In this document: positions 1 to 29,584 of the stretch, piece by piece | Layout: every line of letters starts with the position of its first letter | Position numbering within the stretch: the first letter of the stretch is position 1 | DNA from: a virus | Lineage: Duplodnaviria > Heunggongvirae > Uroviricota > Caudoviricetes | Direction: 5' to 3' (one strand) | Virus record (IMG/VR): IMGVR_UViG_2537561934_000015 | DNA: 29,584 nucleotides | The notes under the pieces: generated by a model | The model's input: only the letters and a program-made list of their open reading frames with translations | Databases searched by the model: none | Told to the model about the DNA's origin: nothing | Position numbers and translations under genes: made by a program

Positions 1-216
1 GCGGTTATTCGTGAAAAGGAAGAAACACTGAAACAACGAGTGATCCGCGCGCTGGCGGGGTTTTCGGGTTACGGGCGGGTGATGGTTGTCGGTGGCGGGG
101 CGGAGATTGTGGCACCCGCTATCCGCGAAGCCTGCGGAGTTAATGCGACTTTCATCGCGGACGGGGTGCCACAGTTTGCTCTGGTTAATGGGCTGTACGC
201 AATGGACAAGGAGTAA
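1..216 (+). CDS. parM: ParM-like actin-type plasmid segregation ATPase, C-terminal fragment (5' end outside window)
   Basis: Frame 1 is open from the window edge to TAA at 214-216. The translation ends ...FSGYGRVMVVGGGAEIVAPAIREA...FALVNGLYAMDKE, which matches the recalled C-terminus of R1 ParM/StbA (FSGY..VMVIGGGAE ... LVNGMY). A ParR-like gene follows immediately. Confidence 0.7.
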   Translation, partial: AVIREKEETLKQRVIRALAGFSGYGRVMVVGGGAEIVAPAIREACGVNATFIADGVPQFALVNGLYAMDKE

Positions 217-220
217 ACCA

Positions 221-535
221 ATGACGACTCCAACCAGACGGATAAGTTTCTATCTGAAGCCAGCAGCCGTCAAGAGTGAACGAGAAGCGTGTAATTATCT
301 CGACAGCCTGCCAGCCTCCGAACGCAGCCGCGCGCAACGCGCGGCATTTCTGGCTGGACTGGCGCTTATTAAAAGCGATCCCGCCTTTGCTTACTGGCTG
401 GCTGAATGGCAGGAAGAGGAAGCAATACCACCAAGAAATAACATCCGAAACAAGCATACTGGCACATCTGCAACAGAAAACAGTCACAGTAAGAGCCAGT
501 TAAAAAGGAACATTCAGGAGTTTTTCCCAGAATAA
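221..535 (+). CDS. parR: ParR-like partition adaptor (ribbon-helix-helix centromere-binding protein)
   Basis: ATG at 221 follows AGGAG at 207-211. N-terminus RRISFYLKPAAV...YLDSLPASERSRAQRAAFLAGLALIKSDP aligns by eye with recalled R1 ParR (RRTIAFKLNPDV...TLDSIPQGERSRLNRAALTAGLALYRQDP). Gene order parM then parR matches R1. The six-frame ORF 86-535 is the same frame, extended upstream of the likely start. Confidence 0.7.
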   Translation: MTTPTRRISFYLKPAAVKSEREACNYLDSLPASERSRAQRAAFLAGLALIKSDPAFAYWLAEWQEEEAIPPRNNIRNKHTGTSATENSHSKSQLKRNIQEFFPE

Positions 536-539
536 CCTA

Positions 540-566
540 CAAACACCCTTCACGGGTGTTTTTTCA
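540..566 (+). terminator. Rho-independent terminator after parR
   Basis: Stem aaACACCC (540-548), loop TTCAC, stem GGGTGTtt, followed by a T-run at 560-565, 5 nt after the parR stop. Confidence 0.6.
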
Positions 567-574
567 TGTTTACC

Positions 575-667
575 CTAATAATCGATCTGTTAAACAGATA
601 GATATTGATTTATCTATCGATTAAAACGATCAATACCCTTGACAGTTGTATGGGATTTTGTAGGATC
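575..667 (+). promoter_or_regulatory. Palindrome cluster (operator-like) plus sigma70-like promoter
   Basis: Perfect 7-bp inverted repeat ATCTGTT-A-AACAGAT, then ATAGATA...TATCTAT and recurring ATCGAT. TTGACA at 639-644, then a 16-17 nt spacer and TAGGAT at 661-666, read toward the small ORFs downstream. Confidence 0.4.
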
Positions 668-844
668 GATCACGATATGACCACTTTGTTTGTGTGTCAT
701 GCATAGGAAAACGCCCCAATAGCGGTAACTATTGGGGCGCCAAAGAAATCGAGGTGTCATCTACCTCTTGAGCTCGCCGGAATCGTATTTTCTGCGTGTG
801 CCCATGTAAAGGTGAACACCTCATTTTATTGAGGTAAATCAAAT

Positions 845-1123
845 ATGGGTATAAAGATTTGTAAAAACTCCCACCGATACAACCCCCAATACTCACACCT
901 TCCCGATAACCAGGGACAGACAGGCCGCCACCGCTGCGCTGCCTGCGCATACGAGCTTGGTGTACTTCACGCAATGATCGGTATTCCTAAAGCTAAAGAT
1001 GATTCCTTCCTGGCAAATATTCCATATAGCCAGGCTGGCACAGTCAGACATAAAGACGCCTTTGAGGCATACATGCTTGGGTACGACTATGCAATGAGCA
1101 GCGCACTGCTCAAAGCTGCATAA
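845..1123 (+). CDS. Hypothetical small protein (92 aa), accessory
   Basis: ORF with GAGG about 9 nt upstream of the ATG. A hairpin CCACCTC-N13-GAGGTGG lies at about 1142-1168 after the stop. No family recognised. Confidence 0.4.
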   Translation: MGIKICKNSHRYNPQYSHLPDNQGQTGRHRCAACAYELGVLHAMIGIPKAKDDSFLANIPYSQAGTVRHKDAFEAYMLGYDYAMSSALLKAA

Positions 1124-1189
1124 CGATTTCTGCTTTTTCACCACCTCAACAATAGTTGGAGAGGTGGTTCTTCTGAAAAGGATAATCAA

Positions 1190-1477
1190 ATGACCGATAT
1201 TAAAAGAAGCGATTTATTTTATGACGATTACAGTTGGACTGCTTTGCCAGGAGATGATCCCACGAAAACCGCTGCTGACCGCCATCGGTTTAGCCGCAAA
1301 GAGGGTTATGAAGTACTAAATATGCTTAATTCCTTTAAGGCATACTCCCTGAAAGAGAAACTCATTGTCGAATGGATGATTCACGAACACTTACCATCAG
1401 GTATTCAGGGAAGGGAAAATGTTAAAGACTGGATTAAACAAAACTTCCTCAAATTCAAGTTAATTTATCCACGCTGA
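1190..1477 (+). CDS. Hypothetical small protein (95 aa), accessory
   Basis: ORF starting ATG 1190, same strand as parMR and the preceding ORF. No recognisable motif. Confidence 0.45.
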   Translation: MTDIKRSDLFYDDYSWTALPGDDPTKTAADRHRFSRKEGYEVLNMLNSFKAYSLKEKLIVEWMIHEHLPSGIQGRENVKDWIKQNFLKFKLIYPR

Positions 1478-1773
1478 CTGAATATCAGAGAATGAAACCC
1501 TGAACGGGCGCACAAACGAAACGAGCGTGCCATGCCCGACGCACATACAAAGGCGGAGATGCACTCTCCGCCTCATAGTGGTTAACGCATTTAGAAAACA
1601 TCAAATTTGTCAAACAATCTTTCATATTAACCCCTCCAGATTCAAGCACACTCTGGGATTGTTGTTAGCTAGTCACTGGGATTTTGCGTTTATAGTTTCA
1701 CCTCGCCCAATCCACTGAAATTTTTAGTCAACTCAAGCTAACGCGCGTGTTAAATATATGCTCATTTTCAAAC

Positions 1774-1800
1774 TGCACAATAGTGCACAAACTTGCACAA
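1774..1800. repeat. Three direct TGCACAA repeats with 10-bp phasing
   Basis: TGCACAA at 1774-1780, 1784-1790 and 1794-1800. Nearby are GGATCCGT twice (about 1844-1862) and the palindrome AAAAAAACGCGTTTTTT (about 1869-1886). Confidence 0.5.
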
Positions 1801-2224
1801 TTTTTTTGAACGCCTTTTTGCCCTTCCGGCCCGCGTGGCGGCTGGATCCGTCAAGGATCCGTGCGTGCACAAAAAAACGCGTTTTTTCTGCGCGCAGGTG
1901 ACGGGGGAACAGCCCGCGTTTCAGAGGGTAAATAGCATCCCCTGAACGATGTCGCAGCGACACAACAGAATGGCTGTATTTCTCACGCTGAGCGTGAAAA
2001 AGACGTGAGGGCTTTTGATTTGATGGGGTGGAAAATAAGGCCGTCAAAATCGCACTGAGGCGGCGAGAACATGCAGTCAGCGCAGTGGGATTGCGTAAGA
2101 GTCTGACCATCGATGATGGCAATAAGCAGGAAAGCGTCGTGAAATTATCTGATTGATACAGGAGCTGGAGAGTCGGGGCATAAATTTTTTATGCCCCGGC
2201 GAAGCAGCAGACAAGCGAAGCGCG

Positions 2225-3271
2225 TCAGGATGTGGGCTGGGTGTCTAACAGTGCGTAAGGGTTAAAGCGGATCACCTCTTCGCCAAGCCAGTCATTGATG
2301 TGCTTCATGGCCTCCATGACGGGCATCAGCTCGTTAATTGCGTAAACCCGCGCGGCCTTCTCCACATCACCAAACGCACTTTTTTCACCCGGCATCGCCC
2401 CCATCAGTTGCGGCGGAACGCGGTGCGCAGCCAGCACATCATCACGGGATGCCGCCTTAACATTCATGAACTCATCCTTTGCGGTGATCTGCTGGAACGG
2501 CAAAATTTGCACCCCCTCTTTACCCCCGTTAGGCGCATGAATGAGCACGTTTTTAAACGCACCACCACCACGCGCACCCTGTAGCGTTTCTTTCAGGGAG
2601 TCCATGCTTTCGCGGTTTACCTGCGCTGCGCCGATGTAGATGATGCACCCGGCGTGGGATCCGTTGTCGTAATACAGTTTTCTGAACATGTCCGCCGAAT
2701 GAGACAGGCTGGCCGAGAGTAATGCGCCGAGATATTCCGGCATGCCGTAGATTTCCTGGTTAATGTCCGGATTCATCAGGTGGCACACTTTGCCAGGGCG
2801 AAACTGGAACGCGTCCTTGCCATCCTGCACATACCACCATGATTCAAGATCGCTTCCGCGTCGCATGTATTTCGCCAGGGCGTGCCGTAATTTAAGCGGT
2901 TCACCGAGCATATTGCTTCGAAGCTCAAGGAATGCGTTACCGAACACAAACCAGTCCAGCGCCAGCGCCGAGAAATCCTGCCGGGAAAGCAGCGGGTGCG
3001 GAATATAGCAACCGAGCAATACATTGCGCTTAAAGTAAAGCGCAGACTGATGCCAGGACGTTTGCCGGGCAGCTCTTGCCAGACCGTACCAGTCCACCGG
3101 GGTTTCATACCACCGCCCGTTATCAGCACAGTACATATTGTCCAGCAGGTCATGCCCGGTCAGGCGATAAGGACCATCAAATGTGAATGCACTGAGCGAT
3201 GATTCTTTCCTGAGCGCATCAGCGAGATCAATGCGTGAACTCATGCGCACTTTTTTATTTTTTCTGCTCAT
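2225..3271 (-). CDS. Q: Portal protein (P2 gpQ-like)
   Basis: 348-aa ORF on the minus strand, directly downstream of the terminase gene as in P2. Length and position fit gpQ (about 344 aa). Confidence 0.85.
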   Translation of the reverse strand: MSRKNKKVRMSSRIDLADALRKESSLSAFTFDGPYRLTGHDLLDNMYCADNGRWYETPVDWYGLARAARQTSWHQSALYFKRNVLLGCYIPHPLLSRQDFSALALDWFVFGNAFLELRSNMLGEPLKLRHALAKYMRRGSDLESWWYVQDGKDAFQFRPGKVCHLMNPDINQEIYGMPEYLGALLSASLSHSADMFRKLYYDNGSHAGCIIYIGAAQVNRESMDSLKETLQGARGGGAFKNVLIHAPNGGKEGVQILPFQQITAKDEFMNVKAASRDDVLAAHRVPPQLMGAMPGEKSAFGDVEKAARVYAINELMPVMEAMKHINDWLGEEVIRFNPYALLDTQPTS

Positions 3272-5022
3272 CAGAACTCCATAACCGTGAAACGCTCGTT
3301 TTCTCCTTCGCCGCCAATCGGTTCGTTAATGACAGCAAGCATGGTCGCCCACGCAAGGTCGCCGTGGCTGATCCCCCTCGCGCGGTCCGTTTCGTAAGTG
3401 ATAAAGCCGCCCGGTGTTTTCACCTTACGCACGGCGTTAAAGGCCGCGACCAGCTCGCGTTCGGCGCGATCATATTCCCACCGCCCGGCACGCATTATTT
3501 GCAGCATTTTCAGTACCAGCGACCGTTTTGATGACAGCGTGAAGGTGTACGGAATGGCAGCAGGGAAAAACCGTTTCACTATCTGATAAACAGCCTCCCC
3601 GTTCCCGCCCGTCACATCAATGCCGATGTGTTCCACGTTGTAGCGACACGTGAACTCTTCAATGACTCTGGCCTGTTCTTCAAACTCCAGCCCCTGAACG
3701 CGTCGCGTCTCCACCGTTCGAAAACGGCCTCCAGGAACAGCCGGAGGAACCACCACGGACACTGCGCCGCTGTCGCCGTTTCCACTGCTGCCGTTTGCGT
3801 CATACCCAATCCATACCGGACGATTCCCCATCGGGCGGGGAGCAAAAGGTTTCCAGTCTTTCCAGTCGTCGTATCCGTCAACACCGCAGCCAATCAGGAT
3901 ATTCAGGTTAAATGCCGACTCCCCTTCGCGGACAAACTCACACATATAGAGATTGCGGAACTCGTCTTCGGTGTTTTCATCACGAATCTCGTCAATATCG
4001 GTGTGTTTCCAGCCGTGATTAACCACATCTTCCAGCGTGACAATTTGCCGCCACGTCCGGTCAGGGCAGATAAGCCCGTTATGCAGCGTTTTCCAGTCCA
4101 CAGAAAAACGCTGGCGTTTATGCGCGGCCTTTTTCTCGTTCCAGCGGTCGCCGTTCCAGTAGGCGTATGCCTCGTGCGTTTCGGTGGATGGCGTGGAGAA
4201 GTAGGTGCGCCGCAGTCCGCTGAGGGTTGCCATAGCGCCAGCCACCTTGCGCAGTTCAGCAAAGCGACTGACCCAGAAAAATTCATCAAAATAAAAATTG
4301 CCTGTGTAGGACTGTGCCGTCGCAGCAGAAGTACCGAGAAAATGCAGCTCTGCGCCGTTGGAGAGGATGATTTTATCGCCCCCTTTCAGCTCCACATCAA
4401 CTTCAGATGCAGCCTTCTGAATAATGCTTTTAAACTGGAACGCCTGACGACGCGACGCAGACAAAAAAATCTGGTTACGCTGGTAAGGTTGCGCCACATC
4501 GTCACGCAGCGCCATCAGCAGTGCTTCCTGTGCAAAATACCAGGTCGCTCCAATCTGTCGGGATTTCAGGATCATCCTGTTACGTATCCCGGCTTCCCTG
4601 CAAAGTGTCAGGGAGTCAAACCAGCCCCGCTGATGCCACTCCAGCCTGCTGATGATTTTTTCCCGCAGTGCGGCAATCTGTTCCGGCGTGAAATGATTTT
4701 TGAGTTTTTTCGCCCGGCTTTTCTTTCCTGTGGCCGTCGCATCCGGCTGGCCATCATGCAGTTTTTTAAGCTGCCGGGTCAGCAGGTCTATTTCCTTGAA
4801 GTCACCACCTGTTTTATTCTGTTTTTCAGTAAGCTGGATGAGGCGCGCATCGATGGACTGCGTGACACGCTGCACGGGTGGCGTTTCATCCCACTGGTCG
4901 CGTTTTTTCCACGCATAAATCGTGTTCGGGTTTATTCCCATCAGACGTGATATTTCTGCGGGCGGATAACCCTGCCAGTAAAGTTGCCGCGCACGCTGGC
5001 GCACAAAAGCGTCCTGAATCAT
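3271..5022 (-). CDS. P: Terminase large (ATPase) subunit (P2 gpP-like)
   Basis: 583-aa ORF, divergent from O with a 155-bp intergenic region as in P2. Carries a Walker-A-like segment GVDGYDDW...GYDANGSSGNGDSGA. Confidence 0.85.
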   Translation of the reverse strand: MIQDAFVRQRARQLYWQGYPPAEISRLMGINPNTIYAWKKRDQWDETPPVQRVTQSIDARLIQLTEKQNKTGGDFKEIDLLTRQLKKLHDGQPDATATGKKSRAKKLKNHFTPEQIAALREKIISRLEWHQRGWFDSLTLCREAGIRNRMILKSRQIGATWYFAQEALLMALRDDVAQPYQRNQIFLSASRRQAFQFKSIIQKAASEVDVELKGGDKIILSNGAELHFLGTSAATAQSYTGNFYFDEFFWVSRFAELRKVAGAMATLSGLRRTYFSTPSTETHEAYAYWNGDRWNEKKAAHKRQRFSVDWKTLHNGLICPDRTWRQIVTLEDVVNHGWKHTDIDEIRDENTEDEFRNLYMCEFVREGESAFNLNILIGCGVDGYDDWKDWKPFAPRPMGNRPVWIGYDANGSSGNGDSGAVSVVVPPAVPGGRFRTVETRRVQGLEFEEQARVIEEFTCRYNVEHIGIDVTGGNGEAVYQIVKRFFPAAIPYTFTLSSKRSLVLKMLQIMRAGRWEYDRAERELVAAFNAVRKVKTPGGFITYETDRARGISHGDLAWATMLAVINEPIGGEGENERFTVMEF

Positions 5023-5177
5023 TGCTCCCCCTGAGTAATTACAGGAAGATTACCCGCGCGCGAAACCGTTCTCCTTAACCCCCTGTTCTGGCCGTTTTCT
5101 TACAACAAAAGCCCTTTGTATCAGCCTGTTACGCTTTGCCATCATGACTGAAGAACCAGTCAGAGGGGCAAAAAACT
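5023..5177. promoter_or_regulatory. Divergent intergenic region between P and O (expected late promoters)
   Basis: By position only: in P2 this interval holds the divergent Ogr-dependent late promoters. I did not find an unambiguous TGT-N12-ACA dyad by eye. Confidence 0.35.
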
Positions 5178-6014
5178 ATGACTAATGAAAAAAAGACATC
5201 CCGCAAAAAGTTTCGCGTGGCTGTCTCCGGTGTGACGGCAGACGGGCGCGAAATAAACGGCGACATGCTGAAAGCTGCCGCCACTAGTTATAACCCGTCC
5301 GTTTATGGTGCACGTGTGAATATTGAGCACATCCTGTCACCACTCCCCGGTAGCGAGTTTTCCGCTATGGGCGATGTTGTGGGGTTGAGCACCGAAGACA
5401 TAACCGATGGCCCGCTGGCAGGTCGCACGGCACTGTATGCCGAAATTGAGCCGACCGCTCGCATGATGTCCCTGCTTAACGATGGTAAAAAAATTTACTC
5501 CAGTATTGAGCTGGAACCACAGTCAACCATCACGGGAGGCCCTTACCTGCGCGGGCTGGCAATGACCGACACCCCCGCCAGCCTGGGCACGGAACGTCTG
5601 GCCTTTGCGGCACAACAACGTATGCAACTGATGACATTCAACTGTCAGCAGGGAGACGTGGCGATGTTCACCGCCGCTATGGAGTCAGAACTTATCGAAC
5701 TCACCGAACAACGTCAGGAAGAAGGCACCCAGTGGTTTAACCGCGTTATGGGGATTATTGGCCGTGGCCGCAAAGCGGATGACGCCAGTTTCTCCCGTAT
5801 TCAGGAAGCGGTGGAAGGTGTCGCAACGTCACAGGCCGACATTATCGACCGTTTTAATGCACTGGAAACCCGCCATCAGCAGGACAGCCAGAAAATCACT
5901 TCGCTGACCACAGAGCTGACAACACTGAAGGAAAAGTTGCGCACGCAGGACGGCGATCCGCAGAACCGGTTCACCGCAACGGGCGCAGCCTCCGACCAGC
6001 TGGCTGACTTCTGA
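5178..6014 (+). CDS. O: Capsid scaffolding protein (P2 gpO-like)
   Basis: 278-aa ORF in the gpO position and size, with a GAGGGG ribosome-binding site. Confidence 0.85.
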   Translation: MTNEKKTSRKKFRVAVSGVTADGREINGDMLKAAATSYNPSVYGARVNIEHILSPLPGSEFSAMGDVVGLSTEDITDGPLAGRTALYAEIEPTARMMSLLNDGKKIYSSIELEPQSTITGGPYLRGLAMTDTPASLGTERLAFAAQQRMQLMTFNCQQGDVAMFTAAMESELIELTEQRQEEGTQWFNRVMGIIGRGRKADDASFSRIQEAVEGVATSQADIIDRFNALETRHQQDSQKITSLTTELTTLKEKLRTQDGDPQNRFTATGAASDQLADF

Positions 6015-6037
6015 TAAGACAAAGGAGCAAATTTTTT

Positions 6038-7090
6038 ATGAATCTGGTGATGTCAGATAATGCCCGTAACAAGCTGGGCTGCTACATGACGCGACAGGCG
6101 TCGATTAACAATATCCCGGTTTCTGGACTGGTATCGCGATTTACCGTGGAACCCGCGGTGCAGCAGCGTTTTGAAAACGCCTCAAAGGATAGCACCGAAC
6201 TTACAAAAAAAATTAACGTGATCGGTGTGACCGACCAGAAAGGCGAAAAAGTCCTCATGGACACCACCGGGCCGATTGCGCGCACAAATACCAGTTATGA
6301 CGGCACAGATCGCCGCAACCCGATTAACGCTGTCGACCTGAAGTCCCGTCAGTACCAGTGTGAGCAGGTGAACTACGACACGTTTATTTCGTATCCGCAG
6401 CTTGATGCCTGGGCGGCGCACAATGACTTCCAGACCCGCATCAGCGCACAGATTGCCCGACAGGTGGCGCTTGACCGCATCATGATCGGCTTTAACGGCA
6501 CGTCACACGCGGAAAAATCCAACTTCAGCACCAACAAGCTGCTTCAGGACGTTAACGTGGGGTGGCTGGAGCACATCAGAACCAATGCCAGCGCGCGCGT
6601 AATGAATGACGTGACGCTGACCTCCCGCAACATGGACAACACCGTGGCGCACGCGGGTAAGTATGCGAACGCTGATGCACTGGTACAGGACGCACGCTCA
6701 TCCCTGCTGGATGAATGGCACAAGGAAGCTGACGACCTCGTGGTGATTATGGGGCGCAACCTGTTTAACTCGCTGCGTCTGCCCGTGCTGAACAGCATCA
6801 GCGGCCAGAATCCCAATGCGGAATTACTTGCCGGGCAGCTCATCCTGTCATCGCGCACCATTGGCGGGCTGGGCGTGTTCCTTGCGCCGTTCTTCCCGGA
6901 TGCAACGATGCTGATCACCTCGTTCAACAACCTGTCGATTTACTGGCAGAAAGGTTCAATGCGTCGTCTGATGAAAGACGAACCGGAATACAACCGCATC
7001 GCCACCTACCAGTCCATCAATGACGCTTATGTCGTTGAAGACTATGGCAAGTGCGCGATGGTCACTGGCCTGAAGTTCGCCGACAGCTAA
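6038..7090 (+). CDS. N: Major capsid protein (P2 gpN-like)
   Basis: 350-aa ORF directly after O. Size and position match gpN (about 357 aa). Confidence 0.9.
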   Translation: MNLVMSDNARNKLGCYMTRQASINNIPVSGLVSRFTVEPAVQQRFENASKDSTELTKKINVIGVTDQKGEKVLMDTTGPIARTNTSYDGTDRRNPINAVDLKSRQYQCEQVNYDTFISYPQLDAWAAHNDFQTRISAQIARQVALDRIMIGFNGTSHAEKSNFSTNKLLQDVNVGWLEHIRTNASARVMNDVTLTSRNMDNTVAHAGKYANADALVQDARSSLLDEWHKEADDLVVIMGRNLFNSLRLPVLNSISGQNPNAELLAGQLILSSRTIGGLGVFLAPFFPDATMLITSFNNLSIYWQKGSMRRLMKDEPEYNRIATYQSINDAYVVEDYGKCAMVTGLKFADS

Positions 7091-7135
7091 TCAACTCACG
7101 GCGGGCATCATGCCCGCCTGTAACGGAGAGAAAAA

Positions 7136-7936
7136 ATGATTACTCCTGCACAGCAACACTGGCAGAACGTGATGGCACAGCGCGCAGGCCGGGAGAATGA
7201 AGGCGTGGACCACGCCGCGCGTACCGCGCATGAAGAGGTGCTGTATCGTCTGCGCCTGGCACAGGCCCGGCTTAAGGGCGTACAGGCCAGAAGCGCGAAA
7301 GCCGCCATCAAAAAAGAATTATTGCCGGACTTTTCCGGCTGGATTGAGGGAACGCTGGAGGCTGACGGCGGGCAGCAGGATGAAGTGATTGCCACGCTGA
7401 TGGTGTGGGCGATTGACTGCGGCGATCTTCCGCTGGCGTTGCGTATTGGTGCGTATGTGGTCCGTCATAACCTCATTATGCCGGATAACTTTGGCCGTAC
7501 TGCTGCCACAGTGCTGACCGAAGAAATCTGCAACCCGGTACTGACGCAGGCCGGGACGGATGCCGACGCGGATTTGTCCGCCTTTATCGAACCACTGGAT
7601 ACCCTCCGGGAGATTGTCACCGACCAGGACATGCCGGACGAAGTGCGCGCCAAATTATGCAAGGCGTGCGCCTTTGCCCGCCGTGGCCTGAGTGATGCGG
7701 ACAGCATGGCCCTGTCACTGAAGCTGCTGCGCGAAGCAATGCACCTGAACCCGAATGCAGGTGTGAAACGCGAGATTGCAACCCTTTCCCGCGCCCTGAA
7801 AAAAGCCGATTCCGCAGCCGAACCAGAAGACGCCAGCGCACAGCAGGCGCAGGACGAAAGCAGCAAAAGTAAAAAGACAACGCGGAAGCCTGCAACACGA
7901 AAAACCACCGCGACGCAGAAGGCGAAGCGCGGTTAA
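7136..7936 (+). CDS. M: Terminase small (endonuclease) subunit (P2 gpM-like)
   Basis: 266-aa ORF after N, with a K/T-rich basic C-terminal tail. Confidence 0.8.
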   Translation: MITPAQQHWQNVMAQRAGRENEGVDHAARTAHEEVLYRLRLAQARLKGVQARSAKAAIKKELLPDFSGWIEGTLEADGGQQDEVIATLMVWAIDCGDLPLALRIGAYVVRHNLIMPDNFGRTAATVLTEEICNPVLTQAGTDADADLSAFIEPLDTLREIVTDQDMPDEVRAKLCKACAFARRGLSDADSMALSLKLLREAMHLNPNAGVKREIATLSRALKKADSAAEPEDASAQQAQDESSKSKKTTRKPATRKTTATQKAKRG

Positions 7937-8037
7937 CGACTGACCCCGTCAGCGGGCGGCGTGCGCGGTGTTCCGGTTTGACTCCGTGACCGTTTACACC
8001 GCGCACCCACCGCCCGATTTTTTCAGGAGTGAACCCC

Positions 8038-8532
8038 ATGAGTATGGTTGCCAGAACCAACCCCGGACCCGCAGAGGACGACATCACCGATACCGATGAT
8101 GGTGATATCCGTATTTCAGCGGGTGCATTCTGGCCGGATATTGTGCTGCGTGAGCTGCGTCTGGCGGTACGACTGCCGGGCCGTGTGACCACCTCCCGCC
8201 TGCTGCATACCGCCACTGGGGCCGTGGCACACGTTACCCGCGAGCTGGAAGCATGGCAGCAGGAACAGCAGGCGGCTGGCCATCAGACGCTGGCCGATGT
8301 TCCGGCACCCGTAATTAACGGAGAAAGCGTCAATCTCTGGCACTGGCGCAATGCGGTTTACACCGCCACACGCGCCCTGATTCTGGAGCGTTACCGCGAT
8401 GCGGACACAACGGACAAGGGCGACCGCCGGGCGGACGCACTGGATATACAGACATCGGATTTGTGGCGCGATGTGAGCTGGGCCATCTCTGACATTCTGT
8501 GCCGCCCGCGAATCTTTGCGGAGTTGTGCTGA
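8038..8532 (+). CDS. L: Head completion/stabilisation protein (P2 gpL-like)
   Basis: ATG at 8038 preceded by CAGGAG. The six-frame track starts at a GTG at 8029; the ATG is preferred. Size fits gpL (about 169 aa). Confidence 0.8.
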   Translation: MSMVARTNPGPAEDDITDTDDGDIRISAGAFWPDIVLRELRLAVRLPGRVTTSRLLHTATGAVAHVTRELEAWQQEQQAAGHQTLADVPAPVINGESVNLWHWRNAVYTATRALILERYRDADTTDKGDRRADALDIQTSDLWRDVSWAISDILCRPRIFAELC

Positions 8533-8732
8533 TGAAAGTGAAGGCACTGGAAGGCGACACCGTGGATTCGCTCTGTTTCCGGTACTACGGCACGACGCAG
8601 GGCGTCACCGAAAAGGTGCTGGATGCCAACCCCGGACTCTGTCAGCAGGTATTTCTGGACGCCGGGCAGGAAGTGGAGATGCCGGAGCCGGAGAAGAAGA
8701 AACGAGAAATGATTCAGTTGTGGGGGGAGTAG
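8532..8732 (+). CDS. X: Tail protein X (P2 gpX-like)
   Basis: MKVKALEGDTVDSLCFRYYGTTQGVTEKVLDANPGL... matches the recalled gpX pattern (LQGDTLDAICVRYYGRTEGVVETVLAANPGL). The ATG overlaps the L stop (ATGA). Confidence 0.85.
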   Translation: MKVKALEGDTVDSLCFRYYGTTQGVTEKVLDANPGLCQQVFLDAGQEVEMPEPEKKKREMIQLWGE

Positions 8733-8734
8733 CA

Positions 8735-9058
8735 GTGAGCACCATTCAAACAGGGATCACAGAGCAGGTTATTGCGTGGCTCTTTGACCACCTGCCAACG
8801 GTGTATGCAGTAGGCGCGGCGGTCAGCATTTCCGCGCTGATGAGTCTTTATGACGGACGAACACTGGTTCAGACCGTAACGGGATCGCTGGCGTGCGGCG
8901 TTCTTGCCATGGCCGTGGCCGGGTCGTTGCGCTTCTTCGGGTTTCCTGAAGATGCCGTGACGTTTATCGGCGCATCAATCGGTTTTATGGGCGCAGAGAA
9001 AGCACGCGACAAGGTTATTGCGGCCTTTAATCGCAGGGTGAAGGAGAAGGACGAATGA
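8735..9058 (+). CDS. Putative holin
   Basis: GTG start 3 nt after the X stop. About 107 aa with two or three hydrophobic helices, in the gpY position before the endolysin. Confidence 0.6.
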   Translation: MSTIQTGITEQVIAWLFDHLPTVYAVGAAVSISALMSLYDGRTLVQTVTGSLACGVLAMAVAGSLRFFGFPEDAVTFIGASIGFMGAEKARDKVIAAFNRRVKEKDE

Positions 9059-9447
9059 GCAACACATTTAAATTCAGCAACCGGAGCGAAAAGAATTTGC
9101 AGGGTGTAAATCCTGATCTGGTGAAAGTGACCCGACGGGCACTGGAAATTTCGGAAGTGGATTTTGGTATCACTGAAGGGTTGCGCAGCCGTTACCGCCA
9201 GAAGCAACTGGTGGCCACGGGTAAGAGCCAGACCATGAACAGCCGCCACCTTACGGGACATGCCGTGGATGTTGTGGCTTATATCGGCAGCCAGGTGTCA
9301 TGGGAATGGCCGCTGTACGAAAAAATCGCAGCAGCATTCAGACAGGCCAGCCGGGAACTGAATATTCCGGTGGAATGGGGCGGCGACTGGAAGACCCTGA
9401 AAGACGGACCGCATTTTCAGTTACCACACGGAGCCTATCCGGCATGA
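9055..9447 (+). CDS. Endolysin, peptidase M15 (VanY/L-Ala-D-Glu peptidase-like) family
   Basis: Zinc-ligand pattern SRHLTGHAVDV ... DGPHFQL typical of M15 endolysins. Sits in the position of the P2 K lysozyme but belongs to a different enzyme family. Confidence 0.75.
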   Translation: MSNTFKFSNRSEKNLQGVNPDLVKVTRRALEISEVDFGITEGLRSRYRQKQLVATGKSQTMNSRHLTGHAVDVVAYIGSQVSWEWPLYEKIAAAFRQASRELNIPVEWGGDWKTLKDGPHFQLPHGAYPA

Positions 9448-9851
9448 AGCTCTGGCCCACGCTGGGCGTCGCTTTCCTTCTGATTGCCGCATGGGGAACA
9501 TCCATGCGTCTGTCGTGGTCGCTGGGCCGGGAGAACGCCAGAAACGAAGCGCAGGCCAGCGCCCTGAAAAGTACCGTCGACACCCTGAATATCATCAGCA
9601 CCGGGGTACAGGATATGCAGCAGGTGCTGGCGCAACTCCGCGTGGAAAATCAACAGCGAAATCAGGACGGAGAGGCCAGACGTGAACAGCTACGCAACGA
9701 TATTGCAAAAGATGAATGCGCCCACGCTTTGCCTGACGCTCGTTTTACTGACAGGTTGCGCAGGCACGCAGAACGCGCCACGGCCAGCGCCGTCAGTCCG
9801 GCTTATACCGCAGACGCTGACCATACCAGTAATGCCTCCCCCCTTCCCTGA
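9444..9851 (+). CDS. Rz-like inner-membrane spanin
   Basis: ATG 9444 overlaps the endolysin stop. N-terminal TM helix MKLWPTLGVAFLLIAAW, then a charged coiled-coil-like region (LRVENQQRNQDGEARREQLRN). Confidence 0.7.
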   Translation: MKLWPTLGVAFLLIAAWGTSMRLSWSLGRENARNEAQASALKSTVDTLNIISTGVQDMQQVLAQLRVENQQRNQDGEARREQLRNDIAKDECAHALPDARFTDRLRRHAERATASAVSPAYTADADHTSNASPLP

Positions 9852-10002
9852 TACTCCCACATGGGGAAATCTCGGTATATGGGGCGACCGCCTTCTGGAT
9901 GCACTGGAAACCTGTAACGCGGATAAACGGGCCATTGAATTACTGGAACAGCGCAGACTGCAACGACTGAACAACGAGGACAACAACCATGCTGAAAACT
10001 GA
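9712..10002 (+). CDS. Rz1-like outer-membrane lipoprotein spanin, overlapping the inner spanin in another frame
   Basis: MNAPTLCLTLVLLTGC carries a lipobox (LTGC), followed by a proline-rich body. Nested or overlapping spanin architecture. An alternative GTG start lies at 9682. Confidence 0.65.
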   Translation: MNAPTLCLTLVLLTGCAGTQNAPRPAPSVRLIPQTLTIPVMPPPFPDTPTWGNLGIWGDRLLDALETCNADKRAIELLEQRRLQRLNNEDNNHAEN

Positions 10003-10456
10003 TTCCCTGCGTGAAGCCATGACCCGTTCATGCCGATGGTGTCAGGCCAACCCGGAAAAATTCACCATTTTCGTGGAGAGCGGCAACATTGAAACGACCG
10101 GAGAAACGCCCTCGTTTGTTTACCGCTATCAAATGGTGATGTTTGTCATGGATTACGCCGGAGAGCTGGACGACCTCACGCTGCCGCTGCTGGCGTGGTT
10201 ATCCGAAAATCAGCCACAGTTGTTGCTCAACCCTGAGCGTAATCAGGACATCAAATTTTCCGCCGTTATCAATGACGATGACAGCGCCGATCTCCTGTTT
10301 ACGCTCCCCCTGCGGGAACGCGTTCGCATCACGCGCAGCAGTCAGGGCACACCGCAGGCAGAACACCTGCCGGAGCCAGAACCCCGCCTGCCATCTTCCG
10401 AAGGCGACTGGTCGCATGTATTCCAGGATGTGACGTGGGGTGAAAGCGATGGATAA
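9989..10456 (+). CDS. R: Tail completion protein (P2 gpR-like)
   Basis: 155-aa ORF, the same size as gpR, in the conserved position after the lysis genes. Confidence 0.8.
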   Translation: MLKTDSLREAMTRSCRWCQANPEKFTIFVESGNIETTGETPSFVYRYQMVMFVMDYAGELDDLTLPLLAWLSENQPQLLLNPERNQDIKFSAVINDDDSADLLFTLPLRERVRITRSSQGTPQAEHLPEPEPRLPSSEGDWSHVFQDVTWGESDG

Positions 10457-11084
10457 GGCATTCACCCGCGTGGATGAAACCTTTGAGGCCATCCGCGACA
10501 GCCTGAATCAGCAGGCCATCAATAACATCGCCAGAAAGCTGGCACAGGATTTACGCCGCGCCCAGCAGGCGCGTATCCGGTCACAGAAAGCGCCGGACGG
10601 GACCGCGTGGACACCACGCAGACGCCGCGTAACCCGGATACAGGAACGCATTCGCTTTATCTGGAATAACGAAGCACGCACGCTGAAAAACTGGCATCAC
10701 GACACGGGGAAATACGGGCGAACCATTACCGGGTGGGATGAGGATAAAAATAATATCCGCACGTTTTACCGGGATGACATCGACCGTTTTCTGGAAATAC
10801 GCACCCGGCGCATCAACCAGGACAGCACAAAGCGCGTCCCCATGTTCGTAAAACTGCGCACCGCCCGCTACCTGAAAGCCCGTGCAGATGCTTCCGGTGT
10901 GACGGTGGGTTACAGCGGCGTGGCCGCACGTATTGCCCGCGTTCATCAGTTCGGTGAGCGCGATCAGGTTGCGCCGGGCATTTTCACCGATTACCCGGTA
11001 CGTGAGCTGTTGGGTATCAGCCAGGCAGATGAGCGCCTGATTTATAACACGGTGCTGGGCCGGATTGCGGAGGCTGTACGGTGA
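10449..11084 (+). CDS. S: Tail completion / virion morphogenesis protein (P2 gpS-like)
   Basis: ATG 10449 overlaps the R stop. 211 aa, longer than P2 gpS (about 150 aa); the central part is comparatively AT-rich and may be an insertion. Confidence 0.75.
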   Translation: MDKAFTRVDETFEAIRDSLNQQAINNIARKLAQDLRRAQQARIRSQKAPDGTAWTPRRRRVTRIQERIRFIWNNEARTLKNWHHDTGKYGRTITGWDEDKNNIRTFYRDDIDRFLEIRTRRINQDSTKRVPMFVKLRTARYLKARADASGVTVGYSGVAARIARVHQFGERDQVAPGIFTDYPVRELLGISQADERLIYNTVLGRIAEAVR

Positions 11085-11662
11085 GCGCAGAACTCATGCG
11101 ACTGCTGAGCAACATCATCCGCACCGGGATCATCTCTGAAGTTGATGAGAAGTCCTGGCGCGTGCGCGTTCGCAGCGGCGAACTGGAAACAGGCTGGCTG
11201 CGCTGGAACACCACGCGCGCGGGAGCCTTCAATGTGTGGCTGCCGCCATCACCAGGCGAACAGGTGGTAATTGCCTGCATTGGCGGCAACCCGGAAACCG
11301 CCATGATAATTGGCAGTCTGTGGAGTGATGCCAGTCCGGCACCCGGCAAAAGCCTGAAAGAAATCGTGATCAGCGCGCCGGATGGCGCGGTGTTCCGCTA
11401 CGACGCAGACGCAGGCGCACTGAGCGCCAGCGGCATGAAAACAGCCACCCTGCAGGCATCCGTCAGCGTGACACTGGACACGCCCGTCGTGGAATGCACA
11501 GACCTTCTGAGAACGGCGACGCTTGACGTCACAAAAGGGGGAAAGATGAGCGGCAATATCACGCACAGCGGCGGCAATTTCACCTCAAACGGCATCACAG
11601 TGCATACGCATAAGCACGGTGGCGTTAAAGGTGGCAGCGATTCGACAGGAGGCCCGCAGTGA
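11081..11662 (+). CDS. V: Baseplate spike/assembly protein (P2 gpV-like)
   Basis: 193-aa ORF overlapping the S stop, in the gpV position. Confidence 0.8.
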   Translation: MSAELMRLLSNIIRTGIISEVDEKSWRVRVRSGELETGWLRWNTTRAGAFNVWLPPSPGEQVVIACIGGNPETAMIIGSLWSDASPAPGKSLKEIVISAPDGAVFRYDADAGALSASGMKTATLQASVSVTLDTPVVECTDLLRTATLDVTKGGKMSGNITHSGGNFTSNGITVHTHKHGGVKGGSDSTGGPQ

Positions 11663-12009
11663 CAACCCGCTACACAGGAATGAACCCGGACGGGACGGGA
11701 AACCTGAACGATATGGAGCACCTGAAACAGTCAGTCAGGGATATCCTGACCACCCCGCTGGCAAGCCGGGTTATGCGACGGGAATATGGCAGCCTTGTGC
11801 CTGATTTGATTGACGAACCCATGAATAACACCACGCGTCTGCAATGCATGAGTGCTGCCGTGATTGCACTGACACGATGGGAACCCCGCATTGCCCTGGA
11901 CGCCATCGACGTTGTCTGGAAGGCAGGAGGCCGCGCCGGGGTGACGCTGTCGGGCACTGTCATGCAGACCATGCAGAATGTTGAATTAACCATCACGCTG
12001 AGGGAGTAA
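11659..12009 (+). CDS. W: Baseplate wedge protein (P2 gpW-like, gp25 family)
   Basis: 116-aa ORF, the size of gpW (115 aa), with GTG start overlapping the V stop. Confidence 0.8.
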   Translation: MTTRYTGMNPDGTGNLNDMEHLKQSVRDILTTPLASRVMRREYGSLVPDLIDEPMNNTTRLQCMSAAVIALTRWEPRIALDAIDVVWKAGGRAGVTLSGTVMQTMQNVELTITLRE

Positions 12010-12012
12010 ATC

Positions 12013-12909
12013 ATGCCCGCCGTTGACCTTTCCCAGTTACCGGAACCCGCCATCATCGCGGAGCCTGACTTTGAAGCAATTCTGGCTGACACAAAGGCCA
12101 TGATGATTGCGGCTTATCCCGCCGAACAGCGTGAAGCCGTCTCCGCCGCGCTGGAGCTGGAATCGGAACCCCTGAACGTTATCGCCCAGACAACAGCGTT
12201 TCGTGAAATGCTGTTACGCCAGCGGGTCAATGAGGGTGCACGCGCCTGCATGTTAAGCCACAGCGCCGGGACAGACCTGGACAACCTCGCGGGCAATATG
12301 AACACAAAGCGCCTGACCATCACTCCGGCAACGGATACCACCGACGCGGTGATGGAGAGCGACACCTCGCTGAGACTGCGGGCGCAGCGGGCGTACGACG
12401 GCCTGAGTGTTGCTGGCCCGTCAGGTGCATACGAGTATTTTGCCCGCAGCGCCAGCGGTCTGGTGCGTGATGCGCGGGCTATCAGTCCGTCTCCGGCCAA
12501 TGTGACGGTTTCCATCCTGTCCACTGAAGGCGACGGCACAGCAACGGAGGCGTTGCTTAATACCGTTCGCGCCGTTCTGAATGCAGAGGATACCCGCCCG
12601 GTGGCCGACCGCCTGACCGTACAGAGCGCCAGAATCGTGACATGGCGGCTGAATGCAAAACTGTACTTTTACCCCGGCCCGGAATCCGAACCTATTCTGG
12701 CCGCGGCTGAATCGTCGTTCAGGAAGTGGCTGGCTGAGCAGGGGCTTATCGGTCAGGACGTGGCGCTGTCCGCCATTGCTGCCGCACTTCATGTGCACGG
12801 TGTGCAACGCGTGGAGATAATCGAACCCACACAGAATATGGCCATCAGCGACATACAGGCGGCGCGCTGTGAGTCATTTACCATCAGCGAAGGTGGGCGC
12901 AATGAGTAA
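12013..12909 (+). CDS. J: Baseplate protein (P2 gpJ-like)
   Basis: 298-aa ORF, gpJ size (302 aa) and position. Confidence 0.85.
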   Translation: MPAVDLSQLPEPAIIAEPDFEAILADTKAMMIAAYPAEQREAVSAALELESEPLNVIAQTTAFREMLLRQRVNEGARACMLSHSAGTDLDNLAGNMNTKRLTITPATDTTDAVMESDTSLRLRAQRAYDGLSVAGPSGAYEYFARSASGLVRDARAISPSPANVTVSILSTEGDGTATEALLNTVRAVLNAEDTRPVADRLTVQSARIVTWRLNAKLYFYPGPESEPILAAAESSFRKWLAEQGLIGQDVALSAIAAALHVHGVQRVEIIEPTQNMAISDIQAARCESFTISEGGRNE

Positions 12910-13432
12910 TTCACTGTTACCGCCATCAGCCAGCAGTTTCATGCGTTGTGCCGAAGCCGTCGGAACACGCATTACAGACATTCCGGTAGACCTCAACACG
13001 CTGTGGTCGCCGGACACCTGCCCGGTGCATCTGCTGCCTTATCTCGCCTGGGCATTTTCCGTTGACCGCTGGGATCGCAACTGGCCGGAAGAGACAAAGC
13101 GACAGGTTATTCGTGATGCATGGCTGATACACCGACACAAAGGGACCATCAGCGCACTGCGCAGGGCCATTGAACCACTGGGATACCTCATTCGCGTGTC
13201 TGAGTGGTGGGAGTTCGGAGGAGAACCGGGAACATTTACCGTTGAAGTCGGCACGCTGGACAGTGGCGTGACGGAGGAAATGTATCTGGAAATGGAGCGG
13301 TTGATTGCTGATGCCCGCCCGGTCAGCCGCCACATGACAGGGCTGAATATCATTCAGGAGATCCCGGGGGATATTTTCGCGGCGGCAGCAACTTACGACG
13401 GTGAAGTCATTACCATTTATCCGGGCGATTAA
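12902..13432 (+). CDS. I: Baseplate protein (P2 gpI-like)
   Basis: ATG 12902 overlaps the J end and gives 176 aa, the gpI size. Confidence 0.8.
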   Translation: MSNSLLPPSASSFMRCAEAVGTRITDIPVDLNTLWSPDTCPVHLLPYLAWAFSVDRWDRNWPEETKRQVIRDAWLIHRHKGTISALRRAIEPLGYLIRVSEWWEFGGEPGTFTVEVGTLDSGVTEEMYLEMERLIADARPVSRHMTGLNIIQEIPGDIFAAAATYDGEVITIYPGD

Positions 13433-13434
13433 GC

Positions 13435-15258
13435 ATGAGTACCACAACACGAAAATTTAAAACCGTTATCACCGATACGGGTGCAAAAAAATTAGCTCAG
13501 GCAGCCGCGCCAGATGGTAAGCCTGTCCGCCTGACTCATATGGCCGTGGGCGACGGTGGCGGCACGTTGCCCACACCAGACAGTAAGCAGACCCGTCTGG
13601 TGCATGAGGTGTGGCGACACACTGTTAATCGCGTCATCCTGGACGCAACACATCAGAACCGCATTATTGCGGAGCTGGTTATTCCTCCTGAAACGGGCGG
13701 ATTCTGGATCCGGGAAATTGGTGTATTTGATGAGCACGGCGATTTGATCGCGGTGGGCAATACTGCGGAAAGTTACAAGCCAGCCGTTGCCGAAGGATCC
13801 GGACGTGCACAAACATTTCGCACCATTCTGACCGTATCCAGCACTGCCACCGTGGCGCTTACCGTGGATAACACCATGGTGATGGCCACAGTGGATTACG
13901 TGAATGACAAACTGAAAGAACATGAACAGTCACGACGTCACCCGGACGCCTCGCTGACCGCAAAAGGCTTTGTTCAACTCAGTAGCGCCACTAACAGCAC
14001 GTCTGAAACGCAGGCTGCAACGCCGAAAGCAGTAAAAGCCGCGTATGACCTGGCTAACGCAAAATATACCGCTCAGGACGCCACGACGGCACGAAAAGGG
14101 ATAGTCCAGCTCAGTAGTGCCACCAACAGCACGTCTGAAACGCTGGCCGCGACACCGAAAGCGGTTAAGGTGGTAATGGATGAAACGAACAAGAAAGCGC
14201 CCTTAAACAGCCCGGCGCTGACCGGAACGCCAACAACACCAACTGCGCGACAGGGAACGAATAATACCCAAATCGCAAGCACGGCTTATGTGATGGCCGC
14301 GATTGCCGCACTTGTAGACTCGTCGCCTGACGCACTGAATACGTTGAACGAGTTAGCGGCGGCGCTGGGCAACGACCCGAATTTTGCGACCACCATGACT
14401 AACGCGCTTGCGGGTAAGCAACCGAAAGATGCCACCCTGACGGCGCTGGCCGGGCTTGCTACTGCAGCAGACAGGTTTCCGTATTTTACGGGGAATGATG
14501 TTGCCAGCCTGGCAACCCTGACAAAAGTCGGGCGGGATATTCTTGCAAAATCGACCATTGCCGCCGTTATCGAATACCTCGGTTTACAGGAAACTGTAAA
14601 ATTAGCTTCGGAAGCGTTATCAACATATGGCGGGGTGGTTAACGGTGATGTGATTATCAAGGGCATTCTCTCGTTAATTGGGAATGAATTACTTATTGAA
14701 AAAGATAATGGCTTTTCTGGTATTCACATCAGAAACAAGAGCACGGTTGCAGGGAGTGCAAATGGAGTCGACTTTTCATTTGGCGGTGCGATTATGTCGT
14801 CTCTCATTTGTGGAATAATGGAAAATGGCGCGAACTACATAGACGTTGCATTGTCTCCGGCAGGCAATATTTCTGACCGTCGTCTGCTTGCATTTACTTT
14901 GGATGGAAATATCAGGCAGTTAATTCCCCGGAATGGATGGAGCATTCAGGGATATACAAAAAACAGTGATTTTACCCAGGCGATGGCTGATGCTGGTTGG
15001 GTACGTTTTCCAAATGGCATCATTTTTCAATGGTGTTGGGGGAATACTGATGCCAGTGGCTGGGCACCTGCCCCGTTTCCTGTTGGCTGGCCTGTTCGTT
15101 GCTTTGGTTTGTTAGCCTGTAATGTTGCTGGTGACTCGATAGCAAGTGCAATTGCGGGTGTTAAAAGATTAAATGATCGCGATATGCAGGTCACGTTAAT
15201 GGAAAGGTCTGGGGGTGCTGTTTCTAAACCATTCTTCTGTATTGGTGTGGGGTGTTAA
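13435..15258 (+). CDS. H: Tail fibre protein (P2 gpH-like), current C-terminal variant
   Basis: 607-aa ORF. Has a conserved N-terminal part and tandem fibre repeats (QLSSATNSTSET..AATPKAVK twice). The C-terminal third lies inside the invertible segment. Confidence 0.9.
   Translation: MSTTTRKFKTVITDTGAKKLAQAAAPDGKPVRLTHMAVGDGGGTLPTPDSKQTRLVHEVWRHTVNRVILDATHQNRIIAELVIPPETGGFWIREIGVFDEHGDLIAVGNTAESYKPAVAEGSGRAQTFRTILTVSSTATVALTVDNTMVMATVDYVNDKLKEHEQSRRHPDASLTAKGFVQLSSATNSTSETQAATPKAVKAAYDLANAKYTAQDATTARKGIVQLSSATNSTSETLAATPKAVKVVMDETNKKAPLNSPALTGTPTTPTARQGTNNTQIASTAYVMAAIAALVDSSPDALNTLNELAAALGNDPNFATTMTNALAGKQPKDATLTALAGLATAADRFPYFTGNDVASLATLTKVGRDILAKSTIAAVIEYLGLQETVKLASEALSTYGGVVNGDVIIKGILSLIGNELLIEKDNGFSGIHIRNKSTVAGSANGVDFSFGGAIMSSLICGIMENGANYIDVALSPAGNISDRRLLAFTLDGNIRQLIPRNGWSIQGYTKNSDFTQAMADAGWVRFPNGIIFQWCWGNTDASGWAPAPFPVGWPVRCFGLLACNVAGDSIASAIAGVKRLNDRDMQVTLMERSGGAVSKPFFCIGVGC
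14564..14594. repeat. Left gix-like recombination site (inside H)
   Basis: The reverse complement of 14576-14594 equals 17344-17362 exactly (GTTTCCTGTAAACCGAGGT, 19 bp). Flanks extend to about 31 bp with 3 mismatches. Lies within H codons ...EYLGLQETV.... Confidence 0.85.
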
Positions 15259-15260
15259 TC

Positions 15261-15737
15261 ATGTCCAGTAAAATATTCTATAGTGCCAGGAATAATACGT
15301 TTTTCTTTGAATCCATGAAACCGGACTATGAAAAATCAGGCGCATGGCCTGACGATTTGGTGGCAGTCACAAACGATATGTATGAAGAGTTTACGGGAAG
15401 ACCGCCAGAGGGAAAGAAGAGAGGCAGTGATGAATCTGGTTTCCCCGCATGGATTGATGTATCAGAACCAGCAACAGAGCAGTTAATCGCATTAAAAGAG
15501 CAGAAGAAAAAGGATTTAGCGGGGATTGCGAACACAGAAATTGCCTGGCGGCAGGATGCTGTTGACGCAGGGATGGCGACAGAAGCAGAAATCACTGTGC
15601 TGGCTGAATGGAAAAAATATCGAGTGCTACTTATGCGTATTGATACATCAACCGAGACGGATATTGAGTGGCCCGCTGTTCCAGACGGACAAAGCGGCAA
15701 AGAGAGCAGTGCAGAGGATGTGAAAACGTCGCTATAA
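15261..15737 (+). CDS. G: Tail fibre assembly chaperone (gpG/Tfa-like)
   Basis: 158-aa ORF immediately after H. A similar gene lies convergently at 15864-16304. Confidence 0.75.
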   Translation: MSSKIFYSARNNTFFFESMKPDYEKSGAWPDDLVAVTNDMYEEFTGRPPEGKKRGSDESGFPAWIDVSEPATEQLIALKEQKKKDLAGIANTEIAWRQDAVDAGMATEAEITVLAEWKKYRVLLMRIDTSTETDIEWPAVPDGQSGKESSAEDVKTSL

Positions 15738-15842
15738 TGTCATCACAATTATTATCATTTTTGTTATTTTGTATTTCCTTGCTCTCCGCAGCCATGTGGA
15801 TATGGAAAAGCCTGGATGACCACAAAAGCCTGAGTAAAATTA

Positions 15843-15860
15843 AGGCCCGATAACGGGCCT
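15843..15860. terminator. Bidirectional hairpin between the convergent tail fibre assembly genes
   Basis: AGGCCCG-ATAA-CGGGCCT, flanked by T-rich sequence on both strands. Confidence 0.5.
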
Positions 15861-15863
15861 TTC

Positions 15864-16304
15864 TCATTCTGGTTGTTCGGGGAATGTTACCGGCAGGCTG
15901 GAGGTGTCTGTGGATTCGACTTTCTGCGCATAGAGCATCCACTCGGTTAATTTTTGTTTATTCTCGTCGGAAATGACGCCCAGCTGTAGCTGAGAGTCCC
16001 ACAGCTGGGTTTTATCCCTGACGAGCTGCAGCAGGCTCTGCTTTTCATTTTCCGCTTGTTGCCTTTGCTCCTCCTCGGTATAAGTTCGCTTTACCACTAC
16101 GCCATCTTTGAACATCCATTTACCCGAAATGTCAGCACGGCGATTTGCTGTAATATCAGGTAATTCAACGACGCTTGCGCCTTCCGGATTAATTGCTGAA
16201 ACATCCTTTTCAATACAAATAATAACGCCGTTATGGTCATAGACCATTTTCAACGTATCAGGCCGGAAATTCTTTTGTTCCTCATACCAGTTTTTTCCCA
16301 TCAT
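15864..16304 (-). CDS. Alternative tail fibre assembly chaperone (tfa')
   Basis: 146-aa ORF on the minus strand inside the invertible segment, convergent with tfa. Same size class as tfa and in the Mu U' position; similarity to tfa was not checked. Confidence 0.7.
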
Positions 16305-16400
16305 CTGAATAAAGCCATTTGATGTTAAATTGCTTTGTTAGCTGGTATTGCTCTTTTGTTTTAGGATTGCCAGCAGTAATGTTTTTTAAGTGCATCATAA

Positions 16401-17363
16401 TTAAATACTCCCCGCGTTATACCACGTTCCATTAATGCAATACTGAACTGGCCTTGCCTGTGTTGTATCAATTAATTCATCACGGTTTCCGTTAACTGAA
16501 CCCGTAACGACATAACCTGACCTGTCAGACCAGCCGGGACCATTCCATGTCTGAACAGATGACAGACCGCCCAGACGAATACCTGTAATAAACTTTGAGT
16601 TACATTCCGCTTTGGTATATGCACCAACATCTCCCGCAGAGGGCTTGCGGGTCGTGGTGTAAAACTCTGACCAGTTAGCCTCAAATCCATAACCATCACG
16701 CGCTGAACGATAAAAAATACCGCCATTCCTGTAATTCACGCGGAACTGTACGGCAGGGCAACTCCCCGTATTCATATTGAAGTGGAGGATTAATGCTGTT
16801 GCGCCATTGATATCTGCGTTATAAACCCCGCTATTCCAGTTCCAGCCAACAGCTTTATCATTTGCAACCCTGCTTCCTGTTTGCCCTAAAGCAAATGCAG
16901 GCTGCTGGTTTTTCGTGTTGTAGTCTCGTCGCCAGCCAGGAGCATAAGCATCACCATGATTAATATAGGTGAATTGAGCGTTAGTAATTCCGCCGCCGCT
17001 GGACGTGCTCGGCGTGGTAACGCGTATGGTCATTGCGCCGCGAGTGCCAATAACTTCCACCACAGCACCTGCAAGACAAATATTTCCGCAACCTGTATCT
17101 GTAATGACCTTATTATTTGCATAAGCCCATGAGCCTTTGCACATCCAGTAAGGATGGTTAAATGCCCCCTGACTCTCCAGCCACGAAATGAATTGTGCGG
17201 TTGTCCAGGCCTGACTATCGCCACCAATATTCAGCCCTGCACTATATGCGCGGCAGGCCCCAATATTTTTGGTGAAGGTATCTTTTCCCGGAATATCTGC
17301 GCCGTTCTGGTTTTTTTGTAATGCTCCAGAAGCCTGATTTACCGTTTCCTGTAAACCGAGGTT
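16401..17363 (-). CDS. Alternative tail fibre C-terminal cassette (start-less; expressed after inversion by fusion to the H N-terminal part)
   Basis: The minus-strand frame is open from 17363 (a stop lies just upstream) down to the stop at 16401. It begins [16 protein letters not shown]..., matching the H junction ...EYLGLQETVKLASEALS. No start codon at the 5' end, as expected for an Sv'-type cassette. The six-frame track shows only the internal Met at 17144. Confidence 0.8.
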
Positions 17364-17374
17364 TTAGATAATGG
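17344..17374. repeat. Right gix-like recombination site
   Basis: GTTTCCTGTAAACCGAGGTTTTAGATAA, close to the recalled Mu gix sequence (TTCCTGTAAACCGAGGTTTTGGATAA). Lies about 50 bp upstream of the invertase start. Confidence 0.85.
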
Positions 17375-17425
17375 TCGATTTTGGCACGCATGGCATGATT
17401 GGCGCTTTTAAACAGGAGATCCAGA

Positions 17426-18016
17426 GTGCTGATTGGCTATGTAAGGGTATCAACAAATGACCAGAATACAGACCTGCAACGAAACGCTCTTGTTTGTGCA
17501 GGATGTGAACAAATATTTGAAGATAAATTAAGCGGGACAAAGACAGACCGACCGGGATTAAAACGCGCTTTAAAGCGCCTTCAACAAGGTGACACGCTGG
17601 TTGTCTGGAAACTGGATCGCCTCGGGCGAAGCATGAAACATCTGATTTCTCTCGTCGGGGAACTACGGGAGCGAGGGATTAATTTTCGCAGTCTGACCGA
17701 CAGCATAGATACATCTTCTCCAATGGGGCGTTTTTTCTTCCACGTGATGGGTGCCCTGGCTGAAATGGAACGTGAATTAATTGTAGAGCGTACACTGGCC
17801 GGTCTGGCAGCAGCACGCGCACAAGGACGCACAGGCGGACGTCGCCCGAAGCTGACAAAAGAACAGAATGAGCAAATAGCAAGGCTGATTAAAAACGGGC
17901 ACGACAGAAAACAACTGGCAATAATTTACGGCATTGGTACATCGACGATTTATCGTTACCACCCCGCAGGAGAATCAAGCGGAACAATTGAGAAGAGTAA
18001 ACAAAATAACCGCTAA
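17426..18016 (+). CDS. Serine DNA invertase, Gin/Pin/Cin/Hin family
   Basis: From GTG 17426 (AGGAG 7 nt upstream) the protein reads (M)LIGYVRVSTNDQNTDLQRNAL...VVWKLDRLGRSMKHL..., near-identical to the recalled Gin/Pin N-terminus with the catalytic Ser in VRVST. The six-frame track start at 17399 is upstream of the likely start. Confidence 0.9.
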   Translation: MLIGYVRVSTNDQNTDLQRNALVCAGCEQIFEDKLSGTKTDRPGLKRALKRLQQGDTLVVWKLDRLGRSMKHLISLVGELRERGINFRSLTDSIDTSSPMGRFFFHVMGALAEMERELIVERTLAGLAAARAQGRTGGRRPKLTKEQNEQIARLIKNGHDRKQLAIIYGIGTSTIYRYHPAGESSGTIEKSKQNNR

Positions 18017-18039
18017 TCTGGCCATTAGCGGTTTTTGTG
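18009..18039. terminator. Bidirectional terminator between the convergent invertase and U genes
   Basis: ACCGCTAAT-CTGGCC-ATTAGCGGT followed by TTTTTGTG on the plus strand and by a T-rich run on the minus strand. Confidence 0.6.
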
Positions 18040-18044
18040 TTAAA

Positions 18045-18539
18045 TCAGAACAGCCCTTTAACTGAACTGGCCGCGCTGTTAAGAGATGATGTCACTTTAT
18101 CTTTGAAGCCGGACAGCATATCGCTGAACGATGAGGATTGCAGACGCTCCCGCAAATCCTCATCACAGCGTTCAAGGGTCAGTGAAAACTCTATCTTTTT
18201 CGCCTTGCCGTAGCGATCAAACTCAGAACGGGTCGTATTCGTTTCAGTCAGTACATACATGCCGTAAATCTGCCCGACGCCATCAATCAGAGGCCAGGGG
18301 CGTCCTGTATATGCCTGCGTGGTCAGCAGCGACAGCGACACTTCGCCACCTGTAATTTCAGGATAAAGCACGCCTGAAAGCACGATGCGATCATCACCTG
18401 CACCGATATACTGCCAGCTTGCTGAACGGTTAACGCGTTCATTTTTCACATGCCGCCAGCTTTTGTTTTGCTGTAACTGCTGATGCGGCAATGTGCGCAG
18501 CTCAAAAACAAACATGCCGTAGATCATCATCATGGCCAT
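18045..18539 (-). CDS. U: Tail protein (P2 gpU-like)
   Basis: 164-aa minus-strand ORF immediately downstream of T in the reading direction. gpU size is about 159 aa. Confidence 0.8.
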   Translation of the reverse strand: MAMMMIYGMFVFELRTLPHQQLQQNKSWRHVKNERVNRSASWQYIGAGDDRIVLSGVLYPEITGGEVSLSLLTTQAYTGRPWPLIDGVGQIYGMYVLTETNTTRSEFDRYGKAKKIEFSLTLERCDEDLRERLQSSSFSDMLSGFKDKVTSSLNSAASSVKGLF

Positions 18540-18545
18540 GACTCC

Positions 18546-21272
18546 TCAGTCTTTATCGTAAAAACTGCCACGCCCGGCACGGGCGCGCCGTTCCATTTCT
18601 GCCCTGACCATTTCGCCAACCAGTTTCGCCAGTTCGCGGGGATTCTGTGTAACAACGTTATGCAGATGAACATGAATTTCACCGCCAAATCCGGAGGCAA
18701 CAGGCTCCCGGTTACGGGAAGTTGCAGGAACTGATGCCACTGGCGATCGTATAGCCTCCGCCACCGGGCGGGAGCTGGCCGCAACAACAGGGACCAGCGC
18801 CGGAGGCAGCGGAGCCGGAACCACGGGTGTGATAGTAATTGCGGGGGCAGGCTTACTGACCTGCGCAATCTTCCGCTCCTGCCACTCCCCACGAACAGCA
18901 AGTGCGCGGGGCAGGTTCTTAAAGACAATATCGCCGGGGCCAATGAGTTTTTTCGTCTCATCAACCAGCTTACCTGTGTTATCAGCAATTTTGCTGAGTC
19001 TGCGTAGCGTACCGGTATTGTTGTCTGTGAGCGGTTTGTTGTCTCTGGGTTTATCGCCTTTTTTGTCGTCGACCTTATCTGACGGGGCCGGGCCGGGAGT
19101 CCATGGTTTCTGAACCATTTTCTTGAGAACCGGATCCCATTCCCACAATACAGGAGCCTTTGAAGCGTTCTCTATTTTCTTTCTCGCCCGCTCCGCTTCA
19201 TCCGGAAGCACTCCGAGCTTTTCAAGTATCCACGCCAGTGAATCCATCAATGCTTTTGTTGGCGTCAGGACAAGCTCTATCGCTCCACCGAGTACCCTGC
19301 CGAATACCTCGCCAGCACTGGTACATTTATCCAGCGTTTCCTTGCTGGACTCCATCGGTGACAGCAGCGATTTAAACCAGTTAAAGACCTGAATAATCCC
19401 ATCGCGCACGACATCAAAAACTGGACCGAACCGTTCAAAGGTTTCGCGCAACGGAGCCAGCCGTTCCATAATCCCACTGAACACCCCTGCATAAAACGCC
19501 TTGATGGGTTCCCAGTATTTCCAGATGAGAACCGCCGCAGCCACAAACGCAGCAGCAATCAATCCGACCGGGCTGAGCAGCGCCCCGATAGCGCCCCCCA
19601 GTAACGAAACGGAACCCGTCACCATTCCCCATAGTGCTGGCAGGAGCCTGACAGCATTCATTGATCCGGTCAGGAGGGAAAAGCCAAGACGCAGTTTTGC
19701 CAGCGGGCCAGCAAGCACACCAATAGCCAGCGACAACGAGCCAACCGTTGCAGTCATTGCCAGCAACGCACCGCCTGCTATCAGTAGCTGGCGCGTCAGT
19801 GTCGGATGGGCCTGCGCCAGCGCCGTCACCTTCGATACCACCCGCGTGAGCCACTGCGTGACAGAACGCAGCGGACCGTCAATCAGATCTGCAATGCGGA
19901 TGCGCAACCCTTCCCATGCACTGCCGAGTGATTTCAGATCGCCGTCAAGGTTGTTGGCCATAACCTTTGCCGTGCGTTCAGCCTCACCGCGTGCGCCTTC
20001 AAGTTCTTTTCTCAGTTTAGGTAAGGATCCGTCACCTGCCGCATCAACGAGGGCCATAAATGATGTGAAAGCCTCTTCTCCGGCAATGTCCTTAAAGAAC
20101 GATACCCGATCAACTTCTCCGTATTTGCGGGTGGCTTTATAAAGGTCAGTCAGCAGATCTTCCATCGGGCGCATTTTGCCCCCGGCATCCGAGACAGACA
20201 CGCCCAGCTCTTTCAGCGCCTCTGCTGCCGCCTTTGGCGGTGATGCCAGACGAGCCAGGCTGGCACGCATTGCCGTCCCGGCATCACTTCCCCTGATACC
20301 CATATTCGCCAGCACGCCCGCCATCGCTGCGGCCTGCTCCAGCGATATTCCCAGCTTACCCGCCACCGGACCTGCATATTTCATGGTTTCGCCCAGTGCG
20401 CGAAGGTCAGTGTTGGTACGGGTAAACGCTGCAGTGAGTGTGTCACCGACCCGGTCCATCTGGTCAGCAGAAAGGCCGAACTGCGTCAGGATATTTGAGC
20501 CAATATCCGCCGTCTCGCCGAGATCCATACCGCCAGCCGTTGCCATGCTCAACACGCCGGGAAGCGCAGCCTGAATGGCCTGCGGTGTGAAGCCAGCCAT
20601 TGCAAGAAATGCCTGCCCACTGGCGGCATCGCCTGCGGTGAACTGCGTTTCAGAGCCAAGTTTTAACGCCTGCTCACGCAGCGCCTTAAACTGCGGGCTG
20701 TTCTGGTCGATTCGCGTCAGCGCCTGAACGCGGGACATCTCTTTCCCGAACCCGATCGCAGGCTGCAAAAAACGCCCGGCAGCATAGCCGCCCGCCGCTG
20801 CCGCACCTGTTGCCAGTGCACCACCTGTTTTCAGTTTTCCCGCGGTTTCCTGCGCGCGCGAATACCGCTCACGCGCCCGCGTTACACGCGCAAGCGCCTG
20901 CCGTTCGCGTTCAAGCTGGTTGTTGTACTGTTCGGTGCGTCTGATGGCCTGCTGGATGGTGTTATCACTGCCTGTCAGGGAAATGCCGTGGCGTTTCAGC
21001 TCTCCGCCAAGCTCCCGCATTTTCTGAATCTCCCGTGTGCGCGATTCATTCAGGCGTTCAAGCCGGGTGCTTAACTGCTGCATCAGCTTTTGTTGTTTTT
21101 CGCTGAGCACTGTACCCGTGCGTTGTAACTGATTAAGGGCGTTAAGCTGGCGTCGCGCTTTCAATATGCCAGCATCCGCTTTACTGACAGCGTCACGGGC
21201 GCGCTCAAATGAACGCGCCTGACGCTCGAGATTTTTTGATCGCCCCCTGCGTTCGCTGGATGGAGTCACCAA
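18546..21272 (-). CDS. T: Tail tape measure protein (P2 gpT-like)
   Basis: 908-aa ORF with coiled-coil-rich N-terminal part (QLERERQALARV...), Ala/Gly-rich central segments and hydrophobic stretches, positioned after E/E'. Confidence 0.9.
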   Translation of the reverse strand: MVTPSSERRGRSKNLERQARSFERARDAVSKADAGILKARRQLNALNQLQRTGTVLSEKQQKLMQQLSTRLERLNESRTREIQKMRELGGELKRHGISLTGSDNTIQQAIRRTEQYNNQLERERQALARVTRARERYSRAQETAGKLKTGGALATGAAAAGGYAAGRFLQPAIGFGKEMSRVQALTRIDQNSPQFKALREQALKLGSETQFTAGDAASGQAFLAMAGFTPQAIQAALPGVLSMATAGGMDLGETADIGSNILTQFGLSADQMDRVGDTLTAAFTRTNTDLRALGETMKYAGPVAGKLGISLEQAAAMAGVLANMGIRGSDAGTAMRASLARLASPPKAAAEALKELGVSVSDAGGKMRPMEDLLTDLYKATRKYGEVDRVSFFKDIAGEEAFTSFMALVDAAGDGSLPKLRKELEGARGEAERTAKVMANNLDGDLKSLGSAWEGLRIRIADLIDGPLRSVTQWLTRVVSKVTALAQAHPTLTRQLLIAGGALLAMTATVGSLSLAIGVLAGPLAKLRLGFSLLTGSMNAVRLLPALWGMVTGSVSLLGGAIGALLSPVGLIAAAFVAAAVLIWKYWEPIKAFYAGVFSGIMERLAPLRETFERFGPVFDVVRDGIIQVFNWFKSLLSPMESSKETLDKCTSAGEVFGRVLGGAIELVLTPTKALMDSLAWILEKLGVLPDEAERARKKIENASKAPVLWEWDPVLKKMVQKPWTPGPAPSDKVDDKKGDKPRDNKPLTDNNTGTLRRLSKIADNTGKLVDETKKLIGPGDIVFKNLPRALAVRGEWQERKIAQVSKPAPAITITPVVPAPLPPALVPVVAASSRPVAEAIRSPVASVPATSRNREPVASGFGGEIHVHLHNVVTQNPRELAKLVGEMVRAEMERRARAGRGSFYDKD

Positions 21273-21346
21273 ACTGCCCCATCAGGCGGCGGGCGTTTTC
21301 GGCAGGCCGGGTCAGCCTGTCAACGGCGCTGAAAGCGACCCGGATA

Positions 21347-21885
21347 TCAAGAGTCTTCATTGTCTGCATTCCCGCTGCGAAGTGCCGCCCGCTCACGCCA
21401 GCTAACCACTTCGCCGGGCGTCATCATGAAGATTTCGGCGGGCGACCAGTTAAAAATGGCGGCAATATCCGCCACCAGATCTTCGATGTGCTCAAAGCAC
21501 ACCAGGGTGATTACGCTGCCGTCTCCTGCACGCTCTTCGCGCCAGAGTCTGGCTCGCTCATAAAATTTACAGCCACAGCGCACAACTGAATAAAATCGCG
21601 TGACGACATTTTTTTAATCATCACTTCATCCAGTCGTGGCGAGGTCACGCGAGGCAACAGCGTGAACATGGTATCCGCTTTCAGATTCAGCACATCAGAC
21701 AGCGACAGACCACGCAGGGATCCAGCCTGCTCAATAGCCCCGGTGATCTCCACATACGTGATTTTTTCGCCACCACGCTCAATTGGTCGGGTCAGTTTTA
21801 CGCCACGTTCGACAGCCATATCCTCACCTGCCGTCACATCATCCGCCACGGTGTTATTCCGGGTTTCAGTATTGATGTTTTTCAT
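21347..21885 (-). CDS. Tail assembly chaperone frameshift product (gpE+E'-like), made by programmed -1 frameshift near 21562-21568
   Basis: The minus strand reads GTA AAT TTT ATG in the E frame, giving the X_XXY_YYZ heptamer A_AAT_TTT. The -1 frame is open from 21613 to 21347 and overlaps the last 17 codons of E. Confidence 0.6.
21511..21885 (-). CDS. E: Tail assembly chaperone (P2 gpE-like)
   Basis: 124-aa ORF with AAGGAG ribosome-binding site, between the tube gene and T. An overlapping -1 frame continues to 21347. Confidence 0.75.
   Translation of the reverse strand: MKNINTETRNNTVADDVTAGEDMAVERGVKLTRPIERGGEKITYVEITGAIEQAGSLRGLSLSDVLNLKADTMFTLLPRVTSPRLDEVMIKKMSSRDFIQLCAVAVNFMSEPDSGAKSVQETAA
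21562..21568 (-). promoter_or_regulatory. Candidate -1 ribosomal slippery heptamer AAATTTT
   Basis: Only canonical slippery heptamer in phase with E inside the E / -1 frame overlap. An A7 run at 21609-21615 is an alternative shift site. Confidence 0.5.
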
Positions 21886-21940
21886 CAGTTGTCTCCTTTT
21901 CAGTCAGAGGCGACGCACCGCGCCGCCTGCATATTACTTA

Positions 21941-22453
21941 TCAGCCAAGCCCGAGTGCGGAACGAATGCGGTCAGGCACAATGTCCTTGCCGTCCTTCCG
22001 GTAGATGTGGTTCAACAGGTCGATTTCCCACAGCGGGCGATCGTTAACGCTCAGCTTGTAGTAGGTGTTTTTGACAGCGTAAGTGTGTGATGTGGCTTCG
22101 CCCTGCTTGGCTTCCCCCATATCAATTTCCGTCACACGCCCGCGCATCTCGATTTCATACAGATCGCTTTCTGCATCGGTGTAGTATTCACCCGCAAAAC
22201 GCAGTAGCGTGTCGTCAATCGTGCCGCCATACTTCAGGAACAGCTCACGAACTGCGCCCCCCATGACAAAGCTCGCATCAAGCGCGGAGTCGTCCAGACC
22301 GAGATCAATACTTACCGCACCCATCATGCCACCACCCCGGTAGCTGTCGGTTTTGCGCGTCAGCTTAGGCAGAGTGACGGACGTCACCTTACCCACTTCG
22401 TTTTCACCATCCACAAACAGCGTAAAAAAGCGAAGATGTTTTGGTACAGCCAT
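21941..22453 (-). CDS. FII: Tail tube protein (P2 gpFII-like)
   Basis: 170-aa ORF, gpFII size (172 aa), directly after the sheath gene. Confidence 0.85.
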   Translation of the reverse strand: MAVPKHLRFFTLFVDGENEVGKVTSVTLPKLTRKTDSYRGGGMMGAVSIDLGLDDSALDASFVMGGAVRELFLKYGGTIDDTLLRFAGEYYTDAESDLYEIEMRGRVTEIDMGEAKQGEATSHTYAVKNTYYKLSVNDRPLWEIDLLNHIYRKDGKDIVPDRIRSALGLG

Positions 22454-23637
22454 CAGGCACCTCCCAGCACCGCAAATGCGGGACCAAAGAATTCATCGGT
22501 AAACGTCTGGTAAAGCTCCATGTCTTCCAGTGGCGGAACGGGCGTATATTTGTAGCGAATACGCACACGCCCCTGACGTAAATCCGTGGTGCCGTTATCC
22601 ACCACGTCATACCAGCACGACGCCCCAATCAGTTTCCCGGCTGTCACCAGCGAATCCAGTTTTGCCCTGACGGCACTGATAACATCTTTCACGTTCGCAG
22701 GCGTCAGTGGACTGTCGATGGTTTCAAACTGCGCTTCCGCAATTGAATCAGCCAGCACCTGTGCGGTTCGGGTATACACCTCAAAGATGTAGGCGTTCGT
22801 TTCCGGTGTGCGGTTGCCCCAGAAGCGGAACCCATTGCGACGAATAATGGTCGTGATTTCTTTGTTATTGAGGCTGTTGGCATCACTGTCTTCGGCCTGC
22901 AACGACCAGAACACATGCCTGGACATTCCCAGCACATTTTTAACCGGAACGTTGGACAGCGATTTGTGCCAGCCCTGCTCATGGTCAATGTACGCACGAA
23001 GGCCGCACGCATAAGCAGGCGCGGGGAACGTTTCGTTTTCGCCACTTTTCGGGTTGTAGGCGATGAAGTCCGGCCATAAGAGCATCACTTCACGTTCGTT
23101 GAATTTCTGGCGGTAGGTAATCGCCTCAGCCATCGTGTTACTGCCGTGACATGAGGCATACACAAACGCGCGCAGCTTACCCGCAATCACGCACAGGGAT
23201 TTTGTCACCGCCTCCGTGTCCAGCTCCGGCGCGGCCAGAATACGCGGACGGTATCCGATGCTTTCATCCTGCTCTGCAACAAGCAGCGCATACATCCCCG
23301 TATAGCTGCCGTCAGATTCAGAACCACCGATAACCAGTTGATCCTGCGTCTTACCGCCTTCTTCTTTGTGTTCAGCCACGCGAACGACGATCACCTTTGT
23401 GCTCACCTGGTCTGCGATGGCCTTAAGCGCACGATAAAGCGTCCCCGTTGTCCCGCATTTTCCCAGCACGTCATTGACGCGGGTCAGCAGTGTGGGCTTG
23501 TTCAGCGGGAACAGCTCCGCATCCGCATCATCCGCCGTTGCCACGATACCGATAACGCTGGAATCAACATCATTAATCGCTGTTACCAGGTCGGTACTTT
23601 CCGTGACACGGGCACCATGAAAACGAGTTTCACTCAT
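22453..23637 (-). CDS. FI: Contractile tail sheath protein (P2 gpFI-like)
   Basis: 394-aa ORF. Motifs FPLNKP, KLRAF, YRQ.F..RE, GWHK.LSNV, RR.GFRFWGNRT, YTRTAQV and YKYTPVPPLE match recalled gpFI. Confidence 0.9.
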   Translation of the reverse strand: MSETRFHGARVTESTDLVTAINDVDSSVIGIVATADDADAELFPLNKPTLLTRVNDVLGKCGTTGTLYRALKAIADQVSTKVIVVRVAEHKEEGGKTQDQLVIGGSESDGSYTGMYALLVAEQDESIGYRPRILAAPELDTEAVTKSLCVIAGKLRAFVYASCHGSNTMAEAITYRQKFNEREVMLLWPDFIAYNPKSGENETFPAPAYACGLRAYIDHEQGWHKSLSNVPVKNVLGMSRHVFWSLQAEDSDANSLNNKEITTIIRRNGFRFWGNRTPETNAYIFEVYTRTAQVLADSIAEAQFETIDSPLTPANVKDVISAVRAKLDSLVTAGKLIGASCWYDVVDNGTTDLRQGRVRIRYKYTPVPPLEDMELYQTFTDEFFGPAFAVLGGA

Positions 23638-23793
23638 AGCTTCAGCCCCTTGTATCCGTTAAATGATTCGGCAACAATCATCACCCACCACGCGCGTAAT
23701 CTCACCCCTGCGCCGTTCTCCCGCCACGGCGACAACAAAAAGCAGTAACCCCCTCCGCACGCACATGCGACCATGCCGCACAGGGAGGGAAAG

Positions 23794-24903
23794 ATGACCG
23801 ACACCACCATGCAATTGCTCAGTCAGAGCACAGACCCCGTGAAAATGCCGGATTTTGATATTCTCGCGGAGGGGGAAACGCTGTCCGGTCGTGGCAGAGC
23901 GCCTGATGAGTCTGTCACTGACCGACAACCGGGATTTGAAGCGGTACCAGCTCACCATCACGCTGGATGATGCGGATGGTCAGTTGCAGCTACCGCCACG
24001 GGGCGCGCGCCTGACGGTTCTCATTGGCTGGAAAGGAGAACCGCTGACAGAAAAAGGCACTTACATTGTTGATGAAATCGCTCACGAAGGACCGCCGGAC
24101 AGGCTGACGGTTTCAGCCAGAAGCGCAGATTTTCGGGATGAATTTAACGTTAAACGTGAGGTGTCCTGGCATGATGTGACCGTTGAGCGCGTGGTATCCG
24201 CCATCGCTCATCGGTATGGTCTGAAACCGCAAATCAGCGAAATGCTGATGGATATCGAAATCGACCACGCCGACCAGACCGAAGAAAGCGACATGTCCTT
24301 CCTTACGCGCATGGCGGAAATGCTGGGCGCAATCACTACGGTAAAAAGCGGTAATCTGTTATTCATCATGCCAGGTGGTGGCGTGAACGCACTGGGCCAG
24401 CCGTTGCCATCGTTCGCCATCACACGCAGCAGCGGCGATCGCCATCAGTTCCGCATTGCTGACCGCGAAGCGTATACGGGGGTACGCGCTTACTGGCTTG
24501 ATCTTAATTACGGGAAAAGAAAAAAGTCAGCGTGAAACGCCGCAAACCGCCAAAACCCAAAAAGGAGAAAAGCAGCAGCCGTGAAGGTGATTATATGGAA
24601 GGCGCAGAAGGCAATGTGTTTGTGTTACGCAAGACTTATCAGAACGAGCAGGCAGCAAGACGCGCAGCGGCGGCAAAATGGCAGCAGCTACAACGCGGAG
24701 CCGCATCATTCTCCATCACGCTGGCGCGTGGACACGCAGAACTCTATCCCGAAATGCATGGCACGGTGAAAGGCTTCAAAAGTGACATCGACAATCAGGA
24801 CTGGATTATTGCAAAAGCTGAGCACACCATTGATAACAGCGGCTTTACCACGCAGCTTGAGCTTGAGGCAAAAATCCCGGAATGGATAGCAGAAACAGAG
24901 TGA
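23794..24903 (+). pseudogene. D: Tail/baseplate hub gene D (P2 gpD-like), split over three frame segments
   Basis: Frame 1 from ATG 23794 (ribosome-binding site AGGGAGGGA) reads MTDTTMQLLSQSTDPVKMPDFDILAEGETLSGR and then goes out of frame. Frame 2 (open 23843-24535) carries the central part VAERLMSLSLTDNRD...YWLDLNYGKRKK. Frame 1 again (open 24508-24903) carries the C-terminus ...EGNVFVLRKTYQ...WQQLQRGAASFS...GFKSDIDNQDWII...GFTTQLELE. The frame changes lie near 23880-23895 and 24510-24530. Confidence 0.75.
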
Positions 24904-25023
24904 GCAACTTAGACATATTAGCTCAAACTTAAACTGGCAAGTTTACAGTATAGAATTAAACATAAACGACGGTCCGCTCCGTGTCAGAAGCGGACTTTGT
25001 CATCCCTATGTAAGGTTGATTGC

Positions 25024-26046
25024 TTAATACGCATTTAATTTAAATTTGTATTTGCCTTCTATGTAATGGATAAATTCAATTATGCTTTTTTCTATCGCAT
25101 CTAATATATGAATATATCCATCCCGATTTAAGGTCCTATCCAACTCAAAGTGATGAACTATCCCATGTCTATATTGTATGATTTCAGAAATTCGATTCTC
25201 AAGAAAATCAACTGATTTTCCAATTCTTTTTTTCTTATAAAGAATCGCTCTCACATCTATATCCAGCCACTCTTTATATGCTTTGTTTAGGTGGGTTAAG
25301 TTTTGAAAAGTGTAATTTCTTGCAATAACACTTTCTATTGAAATATTTCCTTTCTCTATCTCAAGCAGAATATCAAAATCAACTTTTTGCTTATACGATG
25401 TTCTTTTTGCTATTGCGAAAGGATCGTACTTTATAAGTATTTGAAAAGCTCTAGAGAAAAAGTATTCAAACATAGCAACCGCAAAAGGTACTAATCCATT
25501 ATATATAACTCTACTGGGATCCATACATTGCATGTAATCAAAGTATTCGGATAAGCCGCCATCTTCCGGTAGGTTTAATTTAATAGAAGGTTCAGGTAAG
25601 GCATGTTTAACAGCGGAAATCTCATGATGGACATGATTAAATATTGAAGAAATGCCACGACTGATCGGACTACTAGAATCCTTCCATAGAGGAGCGTACC
25701 TATTTTTCCCATAATCACCTATAAGTGTTCCACCAAAAAGACTCCTTGCGCCTTTTAGAACATCATTAAGCATTTTTACATCATGCCAACTAGCGCTATA
25801 TAAATTACGCACATGCAATGCCCATTTATTACCAGATATGTGTAATTCGTCATTTGAAACAGGATATATATCAGCCGAAACTCCATCTGTAGATTTGAAG
25901 TCCGTATCATCAAACCAAGAGTAATTCAACGTTCCTTGGGGCCATTCCCACAAATGTTTACACCTTTTAAAACCTAAATTTTCAAGGTAATTTTTAAGTT
26001 CGTTTCTAGTTGCTTTTTTAGGGTACAGCGTTATATCTCTTCCCAT
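25024..26046 (-). CDS. Hypothetical 340-aa protein, AT-rich cargo gene inserted between D and ogr; C-terminal HEPN-like R-x4-H motif
   Basis: Long ORF with AGGTGA ribosome-binding site, visibly AT-rich against GC-rich structural genes, and on the opposite strand to its neighbours. C-terminal region ...ENRISEIIQYRHGIVHHFELD... contains R-x4-H. Confidence 0.7.
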   Translation of the reverse strand: MGRDITLYPKKATRNELKNYLENLGFKRCKHLWEWPQGTLNYSWFDDTDFKSTDGVSADIYPVSNDELHISGNKWALHVRNLYSASWHDVKMLNDVLKGARSLFGGTLIGDYGKNRYAPLWKDSSSPISRGISSIFNHVHHEISAVKHALPEPSIKLNLPEDGGLSEYFDYMQCMDPSRVIYNGLVPFAVAMFEYFFSRAFQILIKYDPFAIAKRTSYKQKVDFDILLEIEKGNISIESVIARNYTFQNLTHLNKAYKEWLDIDVRAILYKKKRIGKSVDFLENRISEIIQYRHGIVHHFELDRTLNRDGYIHILDAIEKSIIEFIHYIEGKYKFKLNAY

Positions 26047-26237
26047 GCTTTATTCACCTGATATACAATATTTTAAATTTTAACTATTATGAACGTATGA
26101 ATTTTCACATTGGATGTATGGAAGTTCAACAACTATTGAAAGTTCAATTTTCACTCTTCGCACAGAGCGAGCTGTTAGTTGGAATTAGGGATCGTACAAT
26201 CTAGAATAGCGGCAACACCACGTTAAGGGAGGTCGCT

Positions 26238-26498
26238 ATGTTCCGTTGTCCACTTTGTGGCGCATCTGCCCGTATCCGCACTAGTCGTCCGGAAAATGAT
26301 TCAAACACTGTGCGGCAAAAGTATTACCAATGTAACAACCTAGAATGCGGCGTATGCTTCTCAACACTGGAAGCTTTCCATAAATTCACATCGAAACACG
26401 CCTCCGGCGCTCACTCTTCAGAAGGTATCCCGTGGCATGAACTGCCAGCTTCACACAAAGGAAACAATCAGATGAGTTTGCCCTTACCTCAAAATTAA
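26238..26498 (+). CDS. ogr: Ogr/Delta-type zinc-finger late transcription activator
   Basis: MFRCPLCGASARIRTSR...YYQCNNLECGVCF matches recalled P2 Ogr (MFHCPLC...ARTSR...YHQCQNVNCSATF). Ribosome-binding site AAGGGAGG. Confidence 0.85.
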   Translation: MFRCPLCGASARIRTSRPENDSNTVRQKYYQCNNLECGVCFSTLEAFHKFTSKHASGAHSSEGIPWHELPASHKGNNQMSLPLPQN

Positions 26499-26588
26499 CA
26501 GGCAGAATTGCCGGAGTAACAAAAAAGAGATAGATTACGCGCGGGTGCCTTTCGGCTGATGGTCGGAGGGAATACCTGAAGGCCAGAT

Positions 26589-26822
26589 GTGGAAAGGCCC
26601 CGGAAAACATTTCTGTTTAACCGAGGCCCTAACCGCATTACCTTGACAAGTGAAAGGTTAGCGCCTCTCCGGAAAAGGAGCAAGTGCTATGTCGCAAAAA
26701 TCGCTTACGGCTATCACGTTCTGCGTGACGGTAATCCTCATCATCTGGATGTTGCACGGTTCGCTGTGCGAAATACGGATGAGTTTCTGGGGAGCGGAGT
26801 TTGCGGCGTTCTTACAGTGTAA
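26589..26822 (+). CDS. mok-like overlapping leader ORF of the hok-type locus
   Basis: 77-aa ORF in a different frame, starting upstream of the hok-like ORF and overlapping almost all of it, as in hok/mok loci. Confidence 0.4.
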   Translation: MERPRKTFLFNRGPNRITLTSERLAPLRKRSKCYVAKIAYGYHVLRDGNPHHLDVARFAVRNTDEFLGSGVCGVLTV

Positions 26823-26829
26823 GCAGTAA
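26689..26829 (+). CDS. Hok/Gef-family type I toxin (46 aa)
   Basis: ATG 26689 with AAAGGAG at 26674-26680. Product MSQKSLTAITFCVTVILIIWMLHGSLCEIRMSFWGAEFAAFLQCKQ has the Hok TM helix plus SLCEIR and AAF motifs (compare Hok ...[24 protein letters not shown]). Confidence 0.7.
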   Translation: MSQKSLTAITFCVTVILIIWMLHGSLCEIRMSFWGAEFAAFLQCKQ

Positions 26830-26838
26830 GGAAACCGC

Positions 26839-26860
26839 GACGGGGGAGTAATCCCCCGTC
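26839..26860 (+). terminator. 3' stem-loop after the hok-like ORF
   Basis: GACGGGGGA-GTAA-TCCCCCGTC, 10 nt after the stop, with no clear T-run. Confidence 0.4.
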
Positions 26861-27090
26861 AATCGGTTGCCAGGGTAAGGTCGATAAGGCACCCTATCTC
26901 ACGGCTCTAAATGCAAAAATTCCATGAAACTGTGGGATTTTTGCATCACTACTGATACAGATCTGCCCTTCTATATGTCTCACTCTATACCAGCTAATCA
27001 ATTGACACTTATCAATAAAAAAAAATCTGATAAAATCAAAATGTTTTGTAACAAATATCAACTCGTATTGATCCAAAGGAGGCGGATTAC

Positions 27091-27423
27091 ATGGCATTAA
27101 TCAAATGTCCTGAATGCCAGAAAGAGGTGAGCGATTCAGCATTGTATTGCCCTGCTTGCGGTAAACAAATAAAAAAACTTAAGCGTTCATTTTTTGGAAA
27201 GCTCATTAAGTGGATATTTATATTATTTAATATTTTTATGATCTATACGCTTTTAGTTGGACTGGGAGGCACTAGTGAAATAATAAATAATGCTACATCC
27301 GATGCCGAAAAAGCCGGTGCAGTTATTGGTACAGGCTTAGGTTTAATTACCATTGGAAGTTTATGGGTTATTGGCGATATCATTATCGGAATTTTAGTAT
27401 TTCTTACTAAACCAAAAGGATAA
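27091..27423 (+). CDS. Zinc-ribbon membrane protein (110 aa)
   Basis: CPEC...CPAC zinc ribbon at the N-terminus, then two hydrophobic helices. Ribosome-binding site AGGAGG. AT-rich. Confidence 0.6.
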   Translation: MALIKCPECQKEVSDSALYCPACGKQIKKLKRSFFGKLIKWIFILFNIFMIYTLLVGLGGTSEIINNATSDAEKAGAVIGTGLGLITIGSLWVIGDIIIGILVFLTKPKG

Positions 27424-27427
27424 CAAA

Positions 27428-28321
27428 ATGAAAAATATAATTTTTTCTATAGGTGCATCATTTATATCAATTAGTGTACTGCCTGTTCACGCAGCAACTG
27501 AACATAATAACTTCAATGCAGTACTCCAGTGCCGAGCAATAGAAAATAATAAAGACAGACTTTCTTGTTACGATAAGTCAATACAACCGACTCGAACGAA
27601 AGTTGCTGAAAAATTCGAAAGCAGAGATCAATGCCCTGATGAGAAAGATGATGACAGACGTTTATCTTGTTATGATCGTTTTTTTTCTCCAACATTTACT
27701 CCATCTGTAAACTCAAAATCTAAAACGGAAAAGCCAGTAACAACAGAGGCTCAGCAACCAAATCTTTCTGAGATATCTAAATGCCGAGCAGAAAATGATA
27801 AAGAAGCCAGACTAAACTGCTACGATAAACTATTCCCACAGGATAAAGCTGTTCAAGCTGAATCAAAATTAGAGAAAGCCACAGATGTAGGAAAATGGCA
27901 CACATCCATTACTACATCGCCAATTGATGATTCGAAAAATGTAATTTTATCGTTAGAAAGTGATGATTATATCAGAACTCCATTTGGAGAAGCGGTTACT
28001 CCCACTCTGTTTATAGCTTGCCGAGAAAAGAAAACCGAAGTATTTCTTAGTTGGGATGTATATTTAGGCCTTGAACAAACCAGCATGCTTTATCGTCTTG
28101 ATAAACAGAAAGCAGTTGAGCGAAACTGGCTAGTATCTACAGATACAAAGGCTGTTTTTTATAAAGGTAATGACATTGATTTCATCCGAAAACTAGCCAA
28201 CTCAAACAAAATGTATACAAAAATAACTCCTTATAATGAGAGCCCTGTAAGTGCAACTTTCAATTTAAACGGCCTGTCAAACGCGCTAAAACCACTTCAA
28301 GCTGCTTGTAACTGGAAATAG
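27428..28321 (+). CDS. Secreted repeat protein (297 aa) with signal peptide and three RL(S/N)CYD motifs
   Basis: N-terminal signal peptide MKNIIFSIGASFISISVLPVHA. Repeats DRLSCYDK, RRLSCYDR and ARLNCYDK, followed by a C-terminal domain. Starts 4 nt after the zinc-ribbon gene, so probably co-transcribed. Confidence 0.6.
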   Translation: MKNIIFSIGASFISISVLPVHAATEHNNFNAVLQCRAIENNKDRLSCYDKSIQPTRTKVAEKFESRDQCPDEKDDDRRLSCYDRFFSPTFTPSVNSKSKTEKPVTTEAQQPNLSEISKCRAENDKEARLNCYDKLFPQDKAVQAESKLEKATDVGKWHTSITTSPIDDSKNVILSLESDDYIRTPFGEAVTPTLFIACREKKTEVFLSWDVYLGLEQTSMLYRLDKQKAVERNWLVSTDTKAVFYKGNDIDFIRKLANSNKMYTKITPYNESPVSATFNLNGLSNALKPLQAACNWK

Positions 28322-28330
28322 CATAAATCA

Positions 28331-28392
28331 TGTGGCTTAGCCACAATCACAGATAACACAAAGCCCGTGAAAACGGGCTTTGTGTTATCTGT
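28331..28392. repeat. Two adjacent perfect palindromes/hairpins
   Basis: TGTGGCT-T-AGCCACA at 28331-28345. ACAGATAACACAAAGCCCG-TGAAAA-CGGGCTTTGTGTTATCTGT at 28349-28392 (19-bp arms). No T-run follows. Confidence 0.6.
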
Positions 28393-28588
28393 AACTCGAA
28401 AATGTGGTCACTACGTGGACACGTGCTGATATAAATCCTTTTATATCAATAAATTAAATCATCATTTTTTTCATCAACAAGGATTTTCACGTTTGTGTTA
28501 CCTGTATGAGACGAGAGTTAACCGGACAAGTGTGCCATAATCTCGCGGCCAGGCATACTTGCGAAGATTTCAGGTATAAGGATACGTA

Positions 28589-29584
28589 ATGATACAACCT
28601 ATTTCCGGCCCTCCTCCTGGGCAGCCACCAAGTCAGGGAGATAACCTGCCGTCTGGCGCGGGCAATCAGCCTTTATCCAGTCAGCAACGTACTTCGCTGG
28701 AAAGCTTAATGACGAAAGTGACCTCACTGACGCAACAGCAAAGAGCAGAACTGTGGGCGGGTATCAGGCACGATATTGGTCTGTCGGGAGATTCACCGCT
28801 GCTTTCGCGTCACTTCCCTGCCGCTGAACACAACCTGGCGCAACGTCTGCTGGCCGCGCAAAAAAGCCATTCTGCCCGCCAGCTTTTAGCGCAATTAGGG
28901 GAGTATTTACGTCTGGGGAATAATCGTCAGGCGGTCACGGATTATATCCGTCATAACTTTGGTCAGACGCCGCTGAATCAGCTCTCACCGGAGCAATTAA
29001 AAACCATTCTCACCCTGTTGCAGGAAGGGAAGATGGTTATTCCGCAACCGCAGCAGCGCGAGGCGACCGACCGTCCTTTATTACCGGCGGAGCACAATGC
29101 GCTCAAACAGCTGGTGACCAAACTTGCGGCGGCAACGGGGGAACCCAGCAAACAGATCTGGCAATCGATGCTGGAACTTTCCGGGGTGAAAGATGGCGAG
29201 TTAATTCCAGCGAAACTGTTTAACCATCTGGTGACCTGGCTGCAGGCGCGCCAGACGTTAAGCCAGCAAAATACGCCGACGCTGGAATCACTACAGATGG
29301 CGCTAAAACAACCTTTAGATGCCAGTGAATTGGCGGCGTTATCGGCATATATCCAGCAAAAATATGGCCTTTCTGCGCAATCATCGCTTTCTTCTGCCCA
29401 GGCCGAGGATATTCTTAATCAGCTTTATCAACGGCGGGTTAAAGGGATTGATCCGCGTGATATGCAACCGCTGCTTAATCCTTTTCCACCGATGATGGAC
29501 ACGTTGCAAAATATGGCAACGCGTCCCGCGCTGTGGATACTGTTAGTCGCGATTATCCTGATGCTGGTCTGGCTGGTTCGTTAG
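28589..29584 (+). CDS. Hypothetical Pro/Gln-rich protein with C-terminal transmembrane anchor (331 aa)
   Basis: ORF with AAGGA ribosome-binding site. N-terminus PPPGQPPSQG, Q/L-rich helical body, C-terminal hydrophobic helix ALWILLVAIILMLVWLV. Stop at the last base of the window. Typical enterobacterial composition. Confidence 0.6.
   Translation: MIQPISGPPPGQPPSQGDNLPSGAGNQPLSSQQRTSLESLMTKVTSLTQQQRAELWAGIRHDIGLSGDSPLLSRHFPAAEHNLAQRLLAAQKSHSARQLLAQLGEYLRLGNNRQAVTDYIRHNFGQTPLNQLSPEQLKTILTLLQEGKMVIPQPQQREATDRPLLPAEHNALKQLVTKLAAATGEPSKQIWQSMLELSGVKDGELIPAKLFNHLVTWLQARQTLSQQNTPTLESLQMALKQPLDASELAALSAYIQQKYGLSAQSSLSSAQAEDILNQLYQRRVKGIDPRDMQPLLNPFPPMMDTLQNMATRPALWILLVAIILMLVWLVR

Follow-up and report, generated by a model that had tools for sequence, protein, structure and literature searches.

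A predicted ParM/ParR segregation module between gene A and the cos-proximal hotspot of P88-like prophages, with a candidate two-palindrome centromere

A close point of comparison for the module considered here is ParMRC (StbA/StbB) of plasmids R1/R100. The R1 adaptor ParR binds DNA through its N-terminus and the actin-like ParM through its C-terminal tip, and the R1 centromere parC consists of ten 11-bp iterons flanking the promoter. A phage-borne counterpart is known from the Corynebacterium glutamicum prophage CGP3, whose AlpC/AlpA/alpS system comprises an actin-like ATPase and a DNA-binding adaptor (PMC4446434, PMC5539076); the adaptor attaches to DNA upstream of the operon that encodes it, and the system is induced early; without it the circular phage DNA does not replicate efficiently (PMC4446434). 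In the P2-like phages of E. coli, the segment between gpA and gpQ is a hotspot that houses old, tin and many defence systems, and a “putative plasmid partitioning system” has been reported there in about a quarter of these phages (Rousset et al. 2022, PMC9122126). Phage P88 and RefSeq genomes annotate the two genes as parM and “partition protein”. In view of these annotations and of the report by Rousset et al. (2022), the feature is already known, and a literature search for functional work on parMR in P88 or PhiSM yielded annotation-level mentions only. The additions made here are computational: conservation across genera, estimates of selection, a two-palindrome candidate centromere and a hotspot boundary that falls inside parR.

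The window, by which the whole analysed stretch of 29,584 nucleotides is meant (IMG/VR record IMGVR_UViG_2537561934_000015), opens within parM. The elements of the partition unit that it contains are as follows:

1–216, + strand: 3' end of parM, the last 71 codons and the TAA stop in frame 1; the gene is cut by the window edge
208–213, + strand: AAGGAG, predicted ribosome-binding site of parR, inside the last parM codons; read from the sequence
221–535, + strand: parR (stbB family; PF10784), complete from ATG to TAA, 104 aa
about 221–409, + strand: N-terminal part of ParR, predicted ribbon-helix-helix
about 410–493, + strand: variable linker of ParR
about 494–532, + strand: conserved C-terminal tip of ParR, ...KRNIQEFFPE
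541–571, + strand: predicted intrinsic terminator at the end of the parMR unit; stem-loop AAACACCCTTCACGGGTGTTT, then a run of T

Translation of positions 1–216 in frame 1 gives AVIREKEETLKQRVIRALAGFSGYGRVMVVGGGAEIVAPAIREACGVNATFIADGVPQFALVNGLYAMDKE, which includes the adenosine-binding motif GGGAE. This fragment matches the ParM C-terminal domain (Pfam PF21523, E=9.3e-24, profile positions 92–159 of 159), and all 71 of its residues are those of phage P88 ParM. The complete gene has 319 codons in relatives, from which its 5' three-quarters and the upstream repeats, situated to the left of the window, were read. The closest reference used for this purpose was the E. coli chromosome L001, 97% identical to the first 2.2 kb of the window. 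Its full-length ParM aligns over residues 2–316 with structures of R1 ParM (1MWK and others) at about 50% identity (E=8e-93), keeps the phosphate and adenosine motifs DDGSTNIK, DLGGTTLD and GGGAE, and matches PHROG 691, “partition protein” (E=4e-90). The ParR sequence matches PF10784, Plasmid_stab_B (StbB/ParR; E=3.7e-26), and PHROG 2515, “partition protein” (E=3e-48), and shows a weak match to the pB171 ParR structure 2JD3 (E=2e-3). Profile searches thus matched both proteins to the ParM/StbA and ParR families, and an earlier, sequence-only reading, according to which the window opens in an R1-type ParM-like ATPase gene followed by a ParR-like adaptor, is borne out. The parR start codon lies 4 nt past the parM stop, a gap that suggests translational coupling. 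The terminator scan was run on L001, in which positions 15541–15561 correspond to 541–561 of the window. Judged from the sequence, positions 1–535 almost certainly belong to a DNA-segregation operon of type II (ParM/ParR), of which they form the distal end.

The alignment of phage and plasmid ParR members shows conservation of the strand RRISFYLKP, of the N-terminal helix QRAAFLAGLAL and of the N-x4-F-P tip. The tip residues N97, F102 and P103 are invariant and common to plasmid ParRs; the extreme C-terminus, N-I-x-x-L/F-F-P, is kept even in plasmid pETEC_35 and phage D6, while the linker varies. Since the N-terminus and the tip are both conserved, the two ends needed for coupling DNA to the filament would, by analogy with R1, have been retained.

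The genomic surroundings of the pair are those of a phage. The late region is 93–97% identical to P88-group genomes, has the gene order of NC_026014 and presents the P2-type late order Q, P, O, N, M, L ... tail genes, D and ogr. The final open reading frame of the window is the chromosomal gene flk, which is followed in relatives by yfcJ and fabB. Because the late region ends in chromosomal flk, the window is a P88-like (Xuanwuvirus, Peduoviridae) prophage integrated in the E. coli chromosome. In L001 and in P88 (NC_026014) the genes are arranged in the order int, C, cox, small early genes, gpA, parM, parR, variable small genes, Q, P, O, N, M; in the gene order of the relatives cos falls between the variable cargo and Q. 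The left neighbour of parM is phage gene A in all relatives, and an integrase is kept in every relative inspected. Of 5426 complete E. coli genomes, 1304 have the gpA–parM–parR block, at 1442 chromosomal places and on plasmids at 2; ST131, O157:H7, O104:H4 and ETEC H10407 genomes are among the carriers in the matches listed. With its flk end and with 1442 of 1444 places chromosomal, the window is not a non-integrated plasmid replicon of the phage-plasmid kind. Rfam and tRNA scans of the window returned nothing, and no match to the P2 cos 19-mer was found with 3 mismatches allowed.

The region between parR and the packaging genes is divided as follows:

410–1765, no strand: variable cos-proximal hotspot segment, starting inside parR, with a promoter-like site and two ORFs
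845–1123, + strand: hotspot ORF, 92 aa
1190–1477, + strand: hotspot ORF, 95 aa
1766–2224, no strand: conserved non-coding stretch next to cos, ahead of the portal gene, 93–96% identical to P88-group genomes; context, outside the par unit
2225–3271, – strand: gpQ portal, from the ORF list and the annotation of relatives; context
3271–5022, – strand: gpP large terminase, from the ORF list and the annotation of relatives; context

The pair had been placed directly left of the P2-like packaging genes. The side is right but not the adjacency, as 1.69 kb separate the parR stop (535) from the gpQ stop (2225). Similarly, the proposal that a P2-like element carries the partition genes holds, as P88, the 1304 genomes of E. 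coli and members of other genera all show the order gpA–parM–parR–cargo–Q–P. Unlike old or tin, however, these genes are no variable cargo; the module they form is conserved and borders the variable hotspot on its gpA side. Nor is a partition system unexpected in this integrating peduovirus; it is a hallmark of the P88 group, as noted by Rousset et al. (2022, PMC9122126).

Homology of the window to most relatives breaks at about position 409 (parR codon 63), because the ParR linker varies while both ends of the protein stay conserved, and picks up again at about 1766–1773. The break lies inside parR, so that the cos-proximal hotspot of the P2-like phages effectively begins within this gene. 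There are two deep parR alleles, the window type and the P88 type, which are 52% identical; the window type is the rarer. Between the types, codons 1–63 show dS of 0.6–0.8 and dN/dS of 0.3–0.4, and within one type dN/dS is 0.03–0.10. In parM the difference is only 1%, with dS of 0.04–0.19.

The two hotspot ORFs match PHROGs with no assigned function (3941, 33929, 32103) and gave no Pfam, NCBIfam or PADLOC match. The 92-aa protein contains Cys/His residues suggestive of a zinc finger. Given the locus, the two ORFs may constitute an uncharacterised exclusion or defence pair. The non-coding stretch at 572–844, past the parR terminator, contains nested ATCGAT-containing palindromes (582–635), a strong promoter-like site TTGACA-16-TAGGAT (640–667) and a perfect 11-bp hairpin, CGCCCCAATAG...CTATTGGGGCG (713–740); placed ahead of the first cargo ORF, it looks like the operator, promoter and leader of the cargo genes. 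The ATCGAT-rich palindromes were also considered as a centromere downstream of parR. This candidate was rejected, as the palindromes belong to a variable segment that is absent from P88, where only 63 bp follow parR, and lie beside the strong promoter of the cargo ORF.

Further features were noted elsewhere in the prophage. Tail gene D (Phage_GPD; 23855–24903) is split into two overlapping ORFs of 226 and 123 aa, which reflects either a sequencing error or a frameshift, the latter leaving a possibly defective prophage; the gene is likewise fragmented in the relatives L003 and L004. Between gene D and ogr, positions 24914–26201 are a 1.29-kb insertion with respect to the P88-like genome L004. 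It encodes a 340-aa ORF (25024–26046, – strand) with a weak RiboL-PSP-HEPN match (E=1e-4), and may serve as a second site for cargo or defence. Positions 27091–28321, between ogr/hok and flk, hold genes for a zinc-ribbon protein and for a VasI/TagO-like protein (type VI secretion-associated), which may represent prophage-end cargo; a VasI-family protein is given as phage ORF1 in the PhiSM paper. A DNA invertase gene (Resolvase and HTH_7; 17399–18016) stands beside inverted copies of tail-fibre/assembly genes (15864–17144, – strand), and, as in P88, the arrangement resembles a host-range switch of the Mu Gin kind.

The distribution of ParM separates the phage proteins from those of plasmids. 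Among 72,556 plasmids, all ParMs outside P88-like prophages are at most 53% identical to the phage protein. In 50,697 phage records, a ParM homologue was found only in 14 Xuanwuvirus-type genomes (at least 95% identical) and in the phage-plasmid D6 (48%). A search of 5.8 billion proteins returned intermediates at 54–62% identity, and a GTDB genome scan with ParM returned three close loci only. On these comparisons the phage ParMs form a clade of their own, apart from the plasmid ParMs. P2-like prophages of Hafnia, Plesiomonas and Serratia encode ParMs of 59–62% identity, on contigs that carry Phage_GPA, parM, Plasmid_stab_B and a few variable genes, then portal and terminase. The same synteny across genera with a diverged ParM indicates that the module is old in this branch of the P2 family. 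In E. coli, Salmonella and E. albertii copies, parM dN/dS is 0.01–0.13 at dS up to 0.2, and the protein is thus maintained by strong purifying selection. Intact 319-aa copies run to thousands (clusters of 4287 and 1308 members), and the plaque-forming phages P88 and PhiSM retain the module. The gene is frameshifted in UMNF18, and the P88-like genome L079 (5089–6395) has lost parMR by a natural deletion: its homology stops 50 nt into parM, and the repeats upstream are kept. Taken together, parMR is evidently a resident, vertically inherited module of P88-like phages, located between gene A and the cos-proximal hotspot.

Just before parM, L001 and P88 carry two 42-nt direct repeats that are 73 nt apart. 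Each repeat holds a 20-bp palindrome, ACGGGAyTnnnrAATCCCGT, situated 34 and 107 nt upstream of parM in an upstream region of about 145 bp; no further copy of the motif occurs in the prophage and none in the window. Scanning of IMG/VR with the motif gave 120 loci, in 112 of which parM starts 34 and/or 107 nt (within 2 nt) past a copy. In the remainder, six loci end too near the motif to be judged, one is parMR-deleted, and the small contigs L018 and L075 have neither gpA nor parM. In seven enterobacterial repeat copies the stems are nearly invariant and the loop bases vary. Analogous GGGA...CCC elements, 72–73 nt apart and with the proximal copy 52–59 nt before the start codon, are present in Hafnia and Plesiomonas; the Serratia relative has a different repeat design without the same palindrome layout. 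In pETEC_35 and D6, arrays of short repeats occupy intergenic regions of more than 250 bp upstream of parM (265 bp in D6).

The position of the repeats relative to gene A differs between genomes. In P88-type genomes (L001 14114–14228) the gpA frame runs through the first repeat and stops between the two, and in genomes with a P2-type gpA (L069 6981–7095) the same 145 bp are wholly intergenic. The gpA of L069 and L093 is a different allele (30–39% identity), and both repeats are intergenic there. Homology of these two genomes to L001 starts exactly at the first repeat (L001 14113–14115) and stops within parR (15427–15430). These limits show that the repeats are part of the par module, not of gene A. 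The two palindromes are proposed as a candidate minimal two-site parC. Both also score as minus-strand intrinsic terminators, so that a function in transcription could replace or accompany that of a centromere.

The autoregulated promoter expected within the parC of a type II system was not detected. A consensus scan of the interval between gene A and parM found no sigma-70-like promoter, although a weak or non-consensus one may be present, and no plus-strand terminator; the interval contains a conserved TTAATCAA box only. With neither a sigma-70 promoter nor a same-strand terminator between the two genes, parMR would be co-expressed with the early replication operon by read-through from gene A. 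P2-type replication yields monomeric circles, which are the packaging substrate, and such circles would be a plausible substrate of ParMR after induction or infection. In the mechanism favoured here, ParR dimers would bind the two 20-bp palindromes through their ribbon-helix-helix N-termini, the conserved C-terminal tip would capture the ends of ATP-driven ParM filaments, and the growing filaments would push circular phage genomes apart. Once a prophage is induced or a cell infected, ParMR would in this manner spread and position the monomeric circles while they are extrachromosomal. The inferred parts of this scheme are the binding to DNA, the stage of expression and the advantage for the phage. 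Considered jointly, the identity and context of the pair and the general mechanism, the segregation of extrachromosomal circular phage genomes by ParMR, are probably correct. Action in the lytic phase, taken as a claim of its own, has somewhat less than an even chance. The full reading, that ParMR is a phage cytoskeleton with a two-palindrome centromere, co-expressed with gpA, which spreads or positions monomeric circles for replication and packaging rather than maintaining a plasmid, is put forward tentatively, with a probability of roughly 0.35. On this reading, the recombination boundary of the defence hotspot would fall within the linker of parR.

Its main rival is stable plasmid lysogeny, suggested in passing by Rousset et al. 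(2022, PMC9122126), in which P88-like phages would use ParMR to maintain themselves as low-copy plasmids, like D6 and P1. A circular PLSDB record of 34,461 bp (NZ_CP148288), deposited as a plasmid, does contain the whole of a P88-like genome, closed at the attP junction, and the phage-plasmid D6 partitions with a homologous ParM (48% identity). However, this circle is the sole stand-alone copy in 72,556 plasmid records, a phage 99.9% identical to it sits integrated in another strain, the relatives inspected retain their integrase, and only two of the 1444 places found in the complete E. coli genomes lie off the chromosome. P2 replication needs gpA from the early operon, which is repressed in the lysogen, so a repressed episome would not replicate; the lack of a detectable promoter proper to parMR also speaks against plasmid lysogeny, which we consider unlikely, if still the nearest competitor. 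The sequence-only reading had gone further in this direction and allowed that the late region might lie in a plasmid backbone, with parMR as the plasmid's own genes. The family assignment favours this, ParM and ParR being typical plasmid genes, but the right end of the window is flk, with the yfcJ–fabB neighbourhood in relatives, the left neighbour of parM is gene A, and the gene order is that of a phage. Together with the chromosomal places, these facts refute the plasmid backbone, and the replicon is not a plasmid but the E. coli chromosome with its integrated prophage.

Exclusion or defence would be another use of the pair, ParMR hindering incoming plasmids, phage-plasmids or phages through incompatibility of centromeres or filaments. 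Its place at the gpA–gpQ hotspot, the home of old, tin and many defence systems, accords with this, as do the two deep parR alleles (dS 0.6–0.8 against 0.04–0.19 for parM), which would be expected of an often-exchanged locus. Against it, ParM, ParR and the two downstream ORFs have no PADLOC match, the module is conserved in place and sequence across genera while the hotspot cargo turns over, the linkage of cis repeats to it speaks for the DNA of the phage itself as the target, and co-polymerisation with plasmid ParMs would be unlikely at identities of at most 53%; an exclusion role therefore appears improbable. More improbable again is a decaying remnant without current function. The frameshift in UMNF18, the deletion in L079 and the split gene D of a possibly defective prophage would suit it, but the parM dN/dS of 0.01–0.13, the thousands of intact 319-aa copies and the retention of the module in plaque-forming P88 and PhiSM are contrary to decay. 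The segregation of extrachromosomal phage circles by ParMR remains the preferred reading.

About a quarter of sequenced E. coli strains hold an actin-like segregation module inside an integrated P2-family prophage. If ParMR organises replicating phage circles, the precedent of CGP3 AlpAC would reach the best-studied phage–host system and gain a tractable model; were the cytoskeleton reading true, a model-phage family of E. coli would for the first time be found to have such a system. If ParMR supports an episomal state instead, the line between integrating phages and phage-plasmids would blur.

With ParMRC of R1/R100 the P88-like module shares the order parM–parR and the tight coupling of the two genes, and its ParM aligns end to end; the ParR follows the same three-part plan of ribbon-helix-helix, linker and tip, but is only distantly related in sequence. 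Major differences concern the location, right after gene A of an integrating P2-family phage, and the upstream region, which spans only about 145 bp and has, in place of the multi-iteron parC of R1, two palindromes at a distance of 73 nt and no detected promoter of its own. The P1-like phage-plasmid D6, the only other phage record, has StbA/StbB-type genes, a ParM of 48% identity followed by a ParR homologue; in contrast to the integrating P88-like phages, it is a true plasmid prophage with a repeat array upstream of parM. AlpC/AlpA of CGP3 may, by analogy, be the best functional model for P88-like ParMR, although AlpC belongs to another actin-like family with no detectable sequence relationship, and the host is Gram-positive and the phage of another type. 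The parM/parR pairs of P88 (NC_026014, gp17–gp18) and of the Citrobacter phage PhiSM are the same module, at the same locus and in the same gene order, and compared to P88 the window carries the rarer, 52% identical parR allele and other hotspot cargo downstream.

What the first reader, a model, noticed from the sequence alone, without database searches (positions are those of the whole stretch)
566..1477. Operator-like palindrome cluster and two unknown small genes at the tin/old-equivalent position
A dense set of perfect palindromes sits just upstream of a good sigma70-like promoter that would drive two small ORFs (92 and 95 aa) of no recognisable family. Small gene pairs with an autoregulatory-looking operator at a phage accessory locus are candidates for toxin-antitoxin, anti-defence or superinfection-exclusion functions.
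Basis: partly seen in the sequence, partly recalled or inferred. Interest (0 to 1): 0.5.

Follow-up and report, generated by a model that had tools for sequence, protein, structure and literature searches.

The report
Antisense-gated zinc-protein cassette in prophage
At the accessory-gene hotspot of a P2-like E. coli prophage sits a small self-contained cassette (palindromic operator, promoter, a previously unnoticed antisense RNA and a locked start codon) that tightly gates a 92-aa zinc protein from a large unnamed family otherwise attached to GATC restriction-modification systems, followed by an unrelated small defence-island gene; what either protein does is untested.

Summary
Four copies of an 11-bp half-site form two 23-bp quasi-palindromes (581-603, 612-634) just upstream of a strong sigma-70 promoter (TTGACA 639 / TAGGAT 661). 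Both ORFs are genes under strong purifying selection. The interpretation needs revision. The two genes are not a pair. ORF1 with its operator, promoter and leader occurs alone in 166 other E. coli genomes, and ORF2 occurs alone in defence islands and prophage ends of other genera. The palindromes are not the ParMR centromere: only about 13% of ParMR prophages and no plasmid carry them. It would make a ~70-nt RNA antisense to the ORF1 leader, ending at the hairpin 739-712. ORF1 is a Cys/His two-repeat protein from a large unnamed family (at least 1,555 clusters). In bacteria that family sits inside Dam-like/DpnII (GATC) restriction-modification operons and is fused to HNH or NOV_C nucleases, DndB/DpdB and WYL regulators. 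My best reading is a triple-gated moron releasing a DNA-recognition module conditionally. The architecture is well supported; the function is inferred.

The parts
221..535 (+). parR (StbB-type partition adaptor). Left neighbour, not part of the cassette.
   Evidence: Pfam PF10784, E=3.7e-26; annotated in relatives.
541..567 (+). Intrinsic terminator of parMR. It marks the left border of the cargo.
   Evidence: Terminator scan. In L002 a 97-bp insertion separates parR from the palindromes.
581..603 (.). Operator O1: ATCGATCTGTT-A-AACAGATAGAT, centred about -81 from the predicted transcription start.
   Evidence: conserved in L011-type and L097-type cassettes.
612..634 (.). Operator O2: ATCTATCGATT-A-AAACGATCAAT, centred about -50 and 31 bp from the centre of O1. 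It contains the GATC (628-631) that is invariant upstream of the -35.
639..666 (+). Promoter P(+): TTGACA (639-644), 16 nt, TAGGAT (661-666). Predicted start about 673. GATCGATC (664-671) overlaps the -10 and +1.
   Evidence: GATC-N6/7-TTGAnn-N16-18-TAnnAT is present in 15/15 variants.
673..844 (+). Structured 5' leader of the ORF1 mRNA. Hairpins at 677-700, 712-739 and 751-767. The stem at 797-855 pairs the anti-SD CACCTC (817-822) with the SD GAGG (831-834), and CCCAT with the ATG.
   Evidence: Folding z=-4.6 and -3.6. The start codon is paired in 12/18 variants. The leader is 91% identical to L097 while ORF1 dS=1.6.
782..810 (-). Antisense promoter P(-): TTTACA (810-805), 17 nt, TACGAT (787-782).
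   Evidence: Present in 73/79 viral loci (32/37 unique upstreams) against 2/78 bacterial loci; background 0.008 per 120 nt.
704..775 (-). Predicted cis-antisense sRNA of about 70 nt: a 5' hairpin, then the terminator hairpin (739-712) and a TTTTCC tail.
   Evidence: z=-4.5. The hairpin is kept through compensatory changes, 7 of 8 pairs. It sits at a constant distance from P(-) in 15 variants. No Rfam family.
845..1123 (+). ORF1, 92 aa. Two repeats of LPxxQGxxGRH(R/K)CxxCAYxxG; C6, H10, C31 and C34 are (near-)invariant.
   Evidence: AF2 model pLDDT 80. dN/dS 0.02.
1139..1175 (+). Intercistronic hairpin with a weak T-rich tail (partial terminator), followed by the ORF2 SD AAGGA (1177-1181).
   Evidence: z=-3.4; sequence.
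1190..1477 (+). ORF2, 95 aa. An independent family, co-transcribed here by read-through.
   Evidence: AF2 model pLDDT 86. dN/dS 0.06-0.09.

Best explanation
The interval is the cargo of the gpA-cos hotspot of a P2-like (P88-like) prophage. It consists of two independently mobile modules.

Module 1 (about 577-1175) is a self-contained, triple-gated moron.
(i) Transcription from P(+) is set by a protein bound at the two dyad operators O1 and O2, which lie on the same DNA face at about -81 and -50. It is probably also set by the Dam methylation state of the GATC at -45 and at -10/+1.
(ii) The 172-nt leader is covered over about 70 nt by a small RNA made from a conserved opposing promoter inside the leader.
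(iii) The Shine-Dalgarno sequence and the AUG are buried in a conserved stem.
The product, ORF1, is a small Cys/His (presumably zinc-binding) two-repeat protein. Its family is an accessory gene of Dam-like/DpnII (GATC) restriction-modification operons, and it occurs as the non-catalytic module of HNH and NOV_C nucleases, DndB/DpdB and WYL regulators. I therefore read it as a nucleic-acid-recognition or regulatory module.

Inferred mechanism. ORF1 is held off in the lysogen. It is released when the antisense RNA is lost or P(+) is derepressed, for example when transcription is shut off by an infecting phage or when hemi- or unmethylated DNA replicates. It then acts on DNA or on a GATC-methylation-dependent process, giving exclusion or abortive infection in the manner of a type I toxin-antitoxin switch.

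Module 2 (ORF2) is an unrelated small gene of defence islands and prophage ends. Here it rides on read-through from P(+).

Shown by sequence and comparison: the operators, both promoters, the antisense terminator, start-codon sequestration, the independence of the two genes, and the family's link to restriction-modification. Inferred: all binding partners, Dam dependence, the existence and lability of the RNA, toxicity, and any phage phenotype.
For: Context.

The module is separable. A ~76%-identical block of operator, promoter and hairpin with an ORF1 homolog alone is found in 166 E. coli genomes. The same cassette design sits at moron sites of lambdoid and other temperate phages, near Q, tail fibres or a CI-like repressor.

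P(+) with an invariant GATC 6-7 nt upstream of the -35: 15/15 variants.

Antisense promoter TTTACA-N17-TAnnnT: the hexamers are conserved while the spacer diverges. Found in 73/79 viral loci against 2/78 bacterial loci.

A GC hairpin with a T-rich tail starts 32-44 nt downstream of the predicted start in 14 of the 15 enterobacterial variants listed. Its sequence differs between variants but pairing is kept: 7/8 pairs covary, and G.U pairs favour the minus strand 10 to 2.

The leader is more conserved than synonymous sites. The start codon is paired in 12/18 variants, and the TGTAAA-to-start distance is 28-34 nt in 17/18.

ORF1 family size and fusions.

Neighbours of 78 solo homologs: a Dam-like D12 methyltransferase in 37 loci; at least one of D12 MTase, N6_N4 MTase, DpnII or a DUF6997-type protein within 3 genes in 47 of 78. 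A DpnII-like operon with an overlapping ORF1 homolog is seen in metagenomic contigs.

ORF2 independence and contexts.
Against: - No expression data. The RNA and both promoters are predictions.
- The antisense terminator tails in the enterobacterial variants are only moderately T-rich (about 4 of 8). A hairpin is symmetric, so it could instead serve the mRNA.
- ORF1 is hydrophilic and 92 aa, unlike classical type I toxins. Nothing shows that it is toxic.
- The O1/O2 centres at -81 and -50 fit an activator as well as a repressor.
- The operators follow the P2/ParMR backbone rather than the ORF1 allele, so ORF1 may not be their ligand.
- No GATC enrichment is seen upstream of family members in bacterial loci.
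- Neither protein matches a PADLOC model.
- No structural relative exists to support DNA binding.
Confidence: 0.5

Rival explanations
1. ORF1 is a counter-defence or restriction-alleviation factor rather than a host-protective one. It would be an orphan of the R-M accessory protein that the phage uses to modulate Dam-type methylation or to block or mis-time GATC-type restriction systems, as Ral/Lar do for type I systems or as pre-expressed C proteins do for incoming R-M systems.
For: The family's constant partner is the Dam-like methyltransferase, while the nuclease family varies. P2-like hotspots elsewhere carry orphan Dam-like methyltransferases next to ORF2. Pre-expressed R-M regulators are known to derail incoming R-M systems (PMC12707154).
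Against: Enterobacterial hosts are Dam+, so GATC-cleaving DpnII-type enzymes are not an obvious threat (established knowledge). The hotspot mostly carries defence genes (PMC9122126). Heavy repression in the lysogen is not needed for a harmless anti-restriction factor.
Confidence: 0.2
2. ORF1 is simply an autoregulating transcription factor, a non-HTH analogue of R-M controller (C) proteins. It would bind O1/O2 and control its own promoter, and thereby ORF2, with no toxic or exclusion role.
For: Dyad operators lie next to its own promoter. Other cassette types carry different short inverted repeats at the same position. The family sits in R-M operons where regulators are expected and is fused to the WYL and DndB/DpdB regulator classes.
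Against: O1/O2 are shared by ORF1 alleles only 56% identical, yet are absent from a 61%-identical allele. In most genomes there is no downstream gene to regulate. In bacterial operons the gene is often last or convergent. One operon already has an HTH C protein.
Confidence: 0.15
3. The palindromes belong to the ParMR partition system, either as a second centromere or as a ParR-controlled operator.
For: They lie 46 bp downstream of parR. The ATCGAT-type palindromes are found only in ParMR-carrying P2-like prophages.
Against: The parM end occurs at 1,412 places in 1,279 E. coli genomes, but the palindrome block at only 179. No match in 72,556 plasmids. ParMR prophages with other cargo lack the palindromes. 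In L002 they are separated from parR by an insertion and stay with ORF1. ParR is only 54% identical between prophages with near-identical operators. A better parC candidate, two 42-nt repeats, lies upstream of parM.
Confidence: 0.07
4. ORF1 and ORF2 form a two-protein toxin-antitoxin or two-component accessory system driven by an autoregulated promoter.
For: The two genes are adjacent, co-oriented and 66 nt apart, with one promoter.
Against: Only 7 of 173 E. coli genomes with the cassette have both genes. ORF2 homologs stand alone in Pectobacterium, Pseudomonas, Janthinobacterium, Pseudoalteromonas and Roseateles. ORF1 homologs have other partners. No TA family matches.
Confidence: 0.04

Closest known systems
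IS10 transposase control (Dam-sensitive pIN plus antisense RNA-OUT from the opposing pOUT). From my own knowledge of the Kleckner-lab work.
   Same: A promoter carrying GATC, an opposing promoter inside the 5' region that makes a ~70-nt stem-loop antisense RNA, and very low default expression of a potentially harmful protein.
   Different: Here the antisense RNA pairs with the leader upstream of the ribosome-binding site and not with the start region. Dyad operators and a start-codon-burying stem are added. The product is not a transposase. Dam dependence is untested.
Type I toxin-antitoxin modules (hok/sok, tisB/istR-1, symE/symR, ralR/ralA).
   Same: A cis-encoded small antisense RNA against a structured, translationally closed mRNA leader, carried on prophages and mobile elements. 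symE and ralR show that the toxin need not be a membrane peptide.
   Different: ORF1 is a hydrophilic 92-aa Cys/His protein with no similarity to any known toxin. Toxicity and RNA half-lives are unknown.
Controller (C) proteins and the other regulatory layers of type II R-M systems (PMC12707154).
   Same: A small accessory gene inside R-M operons. Dyad sites next to its own promoter in the phage copy. Antisense RNA and promoter methylation are established R-M control modes.
   Different: No HTH. A new Cys/His two-repeat fold with no Pfam or PDB relative. Its position in operons is variable. It can coexist with an HTH C protein.
Phage Mu mom control (Dam/OxyR-regulated promoter, start codon in a stem opened by the zinc-finger protein Com). 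From my own knowledge.
   Same: GATC-dependent promoter logic, a sequestered start codon, a link to DNA modification, and a small zinc protein in the circuit.
   Different: No sequence relation to Com or Mom. Here the zinc protein is the regulated product and not the translational activator.
P2 tin/old and other cargo of the gpA-cos hotspot (PMC9122126, PMC13586616).
   Same: The same genomic slot, its own promoter, and cargo that varies between related prophages.
   Different: No known defence family matches. Antiphage activity is untested. ORF1 was not found in the text of those papers by term search.
PADLOC candidate PDC-S36 (two Cys/His repeats plus a NOV_C/DUF3883 nuclease).
   Same: It shares the repeat unit of ORF1.
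   Different: ORF1 has no nuclease domain, and its second repeat has lost the Cys ligands.

Membership tests
Type I toxin-antitoxin | An antisense RNA gene overlapping the toxin mRNA | tested here: met
   A conserved opposing promoter and hairpin terminator lie inside the leader. This is a prediction only; there are no RNA data.
Type I toxin-antitoxin | The toxin is a small (usually under 60 aa) hydrophobic peptide or a demonstrated toxin | tested here: not met
   ORF1 is 92 aa and hydrophilic, with net charge about +3 and no hydrophobic segment (sequence).
Type I toxin-antitoxin | Growth arrest on toxin expression; labile RNA against a stable mRNA | not testable with these tools
   Needs expression and RNA half-life experiments.
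Type II toxin-antitoxin pair | Two adjacent genes inherited together | tested here: not met
   ORF1 alone in 166 genomes, both genes in 7. ORF2 alone elsewhere.
ParMRC centromere (parC) | Repeats bound by ParR that accompany parMR, normally upstream of parM | tested here: not met
   Present at 179 of 1,412 parM places. Absent from plasmids. Located downstream of parR. Other repeats lie upstream of parM. ParR binding was not tested.
R-M controller (C) protein | Helix-turn-helix fold of the Xre/C family | tested here: not met
   No Pfam HTH. The AF2 model is a Cys/His helical repeat. No PDB relative.
R-M controller (C) protein | Gene embedded in an R-M operon | tested here: not met
   Met for the family: 47/78 bacterial loci. 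Not met for this copy or the phage clade, which have no R-M genes nearby.
R-M controller (C) protein | Binds dyad C-boxes at its own promoter | tested here: inconclusive
   Dyads are present, but they do not track ORF1 alleles. Binding is untested.
Dam-regulated promoters (IS10 pIN, mom, pap, agn43 type) | GATC inside the core promoter or regulator sites | tested here: met
   GATC at -45 in 15/15 variants. GATC overlaps the -10 in the window and in 5 further variants.
Dam-regulated promoters (IS10 pIN, mom, pap, agn43 type) | Activity depends on the methylation state | not testable with these tools
   Needs dam+/dam- reporter assays.
P2 hotspot anti-phage systems (tin, old and others) | Cargo between gpA and cos with its own promoter | tested here: met
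P2 hotspot anti-phage systems (tin, old and others) | Homology to a known defence protein, or shown protection | tested here: not met
   No PADLOC hit for either ORF. Protection is untested.
PDC-S36 candidate defence nuclease | Cys/His repeats fused to a NOV_C nuclease | tested here: not met
   The repeat is shared, but there is no nuclease domain and ORF1 does not hit the PADLOC model.

The most novel reading that the evidence does not exclude
The Cys/His two-repeat domain is a previously unrecognised reader of GATC adenine-methylation state. R-M operons built on Dam-like methyltransferases would use it as a methylation checkpoint, and single-gene nucleases (HNH or NOV_C fusions, PDC-S36) would use it as their targeting module. 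The prophage cassette would then be an epigenetic, antisense-gated switch: GATC-bearing operators and promoter, plus an antisense RNA. It would release a nuclease-free version of the domain to mark or block foreign DNA whose GATC methylation differs from the host's. That would be self/non-self discrimination without cleavage.
Probability: 0.12. Interest if true: 0.85.

Novelty: new variant of a known kind. Interest (0 to 1): 0.6.

Why it matters
Three things follow if the reading holds.

(1) It defines a large protein family with no name and no Pfam, NCBIfam or PDB relative: at least 1,555 clusters at 90% identity and 502 representatives at 50%. The family is a recurrent fifth element of GATC-type restriction-modification operons and a module of candidate defence nucleases. 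The 2025 review of R-M regulation read here, as far as its regulatory sections were read by term search, describes promoter methylation, MTase-repressor fusions, antisense RNA and HTH C proteins, and that search turned up no zinc-protein accessory.

(2) It gives a compact, portable regulatory design: operator, Dam-marked promoter, opposing sRNA promoter and a locked start codon. Temperate phages of Enterobacterales reuse this design at several moron sites. It makes clear, cheap predictions for Northern blots, dam mutants and reporter fusions.

(3) About a fifth of P2 hotspots have no recognisable defence gene (PMC13586616). This cassette accounts for the cargo in about 3% of complete E. coli genomes (173 of 5,426), so it is a natural candidate for the next round of functional screens.

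If instead the cassette has no phenotype, the finding reduces to an annotated moron of unknown function.

Tried and rejected
- Pfam, NCBIfam and PADLOC gave nothing for either ORF. PHROGs gave only families of unknown function.
- Rfam gave only sub-threshold hits to terminator-like hairpins (NsiR1 29.6 bits against a gathering score of 39; sar) at 705-766 on the minus strand. No family was found in 11 related loci.
- Centromere idea: rejected on distribution.
- I looked for a GATC operator as a family-wide feature. There is no enrichment upstream of 35 bacterial homologs with an intergenic region (0.49 GATC per 200 nt).
- A weak 40-nt match of 598-636 in 755 IncF-like plasmids lies upstream of a TonB heme-receptor gene. 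It has E=5 and is not palindromic there, so I treated it as chance.
- I compared O1/O2 by eye with OxyR, Fur, LexA, IHF, TyrR and LacI-family sites. None fits, and the non-conserved spacer argues against Fur. H-NS-like AT-rich motifs cannot be excluded.
- ORF2 has no homolog in 50,697 phage records and no common upstream architecture among its homologs.
- The literature searches found no description of either family, of PDC-S36 or of DUF6997.
- The search for related loci with the broad alignment failed, so the narrower alignment was used.
Full report
CONTEXT. The first 2.3 kb of the window match E. coli chromosomes at up to 97% identity. The annotated gene order there is replication endonuclease gpA, parM, parR, two hypothetical genes, then portal and terminase on the other strand. 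Sequenced relatives are P88-like P2-type phages. The finding therefore lies in the gpA-cos hotspot, which in P2 holds tin and old. About a quarter of E. coli P2-like prophages carry a partition system at this hotspot (PMC9122126). In the window, parR is 221-535 (PF10784) and its terminator is 541-567. The portal gene starts at 3271 on the minus strand.

The 54 bp from 581 to 634 contain four copies of an 11-bp half-site: ATCGATCTGTT, ATCTATCTGTT, ATCTATCGATT and ATTGATCGTTT. They form two inverted pairs, O1 (581-603) and O2 (612-634), with centres 31 bp apart. The degenerate motif occurs nowhere else in the window (4 found, 0.28 expected). The motif was derived from these sites, so that test is partly circular. 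The more telling evidence is comparative. In the two related cassette types, O1 and O2 change at 1-3 of 46 positions, while the 8-nt spacer between them changes at 4-5 of 8.

O2 ends 4 nt before TTGACA (639-644). The -10 is TAGGAT (661-666); together they match 10 of 12 consensus positions. Four GATC lie within 88 bp, the densest cluster in the window.

Both ORFs are real genes. dN/dS is 0.02 for ORF1 and 0.06-0.09 for ORF2. They belong to PHROG families 3941 and 33929.

THE PALINDROMES ARE NOT THE CENTROMERE.
- The 3' end of parM is found at 1,412 places in 1,279 of 5,426 complete E. coli genomes. The palindrome block is found at 179 places in 173 genomes. No match was found in 72,556 plasmids.
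- ParMR prophages with other cargo start that cargo 20 bp after parR and have no palindromes.
- In one relative, an insertion of about 97 bp separates parR from the palindromes, which stay with ORF1.
- Two 42-nt direct repeats with an ACGGGA-N8-TCCCGT dyad lie upstream of parM and are a better parC candidate.

THE TWO GENES ARE NOT A PAIR.
- 166 E. coli genomes carry, at the same slot, a ~76%-identical copy of window 577-739 (operators, promoter and first leader hairpins). It is followed by a diverged leader and an 89-aa ORF1 homolog alone, then a terminator and cos. Only 7 genomes have both genes.
- ORF2 homologs (41 clusters, 44-99% identical) occur singly: in a Pectobacterium P2-like hotspot next to a Dam-like methyltransferase, at a Pseudomonas prophage end, between an XhoI-type R-M system and Gabija in Janthinobacterium, next to a SIR2 protein in Pseudoalteromonas, and next to a tRNA gene in Roseateles.
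- ORF2 has no homolog in 50,697 phage records and no fold relative.
- In the window, ORF2 follows a hairpin with a weak T-tail (1139-1175) and has its own Shine-Dalgarno sequence. It is probably read through from the ORF1 promoter.

A HIDDEN ANTISENSE GENE. On the minus strand, TTTACA (810-805), 17 nt and TACGAT (787-782) form a promoter-like site. It is followed by two hairpins. The second is the perfect 11-bp stem at 739-712 with a TTTTCC tail (z=-4.5).

I collected ORF1 cassettes from IMG/VR and from GTDB genomes. In 73 of 79 viral loci (32 of 37 distinct upstream sequences), TTTACA-N16-18-(T/C)AnnnT lies on the minus strand within 110 nt upstream of the gene. The corresponding figure is 2 of 78 for bacterial loci, and the background is 0.008 per 120 nt. 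Between cassette types the hexamers and the 17-nt spacing are kept, while the spacer sequence and the -10 vary (TACGAT, TAAAAT, TAGACT, TAGTCT, TAATCT, TACAAT, CACAAT).

A GC-rich hairpin starts 32-44 nt after the predicted start in 14 of the 15 enterobacterial variants listed. Its sequence is different in each type, and 7 of 8 consensus pairs show compensatory changes. G.U pairs favour the minus strand 10 to 2. Tails are T-rich. They are moderate in the enterobacterial types and full T-runs in the three distant ones. No Rfam family covers this RNA.

The predicted ~70-nt RNA (about 775 to 704) is fully complementary to the middle of the ORF1 leader and stops short of the ribosome-binding site.

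A LOCKED START CODON. The 3' part of the leader folds so that CACCTC (817-822) pairs with the SD GAGG (831-834), and CCCAT pairs with the ATG (z=-4.6 and -3.6). Across 18 cassette variants the TGTAAA motif lies 28-34 nt from the start codon in 17. The start codon has an unpaired probability of 0.11 or less in 12. The partners differ between variants: CCCAUG/AUGGG, GCAUUC/GAAUG and CAUGUAA/UUACAUG. Between the window and a relative whose ORF1 synonymous sites are saturated (dS=1.6), the 173-nt leader is 91% identical. The non-coding leader is therefore under constraint.

THE PLUS-STRAND PROMOTER IS CONSERVED AND MARKED BY GATC. All 15 enterobacterial variants have GATC-N6/7-TTGAnn-N16-18-TAnnAT at 141-176 nt from the antisense -35. 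In the window and five further variants the -10 runs into a GATC as well. Other cassette types have different short inverted repeats ending in that GATC: TGATCA-N5-TGATCA, ATCAGC-N5-GCTGAT and CACTT-N2-AAGTG. Two distant variants have a perfect DnaA box there instead.

The cassette sits at classic moron positions in unrelated temperate phages: near the Q antiterminator, near tail-fibre genes, and next to a CI-like repressor. It is therefore an autonomous module.

WHAT ORF1 IS. A word-indexed search found 7 relatives. A full profile search found 502 representatives at 50% identity, and a profile search of the 90% clusters found 1,555, all unnamed and without a Pfam domain.

The protein is an internal duplication: LPDNQGQTGRHRCAACAYELG and IPYSQAGTVRHKDAFEAYMLG. 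C6, H10, C31 and C34 are invariant or nearly so, which I read as a zinc site. The AF2 model is confident (pLDDT 80) but has no relative in the PDB.

Fusions place the domain:
- at the C-terminus of a WYL regulator;
- at the C-terminus of DndB/DpdB proteins;
- at the N-terminus of an HNH_2 nuclease;
- as two Cys-containing repeats in front of a NOV_C/DUF3883 nuclease, which is PADLOC candidate PDC-S36.

Among 78 solo homologs in species-representative genomes from many phyla, the immediate neighbours are MethyltransfD12 (15), N6_N4_Mtase (11), the DpnII endonuclease (10) and a DUF6997/7226/6996 protein (11). Second neighbours add 14, 11, 6 and 1. By clustering, 47 of 78 loci have at least one of these within three genes, and the Dam-like methyltransferase is present in 37. 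Metagenomic contigs show the gene overlapping the start of a DpnII-like two-methylase operon that also has a MutH-like nuclease and an HTH C protein.

The constant partner is the Dam-like methyltransferase, and the nuclease family varies. The phage clade has left this context. GATC is not enriched upstream of the bacterial copies.

WHO BINDS O1/O2 IS OPEN. The window-type and the common E. coli type share the operators, although their ORF1 proteins are only 56% identical. A lambdoid type with 61% identity has other repeats. ParR is 54% identical between the two operator-sharing types. The centres at about -81 and -50 would suit an activator as well as a repressor. A partial half-site, ATCGATC, overlaps the -10 and +1. 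ORF1, ParR, another P2-backbone protein or a host factor all remain possible. I give ORF1 autoregulation about even odds among them.

MECHANISM I COMMIT TO (confidence 0.5 for the whole; about 0.8 for the architecture and about 0.3 for the function). This is a triple-gated moron. Transcription depends on the operator and probably on Dam. The leader is covered by an antisense RNA. The start codon is buried. The default state in the lysogen is off. Loss of the antisense RNA or promoter de-repression releases a small DNA-recognition protein, which gives exclusion or abortive infection.

The closest working analogues are IS10 control (Dam-sensitive pIN plus RNA-OUT) and type I toxin-antitoxin modules with non-peptide toxins (symE, ralR). 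Those comparisons rest on my own knowledge. The known layers of R-M control are taken from PMC12707154. The cassette fails the membership tests for a classical type I toxin, a type II pair, parC, an HTH C protein and every PADLOC family.

RIVALS. A restriction-alleviation or counter-defence role (0.2). A plain autoregulator (0.15). A ParR-controlled site (0.07). A two-protein pair (0.04).

VERDICT. The 'pair' and 'centromere' ideas fall. The new elements are an antisense sRNA, start-codon sequestration, a GATC-marked promoter, and a very large unnamed domain family linked to restriction-modification. Together they make this a good experimental target, and every functional statement remains inference.

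Noticed in passing
L001 3114-3155 and 3187-3228 (upstream of parM, outside the window): Two 42-nt direct repeats 73 bp apart, each holding the dyad ACGGGA-N8-TCCCGT. They straddle the end of gpA and the parM promoter and are a likely parC of this prophage ParMR system.
   Followed up: partly
window 1-535 compared with L097 and L120-L153: ParM is 96-100% identical between prophages whose ParR is only 54-68% identical. parR alleles appear to be exchanged independently of parM.
   Followed up: no
window 1478-1775: The stretch between ORF2 and the conserved cos-proximal sequence occurs in only 2 of 5,426 E. coli genomes. It folds strongly (hairpin 1551-1573). On the minus strand a GGAGG-N7-ATG opens a 47-codon frame (sequence; the frame is listed as the 54-aa GTG-start ORF 1485..1649). 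Unexplained.
   Followed up: partly
L164 about 3700-3760; L168 about 3720-3780: Distant phage cassettes (ORF1 about 42% identical) keep the antisense promoter and a clean T-run terminator. They carry a perfect DnaA box, TTATCCACA, upstream of the -35 in place of the GATC.
   Followed up: no
L004 (Pectobacterium P2-like prophage) 1-5303: This hotspot holds a ClpX-type zinc-finger gene, a Dam-like methyltransferase and an ORF2 homolog. A CbtA/CbeA toxin-antitoxin pair lies upstream of gpA.
   Followed up: no
L174 491-8303; L175 2443-4285; L006 1-5303: ORF2 homologs sit between an Eco57I/XhoI-type R-M system and Gabija (OLD-like TOPRIM plus UvrD helicase), next to a SIR2_2 protein, and near a patatin and a UvrD-like helicase. 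ORF2 behaves as a single-gene passenger of defence islands.
   Followed up: partly
P0049 (182 aa), P0105 (890 aa), P0123 (290 aa): Further architectures of the ORF1 domain: a tandem duplication of the whole domain; an N-terminal copy on an 890-aa protein with no Pfam domain; and a fusion with weak DUF3644/HEC-08-like similarity.
   Followed up: no
L046-L050, L055, L060, L069-L071 (Bacteroidales and others): A recurrent operon of a Dam-like methyltransferase, a 425-aa DUF6997/DUF7226/DUF6996 protein and the ORF1 homolog. The 425-aa protein is probably an uncharacterised restriction endonuclease partner. No literature was found on DUF6997.
   Followed up: partly
L002 5888-6145: A related cassette (ORF1 plus a 79%-identical ORF2) sits in a different P2-like backbone, with portal only about 30% identical. 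There an Ogr/Delta-like zinc-finger gene lies between the cargo and the portal gene.
   Followed up: no
L177 2501-2540 (IncF-like plasmids): A weak 40-nt resemblance to window 598-636 lies upstream of a TonB-dependent heme receptor gene in 755 plasmids. It has E=5 and is not palindromic there, so I judged it chance.
   Followed up: yes

Follow-up and report, generated by a model that had tools for sequence, protein, structure and literature searches.

A probable two-state Gin-type inversion switch in the tail-fibre locus of a P88-like Escherichia coli prophage

The tail-fibre locus described here is, with a probability that we put at about 90%, a two-state inversion switch of the Gin type, of the same kind as the Mu G and P1 C segments, carried by a P88-like E. 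coli prophage. The window, i.e., the whole stretch of 29,584 nucleotides that was analysed, contains two gix-like crossover sites in inverted orientation that enclose a 2.78-kb segment (14579-17359). The left site lies within the reading frame of the fibre gene H, where it encodes the peptide ..VIEYLGLQE.., and the right site precedes a serine invertase gene. The features of the locus are as follows:

13435-14580, plus strand: Hc, constant part of the tail-fibre gene H, up to the crossover dinucleotide (Pfam PF12571, PF03406)
14567-14592, plus strand: left crossover site, gixL-like, TTATCGAATACCTCGGTTTACAGGAA, 2 mismatches to Mu gix
14581-15258, plus strand: Sv, the variable H C-terminus expressed at present, 225 aa, with a gp53-like C-terminal domain (Pfam PF21882)
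15261-15737, plus strand: tail-fibre assembly chaperone, U/G-like, 158 aa, expressed orientation (Caudo_TAP, E = 4.9e-34)
15842-15861, unstranded: GC-rich hairpin AAGGCCCGTTATCGGGCCTT, separating the convergent chaperone genes (terminator scan)
15864-16398, minus strand: alternative chaperone U' (94-96% nucleotide identity to Mu/P88 U')
16401-17357, minus strand: S'v, silent, start-less alternative fibre C-terminus (translation; Pfam gp37_C match)
17346-17371, minus strand: right crossover site, gixR-like, TTATCTAAAACCTCGGTTTACAGGAA as read on the minus strand, 1 mismatch to Mu gix
17429-18016, plus strand: Gin-family serine DNA invertase, 195 aa (Pfam Resolvase PF00239, E = 2.3e-50, and HTH_7 PF02796)
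18008-18033, unstranded: terminator-like hairpin, bidirectional, separating the invertase gene from the convergent tail gene U (terminator scan)

When the whole 29.6-kb window was searched with the Mu gix 26-mer TTATCCAAAACCTCGGTTTACAGGAA, exactly two matches were found at up to 3 mismatches, and 0 of 100 shuffled controls gave any match to the 26-bp gix sequence. Both sites sit in inverted arms (14564-14619 and 17319-17374) of 56 nt, 80% complementary in the repeat search, which have in common a perfect 19-bp core, ACCTCGGTTTACAGGAAAC, at 14576-14594 and 17344-17362. A preliminary description of this DNA had reported such a perfect repeat within a larger imperfect one, with one copy inside H and the other upstream of a Gin/Pin-family invertase; the core was found and all coordinates given there proved accurate, the left copy is in the H frame, and the Resolvase plus HTH_7 gene begins 58 nt past the right crossover site. 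The central dinucleotides match, with TC at 14579-14580 in the left site and its complement GA at 17358-17359 in the right site. A point against the switch is that both mismatches of the left site fall in its outer half. No third gix-like site is present in the window, whether up to 3 mismatches are allowed to the 26-mer or up to 2 to the 13-bp core. A multiple-inversion shufflon, which needs at least three crossover sites, is therefore rejected; one of the EPEC prophages and p15B Min are such multi-site shufflons, whereas this locus has two sites only.

The constant part of H carries a tail-collar N-terminal domain followed by Phage_fiber_2 repeats, and its region is 95-96% identical to P88 H at the nucleotide level. 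In the present orientation, H encodes a 607-aa fibre made of a 382-aa N-terminal part and the 225-aa Sv, with the PF21882 match at residues 524-604. Translation of the minus strand confirmed the earlier proposal of a start-less fibre C-terminus with the same junction peptide: the S'v open frame begins with LGLQETV, as in H and in frame with it, and ends in ...NAGSI and a stop. At the amino-acid level, S'v shares 96% identity with the variable region of Mu S'; it is unrelated in sequence to Sv. The exchange of the H C-terminus that had been predicted from these elements holds in silico, since inversion keeps the frame and yields an uninterrupted 700-aa ORF in which an unrelated C-terminus of 314 aa takes the place of the final 225 aa of H.

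Each variable tip is accompanied by a chaperone gene. The 158-aa chaperone of the expressed orientation starts 3 nt past the H stop codon. The second chaperone gene that had been proposed is present, with a Caudo_TAP match, but its reading frame is interrupted here. When U' is aligned with its counterparts in Mu, P88 and an E. coli relative, one extra base appears in a GGG-A6 run (~16291-16299); it breaks U' into a 38-codon 5' ORF and a 146-aa ORF (15864-16304), and tblastn places the frame change at residue 35. The 146-aa ORF, compared with 177 aa for full-length U', still spans the entire Caudo_TAP profile. With this +1 frameshift, a complete chaperone may be missing from the flipped state. 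The hairpin between the two convergent chaperone genes likely acts as a terminator for either orientation.

The invertase gene starts 58 nt past the right site with a GTG codon, as in Mu, and has AGGAG 7 nt upstream. Its product is 81% identical to Mu Gin (98% over the first 120 aa) and 96% identical to the P88 invertase, and its best PDB matches are the Gin entries 4m6f and 3uj3 (E ~1e-99). The catalytic serine is kept (VRVSTNDQ) and the N-terminal motif LIGYVRVSTNDQ is identical to that of Mu Gin, whereas the C-terminal DNA-binding third departs from Gin and follows P88. The enzyme is intact. Nucleotide identity to Mu is 97-100% over 17372-17687, which covers the leader and the initial ~260 nt of the gene, and so the sequence of the Fis-dependent recombinational enhancer, which we take from the Mu literature to lie within the 5' part of gin, should be retained. 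The locus combines several features of the Gin/Cin/Pin/Hin (Din) group, namely a resolvase plus HTH protein with its catalytic serine, two inverted 26-bp sites and both orientations in relatives.

In the mechanism that we propose, the serine invertase would pair the two inverted gix-like sites, and strand exchange at the central TC/GA dinucleotide would flip 14579-17359; by analogy with Gin, host Fis bound to the enhancer in the 5' end of the invertase gene would be needed. Transcription and translation would begin in the fixed part of H. Since the left site lies within the H frame, each orientation would then join the same 382-aa shaft to a different tip with its own chaperone. The present state would give the 607-aa fibre with the gp53-like tip and the 158-aa chaperone, and the flipped state a fibre of 700 aa that ends in a Mu S'-type tip, together with U'. 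The two tips would probably differ in receptor specificity.

Both orientations occur in near-identical prophages, so that the outcome which the preliminary description had named as refuting, a single orientation ever seen together with an inactive invertase, is not what is observed. E. coli 720632 (NZ_CP025842, 1.31-1.34 Mb) carries the same prophage; its flanks match at 99.1% identity along 12.8 kb on one side and 7.6 kb on the other, and the segment is inverted. Both cassettes are present, the rare gp53-like one at 99.9% identity, and its U' differs in containing an IS600. The annotated 700-aa fibre of this strain is 98% identical to our predicted fusion, gap-free and with an identical junction. 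As a point against the prediction, the exact fusion is absent from a collection of 15 billion proteins, in which the 607-aa fibre is present on 46 contigs, and the 720632 fibre is the nearest real protein. In a prophage ~95% related to that of the window, the sister isolates 2020N21-110 and 2020N21-110-15 agree at 100% in the flanks and differ only by a clean inversion of a 3.1-kb segment. The flipped junction occurs in 225 complete E. coli genomes and the native arrangement in 207. No complete E. coli genome was found to cover at least 80% of the native 4.7-kb query, which reflects the rarity of the gp53-like cassette and not an unusual architecture: this cassette was found in one phage record (Mu_3F6, 96.6%) and in 2 of 5426 complete E. 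coli genomes. In this particular strain, switch activity is presumed.

The window is a draft contig, and this is all that would speak for a chance inverted repeat or an assembly artefact with no recombination system behind it. We regard such a reading as having a negligible probability and as already refuted by the shuffled controls, the flipped prophage of 720632 and the sister isolates. The sites match Mu gix, and the same architecture is found in P88, in Mu and in hundreds of complete genomes.

From its sequence, the host phage can be recognised as a P88-like (Xuanwuvirus, Peduoviridae; P2-family) E. coli prophage. The window is colinear with P88 at 94-96% nucleotide identity (blastn, tblastn), and the FI-FII-E-T-U block and V-W-J-I-H-G are encoded on opposite strands, which is the Xuanwuvirus arrangement and contrasts with the gene order of P2. 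The preliminary description had taken P2 as its framework, and this has to be abandoned. It had also placed the switch at the Z/fun position. The module does lie directly downstream of G, but, with the FI-FII-E-T-U block on the opposite strand, it is located between G and the 3' end of U and not in a G/FI gap like that of P2's fun(Z). The genes follow each other in P88 as they do here (H, G, G', H', invertase, then U on the minus strand). P88 differs in carrying an unrelated cassette in place of window positions 14600-15789 (the expressed tip and its chaperone) and an extra 132-nt repeat unit in H. Its annotation lists two fibre genes, two chaperones and one DNA invertase; the P88 paper mentions neither the invertase nor inversion (PMC5285337).

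The likeness to the Mu G segment extends to the logic of the locus, with a constant 5' part of the fibre gene outside and two convergent cassettes of variable tip plus chaperone inside. Of the 26 bases of each crossover site, 1-2 differ from Mu gix. Identity to Mu is 97-100% across the right site, the gin leader and the initial ~260 nt of gin, and ~94% in nucleotides for U'; the alternative C-terminus shares 96% of its amino acids with S'. Mu, however, is a transposable phage with the constant part Sc, whereas here the module belongs to a P2-family myovirus with a P2 H-like constant part, the segment measures 2.78 kb and the C-terminal third of the invertase is of the P88 type. Mu also lacks the gp53-like expressed tip, which the Mu-like prophage Mu_3F6 has. 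By architecture, the locus can further be likened to Fels-2 fin, to two prophages of EPEC E2348/69 and to P1 Cin, e14 Pin and p15B Min, in which a serine invertase adjoins a fibre gene and inversion swaps the C-terminus of the fibre.

We found single-base indels in U' (~16291-16299), in T (21232) and in D (23889, 23931, 23945 and 24515), the last gene being split into at least two ORFs. If the T and D frameshifts are real, there would be no functional tails and the switch would have no host-range consequence in this strain. It is possible, though well short of even odds, that the locus is a fossil switch in a decaying prophage, where inversion is phenotypically silent and the locus is heading for loss. 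All six indels are absent from P88 and from E. coli 720632, and all fall in the right-hand 8 kb while the left 12.8 kb has none, which is consistent with decay. The U' insertion is also missing from the loci L006-L009, L011 and L012, and the U' and T insertions are missing from 5 of 6 other assemblies that encode an identical H (L013, the sixth, stops short of both positions, and D lies outside all of these loci). On the other hand, 4 of the 6 indels are homopolymer-length changes, typical of sequencing error, and they occur in one draft assembly only; a fossil switch is further disfavoured by the integrity of the invertase, of the two sites and of the expressed fibre with its chaperone.

Tail-gene frameshifts beside an intact invertase could also be taken to mean that the invertase and the alternative fibre fragments serve the bacterium, through a chimeric adsorption-blocking fibre or through action in trans on other invertible segments. 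There is a precedent in E. coli cryptic prophages, where PinQ is reported to act on the e14 P segment (StfE2), with a chimeric fibre that blocks adsorption of other phages (PMC12529663). We nevertheless consider a host-domesticated function highly improbable here: the sequence holds no pointer to it, the module sits in a complete, colinear late region of the P88 type, relatives are inducible phages (P88, PMC5285337) and the neighbouring non-P88 ORFs gave no PADLOC match to defence families. It is likewise unlikely, if slightly less so, that a tail-defective prophage, given real T, D and U' frameshifts, keeps its switch for the host, which might then yield an adsorption-blocking fibre protein, as with PinQ and StfE2 of e14, or an invertase acting in trans. 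At the same low level of probability, and as a separate matter, the rare gp53-like tip may recognise an uncharacterised receptor.

The Mu G, P1 C and e14 P segments form the classical inversion system, and because its mechanism has been textbook knowledge since the 1980s, a two-state Gin-type switch at this locus opens no new question. The module is already annotated in P88 and has been seen flipped in close relatives. For P2-like prophages, both orientations of invertible fibre segments coexist in cultures (PMC4272514; PMC7953296); inversion at the population level was measured in P2-like prophages of EPEC (PMC4272514) and inferred for Fels-2 (PMC7953296), so that the switch as such is already known.

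For annotation, a two-state switch means that the 607-aa H would be only one of two products of the locus, that the start-less minus-strand ORF would be a functional exon and not a pseudogene, and that assemblies of such strains would show one state of a mixed population. The locus is also a clean case of an entire host-range module, made up of the sites, both cassettes and two-thirds of the invertase gene from its 5' end, that is common to a transposable phage (the Mu family) and a P2-family phage at 94-100% identity. With two orientations and two receptor-binding tips, a lysogen population would release particles of two host ranges.

The tail-fibre gene H of this prophage ends in an invertible segment, and the module is seen in both orientations among near-identical prophages. 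The preliminary description had proposed such a switch; its observation is confirmed and its interpretation is correct in substance, with the inverted repeat recovered by a repeat search exactly where it had been placed.

Features of the invertible module, on the given strand
13435-15258: H, 607 aa, with a tail-collar N-terminal domain, Phage_fiber_2 repeats and a gp53-like C-terminal domain
14564-14619 and 17319-17374: arms of the inverted repeat, 56 nt, 80% complementary, 2699 nt apart
14576-14594 and 17344-17362: perfect 19-bp core, ACCTCGGTTTACAGGAAAC
14567-14592: left gix-like site, TTATCGAATACCTCGGTTTACAGGAA
15261-15737, plus strand: Caudo_TAP chaperone gene, 3′ of H
15842-15861: GC-rich hairpin between the two chaperone genes
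past the hairpin, minus strand: U′, the second Caudo_TAP gene
beyond U′, minus strand, ending NAGSI* at 16401: start-less open frame of the silent alternative C-terminus (S′v), opening directly after a stop codon
17346-17371, minus strand: right gix-like site, TTATCTAAAACCTCGGTTTACAGGAA
17429: GTG start of the invertase gene, 58 nt past the right site, with AGGAG 7 nt upstream

Alignment with phage Mu revealed in both arms a 26-bp site nearly identical to the Mu crossover site gix (TTATCCAAAACCTCGGTTTACAGGAA), and the left and right sites were the only matches when the whole window was scanned with the Mu 26-mer (≤3 mismatches). A chance origin of the repeat is rejected, since none of 100 dinucleotide-preserving shuffles of the window matched the 26-mer. 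The same scan found no third gix-like site in the window; therefore, the locus is a two-state switch, and a shufflon is rejected for a locus with just two sites. The left site falls within H, where it encodes ..AAVIEYLGLQETV.., and when the strands are exchanged in silico between the central TC/GA dinucleotides, at 14579-80 and 17358-59, a 2.78-kb stretch is inverted and the resulting fibre, H′, is 700 aa long with an uninterrupted frame. The alternative fibre C-termini are unrelated to each other (E = 1.1), as are the two chaperones apart from their common Pfam family. H also contains two 93-nt direct repeats, 132 nt apart, at 13944-14168, which are Phage_fiber_2 repeats with 78% identity; the H of Escherichia phage P88 has one repeat unit more, which explains part of the length difference.

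Three independent lines of observation establish flipping. E. coli 720632 has the same prophage; its flanks, compared over 12.8 kb on one side and 7.6 kb on the other, are 99.1% identical, and what lies between both sites is in the opposite orientation. The fibre annotated there is 700 aa long and aligns with the in silico H′ at 98% identity, gap-free and with an identical junction. The isolates 2020N21-110 and 2020N21-110-15 carry a ~95% related prophage; the two isolates match each other at 100% identity over flanks of 2833 and 2267 nt, and the 3124-nt segment in between is inverted. Finally, 225 complete E. coli genomes match the in silico flipped junction (constant part of H, S′v, U′) at a coverage of 80% or more, and 207 have the native arrangement (U′ and S′v on the minus strand, followed by the invertase and gpU). 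Published work is in line with this: clonal cultures of EPEC E2348/69 show coexisting inversions in two P2-like prophages (PMC4272514), and a fibre inversion beside fin in Fels-2 tells LT2 from LT7 (PMC7953296). In the flipped prophage of E. coli 720632, the chaperone now expressed is disrupted by an IS600 (16141-17941 of that locus) inside U′, at the equivalent of window position ~16234.

The invertase starts at the same position as Mu gin and has Gin as its nearest solved structures; its identity to Gin is 81% overall, rising to 98% across the first 120 residues. The preliminary description had named a single orientation together with an inactive invertase as what would count against it; instead, the segment is flipped in E. 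coli 720632 and the catalytic serine, that of YVRVST, is kept. Identity to Mu reaches 97–100% over 17372-17687, given as the right site, the leader and the gene's first ~260 nt; in Mu, the equivalent stretch contains the Fis-dependent enhancer. The gene is a mosaic: its 5′ two-thirds are 94–100% identical to Mu gin, and its 3′ third (17790-18016, the DNA-binding domain) is ~55% identical to Mu and 96% identical in amino acids to P88, so that a recombination breakpoint within the gene is implied.

The classical inversion mechanism is the best-supported one. The invertase would synapse the two inverted sites, probably activated by host Fis through an enhancer in its own gene, by analogy with Gin; the active-site serine would cleave at the central dinucleotide, and the strands would be rotated and religated. 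The segment excludes the H promoter, its start codon and codons 1 to 382, so that each orientation is expected to express one tip and one chaperone and to silence the other pair. The sites, the preserved frame, an intact enzyme and the two orientations in near-identical prophages are demonstrated here; Fis dependence, receptor specificity and activity in the window's strain we infer.

The system itself is well known, being essentially the Mu G segment and gin grafted on a P2-type fibre. The G segment and gin are ~94% identical to 15789-~17790, which spans the segment's right half and two-thirds of the invertase gene from its 5′ end, and the variable part of Mu S′ shares 96% amino-acid identity with the silent C-terminus. 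P88 (Xuanwuvirus, Peduoviridae) is colinear with the window from 1766 to 24913 at 94–96% nucleotide identity but differs at 14600-15789, the expressed variable tip and chaperone; its annotation already lists, in matching order, two genes each for fibres and assembly proteins as well as a DNA invertase. The module is abundant in E. coli genomes and its flipping is documented in P2-like prophages; novelty is confined to the rare gp53-like tip cassette, found in only one of 50,697 phage records, the Mu-like prophage Mu_3F6 (96.6%), which matches the whole segment 14567-17371 at 94.5%, and in 2 of 5426 complete E. coli genomes.

The module had been assigned to the Z/fun position. It does follow directly after G, like fun(Z), but the slot is a different one, bounded by G and the 3′ end of U, because P88-like phages carry the FI-to-U block on the minus strand and D on the plus strand. 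In P2, which has no invertase, H and G are followed by a minus-strand fun(Z) and then by FI-FII-E-T-U-D in plus orientation. The window's tail block FI-FII-E-T-U (18045-23637) is on the strand opposite V-W-J-I-H-G and D (23794-24903), an arrangement that is typical of the genus and common to P88; P2 has all of these genes on a single strand.

Other slots also vary. A 1.29-kb insertion (24914-26201), which neither P88 nor E. coli 720632 has, separates gpD from the ogr/hok region. It encodes a 340-aa ORF (25024-26046, minus strand) with only a sub-threshold Pfam match to HEPN (RiboL-PSP) and no PADLOC match, perhaps a gene for cargo or defence occupying a variable slot of the P2 type. The stretch 410-1765, upstream of the portal gene, is a further such cargo slot and lies between the partition-like genes and gene Q; it has short ORFs only and matches neither P88 nor the 720632 prophage, where a DUF3800 gene takes its place. 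P88 homology ends beyond a hok-like gene (26689-26826), and 26900-29584 encodes a zinc-ribbon protein, a VasI-like (T6SS) protein and one further ORF with weak, sub-threshold Pfam matches only (GemA, Gluconate_2-dh3).

The window is identical, at the same coordinates, to contig AQEW01000013.1 of assembly GCA_000354735.2, and protein names give E. coli as the source. Relative to P88 and E. coli 720632, single-base indels in U′, T and D are private to the window. A base inserted in a GGG-A6 run (~16291-16299, in the stretch 16285-16304) splits the minus-strand U′ into a 38-codon and a 146-aa ORF and is absent from Mu as well; the tape-measure gene T has an additional T at 21232 that shifts its N-terminal ~40 codons; and four indels (23889, 23931, 23945, 24515) break D into at least two ORFs, 23855-24535 and 24532-24903. 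Four of the six change homopolymer length, which suggests sequencing error; the indels reflect either assembly errors or a tail-defective prophage. The U′ and T insertions are missing in five of six other assemblies encoding an identical H (the sixth stops before both sites, and none of these loci reaches D). The six indels are confined to the rightmost 8 kb of the prophage, and the 12.8 kb to the left is free of them. The 146-aa U′ ORF covers the whole Caudo_TAP profile and might be functional if translated. If the indels are real, the prophage would be tail-defective and the switch would have no host-range consequence in the window's strain.

Follow-up and report, generated by a model that had tools for sequence, protein, structure and literature searches.

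Six clustered single-base indels in the tail genes of a P88-like Escherichia coli prophage, four of them in the gpD-type hub gene, are probably consensus errors of one draft assembly

INTRODUCTION

The hub that lies between the tube initiator gpU and the spike protein gpV in phage P2 is built from three gpD copies (bioRxiv 10.64898/2026.09.14.750843). The closest described relatives of the locus studied here are the P88-like phages and prophages of E. coli, namely, Xuanwuvirus P88 and P88_4B11, Gemsvirus 500465-2, and the prophages of E. coli 720632 and GCA_029360095.1. P88 itself is reported to have been induced as a viable phage (PMC5285337). In P88, the sheath, tube, E, T, and U genes lie on one strand and D on the other, and this opposite-strand tail block is the normal layout for the P88 group.

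Here, we examined a window of 29,584 nucleotides, i.e., the whole stretch of DNA analyzed, which shares 95-99% DNA identity with these phages and prophages and has the same gene order and strands. A sequence-only reading of this window, made before any alignment, had proposed that its D gene is broken, that the tail module is inverted, and that the prophage is likely defective. We compared the window with related phages, prophages, and genome collections and weighed what the breaks in D most probably represent.

RESULTS

The window holds the late region of a P88-type prophage

The window corresponds to bases 1-29584 of AQEW01000013.1, a contig of the 2013 draft assembly GCA_000354735.2, and the loci drawn from this source record are 100% identical to it at the same coordinates. 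It is the late region of a P2-family, P88-type E. coli prophage (Peduoviridae), and the contig begins within the prophage. Partition genes, cargo, and the portal and terminase genes occupy the left part, followed by the head, lysis, and baseplate genes, the tail fiber, and, in the middle, an invertible fiber segment with a Cin/Gin-like recombinase. Further to the right, the minus strand carries U, T, E/E′, tube, and sheath and the plus strand carries D, and the right end contains a 340-aa cargo ORF, ogr, and hok, with the host zinc-ribbon, tagO, and flk genes beyond them. Synteny was assessed by tblastn of the 38 annotated proteins of the related locus L007 against the window, together with the annotations of relatives, and the order recovered was Q-P / O-N-M-L-X-lysis-R-S-V-W-J-I-H-tfa / invertase / U-T-E-FII-FI (opposite strand) / D-ogr. 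The coordinates of the features discussed below are collected in Table 1.

The D region shares 95-97% DNA identity and its layout with deposited genomes of phages (P88, P88_4B11, 500465-2, and others), and D of the window sits, as in P88-type elements, between the sheath-tube-E-T-U block and ogr. The opposite-strand tail block, which the sequence-only reading had taken as a sign of damage, is shared by P88 and by all the records of related phages and prophages that we examined, and that argument for a defective element falls away. Several E. coli genomes carry the same insertion beside the zinc-ribbon, tagO, and flk genes, and the loci L027-L033 encode a tail fiber protein identical to that of the window.

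The accessory parts of the element vary among relatives. Two small hypothetical ORFs (845-1123 and 1190-1477) in the variable cargo region have no Pfam or PADLOC match; in related prophages, DUF3800 or DUF4760 genes are found at this spot. The 340-aa cargo ORF between D and ogr is present in phage 500465-2 and missing in P88 and in strain 720632. It is very widespread (4172 index blocks), gives a weak, sub-threshold match to HEPN_RiboL-PSP (22.5 bits versus a cut-off of 28.4) and no PADLOC match, and is possibly an accessory or defense gene. The invertible fiber segment lies in the orientation opposite to that of strain 720632, in which an IS600 element interrupts the tfa gene.

Table 1. Features of the window, with the positions of the six indels (positions are those of the window; strand given where reported)
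Feature	Position	Strand	Remarks
Variable cargo region	540..2225		between partition gene and portal gene
Invertible tail-fiber segment	14546..17374		
Tail-fiber assembly gene (tfa)	15864..16398	-	in the invertible segment; T5 to T6 at 16291-16296; 177 aa when repaired
Alternative fiber allele	16401..17144		unique to source record
Recombinase gene	17426..18007		adjoins the invertible segment
Tape measure gene T	18546..21360	-	T5 to T6 at plus-strand 21232-21237; frameshift near codon 42
Tail sheath gene (FI-like)	22453..23637	-	intact; private Cys166 to Ser (23142)
Gene D (P2 gpD-type baseplate hub, PF05954)	23794..24903	+	1110 nt; four 1-nt indels
First ORF in D	23794..23970	+	frame 1; 58 aa
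Second ORF in D	23855..24535	+	frame 2
Third ORF in D	24532..24903	+	frame 1
Inserted T, GTCCGG(T)CGTGG	23889	+	outside a homopolymer; true reading moves from frame 1 to frame 2
G3 run, G4 in all relatives (-1)	23931..23933	+	placed by alignment with intact alleles
Inserted T, GCGG(T)ACC	23945	+	15 nt downstream of the lost G
A4 run, A5 in all relatives (-1)	24515..24518	+	true reading returns to frame 1
340-aa cargo ORF between D and ogr	25024..26046	-	intact; separate from D
ogr/Delta-type late-gene activator	26238..26498	+	intact; right end of the late region

Gene D differs from an intact allele by four single-base indels

In P88-type elements, D is a single uninterrupted ORF of about 366-369 aa. 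The D gene of the window has the same length as its intact homologues (1110 nt), with an ATG start directly preceded by GGGAGGG and a TGA stop at 24901-24903, and it can be read only by joining three ORFs in frames 1, 2, and 1, as the sequence-only reading had described. Frame 1 stops at 23968-23970, and the deposited pieces are 58, 209/226, and 123 aa long. Alignment with intact gpD homologues, which that reading had suggested as a check, placed four single-base indels where two frame changes had been counted. The first of them had been taken for a 2-nt loss and is in fact a 1-nt insertion, a T that follows GG. The lost G and the second inserted T compensate each other, and in the frame-2 reading they turn GFEAD into DLKRY. 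The last break does fall in the A-rich run to which it had been assigned, where A5 is shortened to A4.

Reversal of the four indels gives a 369-aa product, and the DNA of this repaired D is identical at 1110 of 1110 positions to that of L028 (GCA_029360095.1), the closest relative of the tail region, which leaves four indels and no substitutions between the two. The deposited sequence cannot encode this 369-aa hub protein. With 62.2 bits against PF05954 (Pfam gathering cut-off, 30.1), the repaired protein belongs to this family, while the deposited 226-aa and 123-aa pieces score 30.1 bits (at the cut-off) and 28.1 bits (below it), respectively. The repaired protein is also similar in sequence to the structurally solved R2 pyocin hub 6u5h_C (E = 8.6e-41, residues 18-356).

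Other records show different peculiarities at D. In the RefSeq annotations of many genomes (L004, L005, L006, L007, and L016), PGAP sets the start of D 309 nt into the open 369-aa ORF, which yields a 266-aa protein, and also places a 93-nt antisense "hypothetical protein" pseudo-CDS; this is an annotation quirk and corresponds to no lesion. Two IMG/VR loci, L085 and L139, carry an insertion of about 1.2 kb in D at approximately residue 90. In L009 (positions 1-2488, from a second assembly with an adjacent NCBI accession, GCA_000354595.1), only the last ~400 nt of D are left, and a group II intron lies directly upstream (Rfam RF02005 at 604-846, 103 bits), with a 443-aa RT ORF and a domain-V-like hairpin. 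The junction falls at window 24505/24506, 9 nt before the A run, and the IMG/VR locus L133 looks similar. A link between this intron junction and the A-run deletion of the window was considered and found to be unsupported, since L009 has the wild-type A5 and its 5′ flank is not D.

The tape measure gene and one tail-fiber assembly gene are also frameshifted

The lesions are not confined to D. In the tblastn comparison with the 38 L007 proteins, frame breaks were found in exactly three genes, namely, D, T, and one tail-fiber assembly gene, the latter two each having gained one base. Residues 1-42 and 38-935 of T matched in different frames, and the T product is 51 aa long as deposited and 937 aa long when repaired, so that no intact tape measure can be made from the deposited sequence. 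Essential morphogenetic genes thus carry inactivating lesions in the sequence, in that D, T, and tfa are all truncated as deposited. More than 30 other genes are free of frame-breaking single-base indels, and all other phage and host genes in the window are intact.

The tail sheath gene is open and differs from its relatives in another way. Its codon 166 encodes Ser, where 18 of 18 compared relatives have Cys, and the resulting protein is unique to the source assembly. This change is either a private mutation or another base-call error in the same stretch.

The indel alleles are private to the source record

To compare alleles, we took in about 140-150 related loci. The six indel alleles were found in no loci but those taken from the source contig, and the wild-type alleles occurred in 9-144 other loci. 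Exact-pattern scans of IMG/VR, GTDB species genomes, and JGI metagenomes gave no match to the mutant patterns. At the level of individual sites, the inserted T at 23889, the G3 run, and the inserted T at 23945 were each absent from IMG/VR; the paired loss of G and gain of T (23931-23945) had no match in metagenome or genome collections; and the A4 pattern (24515-24518) had none in IMG/VR and metagenomes. The wild-type A-run pattern is carried by at least 120 IMG/VR contigs.

None of the indel alleles was present in 5,426 complete E. coli genomes, in which the best match to D is the intact allele of strain 720632 (99.5%), separated from the D of the window by four indels and two synonymous changes. 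Among 120 D homologues from IMG/VR, 106 are full length in a single frame, and the other 14 are cut by a contig end, trimmed at an end, interrupted by a 1.2-kb insertion, or truncated; a 1-nt frameshift in D was seen in none of the 120.

No assembly other than the source has the exact 58-aa and 209-aa D fragments on record, and the Cys166Ser sheath allele and a 247-aa fiber segment are likewise unique to the source record. Exact look-ups with the D fragments, the 340-aa cargo ORF, the 607-aa fiber, the sheath, and the 247-aa fiber segment retrieved no second assembly of the strain, Logan included; a look-up with flk did not recover the source contig. A literature search on the WGS and assembly accessions returned no paper.

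The indels are concentrated in the tail genes and outnumber private substitutions

All six indels lie within 8.2 kb (16.3-24.5 kb), the four in D within 630 nt, and three of these within 57 nt. The presence of four of the six in D, which accounts for 1.1 kb of the ~31 kb compared, has a probability of ~2e-5 under a uniform model. Four of the six are homopolymer changes of one base, and the remaining two are a T directly after GG.

The distribution of differences along the window is uneven in the same sense. Against the prophage of E. coli 720632, positions 1772-14619 show 110 mismatches and no indels, and positions 17319-24913 show 60 mismatches and five 1-nt indels. Across the head, lysis, and baseplate genes (12.8 kb), no indel separates the window from the related elements, and ~19 kb around the affected stretch are free of frame-breaking single-base indels. 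On the host side (source contig to 34535), 6073 nt of flanking DNA are identical to other E. coli except for the loss of one CCATT unit in yfcJ. This MFS gene lies outside the window (source contig ~30293, L010 16388), and the loss of one unit of a tandem pair splits it into 238 + 170 aa; the lesion looks like a genuine slipped-strand deletion. In the left 3.6 kb, compared with a closest relative of 97.6% identity, only two homopolymer length differences were observed, both of them non-coding (564, T6 versus T7; 1877, A7 versus A6); these could be natural or errors.

In E. coli mutation accumulation, indels are about one-tenth as frequent as substitutions. Positions 18549-24975 of the window differ from L028 by six mismatches, of which only those at 19577 and 23142 are absent from all compared relatives, and by five private 1-nt indels. 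If indels are assumed to arise at ~1/10 the rate of substitutions, the probability of at least five indels among seven private events is ~1e-4. This estimate of the error rate is limited to the interval 18.5-25 kb, as the list of private substitutions, which draws on few relatives, is otherwise dominated by mosaic segments.

DISCUSSION

We favor the view that the breaks in D are sequencing or assembly consensus errors in a locally poor stretch of one draft assembly and give this explanation a probability of about 0.7. In that case, six single-base length errors would have been written into an 8-kb tail stretch, four of them in D, and the real prophage would probably carry an intact 369-aa D, an intact 937-aa T, and an intact 177-aa assembly gene, as its nearest relatives do. 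The lesions are present in the sequence as deposited and private to this record, and their removal restores exact identity to an intact allele; we infer that they originated in sequencing or assembly and not in the cell. Consensus error fits better than decay because D differs from an intact relative by indels with no substitutions, because the lesions are clustered, and because they are found in one draft assembly only. Variants that are private to one assembly, restricted to indels, clustered, and revertible to an existing allele are what an artefact would be expected to leave. A low-quality patch is further favored by the excess of indels over substitutions, by the three lesions within 57 nt, and by the types of change involved. 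In flow-based sequencing with a TACG order, the T flow follows G, and the profile of one-base homopolymer changes and T after GG is compatible with such sequencing or with a poor consensus.

Several considerations count against consensus error. Frameshifts are a common route of prophage decay in E. coli, and a plausible real lesion, that in yfcJ, lies on this contig too; in addition, the collections searched contain no independent assembly of the strain, and hence no direct sight of an intact D in this isolate. Moreover, the patch of low quality has to be assumed to be local, since the neighboring sequence is clean and the assembly is not generally error-prone.

The strongest alternative is that the indels are real and represent a very recent, strain-private decay of the tail module, in which D, T, and one tfa gene were inactivated, leaving a cryptic prophage without tails. 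We regard this as unlikely, although several observations speak for it: the lesions truncate all three products, the clean flanks give no obvious sign of a poor assembly, and relatives have other natural lesions in D (the insertion in L085 and L139, the truncation in L009). The strain may also hold real pseudogenes, given that the contig starts inside the prophage and that yfcJ has lost a 5-nt repeat. Decay of this kind would nevertheless have placed four lesions in one gene where a single one suffices, without any substitution, three of them within 57 nt and two of the insertions outside repeats. It would further imply an indel-to-substitution ratio far above that expected for spontaneous mutation and alleles that none of the other genome, virus, or metagenome records searched contains.

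A variant of this idea would attribute real indels to one localized mutagenic episode, such as error-prone repair synthesis or the copying of an error-laden patch. Such an episode would account for both the clustering and the absence of substitutions, and six events of one base in 8 kb, three of them in 57 nt, are indeed unexpected from independent spontaneous mutations. We know of no mechanism, however, by which mostly +1 T insertions would arise in the absence of base substitutions, the clustering has a simpler explanation in a poor read or consensus patch, and there is no sign of a donor, the mutant k-mers being present in none of ~150 related loci. The chance that an episode of this type produced the indels appears very slight. 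It would be a speculative and highly improbable reading, if a little less so, that the prophage is pristine except for its tail module, where real indels record a localized burst of frameshift mutagenesis, for instance through error-prone synthesis while a break in the prophage was being repaired, with the hub, tape measure, and fiber chaperone lost at once. Gene conversion of the 23889-23945 patch from a paralogous D was rejected on the same k-mer result.

P2-type tail modules have one programmed frameshift, in E/E+E′. That D is likewise expressed at full length by functional recoding, through programmed ribosomal frameshifting or transcriptional slippage at A/T runs, can practically be dismissed: one break does lie within GGGAAAAGAAAAAAG, but recoding would take four shifts, of which two fall at non-slippery sites, frame 1 meets a stop at 23968-23970, and the two-frame arrangement is not conserved, every homologue examined (106 full-length IMG/VR sequences, all phage records, and the close prophages) being a single open frame.

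The defective prophage proposed by the sequence-only reading survives in part. At face value, a prophage with these bases could not build tails, and the deposited sequence indeed cannot encode the hub or the tape measure; the conclusion that the prophage is defective depends on the deposited bases being correct, and consensus error fits them better than decay does. If the breaks are artefacts, they are not a real biological feature, and the case calls for caution: private, indel-only, exactly reverting frameshifts in one draft should not count as prophage inactivation. If they are real, the element is one more cryptic P2-like E. coli prophage, a well-known phenomenon. The biological significance is small either way. 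Nor should the opposite-strand tail block of P88-type phages be taken as a rearrangement.

The changes resemble the homopolymer and flow-adjacent indel errors of draft assemblies, in that T5, G4, and A5 runs have gained or lost one base and a T is called after GG, and in that they are clustered, private to one assembly, and unaccompanied by substitutions; they differ from them in that the neighboring sequence is clean, and their attribution to such errors is accordingly put here as probable. Were the lesions real, the element would resemble cryptic P2-like E. coli prophages, with several essential tail genes inactivated in an otherwise complete late region. Such prophages typically show deletions, IS insertions, and substitutions, as exemplified by IS600 in tfa of strain 720632 and the 1.2-kb insertions in D of L085 and L139, whereas the lesions of the window are all 1-nt indels and the background around them is that of an intact relative, without difference. 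Like P2 gpD and other PF05954 proteins, D is related to the R2 pyocin hub 6u5h_C and to the N-terminal region of VgrG, and it differs from P2 gpD in that, as deposited, it is not one ORF. Compared with the P88-like phages and prophages, the window is set apart by the six single-base indels that are private to it, located in tfa, T, and D, and by the private Cys166Ser change in the sheath. The element is a standard P88-like member of the Peduoviridae with a standard gpD, and its sole oddity is the indel cluster in the record.

Follow-up and report, generated by a model that had tools for sequence, protein, structure and literature searches.

A candidate single-gene anti-phage HEPN protein in an exchangeable cassette between D and ogr of a P2-like prophage

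The 340-residue protein encoded between genes D and ogr of a P2-like E. coli prophage (P88/Xuanwuvirus-Gemsvirus type) probably provides anti-phage defence by itself, from a single gene that the prophage carries as exchangeable cargo. From its sequence, and by analogy with characterised proteins, we infer a role in defence, most likely through an RNase that phage infection activates and that works by abortive infection. Prophage hotspots are already well known to harbour solo HEPN defence genes.

In the window (the whole 29,584-nucleotide stretch of viral DNA analysed here), the open reading frame occupies positions 25024–26046 of the minus strand, with an ATG start and a Shine-Dalgarno sequence (AGGTG) nine bases upstream; its product is RefSeq WP_000532200, annotated as ‘hypothetical’. 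The gene is flanked on the left by D (tail / late control D; 23794–24903, plus strand) and on the right by ogr, encoding the late transcription activator (26238–26498, plus strand), which are the two anchors of the hotspot. Position 26237 is the base preceding the ogr ATG, and the segment 25024–26237 comprises the gene plus a 191-bp divergent intergenic region. A sequence-only reading of this DNA had singled out a 1-kb AT-rich gene lying between D and ogr on the opposite strand, and both the ORF call and a sharp GC trough bear this out (GC content 0.30–0.40 over 24900–26250, vs 0.52–0.56 in D and the tail genes). Its premise that ogr ordinarily follows D directly holds for the closest relatives, phages Chuche and P88, where the D–ogr spacing is 42 bp. 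Between the convergent D and HEPN genes lies a GC-rich hairpin (24972–24995, both strands), terminator-like by consensus match only, with a 9-bp stem containing six GC pairs on the minus strand and a 5-bp version on the plus strand.

The horizontal acquisition proposed for the AT-rich insert is supported by exact boundaries against empty-site relatives. BLAST alignments with Chuche and P88 stop at 24913 and restart at 26202, with a 4-bp overlap, and the cargo cassette (24914–26205; GC ~0.35) amounts to ~1,292 bp of extra sequence, counting one copy of the flanking TAGA. A direct repeat, present once in empty sites, borders the insert: the left copy, CAACTTAGA, lies directly 3′ of the D stop codon (24905–24913, plus strand), whilst the right copy, CAATCTAGA (26197–26205, plus strand), reads CAACTTAGA in most other cassettes. 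The conserved left cassette end (24919–24939, plus strand; consensus TAGCTCAGAC-N5-CTGaCA, degenerate in the HEPN cassette) is an imperfect inverted copy of the conserved right end (26172–26207, plus strand). According to a promoter scan, the latter holds a sigma-70-like ogr promoter, made up of TTGGAA (26179–26184), a 17-nt spacer and TAGAAT (26202–26207); it is kept in all 18 cassette types, and the empty site retains the −10 element only. These ends are not known to resemble dif/Xer or Hin/Gin crossover sites.

The region upstream of the HEPN gene is internal to the cassette (26047–26171, minus strand) and contains, besides the Shine-Dalgarno sequence, two TTGAACTT(C/T)CA repeats 18 bp apart and a weak candidate promoter (TTGAAC-17-TGtGAAAAT); a promoter scan found no site over threshold on the HEPN-gene strand of this region, which shows neither conservation between genera nor unusual structure (z −0.85). 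The suggestion of a divergent promoter region shared with ogr is partly supported: a good promoter-like site faces ogr (26179–26207), but only weak candidates face the HEPN gene.

A survey of the same junction in 79 sister prophage loci found 34 empty and 45 filled, the latter with 18 types of AT-rich cassette that share the insertion site and the ends. Their cargo includes bona fide defence genes, such as Shedu SduA (E 1e-208) and a PifA-like gene (E 3e-64), together with PDC-S31/DUF2971, PIN_12, PIN_4, GmrSD+HNH and two radical-SAM genes. An alpha/beta hydrolase and a SEC-C motif protein have no obvious defence role, and in about ten cassette types no defence domain can be recognised in the encoded proteins; since some cassettes are not plainly defensive, guilt by association is imperfect. 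D–ogr junctions of P88-like prophages are found in ~23% of complete E. coli genomes, and the HEPN gene in 66 of 5,426 E. coli genomes, or ~5% of the sites with this ogr backbone. In six carriers the HEPN cassette is 99.7–100% identical and its flanks 95.6–97.6%, near-identity on backbones that agree at ~96%; this comparison of sequences shows recent transfer of the cassette between phage backbones.

The position of the gene invites the question of whom it serves. An RNase could aid the P2-like phage in its own life cycle or in counter-defence, rather than protect the lysogen; the RNAs degraded in the lytic phase might, for example, be those of the host or a competitor, of retrons or CRISPR systems, or of satellites. 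The gene is phage-borne and adjoins the late activator ogr, and an anti-satellite function is conceivable because P2-like phages are parasitised by P4-like satellites. Against this, the gene is oriented opposite to the late genes, with the terminator-like hairpin between it and D; chromosomal islets outside phages and other types of mobile element also contain close homologs; its slot-mates Shedu, PifA-like and GmrSD are classical host-defence genes; and about half of the sister prophages do without any cargo. We consider such a phage-serving role quite improbable.

The protein is predicted to have two domains (25024–26046, minus strand), an N-terminal alpha/beta domain and a C-terminal HEPN domain joined by a hinge, in an AlphaFold2 model with a pLDDT of 85. 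Full-length homologs (340 ± 2 residues) at 64–87% identity are found in several gammaproteobacterial genera, and the two-domain architecture is kept in ~284 representative clusters (50% identity) spread across the Gammaproteobacteria. The N-terminal domain (residues 1–112; 25711–26046, minus strand) has the order beta-alpha-beta-beta-beta-alpha-beta, with G55 and D89 invariant and S86, N94 and G105-G106 almost invariant, and in the full-length alignment across genera it is as conserved as the HEPN domain. It is followed by a G-x-N-R-Y loop (residues 113–122) and a long connecting helix (residues 127–149; together 25600–25710, minus strand). The loop is modelled with pLDDT < 50, yet its G113-x-NRY motif is almost invariant. 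We predict that the N-terminal domain is a sensor or regulatory domain; the loop and helix are possibly a mobile regulatory or substrate-binding element.

Such conservation bears on whether the ORF is real. The frame might be decaying or spurious, within AT-rich junk DNA, and the neighbouring D gene does carry four frameshifting indels in this window, so this prophage copy may itself be decaying. Of the 66 E. coli genomes with the ORF, however, 60 keep it unbroken at 99% identity or more, its homologs in other genera keep their length and their 64–87% identity where the flanking DNA is unalignable, both domains persist across the ~284 clusters, and the structure model is confident. On these sequence comparisons a non-functional ORF is effectively refuted.

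Profile searches including Pfam, PADLOC, NCBIfam and PHROGs gave no family match for the N-terminal part; for the whole protein NCBIfam returned nothing and PHROGs only matches with E > 0.09, and Foldseek comparisons against PDB and BFVD returned no match with E < 1e-3. Sequence searches of the PDB with both close and diverse family profiles yielded noise only (syntaxin, HP0242). An L-PSP/RidA-like N-terminal domain, as the family name of the C-terminal domain might suggest, was rejected, with no Pfam match and no RidA-like structure among the fold matches, and apparent cases of the N-terminal domain swapped onto other effectors were frameshifted ORFs. The sequence-only reading had left the N-terminal two-thirds without a recognisable family. 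This stands for residues 1 to ~175, about half of the protein, and fails beyond, because the HEPN match begins at residue 181. A literature search by protein accession and family name found no characterisation of the 340-residue family.

The C-terminal domain (residues 177–333; 25048–25518, minus strand) is of the RiboL-PSP-HEPN type. The Pfam model PF18735 (HEPN_RiboL-PSP) matches residues 181–329 with 22.5 bits (E 1.2e-4), below its gathering threshold of 28.4 bits; all 32 of 32 close homologs match it at E up to 0.01 (best 1.5e-8), most homologs have a precomputed match, and one distant member (P0217) scores 32.7 bits, over the threshold. The window protein thus falls below the cut-off whilst its wider family reaches it, which places the family at the edge of the Pfam model. 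The fold in the predicted structure agrees with the profile, the C-terminal domain being an all-alpha, up-down helical bundle with HEPN topology. Conserved residues of the domain are N183, E194, F247-Q248, R293, H294 and H298, the last three belonging to the predicted catalytic motif R293-H294-G-I-V-H298 (Rx4H; 25153–25170, minus strand), assigned from the translation and from its invariance. This is the R-x4-H (YRHGIVHH) that had first drawn attention to the gene, and its presence exceeds chance: among 39 relatives at 20–62% identity, R293 and H298 are invariant and H294 is at least 90% conserved.

In active HEPN domains the last core helix begins with the motif Rx4-6H, in which a polar residue (N, D or H) follows the arginine (PMC3710099). 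The window protein has H294 in the polar position, and its motif lies within helix 282–299 of the AlphaFold2 model. E194, in helix 178–207, does not vary even among relatives at 20% identity; it is followed at the fourth position by S198, where the Ex3[KR] pattern often seen in this N-terminal helix has K or R. Profile, predicted fold and invariant Rx4H together support the assignment of the C-terminal domain as HEPN.

The gene stands alone. The cassette contains no partner gene and no antitoxin-like small ORF, and homologs in Shewanella, Aeromonas, Pantoea, Pseudomonas, Halochromatium and one metagenome have no neighbour gene in common. One homolog adjoins a SIR2 gene in a lambdoid prophage and another a UvrD-type helicase in an integrase/AlpA/DUF927 island. 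An RNA antitoxin or leader of the kind found in AbiF-type systems was also sought and rejected, with no Rfam match, repeat RNA, excess structure or cross-genus conservation.

These searches bear on a selfish reading, in which the HEPN RNase is a toxin that penalises cells losing the cassette or prophage and so stabilises the element instead of defending the host. Control would have to come from the N-terminal domain acting in cis, from a small RNA that escaped recognition or from an antitoxin encoded elsewhere. No candidate antitoxin emerged as an adjacent small ORF, a repeat RNA or an Rfam family, the leader is unconserved and the six other contexts offer no common neighbour; moreover, with 34 of the 79 sister loci empty, the slot is readily found without cargo, which argues against strong addiction. 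We regard an addiction module as unlikely, noting that toxin-antitoxin and abortive-infection roles can coexist and are not mutually exclusive.

Full-length conservation at 64–87% identity across genera is unusually strong and is an observation that counts against a role in defence. A sensor that has to keep pace with fast-evolving phage proteins usually varies more. Such conservation would also suit a non-defence accessory gene (moron), or a regulatory RNA-binding or RNA-processing protein for host physiology, in a general accessory-gene hotspot; the alpha/beta hydrolase and SEC-C cassettes in the slot and the housekeeping genes that surround the Shewanella and Aeromonas homologs point the same way. 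Set against these are a patchy distribution linked to mobile elements (66 of 5,426 E. coli genomes), a foreign, AT-rich composition, the invariance of the catalytic Rx4H and the placing of this HEPN subfamily within the Abi2/AbiD/AbiF clade (PMC3710099), and we judge a moron or host-physiology role improbable.

For the preferred reading, abortive infection by an RNase that phages activate, the following mechanism may be outlined. In the lysogen, a promoter inside the cassette would drive transcription of the gene, which is oriented against the late genes D and ogr. By analogy with HEPN biology (PMC3710099; for HepS, PMC13043305), the protein would form a HEPN-mediated dimer or oligomer in which two Rx4H motifs (R293 and H298, with H294 and E194) make up a metal-independent RNase site, presumably held inactive by the obligatory N-terminal alpha/beta domain and the G-x-N-R-Y loop. 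When a heterologous phage infects, the N-terminal domain would detect one of its proteins, or a change that infection brings about in a conserved host component, and this trigger would release the RNase. Cleavage of tRNA, mRNA or rRNA would then stop translation and abort the infection; sister lysogens would thereby be protected, and with them the prophage.

A bolder version of this proposal is tentative and, on balance, doubtful. In it the N-terminal domain would be a new sensor of a conserved host component or small molecule, giving a guard-type trigger and a new solo-HEPN family, a reading that draws on an N-terminal domain conserved like the nuclease, on the invariant D89 and on the G-x-N-R-Y loop. 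Separately, the D–ogr junction would be a dedicated, phage-borne, integron-like cassette-exchange site for defence genes, a reading that draws on the conserved inverted-repeat ends, the flanking direct repeat and the built-in ogr promoter.

Should the protein prove protective against phages, it would add a widely distributed family with a new N-terminal domain to the solo-HEPN defence proteins, and escape mutants could reveal its trigger, as they did for HepS. The slot itself is sharply delimited and has at least 18 cargo types, several without known domains; because the conserved ends ease computational extraction of cassettes, it is a ready source of candidate defence genes, as well as a clean natural case of cassette-level swaps between phage backbones. 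This practical by-product may outweigh the protein itself in usefulness.

Comparison with named defence systems places the protein beside several of them and within none. A search of PADLOC-DB v2, whose systems include ApeA, AbiD/F, PD-T4-5 and PD-T7-3, finds no model for the window protein with the E limit relaxed to 10, and none for 38 distant relatives; over the 39 family members the one match obtained is spurious (E 0.0013). HepS, the ‘HEPN solo’ abortive-infection protein of the Gifsy-1 prophage (PDB 9oik), is inactive by default, is activated by the siphovirus tail-tip protein J and cuts tRNA anticodon loops (PMC13043305). It differs in being ~218 residues long, in lacking the N-terminal alpha/beta domain and in residing in a lambdoid prophage, whereas the present protein has 340 residues and a P2-like host element; PDB searches with close and diverse profiles detected no sequence relationship between the two families.

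RiboL-PSP-HEPN was placed by Anantharaman et al. in 2013 in an Abi2/Swt1 clade with ‘distantly related AbiF and AbiD’ (PMC3710099); the contexts described then, fusion to an endoribonuclease L-PSP domain and a ParB operon, are absent for the window protein. The same label is carried by PD-T4-2_B of PD-T4-2, an experimentally validated E. coli anti-T4 system, which has two genes rather than one. PADLOC, presumed to include a PD-T4-2_B model, gave no match to the window protein, and an hhalign comparison with one HEPN protein that resembles PD-T4-2_B and belongs to a tested defence system gave no signal (probability 1.9%). With no hhalign signal against two sequences of the DefensePredictor supplement, membership of PD-T4-2 or of a DS system is not claimed.

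PD-T4-5, a plasmid-borne AbiF/D relative, and lactococcal AbiD/AbiF (Abi_2) are likewise one-gene HEPN proteins of the same broad clade, carried on mobile elements and with a reported abortive-infection phenotype, but they have a different N-terminal region and no PADLOC match links them to this protein. ApeA and DS-11 follow the same logic, single-protein defence by a variable N-terminal domain and a catalytic HEPN domain; ApeA has a beta-rich and much larger N-terminal domain and DS-11 a nucleotide-binding CBS pair, whereas here it is an alpha/beta sandwich of ~112 residues belonging to no known family and without a sequence match to either. The anti-T4 toxins RnlA and LsoA also combine alpha/beta N-terminal domains with a HEPN RNase, but share no sequence similarity with the window protein and require an antitoxin gene (RnlB/LsoB), which the present locus lacks.

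The slot, finally, can be set beside the known P2 hotspots, old/tin between gpA and the portal gene and Z/fun downstream of gpL; D–ogr is not named as a hotspot in these accounts (PMC9122126, PMC9519451, PMC13586616), as the sequence-only reading had anticipated. All are fixed slots between core genes that hold diverse, AT-rich and quickly exchanged defence cargo. The D–ogr slot differs in lying at the right prophage end of P88-like phages and in the ends of its cassettes, which, unlike those of the known P2 hotspots, are conserved and include a direct repeat and a predicted ogr promoter.

The window comprises the right-hand part of a P2-like prophage; over 24900–26240 it matches 'Escherichia phage 500465-2' (Peduoviridae, Gemsvirus) at 100% identity, the integration site of which adjoins the host flk/fabB region. 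Between D (plus strand, ending at 24903) and ogr (26238–26498, plus strand) lies an open reading frame for a 340-aa protein on the minus strand (26046 to 25024), with an ATG start codon and AGGTG nine bases upstream; its translation includes an RHGIVH motif (25153–25170, minus strand). The sequence-only reading had described an AT-rich gene at this junction, and GC content does fall to 0.30–0.40 over 24900–26250, against 0.52–0.56 in the flanks. This gene, hereafter the HEPN gene, is carried by 66 of 5,426 complete E. coli genomes; among the matches listed, it is chromosomal and located between D and ogr every time.

Several other features of the window were recorded. D (23794–24903) bears four single-base indels relative to the intact D of the Chuche and 500465-2 records, at 23889 (+T), 23933 (−G), 23945 (+T) and 24514 (−A, in an A-run), which break it into three reading-frame pieces, the adjacent cargo gene being intact; either this copy of the prophage is in decay and its tail gene inactive, or these are assembly indel errors. 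D, on the plus strand, diverges from the minus-strand tail sheath, tube, tape-measure and gpU-type genes (18045–23637), which means that the FI-to-U block is inverted with respect to classical P2. This is the Xuanwuvirus/Gemsvirus arrangement, with the cassette slot following a D gene that stands by itself; a gene for a DNA invertase is located at 17399–18016. A lower-GC stretch (600–1800; 0.40–0.48) with small ORFs at 845–1123 (92 aa) and 1190–1477 (95 aa) adjoins the portal gene (2225–3271), where classical P2 has its old/tin hotspot. At the prophage end, just 3′ of ogr, the stretch 26543–26829 contains a hok/mok-type toxin ORF (26689–26829; 46 aa; annotated Hok/Gef or MokW-like) with a sok-like antisense RNA match (Rfam RF01794) that scores 48.3 bits against a gathering score of 59. 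A second AT-rich block outside the prophage (26890–28400; GC 0.31–0.37), adjoining host flk, encodes a zinc-ribbon membrane protein (27091–27423) and a protein annotated as 'type VI secretion system-associated TagO' (27428–28321), and is possibly an islet of its own at the attachment site.

The closest phage relatives (Chuche, P88, P884B11, PhiR44_2 and Shae_phiSM) have D and ogr ~95% identical to those of the window, without the HEPN gene; in Chuche the two are 42 bp apart. Homology to the window stops after 24913 and restarts at 26202 with a 4-bp overlap (TAGA), so the window has an excess of 1,292 bp. At the identical point phage 520873 carries another insert, of 0.9 kb, with a similar right end. 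A survey of cargo at this junction, as proposed in the sequence-only reading, covered 80 IMG/VR loci with nearly identical Ogr, the gap being measured in the 79 having both D and ogr. The site was empty in 34 of the 79 (gap 45 bp as measured) and filled in 45, with inserts of 1.0–3.8 kb that sort into 18 cassette types, every one AT-rich (GC 0.33–0.42); the HEPN cassette was found at five surveyed loci. The cargo comprises Shedu SduA (E 1e-208), a PifA-like protein (E 3e-64), PDC-S31/DUF2971, two radical-SAM enzymes, PIN_12, PIN_4, GmrSD with HNH, a SEC-C-motif protein, an alpha/beta hydrolase, a HetE-N protein with a 932-aa partner, a weak PsyrT-like match and about six domain-less proteins. 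The D–ogr junction is thus a genuine hotspot, rich in defence genes. Cassette ORFs of 229, 274, 386 and 478 aa, a 188 + 134 aa pair, and the 932-aa ORF with its HetE-N partner (L018, L042, L056, L082, L084, L087 and L029) gave no Pfam or PADLOC match; these proteins are further candidate defence genes. An RNase serving the phage and a moron with no part in defence were both weighed as rival readings.

Over the HEPN cassette, the window and six other carriers are 99.7–100% identical, whereas identity is only 95.6–97.6% in the sheath gene, in D and on the ogr side; the cassette has thus been transferred recently between diverged phage backbones, which bears out the proposed horizontal acquisition. 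Of the 5,426 complete E. coli genomes, 1,243 have the ogr backbone; the share of such sites occupied by the HEPN cassette is thus roughly 5%.

All 18 cassette types have conserved ends in common (loci L010–L089; window 24905–24945 and 26172–26207). A direct repeat of ~9 bp, about CAACTTAGA, flanks every insert and is present as a single copy in empty sites. The left-end consensus is TGCATTAGCTCAGAC-N5-CTGaCAcGCTTAC and the right-end consensus CTGtCAGTTGGAGTCTGAGCcAGTACAACTTAGA, the two being imperfect inverted copies with the core TAGCTCAGAC-N5-CTGaCA. These ends may be handles for homologous cassette swapping (the repeat permitting precise deletion), remnants of a site-specific mechanism, or regulatory sites. 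The right end holds a well-formed sigma-70-like candidate ogr promoter (TTGGAG/TTGGAA, 17 nt, TAGAAT; 26179–26207), and ogr is therefore not orphaned by insertion; the empty site keeps the −10 element alone, the −35 element (TTGGAG/TTGGAA) coming from the cassette right end. For the HEPN gene, a promoter scan returned no above-threshold site, so the shared divergent promoter region suggested earlier is supported in part only; inspection by eye revealed a weak extended −10 candidate and two TTGAACTT(C/T)CA repeats upstream. A GC-rich hairpin (24972–24995), located where D and the HEPN gene converge, resembles a terminator for both directions.

Pfam gave one match to the 340-aa protein, HEPN_RiboL-PSP (PF18735; residues 181–329, E 1.2e-4), at 22.5 bits, below the gathering score of 28.4 bits; NCBIfam and PADLOC searches gave no match, and PHROGs noise only. 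A search of a large protein database gave 295 relatives, the best 120 of which are full-length (340 aa, ±2) with 64–87% identity, originate from Pantoea, Proteus, Shewanella, Aeromonas, Pseudomonas, Methylococcaceae, Halochromatium and many metagenomes, and mostly carry a precomputed PF18735 match. PF18735 is matched by all 32 aligned homologs (best E 1.5e-8), and with 32.7 bits the distant relative P0217 passes the gathering threshold. When 1.84 billion cluster representatives were searched exhaustively, only 284 clusters were returned (E up to 1e-3); among the best 150, short fragments aside, the ~340-aa two-domain layout is kept to ~22% identity. In a 39-relative alignment G55, D89, E194, F247, R293 and H298 are invariant, and M1, S86, N94, G105, G106, G113, N183, Q248 and H294 are at least 90% conserved. 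R293-H294-x3-H298 is the HEPN Rx4-6H motif in its canonical form, in which the arginine is followed by a polar residue, as defined by Anantharaman et al. 2013 (PMC3710099), in whose classification 'Ribo L-PSP-HEPN' falls within the Abi2/Swt1 clade, as distant kin of AbiD and AbiF; the R-x4-H motif of the sequence-only reading is thus upheld. That the ORF is non-functional was weighed against this conservation; its RefSeq entry (WP_000532200) reads 'hypothetical protein'.

The AlphaFold2 model built from the alignment is confident (mean pLDDT 85, pTM 0.66) and comprises an N-terminal beta-alpha-beta-beta-beta-alpha-beta domain (residues 1–112), a low-confidence loop (113–122), a long helix (127–149) and a helical C-terminal domain (167–333). 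The C-terminal half is very probably a HEPN domain, predicted to be catalytically competent, and we are highly confident in predicting that the protein is a HEPN RNase. The N-terminal domain lies outside every described family, as the sequence-only reading had it: searches with this domain alone picked up ZipA, KA1 domains, Med18/20 and SirA, and Foldseek the spermine-synthase N-domain and BamC-N, none significantly, and sequence searches of solved structures with the protein family found no related structure. Conservation is equal in the two domains (77% and 72% identity in close homologs; 32% and 33% in distant ones), which a variable hinge (residues 150–176) separates, and a near-invariant G-x-N-R-Y motif sits in the poorly modelled loop. 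Apparent cases of the N-domain joined to a different C-terminus proved to be frameshifted ORFs, hence the pairing is obligate.

The HEPN gene is solitary. No neighbouring gene is common to the homologs across Shewanella, Aeromonas, Pantoea, Pseudomonas, Halochromatium and an unassigned metagenome, and DNA upstream of the start codon is not alignable between genera. Outside E. coli the contexts are mobile or variable: in Pantoea (locus L090, 449–1936) the homolog is beside a SIR2_2 gene in the immunity region of a lambdoid prophage, in Pseudomonas (locus L091, 9121–12167) it is beside genes for a UvrD-helicase and a 276-aa protein in an integrase/AlpA/DUF927 island, the neighbours in both being likely defence genes, and the Shewanella and Aeromonas homologs form small islets amid housekeeping genes. 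A selfish toxin was also weighed as a rival; inside the HEPN cassette we found no plausible antitoxin ORF, tandem-repeat RNA or Rfam family, and leader structure was not above that of shuffled sequence (z = −0.85).

Taken together, a role in anti-phage defence is probable, with single-protein abortive infection the best-supported reading, and the original interpretation appears sound, the observation behind it being real. The analysis itself supplies the fold, motif, solitary state and context; HEPN biology (PMC3710099) and the precedents HepS, PD-T4-5 and DS-11 suggest the remainder. The lysogen would express the protein from its own promoter, and oligomerisation through the HEPN domain would create a composite Rx4H RNase site, presumably held inactive by the N-domain and conserved loop. 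An infection-linked cue would then switch the RNase on, and cleavage of tRNA, mRNA or rRNA would arrest translation. Since N-domain conservation is unusually strong, we speculate that the trigger is a conserved one (a host component or small molecule) rather than a fast-evolving phage protein. The HEPN gene is a good and experimentally tractable candidate.

Among the precedents, HepS is a solo prophage HEPN protein, inactive by default, which is activated by a tail-tip protein and cuts tRNA anticodon loops (PMC13043305); PD-T4-5 is a single-gene AbiF/D relative, and DS-11 a CBS+HEPN protein. A review lists the same Pfam HEPN family for the validated systems PD-T4-2, PD-T4-5, PD-T7-3 and ApeA, and the DefensePredictor tables list it for PD-T4-2_B. 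PADLOC models did not match the protein or its distant relatives, its accession and family name were not found in the literature searched or the DefensePredictor supplements, and no signal came from aligning its profile directly with that of a PD-T4-2_B-like HEPN protein; it is therefore placed in no named system. Papers on the known P2 hotspots (gpA–portal, downstream of gpL (Z/fun), int–att and int–primase) do not name D–ogr, in line with the earlier remark that this position is not usually listed. Single-gene HEPN defences in prophage hotspots are already familiar, and the gene will thus hold little surprise for the specialist; the N-domain is undescribed, and the neatly bounded cassette slot has received too little description. 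We file the 340-aa protein as one that probably works in the manner of a solo HEPN abortive-infection protein.

Follow-up and report, generated by a model that had tools for sequence, protein, structure and literature searches.

A probable R1-type hok/sok toxin-antitoxin cassette carried as cargo by a P2-like prophage in pdxB

Hok systems and the Hok peptide of the prophage

For the hok/sok (parB) system of plasmid R1, a rearrangement of the mRNA has been described in which tac at the 5' end exchanges its partner fbi for ucb, and translation of mok up to the Shine-Dalgarno (SD) sequence of hok is mandatory for Hok synthesis (PMC9841398). Another system, hokW-sokW, is borne by the prophage Sp5, and its toxin, its antitoxin and a phage-release phenotype have been shown experimentally (PMC8621323). 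Members of the same family are present on the chromosome of E. coli K-12 as hokA-E, whereas the carrier in the present case is a mobile prophage. In a recent preprint, 44,248 Hok homologues were reported, with hok being enriched in prophages and 9.3% of Escherichia phages carrying one (bioRxiv 10.1101/2025.08.07.668861). Our literature search on hok in P2-like phages or in phage P88 found nothing specific.

The DNA analysed here, referred to as the window, is a stretch of 29,584 nucleotides from a Caudoviricetes record of IMG/VR (IMGVR_UViG_2537561934_000015). An original prediction, made from the sequence alone, had placed a hok/mok-like type I toxin locus at 26589-26860, immediately to the right of ogr. 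A hok/sok-type type I toxin locus is supported at the protein, RNA-structure and comparative levels, and we consider it very likely to be a complete type I toxin-antitoxin cassette of the R1 hok/sok kind carried as prophage cargo. The complete hok/sok-type RNA cassette spans approximately 26508-26946; the predicted extent therefore lies inside it but is too narrow, as it omits the promoter, 46 nt at the start of the mRNA (containing tac), fbi and the terminator.

The cassette resembles R1 hok/sok in having a Hok of the same Pfam family, a predicted mRNA of about 400 nt, a tac/fbi lock with a tac/ucb alternative, a predicted antisense RNA with its -35 over the hok SD and a 5' tail targeting a hairpin loop, and an overlapping open reading frame (ORF) whose frame relative to hok is that of R1 mok. 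For the window, the exchange of tac/fbi for tac/ucb is a prediction. It differs from R1 in the length of Hok (46 aa compared to 52 aa), in a leader that is approximately 27 nt shorter and in being carried by a prophage instead of a plasmid.

The hok coding sequence is located at 26689-26829 on the plus strand and encodes the 46-aa peptide MSQKSLTAITFCVTVILIIWMLHGSLCEIRMSFWGAEFAAFLQCKQ. This was matched by the Pfam model PF01848 (HOK_GEF) with 30.1 bits (gathering threshold 22) and an E-value of 3.7e-7, covering residues 7-44, and it is identical to the coding sequence product WP_000078920.1 in RefSeq, which is annotated as 'Hok/Gef family protein'. In the sequence logo of Escalera-Maurer et al., the conserved Hok positions are C16, T18, L30, C31, E32, E41 and C or Y at position 48 (bioRxiv 10.1101/2025.08.07.668861). 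All of these residues were found in the 46-aa peptide with equal spacing, as C12, T14, L26, C27, E28, E37 and C44, so the Hok signature that had been noticed in this ORF is borne out. The SD sequence of hok, GGAG at 26677-26680 on the plus strand, is 8 nt upstream of the ATG and inside a small CUCC/GGAG hairpin.

The best NCBIfam match of the peptide was the HokA equivalog model NF007290, with 35.8 bits and an E-value of 6e-9, and the Hok subfamily model NF007279 gave 23.6 bits against a cut-off of 73. As 35.8 bits is far under the equivalog cut-off of 89, a HokA orthologue was ruled out. The 46-aa ORF is a genuine Hok gene, though it is no HokA orthologue.

Identity with the published hokW-sokW was also ruled out, as the published primers give a different peptide and a different mRNA 5' end. 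HokW of Sp5 has 51 aa (MKQQKAM...DYESEK) and an mRNA 5' end of GGGTGCTTGAGGCTATCTGCC, whereas the peptide in the window starts with MSQKSL and the mRNA 5' end is GGGTGCCTTTCGGCTG. Phage records in RefSeq name the Hok peptide 'MokW-like host killing', which is a misleading name that has been propagated and does not reflect orthology. The finding is correct and ordinary; the gene is already annotated and catalogued, and the biology is that of the textbooks. What is mildly new is a mok frame that is not conserved and a hypervariable Sok-recognition loop.

Predicted mRNA, its structures and the Sok-like RNA

The hok promoter (26508-26536, plus strand) was read by eye, with a -35 of TTGCCG at 26508-26513, a 17-nt spacer and a -10 of TAGATT at 26531-26536, and is supported by conservation. 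Among 68 aligned variants, T1, A2, A4 and T6 of the -10 were invariant, and the per-position identity to the window in the -35 was 68-99%. The hexamers were also maintained in the Stx-phage copy (TTGCCC and TAAATT), despite the diverged flanks. The promoter is weak. The predicted +1 is G 26543, as judged by its distance from the -10 and by where the Rfam match described below begins, and the full-length hok mRNA would extend over approximately 400 nt to 26946.

When 701 nt were searched in E-value mode, the Rfam model RF01794 (sok) matched 26543-26702 over its full length (1-157) with 48.3 bits and an E-value of 1.1e-9. No match was obtained for the whole window at the gathering threshold, as 48.3 bits is below the threshold of 59 for this model. 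The covariance-model search that had been suggested for the locus was therefore significant by E-value and fell short of the family cut-off by score. The strand matched is that of hok, and the match stops a little beyond the hok ATG, which indicates that the model describes the mRNA leader in the sense orientation. The minimum free energy (MFE) fold of 26543-26950 has -177 kcal/mol compared to -130 ± 6 kcal/mol for shuffled sequences (z = -7.9), with nucleotides 1-15 paired with the 3' end. The Rfam E-value, the z-score and the occurrence of the cassette in 1553 genomes place its features far beyond chance.

The 5' element tac, GGGUGCCUUUCGG at 26543-26555 on the plus strand, forms a 13-bp helix in the full-length MFE fold with the 3' element fbi, UCGAUAAGGCACCC at 26881-26894, leaving tac with a probability of being unpaired, P(unpaired), of 0.02. 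The GGCACCC of fbi is invariant, and in the pairs adjoining it the sole exchanges are those of G-C with G-U and of U-A with U-G (helices 1-3). In the MFE folds of all 59 variants folded, at least 7 of the first 9 nt were paired with the 3' end.

These structures were compared in an alignment of 60 unique mRNAs from 120 IMG/VR loci, which were collected with an exact 5' anchor, together with two Salmonella loci. Because the first 20 nt were set by the anchor, the alignment could show no variation on the tac side. The 5'-3' helix, the target hairpin and the 3' hairpin were all recovered by RNAalifold from the 60 sequences. In the consensus structure, which was derived from the same alignment, 99.4% of the cells were paired, compared to 34-48% when the 3' partners were slid. 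Compensatory changes were found in 10 pairs compared to 4.3 ± 1.2 in shuffled alignments, none of 500 shuffles reaching 10, again with a structure derived from the alignment on which it was scored. By eye, the more distant Salmonella diarizonae copy carries a change directly after GGGUGCCUU and a matching change on the fbi side.

A further box, GAAAGGCCCC at 26592-26601 (+50 to +59, plus strand), is the ucb-like alternative partner of tac and is nearly invariant among the 60 variants, with an entropy of 0.01 bits per column. To follow the switch in silico, the RNA was folded at four lengths. In the full-length fold, fbi occupies tac, and the P(unpaired) is 0.05 for the upstream start AUGUG (+45 to +49) and 0.19 for the complement of the Sok tail. 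When the 3' end was cut before fbi, nucleotides 1-11 of tac moved to GAAAGGCCCC, the P(unpaired) of the upstream start codon rose from 0.05 to 0.44-0.55, and that of the Sok-target loop rose from 0.19 to 0.59-0.66. In the truncated RNA a Sok-target hairpin is formed at 26623-26667 (+81 to +125, plus strand; GAGGC.CUAACC/GGUUAG.GCCUC) with a hypervariable loop at 26633-26650. Its stem has 11 pairs with 100% of the cells paired, five of the pairs showing one-sided changes.

The stable 3' hairpin of the original prediction was also recovered. It follows the hok stop codon at 26838-26861 on the plus strand, as GACGGGGGA GUAA UCCCCCGUC, and compensatory changes were found in four of its nine pairs (helix 16): one pair is G-C in 38 sequences and A-U in 21, and its neighbour is A-U in 39, C-G in 11 and G-C in 5. 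In the consensus scan this hairpin was terminator-like on the minus strand only. A terminator-like hairpin for the mRNA, A5-UUCCA...UGGGA-U5, was found by folding at 26911-26946 on the plus strand, and in the copies of P88 and Salmonella this position is taken by a clearer G+C hairpin that has a T-run and is of unrelated sequence. Neither of the promoters nor the terminator at 26911-26946 was flagged by the consensus promoter and terminator scan. This can be explained by the hexamers falling under the 4-of-6 rule of the scan and by the terminator having too few G-C pairs; both promoters and the terminator were therefore read by eye and are supported through conservation.

On the minus strand, where a Sok-like promoter had been proposed as something to look for, a candidate was found at the sequence level together with a terminator hairpin. 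It consists of a -35 of TTGCTC (26683-26678), which overlaps the hok SD, a 17-nt spacer and a -10 of TAACCT (26660-26655), thus occupying 26655-26683. Conservation is at least 99% at every position of the -10 and in the TTG of the -35, whereas neighbouring leader positions vary. The Sok promoter of R1 is TTGCGC-17-TATCCT, and the layout in the window agrees with it. The predicted Sok-like RNA of approximately 58 nt (26590-26647, minus strand), whose ends are deduced, would have a 19-nt 5' tail, a hairpin at 26628-26596 and UUUCC, and its fold has -31.4 kcal/mol (z -4.65). The hairpin at 26596-26628 exists as two unrelated stem versions, and in all 17 unique variants the antisense strand was the more stable one, with a mean of -20.4 kcal/mol compared to -12.6 kcal/mol for the sense strand. 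This bias arises because what pairs as G-U on the minus strand is a C-A mismatch in the mRNA, and it argues that selection acts on a minus-strand transcript.

The mode of action can be proposed by analogy with R1; the transcripts with their ends, the processing of the mRNA, the decay by RNase III, the toxicity of this exact peptide and the biological role are inferred. The weak promoter would give a stable mRNA of approximately 400 nt in which tac is locked to fbi, with the upstream start and the Sok target buried. Slow trimming of the 3' end would take off fbi, allowing tac to pair again with the ucb-like box at 26592-26601, and this refolding would open the upstream start and form the hairpin whose loop is the landing site of the antisense RNA. 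A constitutive and unstable Sok-like RNA of approximately 58 nt, transcribed from the minus strand, could then bind the loop and silence or destroy the mRNA. When the supply of Sok ends, the 46-aa Hok would be made and would damage the inner membrane.

The mok-like frame and the hypervariable loop

The longer ORF that had been described as overlapping hok in another frame is present in the window. It starts with a GTG (+47) and extends over 77 aa at 26589-26822 on the plus strand, in the -1 frame relative to hok, with AAGG upstream at 26579-26582. This differs from R1 in that the window has no start at the position of the R1 mok start, the sole start preceded by an SD being at +45/+47, close to where the Sok-complementary region has its 3' end. 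Its likeness to mok holds in the open frame and in the R1-like position relative to hok, but not in its conservation, another difference from R1. The start codon and the AAGG are each at least 99% conserved, and the reach of the ORF varies: in relatives, the ORF from +45/+47 stops at +73 to +130, at +229 or at +280. Among 60 unique relatives, an ORF reaching the hok SD was preceded by an SD in 20 and lacked one in 4, while 36 had no such ORF, including P88 and the prophage 500465-2, which is 96.7% identical. The mok-like frame is therefore open in the window, yet it is no conserved feature of the clade.

The most variable stretch of the cassette is +91 to +104 (26633-26646), which belongs to the Sok-target loop and is the complement of the Sok 5' tail. 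There are 21 variants of it among the 60 sequences, several of them with 1-nt indels, and it is these indels that break the mok-like frame in 36 of the 60. One tentative explanation, which we consider possible rather than probable, is that mok coupling is dispensable in this clade and that the Sok-recognition region is under diversifying selection. If this were true, Sok would mainly trigger the decay of the mRNA or block a short upstream ORF, and co-resident cassettes, with up to seven matching places per genome, could evolve mutually orthogonal pairs of Sok and target. These observations bear on whether all members of the hok family depend on mok coupling. For the clade as a whole, either the coupling step differs, mok perhaps being dispensable, or many of the copies are silent.

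Several chromosomal hok loci of E. coli K-12 have been reported to be silent. The locus in the window could likewise be a silent or decaying relic, which is derived from hok/sok and from which Hok is never translated. This would fit with the broken mok-like frame in most of the relatives, given the need for mok translation to the hok SD in R1, and with both promoters being weak matches to the consensus. However, the copy in the window has all of its elements intact, including the long overlapping ORF, and the RNA helices are maintained by compensatory changes. The short ORF was also expected to be conserved if the locus was genuine, and a hok ORF of 46-48 aa was retained in all 60 variants, with dN/dS of 0-0.34. 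Between the window, in which the mok frame is open, and P88, in which it is broken, hok has five differences and all five are synonymous. There is therefore purifying selection on hok, including between copies with open and broken mok frames.

A toxicity assay that included close relatives also speaks against a relic. Two Hok sequences of cluster 72 in the preprint were cloned for a toxicity assay, namely 72_1621, which differs from the peptide in the window by the single residue V15A, and 72_1589, which is the Stx-phage form. In that assay 42 of 45 sequences were toxic, and neither 72_1621 nor 72_1589 was among the three non-toxic ones (bioRxiv 10.1101/2025.08.07.668861). The study covered the coding sequence only, its authors stating that their analysis left out Mok, Sok and the ends of the mRNA, and the RNA anatomy presented here is a prediction. 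On this evidence a relic is quite improbable, and a complete R1-type cassette continues to be the favoured reading.

Prophage position, distribution and possible roles

The position to the right of ogr was confirmed, as the cassette begins 10 bp past the stop codon of ogr (26238-26498; Pfam Ogr_Delta, E-value 5e-14). The original prediction had left open whether the locus is cargo at the prophage end or marks the flanking replicon. If the prophage ended at ogr, the locus would be part of a flanking replicon or of the host chromosome, and at approximately 26902 there is indeed a break in the homology with P88 and with most E. coli genomes. However, a 20-bp core, TTTTCATCAACAAGGATTTT, is present as a single copy in the empty pdxB-flk site and at both prophage ends in strain 266917_2, where the attL core is at L004:3598-3617 and adjoins pdxB and int. 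In the window the attR core is at 28468-28487, in the 5' end of pdxB and overlapping its first codons. A match over at least 80% of 26903-28700 was found in 237 of 5426 genomes, and among the others listed the match begins only at approximately 28468, as expected for empty pdxB-flk sites; nearly all E. coli genomes have pdxB next to flk. In addition, the cassette is located within the genomes of P88, whose record is circular, and of Stx phages.

The flanking-replicon reading is refuted by this att mapping, and we give it virtually no chance. The prophage carries the cassette as cargo between ogr and attR, with attR 1.5 kb further to the right, and the break at approximately 26902 is an internal module boundary of the phage that falls between fbi and the terminator. 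The carrier is a P2-like (P88/Gemsvirus-like) prophage integrated in the 5' end of pdxB. The P2 core att sequence, which had been looked for next to ogr, is not to be expected here because attR is in pdxB and not at the P2 site. Strain 266917_2 has the same prophage, in which the annotated order is pdxB, integrase, C/cox, replication, structural genes, gpD, a 340-aa ORF, ogr, Hok/Gef, a zinc-ribbon protein, TagO and flk. For annotation, this means that the prophage ends in pdxB (28487) and not at ogr, and that its right arm holds 2 kb of cargo.

The same cassette follows ogr, with an identical peptide, in P88 (NC_026014, gp52), Gemsvirus 500465-2 and PhiR44_2. P88 differs from the window in having unrelated DNA with its own terminator past fbi, no zinc-ribbon/TagO cargo and a broken mok-like frame. 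The DNA identity of the cassette is 92.7-97.1% in the phages PhiR44_2, 500465-2, Shae_phiSM, P884B11, Chuche and P88, and many Stx phages carry it beside lom at approximately 81.5% identity. The Stx copies are homologous between the -35 and a point shortly beyond fbi, with the homology ending there on both sides, which indicates a discrete module of approximately 390 bp that is common to unrelated phage types. The cassette was found in 1553 of 5426 complete E. coli genomes, in up to seven places per genome.

Several roles of the cassette in the prophage may be proposed, and their ranking is tentative. Addiction, in which cells that lose the prophage would be killed, is placed first and could well apply, although we stop short of calling it probable. 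It is followed by help with lysis at induction and then by abortive-infection defence.

Help with lysis or phage release as the main job would be comparable to hokW-sokW of the Stx2 prophage Sp5, deletion of which halved phage release, and in which mitomycin C lowered sokW RNA and raised HokW (PMC8621323). The cassette is carried by inducible phages such as P88 and, at approximately 81% identity, by Stx phages beside lom, which would be in line with such a job. However, HokW is a different Hok of 51 aa that starts with MKQQKAM and has a different mRNA 5' end, and the expression of the present cassette has no link to induction in our data, so this role is rather doubtful.

P2-like prophages often have defence cargo in their variable regions. 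Phage defence is also among the reported roles of hok/sok, and the right arm holds other cargo genes that are unexplained. In abortive infection, an invading phage would stop host transcription, Sok would decay and Hok would kill the cell before the invader matures. Against this, no match was found by PADLOC for Hok or its neighbours, and hok is not enriched near defence systems (bioRxiv 10.1101/2025.08.07.668861). We therefore regard a defence function as unlikely, and addiction keeps the first place.

The position of the cassette also affects how it is recorded. Automated provirus calls often end the contig exactly at the hok stop codon, losing fbi and the terminator, so the RNA-level features of such cassettes are lost from viral databases. 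A degenerate pattern of the Hok C-terminus gave four matches among species-representative genomes, two of them in Salmonella enterica and two in assemblies with Gram-positive names, which are taken to be contaminated. This Hok clade is narrow.

Variability of the predicted Sok target and of the Hok toxin

Of all 10-nt stretches in the hok/sok-type cassette, the one showing most variation was found within 26633-26646, with 0.9-0.97 bits per column among the 60 unique aligned hok mRNA variants. In the predicted Sok-target hairpin (26623-26667), this segment forms the loop, and it is also the complement of the 5' tail of the predicted antisense RNA Sok. It occurred as 21 variants in the 60 sequences, some of which carried 1-nt indels. 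The variability could be explained by selection for Sok/hok specificity among co-resident cassettes.

Variation was also found in the toxin itself. Five loci (L025, L030, L045, L063 and L022) encode clearly different Hok peptides, such as MTQIPLKTLLLCITAVAIIWILHTSPCELRFRFAGTEIAAFLLCNK, yet have the 5' leader and the fbi element (26881-26894 in the window) in common. The toxin is less conserved in such cassettes than the regulatory RNA framework. Near-identical copies of the E. coli phage hok cassette were also present in a Planococcaceae MAG (L128) and in Vagococcus sp. (L130), both of which are assemblies bearing Gram-positive names, and the cassette is most likely there as a result of contamination of those assemblies.

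Strand of the Rfam model and provirus boundaries

The match to Rfam RF01794 ('sok antitoxin') lies at 26543-26702 on the hok (sense) strand, extending from +1 of the mRNA to just beyond the hok ATG. RF01794 is in effect a model of the hok leader, and its strand should not be taken for the strand of Sok.

For the ten IMG/VR provirus loci in which the exact 5' anchor used for locus collection was located at 268-287 on the minus strand (L012, L020, L034, L048, L054, L056, L064, L073, L077 and L078), the distance from the anchor to the end of the sequence was 287 nt, and this end corresponds to where the hok stop codon lies. If the sequence end is also the contig end in these loci, fbi and the terminator-like hairpin (26911-26946 in the window) have been removed by the boundary call.

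Integration site and neighbouring cargo genes

The prophage uses a 20-bp core, TTTTCATCAACAAGGATTTT, to integrate into the first codons of pdxB; this core is located at 28468-28487 in attR and at L004:3598-3617 in attL. The annotated pdxB start at attL is 8 codons downstream of that in the empty site.

The interval from hok to attR holds two more cargo genes (27091-28321), the first encoding a 110-aa zinc-ribbon protein with a hydrophobic-looking C-terminal half, and the second a protein of 297 aa whose N-terminus resembles a signal peptide and which matches VasI/TagO of type VI secretion (Pfam E 2.6e-25). PADLOC gave no hit for either protein. Of the 5426 E. coli genomes, 237 had a match spanning at least 80% of the region that contains both genes (26903-28700).

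On the other side of ogr, a 340-aa ORF (25024-26046, minus strand) is located between gpD and ogr; the ORF is absent from phage P88. It gave no PADLOC hit, and its match to the RiboL-PSP HEPN domain was weak and sub-threshold (E 1.2e-4; 22.5 bits, cut-off 28.4). The ORF may represent cargo of the defence type.

Follow-up and report, generated by a model that had tools for sequence, protein, structure and literature searches.

Small phage-encoded proteins of the inner membrane or periplasm that block a second phage after adsorption include Imm and Sp of T4, Sim of P1 and gp15 of HK97. Phage protection has also been described for SDIC4B, a periplasmic protein unrelated to those studied here, which has a reported VasI-like fold and alone gives 10-200-fold protection (bioRxiv 10.1101/2024.01.28.577318). 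VasI itself is an accessory protein of some gene clusters for type VI secretion systems (T6SS), and the Vibrio cholerae protein aids T6SS-dependent killing and is dispensable for secretion of Hcp and VgrG (PMC3166118). The function of TagO was listed as unknown in a 2026 review (PMC13584744), and the name TagO therefore carries no mechanism. DrpB (YedR) is a septal-ring protein that activates Rcs and Psp in multicopy, and its residue T89 is reported to be critical for Rcs induction (PMC11709261). In this study, we analyzed two adjacent genes, referred to as genes A and B and their products as A and B, in a stretch of 29,584 nucleotides from a Caudoviricetes record of IMG/VR (IMGVR_UViG_2537561934_000015); "the window" denotes this whole stretch. 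The features of the locus are listed below.

27009-27036, + strand: candidate promoter-like site, comprising TTATCA (27009-27014), a spacer of 16 and TG-n-TAAAAT, with the extended -10 at 27028-27036
27091-27423, + strand: gene A, 110 aa
27428-28321, + strand: gene B, 297 aa
28331-28345: smaller hairpin 3' of gene B
28349-28392, + strand: stem-loop 3' of gene B, with a 20-bp perfect stem and no U-tract
28468-28488 (about), no strand: attR core, the overlap of phage and host homology TTTTCATCAACAAGGATTTT, in the pdxB-flk intergenic region

The first-pass annotation had described the two genes as tightly linked and AT-rich, and both points were confirmed, as only 4 nt separate gene A from gene B and their GC contents are 0.342 and 0.364, respectively, versus 0.536 in positions 1-24900 of the window and 0.528 in flk. 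An AGGAGG motif was found 6 nt 5' of the ATG of gene A. The extended -10 element TGaTAAAAT, proposed earlier as the promoter of the pair, is indeed present at 27028-27036; however, promoter-like sites in the AT-rich stretch were not in excess (three found versus 5.7 expected from shuffles), and the promoter is considered only plausible because such sites are no commoner than in shuffled sequence. Downstream of gene B, the stem-loop at 28349-28392 has a folding energy of -43.4 kcal/mol (z = -11.2), and its stem is preserved by compensatory changes in phage P88_4B11; it is probably the 3' end of the operon transcript or a stabiliser. This stem-loop was overlooked in the first-pass annotation. 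The search against Rfam gave no match inside genes A and B and, for the downstream hairpin, only spurious hits to miRNA models.

The pair belongs to a P2-like (Xuanwuvirus) prophage, where ogr/hok precede it and attR follows, and its neighbours in the window are ogr, hok, attR and flk. The match to prophage-free E. coli genomes starts at 28468 and runs onward, the match to phage genomes ends at 28484-28491, and about 150 bp separate the end of the pair from the attR core. Integration at a tRNA gene was considered and rejected, as the window contains no tRNAs and the att site lies between pdxB and flk. The pair had been regarded as an island beside a prophage end, a description that must be revised, since it lies within the prophage with attR downstream of it and, in the free phage genome of P88_4B11, is found between ogr/hok and the integrase gene (int). 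It is also present, with 97% nucleotide identity, in phiSM, a fully functional temperate phage according to its authors (PMC6456863). The companion suggestion of horizontally acquired accessory functions was correct: the genes form an AT-rich accessory module and not a core operon, and of the 5426 complete E. coli genomes compared, no more than 237 (about 4%; at least 80% of the query covered) contain the pair. It is also carried by P2-like phages and prophages in Klebsiella, Enterobacter, Citrobacter, Salmonella and related genera, and in other genera it occupies the equivalent phage position at different host integration sites. P2-type ogr and sheath genes were recorded in 134 of 153 IMG/VR loci.

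The content of the ogr-att site is variable: a RES-domain gene is inserted at the site of the pair in P88_4B11, a Zn-ribbon-TM2 partner replaces A in one variant, and A alone or B alone was found in others, with hok/sok adjoining the pair. Like the moron loci of P2-like phages, the site lies within the phage genome between conserved phage genes and attP and has variable content. The composition of the pair is atypical (GC 34-36% versus 54% in the rest of the prophage). The ogr/hok-attR site is a cargo hotspot; should the pair turn out to serve in exclusion or defence, P2-like phages would have at their ogr-att end a third cargo hotspot worth mining.

The two products have the following parts.

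27100-27168, + strand: N-terminal C4 zinc ribbon of A, aa 4-26
A, about aa 38-56 and 85-103: predicted transmembrane helices
A: juxtamembrane motif RSxxGKxxxWxF and C-terminal motif LTKPK
27428-27493, + strand: predicted signal peptide of B, aa 1-22, VHA/A cleavage, read from the sequence
27530-27574, + strand: Cys hairpin repeat 1 of B, CRAIENNKDRLSCYD, aa 35-49, helix-turn-helix in the AF2 model
27632-27676, + strand: Cys hairpin repeat 2 of B, CPDEKDDDRRLSCYD, aa 69-83
27782-27826, + strand: Cys hairpin repeat 3 of B, CRAENDKEARLNCYD, aa 119-133, the copy common to free homologues
27890-28318, + strand: beta domain at the C-terminus of B, aa 155-297, of IalB/VasI fold and containing the conserved residues C198 and C294

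The zinc ribbon of A (CPEC...CPAC) matches Pfam Zn_Ribbon_1 at 31 bits against a cut-off of 25, which, with the two hydrophobic helices of A, agrees with the initial description of a zinc-ribbon membrane protein. The AF2 model (pLDDT 78) places helices at residues 34-66 and 71-105, and A is predicted to be an inner-membrane protein composed of a zinc ribbon and a two-helix membrane domain. It matches phrog_6586 with 146 bits, and its relatives, in at least 334 clusters, constitute a family of their own. The membrane domain appears to be distantly DrpB-like: A aligned with positions 2-84 of the 86 of the NCBIfam DrpB model (NF038392) at 22.1 bits, which is below the cut-off of 50, and with E. 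coli DrpB by hhalign over 78 columns (E 9e-4, probability 22.5%). Two other A homologues scored 19 and 24 bits against the DrpB model, and relatives of about 98 aa without the zinc ribbon gave 18-24 bits or no score.

This similarity raises the possibility that the pair modulates envelope stress or cell division, with A acting like DrpB in the divisome or, as DrpB does when overproduced, switching on the Rcs (capsule) and Psp responses, and B serving as a periplasmic modulator, so that any effect on phage resistance or fitness would be indirect, e.g. via the capsule. Such a role is suggested by the end-to-end alignment of the membrane domain with the DrpB model, by the motifs RSxxGKxxxWxF and TRP(K/R), the latter C-terminal, that A and DrpB have in common, by the reportedly Rcs-critical T89 of DrpB, which aligns with T106 of A, a residue invariant across the A family, and by the septal location and multicopy Rcs/Psp activation of DrpB itself; a VasI domain is moreover fused in one protein (L036) to a SPOR domain, a septal peptidoglycan-binding module. 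However, every DrpB score is below the curated 50 bits, and fusions or relatives were found in genomes of Micavibrio, Rhodospirillales and Desulfobulbaceae and in a Brucella phage, although, to our knowledge, the Rcs system is confined to Enterobacterales. We regard this role as unlikely; if A does act like DrpB, the phage would here be interfering with division or with Rcs signalling of its host.

The sequence of B places it clearly in the Pfam VasI family (PF11319; 89.6 bits, E 2.6e-25, cut-off 26.5, in three stretches), and B also matches phrog_1848. The N-terminus of B is signal-peptide-like (MKNIIFSIGASFISISVLPVHA/A) and has no lipobox Cys, a hydrophobic N-terminal segment is kept among its homologues, which form 92 clusters, and B is predicted to be a secreted, periplasmic protein. 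The signal peptide and three Cys motifs noted earlier were thus recovered, with exactly three copies of C-x11-C-Y-D, the second of which is missing in one-repeat homologues. In an alignment of 44 sequences, C119, R128, L129, C131, D133 and C198 were invariant and C294 was conserved in at least 90%. B therefore has the architecture of the VasI superfamily, in which an N-terminal Cys hairpin precedes a beta domain containing two conserved Cys residues. Searching solved structures by sequence returned only a chance-level match to Tubby (E 0.02), and the fold search of BFVD only uncharacterised phage proteins. The opinion that neither gene has an obvious known function stands in so far as no function is established for the pair, but B belongs to the VasI family and is named 'TagO' in RefSeq, and A is distantly DrpB-like.

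The RefSeq name assigns B to the T6SS, and at least one paper, that on phiSM, lists its gene as T6SS-related virulence cargo (PMC6456863). If so, a VasI supplied by the phage might tune the host T6SS or shield the lysogen from T6SS attack, which would accord with the score of B above the Pfam threshold, with its 26% identity to the T6SS-cluster TagO of E. coli Sakai (ECs_0222) and with the contribution of V. cholerae VasI to killing. On TIGR03360, however, B reached 75.9 bits and B with its closest relatives 34-78 bits, all under the equivalog cut-off of 124.2, whereas ECs_0222, used as the positive control, scored 257.4 bits. The Sakai gene is located between clpV and tssA and lacks a zinc-ribbon partner. 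Among the examined loci of the phage-type clade there was no T6SS cluster, these loci being P2-like prophages or mobile/defence regions. Membership of B in the T6SS was accordingly rejected, the name TagO is misleading for B and the T6SS label is not supported by these data; an accessory role in the T6SS is very doubtful.

The fold of B is IalB-like, and an exported IalB-like protein could promote adhesion or invasion. The Pfam IalB match of B is weak (20.6 bits, under the threshold of 22.1), the mechanism of IalB (PDB 3dtd) is itself undefined, and the carriers of the pair include human and animal gut isolates as well as the mouse gut pathogen C. rodentium with phiSM. Such a virulence function is highly improbable, because B has a Sec signal only and no features of the outer membrane or surface display, many relatives are marine or environmental, and the conserved inner-membrane partner suggests a periplasmic role. 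Two A-like anchors with LprI-like C-terminal regions had also raised the idea of a lysozyme inhibitor, which was dropped because the sole Pfam LprI hit, at 17.7 bits, is below the threshold of 22.

Among viral loci, A was found directly upstream in 67 of the 80 with B, and B directly downstream in 60 of the 73 with A. Each gene occurs without the other in a minority of phages, and a complex of the two is therefore not obligatory. Natural fusions of an A-like anchor to a VasI domain were also identified (P0162-P0166, P0286 and P0173); P0173 consists of a Zn ribbon, one TM and VasI, and a further arrangement (L027) of 2TM, a Zn ribbon, a TM and VasI. The Cys hairpin is absent from all of these fusions and present in one to three copies in 91 of 92 free secreted homologues. 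This co-occurrence, together with the hairpin-less fusions of other bacteria, argues for a membrane-periplasm complex, and the fusions predict both the topology and the partnership of A and B. Solitary B homologues have the hairpin too, so that it is not a docking element specific to A. In the same loci, identity to the window proteins was 40-63% for B and 66-75% for A, with B always the more diverged, which fits a partner that determines specificity. A and B most likely work jointly as one membrane-periplasm complex, although their physical association is deduced from these patterns.

The neighbourhoods of relatives were compared as well. In 24 non-P2 genomic relatives, the neighbours include a type I MTase, Old/GajA/AriA-like ATPases, a type IV REase, a GmrSD enzyme and a Pycsar-type TIR effector, a raw observation that carries no background rate, and T6SS families were absent from the top 25 neighbour families of these relatives. 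In Brucella phage BiPBO1 and Klebsiella phage ST11-VIM1phi8.1, a VasI-like gene directly follows the repressor gene and has the same orientation; in genomic loci of Zobellella and Marinobacter, VasI-like genes come directly after HTH and S24 (CI/LexA-type) genes, which are read as prophage repressors. One A homologue directly follows a 231-aa ORF that resembles, by eye, an HTH + S24 CI-type repressor. Placement beside repressors is typical of genes expressed in the lysogen, and the modulation of stress or division discussed above leaves both the repressor and the defence-gene neighbours unexplained. Relatives are common among marine and environmental bacteria and their phages.

A defence function might also take the form of abortive infection, in which B or the zinc ribbon of A would sense a phage and A would disrupt the inner membrane, so that the infected lysogen dies before phage replication. 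A small membrane protein with a partner, carried on a prophage beside the hok/sok toxin module, would suit this, as would the nearby RES toxin gene in P88_4B11, the other defence genes near relatives and the phages in which A stands alone. In chromosomal proteins of 300-540 aa, however, A-like anchors are joined to a wide variety of periplasmic domains, as would be expected of a scaffold or anchor more than of a toxin, and PADLOC showed no similarity to known membrane effectors; abortive infection is quite unlikely. None of A, B and three other AT-rich ORFs of the window had a hit in PADLOC, and assignment of A or B to a known defence system was discarded as neither matched a model.

Taken together, we propose tentatively, with a probability of roughly 45%, that A and B form an accessory ('moron') operon with an envelope exclusion or defence function expressed in the lysogen. 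The operon is carried in the variable ogr-attP region of P2-like (Xuanwuvirus/P88-type) temperate phages. A would be a small inner-membrane protein whose zinc ribbon faces the cytoplasm and whose two-helix domain may be distantly related to DrpB, and B would be exported by Sec to the periplasm, with one to three helical hairpins, presumably disulfide-stapled, followed by a VasI/IalB-fold beta domain. A would then supply the membrane part and hold B at the outer face of the inner membrane. Judging from the position of the genes, the complex is probably made in the lysogen, which it may protect at the level of the envelope, and the likeliest mode would be superinfection exclusion, in which an incoming phage is hindered in the periplasm or inner membrane.

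A broader and unlikely extension of this proposal is that the pair and its fused relatives represent a class of envelope guards which span the membrane and, though widespread, have gone unrecognised. Each would combine a periplasmic domain of the VasI/IalB fold with a DrpB-like anchor, the two being linked covalently in the fusions and, in the two-gene form, possibly via the Cys hairpins. Injection devices, both contractile and non-contractile (phage tails, possibly the T6SS), would be sensed or blocked by the complex during their passage through the periplasm, the zinc ribbon would connect the periplasmic event to the cytoplasm, and the VasI/TagO of T6SS clusters would be a domesticated member.

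Compared with known systems, the proposed exclusion by A and B is a functional analogy only to that by T4 Imm and Sp, P1 Sim and HK97 gp15, homology to which was neither detected nor claimed. The SDIC4 system is likewise encoded by two small genes, one of them for a signal-peptide protein called VasI-like, and occurs in mobile/defence regions of Enterobacterales outside T6SS clusters, but it is associated with BrxR and not with P2-like phages, and SDIC4A is a secreted protein of 150 aa with a signal peptide and no zinc ribbon, whereas A is a zinc-ribbon protein with two TM helices. With the SDIC4A and SDIC4B sequences taken from the plasmid table of the preprint, neither was similar to A or B, so that membership in SDIC4 was rejected; SDIC4B versus B gave E 56 by blastp and a probability of 0.1% by hhalign, and SDIC4B had no Pfam hit. 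Given this lack of similarity between SDIC4B and B and the unlike partner, SDIC4 is a precedent by analogy only. DrpB resembles A in its two-helix topology and the size of its membrane domain (about 80 of the 100 aa of DrpB), but A has an extra cytoplasmic zinc ribbon, is phage-borne and has a periplasmic protein partner, and the similarity points equally to roles in division or in stress signalling. VasI/TagO proteins (PF11319, TIGR03360) and B have in common a signal peptide, the C-x11-C-Y-D hairpin and, in the beta domain, two conserved Cys residues; B differs in that its hairpin is triplicated, that it has a dedicated zinc-ribbon membrane partner and that its gene is carried by phages and mobile elements, outside T6SS clusters. 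A function for the pair would offer a first mechanistic way into the VasI/IalB fold, a question in T6SS research since 2011.

The window spans the right-hand portion of a P2-like prophage, and its final gene is flk (NCBIfam, 505 bits).

Features of the prophage and of the A/B gene pair (window positions, strand in brackets where assigned; aa positions refer to protein B)
2.2-5.0 kb, terminase and portal
21.9-24.9 kb, sheath, tube and gene D
26238-26498, ogr
26543-26829 (+), hok/sok module, between ogr and the A/B pair
26689-26829 (+), Hok/MokW-like ORF of 46 aa (phrog_251, 83 bits)
26838-26861, GC-rich palindrome near the hok/sok module
27091-27423 (+), gene A, ORF of 110 aa
27428-28321 (+), gene B, ORF of 297 aa
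aa 35-49, 69-83 and 119-133, three copies of the C-x11-C-Y-D motif of B
28349-28392, perfect stem-loop of 20 bp, 3' of B (dG -43.4 kcal/mol, z = -11)

The Rfam sok match at 26543-26702 scored 48 bits, under the gathering score of 59. Genomes of E. coli without the prophage aligned with the window from 28468 onward only, in the pdxB-flk spacer, and phage genomes aligned as far as 28484-28491; the attR core was therefore placed at about 28468-28488, with the pair inside the prophage. The pair corresponds to gp36/gp37 of the free phage P88_4B11, where it lies between ogr-mokW-gp33-gp34-gp35 and the integrase gene. The first-pass annotation had described an island beside a prophage end, and this has to be revised, since the pair is cargo within the phage. 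Its view of the module as accessory was borne out: at least 80% of the module was covered in 237 of the 5426 complete E. coli genomes, and the pair is not a core operon with an established function. Citrobacter phage phiSM, shown to be functional by its authors, carries the pair at 97% nucleotide identity, and its B gene was listed by annotation alone as 'T6SS VasI family protein, virulence' (PMC6456863). Identification of the pair as a phage-borne accessory operon is firmly supported. In E. coli B7A (NZ_CP035812.1, 2678586-2681102) the module lies in two pieces with an IS1A annotated between them, and the pair is interrupted.

The two ORFs are co-oriented, with AGGAGG placed 6 nt 5' of the ATG of A. 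As initially described, they are tightly linked (4 nt apart) and low in GC: A has 0.342 and B 0.364, versus 0.536 over the initial 24.9 kb of the window and 0.528 in flk. The proposed promoter element TGaTAAAAT was located at 27028-27036 and was coupled by a consensus scan to TTATCA at 27009-27014, but promoter-like sites in this stretch were no commoner than shuffling would give (3 against an expected 5.7). The stem of the hairpin 3' of B is retained in P88_4B11 through compensatory substitutions.

Protein A has two long helices (AF2 pLDDT 78) C-terminal to a C4 zinc ribbon (Pfam, 31 bits). Its membrane part aligned along the full length with DrpB/YedR (NCBIfam, 22 bits, below the cut-off of 50), and hhalign against E. 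coli DrpB gave an E value of 9e-4 over 78 columns. Common to both are the motifs RSxxGKxxxWxF and, at the C terminus, TRP(K/R); T106, invariant in the A family, is aligned to T89 of DrpB, a residue reported to be critical for RcsF-independent Rcs activation by DrpB. Searching 1.84 billion representatives with an A-family profile (E <= 1e-10) recovered 334 clusters, many of them proteins of about 98 aa with the membrane domain alone; among ten of these, five matched the DrpB model weakly (18-24 bits) and five did not match it, so the membrane domain of A forms its own family. On these scores A itself was ruled out as DrpB; its description as a membrane protein that combines a zinc ribbon with a domain distantly like DrpB is firmly supported. 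The shared motifs would fit a DrpB-like modulator of division or of Rcs/Psp, a role that the distance from DrpB leads us to regard as unlikely. A-like membrane domains also serve as the N-terminal anchor of 400-540-aa proteins (P0203, P0265, P0302 and P0169-P0171) with differing C-terminal regions, including a tRNA_anti-like OB fold in one and a Cys-rich LprI-like region, sub-threshold in Pfam, in two.

Protein B begins with a signal-peptide-like segment ending in VHA/A, lacks a lipobox, and carries its motif in three copies; signal peptide and copy number are as noted in the first pass. Pfam VasI (PF11319) matched B in three stretches with 89.6 bits (cut-off 26.5), whereas the T6SS VasI equivalog TIGR03360 of NCBIfam gave 75.9 bits, below its cut-off of 124.2; seven relatives of B scored 34-78 bits on the latter. 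The positive control, the product of the gene lying between clpV and tssA in the T6SS cluster of E. coli Sakai, scored 257 bits on that model and shares 26% identity with B. A T6SS accessory or anti-T6SS role is suggested by the family name, yet none of the closest relatives of B lay in a T6SS cluster among the loci examined, and we consider it improbable. In V. cholerae, Hcp and VgrG secretion does not require VasI but amoeba killing does, and the function of TagO is listed as unknown in a 2026 review. The assignment of B to a phage- and mobile-element-associated branch of the VasI superfamily, outside the T6SS equivalog, is firmly supported; a part as an IalB-like host-interaction factor seems very improbable.

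Among 92 homologue clusters of B, the Cys hairpin, that is, the C-x11-C-Y-D region, occurs three times in 29, twice in 19 and once in 43. C119, R128, L129, C131, D133 and C198 are invariant in the family alignment and C294 nearly so, and the conserved cysteines suggest two disulfides, compatible with a periplasmic location. Matches in BFVD to model m74a30a7bfff2 were uncharacterised lytic-phage proteins with the fold of the beta domain of B (E 7.5e-7 to 2e-4), including those of Escherichia phage RB16, Klebsiella phage KP15, Aeromonas phage 65.2 and Vibrio phage VH7D, which are T4-like phages.

B is preceded by A in contigs of Klebsiella, Raoultella, Enterobacter, Brenneria, Salmonella and Izhakiella, and wherever P2-type genes were detected there the pair occupies the ogr-attR end of the prophage at differing host sites. 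In IMG/VR, A lies directly 5' of B in 67 of 80 loci retrieved with B, and B directly 3' of A in 60 of 73 retrieved with A, the two sets having contigs in common; P2-type ogr and sheath genes were found in 134 of the 153 loci. Fusion proteins of other bacteria include P0162-P0166 of Micavibrio, Rhodospirillales and relatives (A-like two-helix domain, three further helices, VasI), P0286 (A-like anchor, VasI), P0173 (zinc ribbon, A-type juxtamembrane motif, one helix, VasI) and a Desulfobulbaceae protein (2TM, zinc ribbon, TM, VasI). Since the number of helices between zinc ribbon and VasI is odd in every fusion, the ribbon is predicted to be cytoplasmic and VasI periplasmic. Co-occurrence and fusions together argue well for A and B acting together across the inner membrane. 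The Cys hairpin is absent from all fusions and present in 91 of 92 free forms, which suggests that hairpins replace a covalent tether; it also occurs in solitary B homologues and is thus not A-specific.

Variants of the arrangement were also recorded. In one E. coli variant, whose B has two hairpins, A is replaced by a convergent 98-aa protein with zinc ribbon and TM2; there (L003-L005, 8001-9126) the 250-aa B sits at the tamB-ytfP integration site beside the Pfam TM2 protein, and in Izhakiella (L017, 8713-9009) a frameshifted A, B and this TM2 protein are all present. A without B is followed by small secreted Cys-containing proteins of 144 and 74 aa (L192, 6001-7017) or by one of 102 aa with internal repeats (L200, 2864-3625), and stands alone between ogr and attR in a P2-like prophage (L188, 6001-6336). 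In a 335-aa Methyloceanibacter protein (L036, 7881-8888) a complete VasI domain with its hairpin is fused to a SPOR domain at the C terminus (39 bits; septal peptidoglycan binding); taken with the DrpB-like domain of A, this gives a hint of a connection to the division septum.

The ogr-att site additionally houses hok/sok and, in P88_4B11, a RES-domain gene. Two genes beyond the content of the window lie there between hok and the pair (L001, 3860-4686), namely gp33 (80 aa) and gp34 (RES domain, 39 bits), probably a RES-Xre-type toxin-antitoxin pair, and the interval is therefore a variable cargo site. Between gene D and ogr, a 340-aa ORF (25024-26046, -; GC 0.336) had no match in PADLOC, PHROG or NCBIfam; its sole match, a weak C-terminal one, was to the Pfam family HEPN_RiboL-PSP (22.5 bits against a cut-off of 28.4). 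Possibly this ORF is another cargo or defence gene of the same prophage. The P2 gene D homologue (23794-24903, +) falls into three pieces in frames 1/2/1 (tblastn with an intact 369-aa D: 23794-23943, 23873-24580 and 24517-24900), implying two frameshifts, so that this copy may be defective or contain sequence errors. A second low-GC stretch (0.41-0.49) at 14500-18000, after the tail-fibre region, resembles in location the Z/fun cargo hotspot of P2-like phages, and PADLOC matched none of its three ORFs.

ORFs of the 14500-18000 stretch
15864-16304 (-), ORF
16401-17144 (-), ORF
17399-18016 (+), ORF

Annotations of both genes exist already, and the occurrence of B as phage cargo is on record; our literature search found no paper on the A/B pairing, the fusions, the pattern of hairpin versus tether, the DrpB-like relation or the separation from T6SS VasI. 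Neighbours of B relatives, given as raw occurrences, include a RecD2-like helicase, a TerB_N/TerB_C protein, a GmrSD enzyme, a C5 methylase, a Pycsar-type TIR effector directly upstream, a type I MTase, Old/GajA/AriA-like ATPases and a type IV restriction enzyme. Such company could accord with an abortive-infection sensor-effector, which we think rather improbable. Our preferred reading, at a probability of roughly 0.45, is that the pair protects the lysogen at the envelope, in the simplest case by superinfection exclusion. A VasI-like gene lies directly 3' of a repressor-type gene on the same strand in four cases, after an annotated phage repressor in Brucella phage BiPBO1 (gp68 then gp67) and Klebsiella phage ST11-VIM1phi8.1, and after an HTH + S24 gene in loci of Zobellella and Marinobacter that we read as prophages; an A homologue without B directly follows a 231-aa ORF resembling, on reading, a CI-type repressor. 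The position just after the repressor is a classic place for lysogen-expressed genes, such as lambda rexAB, and we infer both expression of the pair in lysogens and its activity. Protection at the envelope would have a counterpart in SDIC4B, from Serratia defence island candidate 4, a periplasmic protein, unrelated to B, that a preprint describes as having a 'VasI-like fold' and as conferring 10-200-fold phage protection by itself; its sequence, taken from the preprint, showed no similarity to B, and the likeness between the two is one of analogy.
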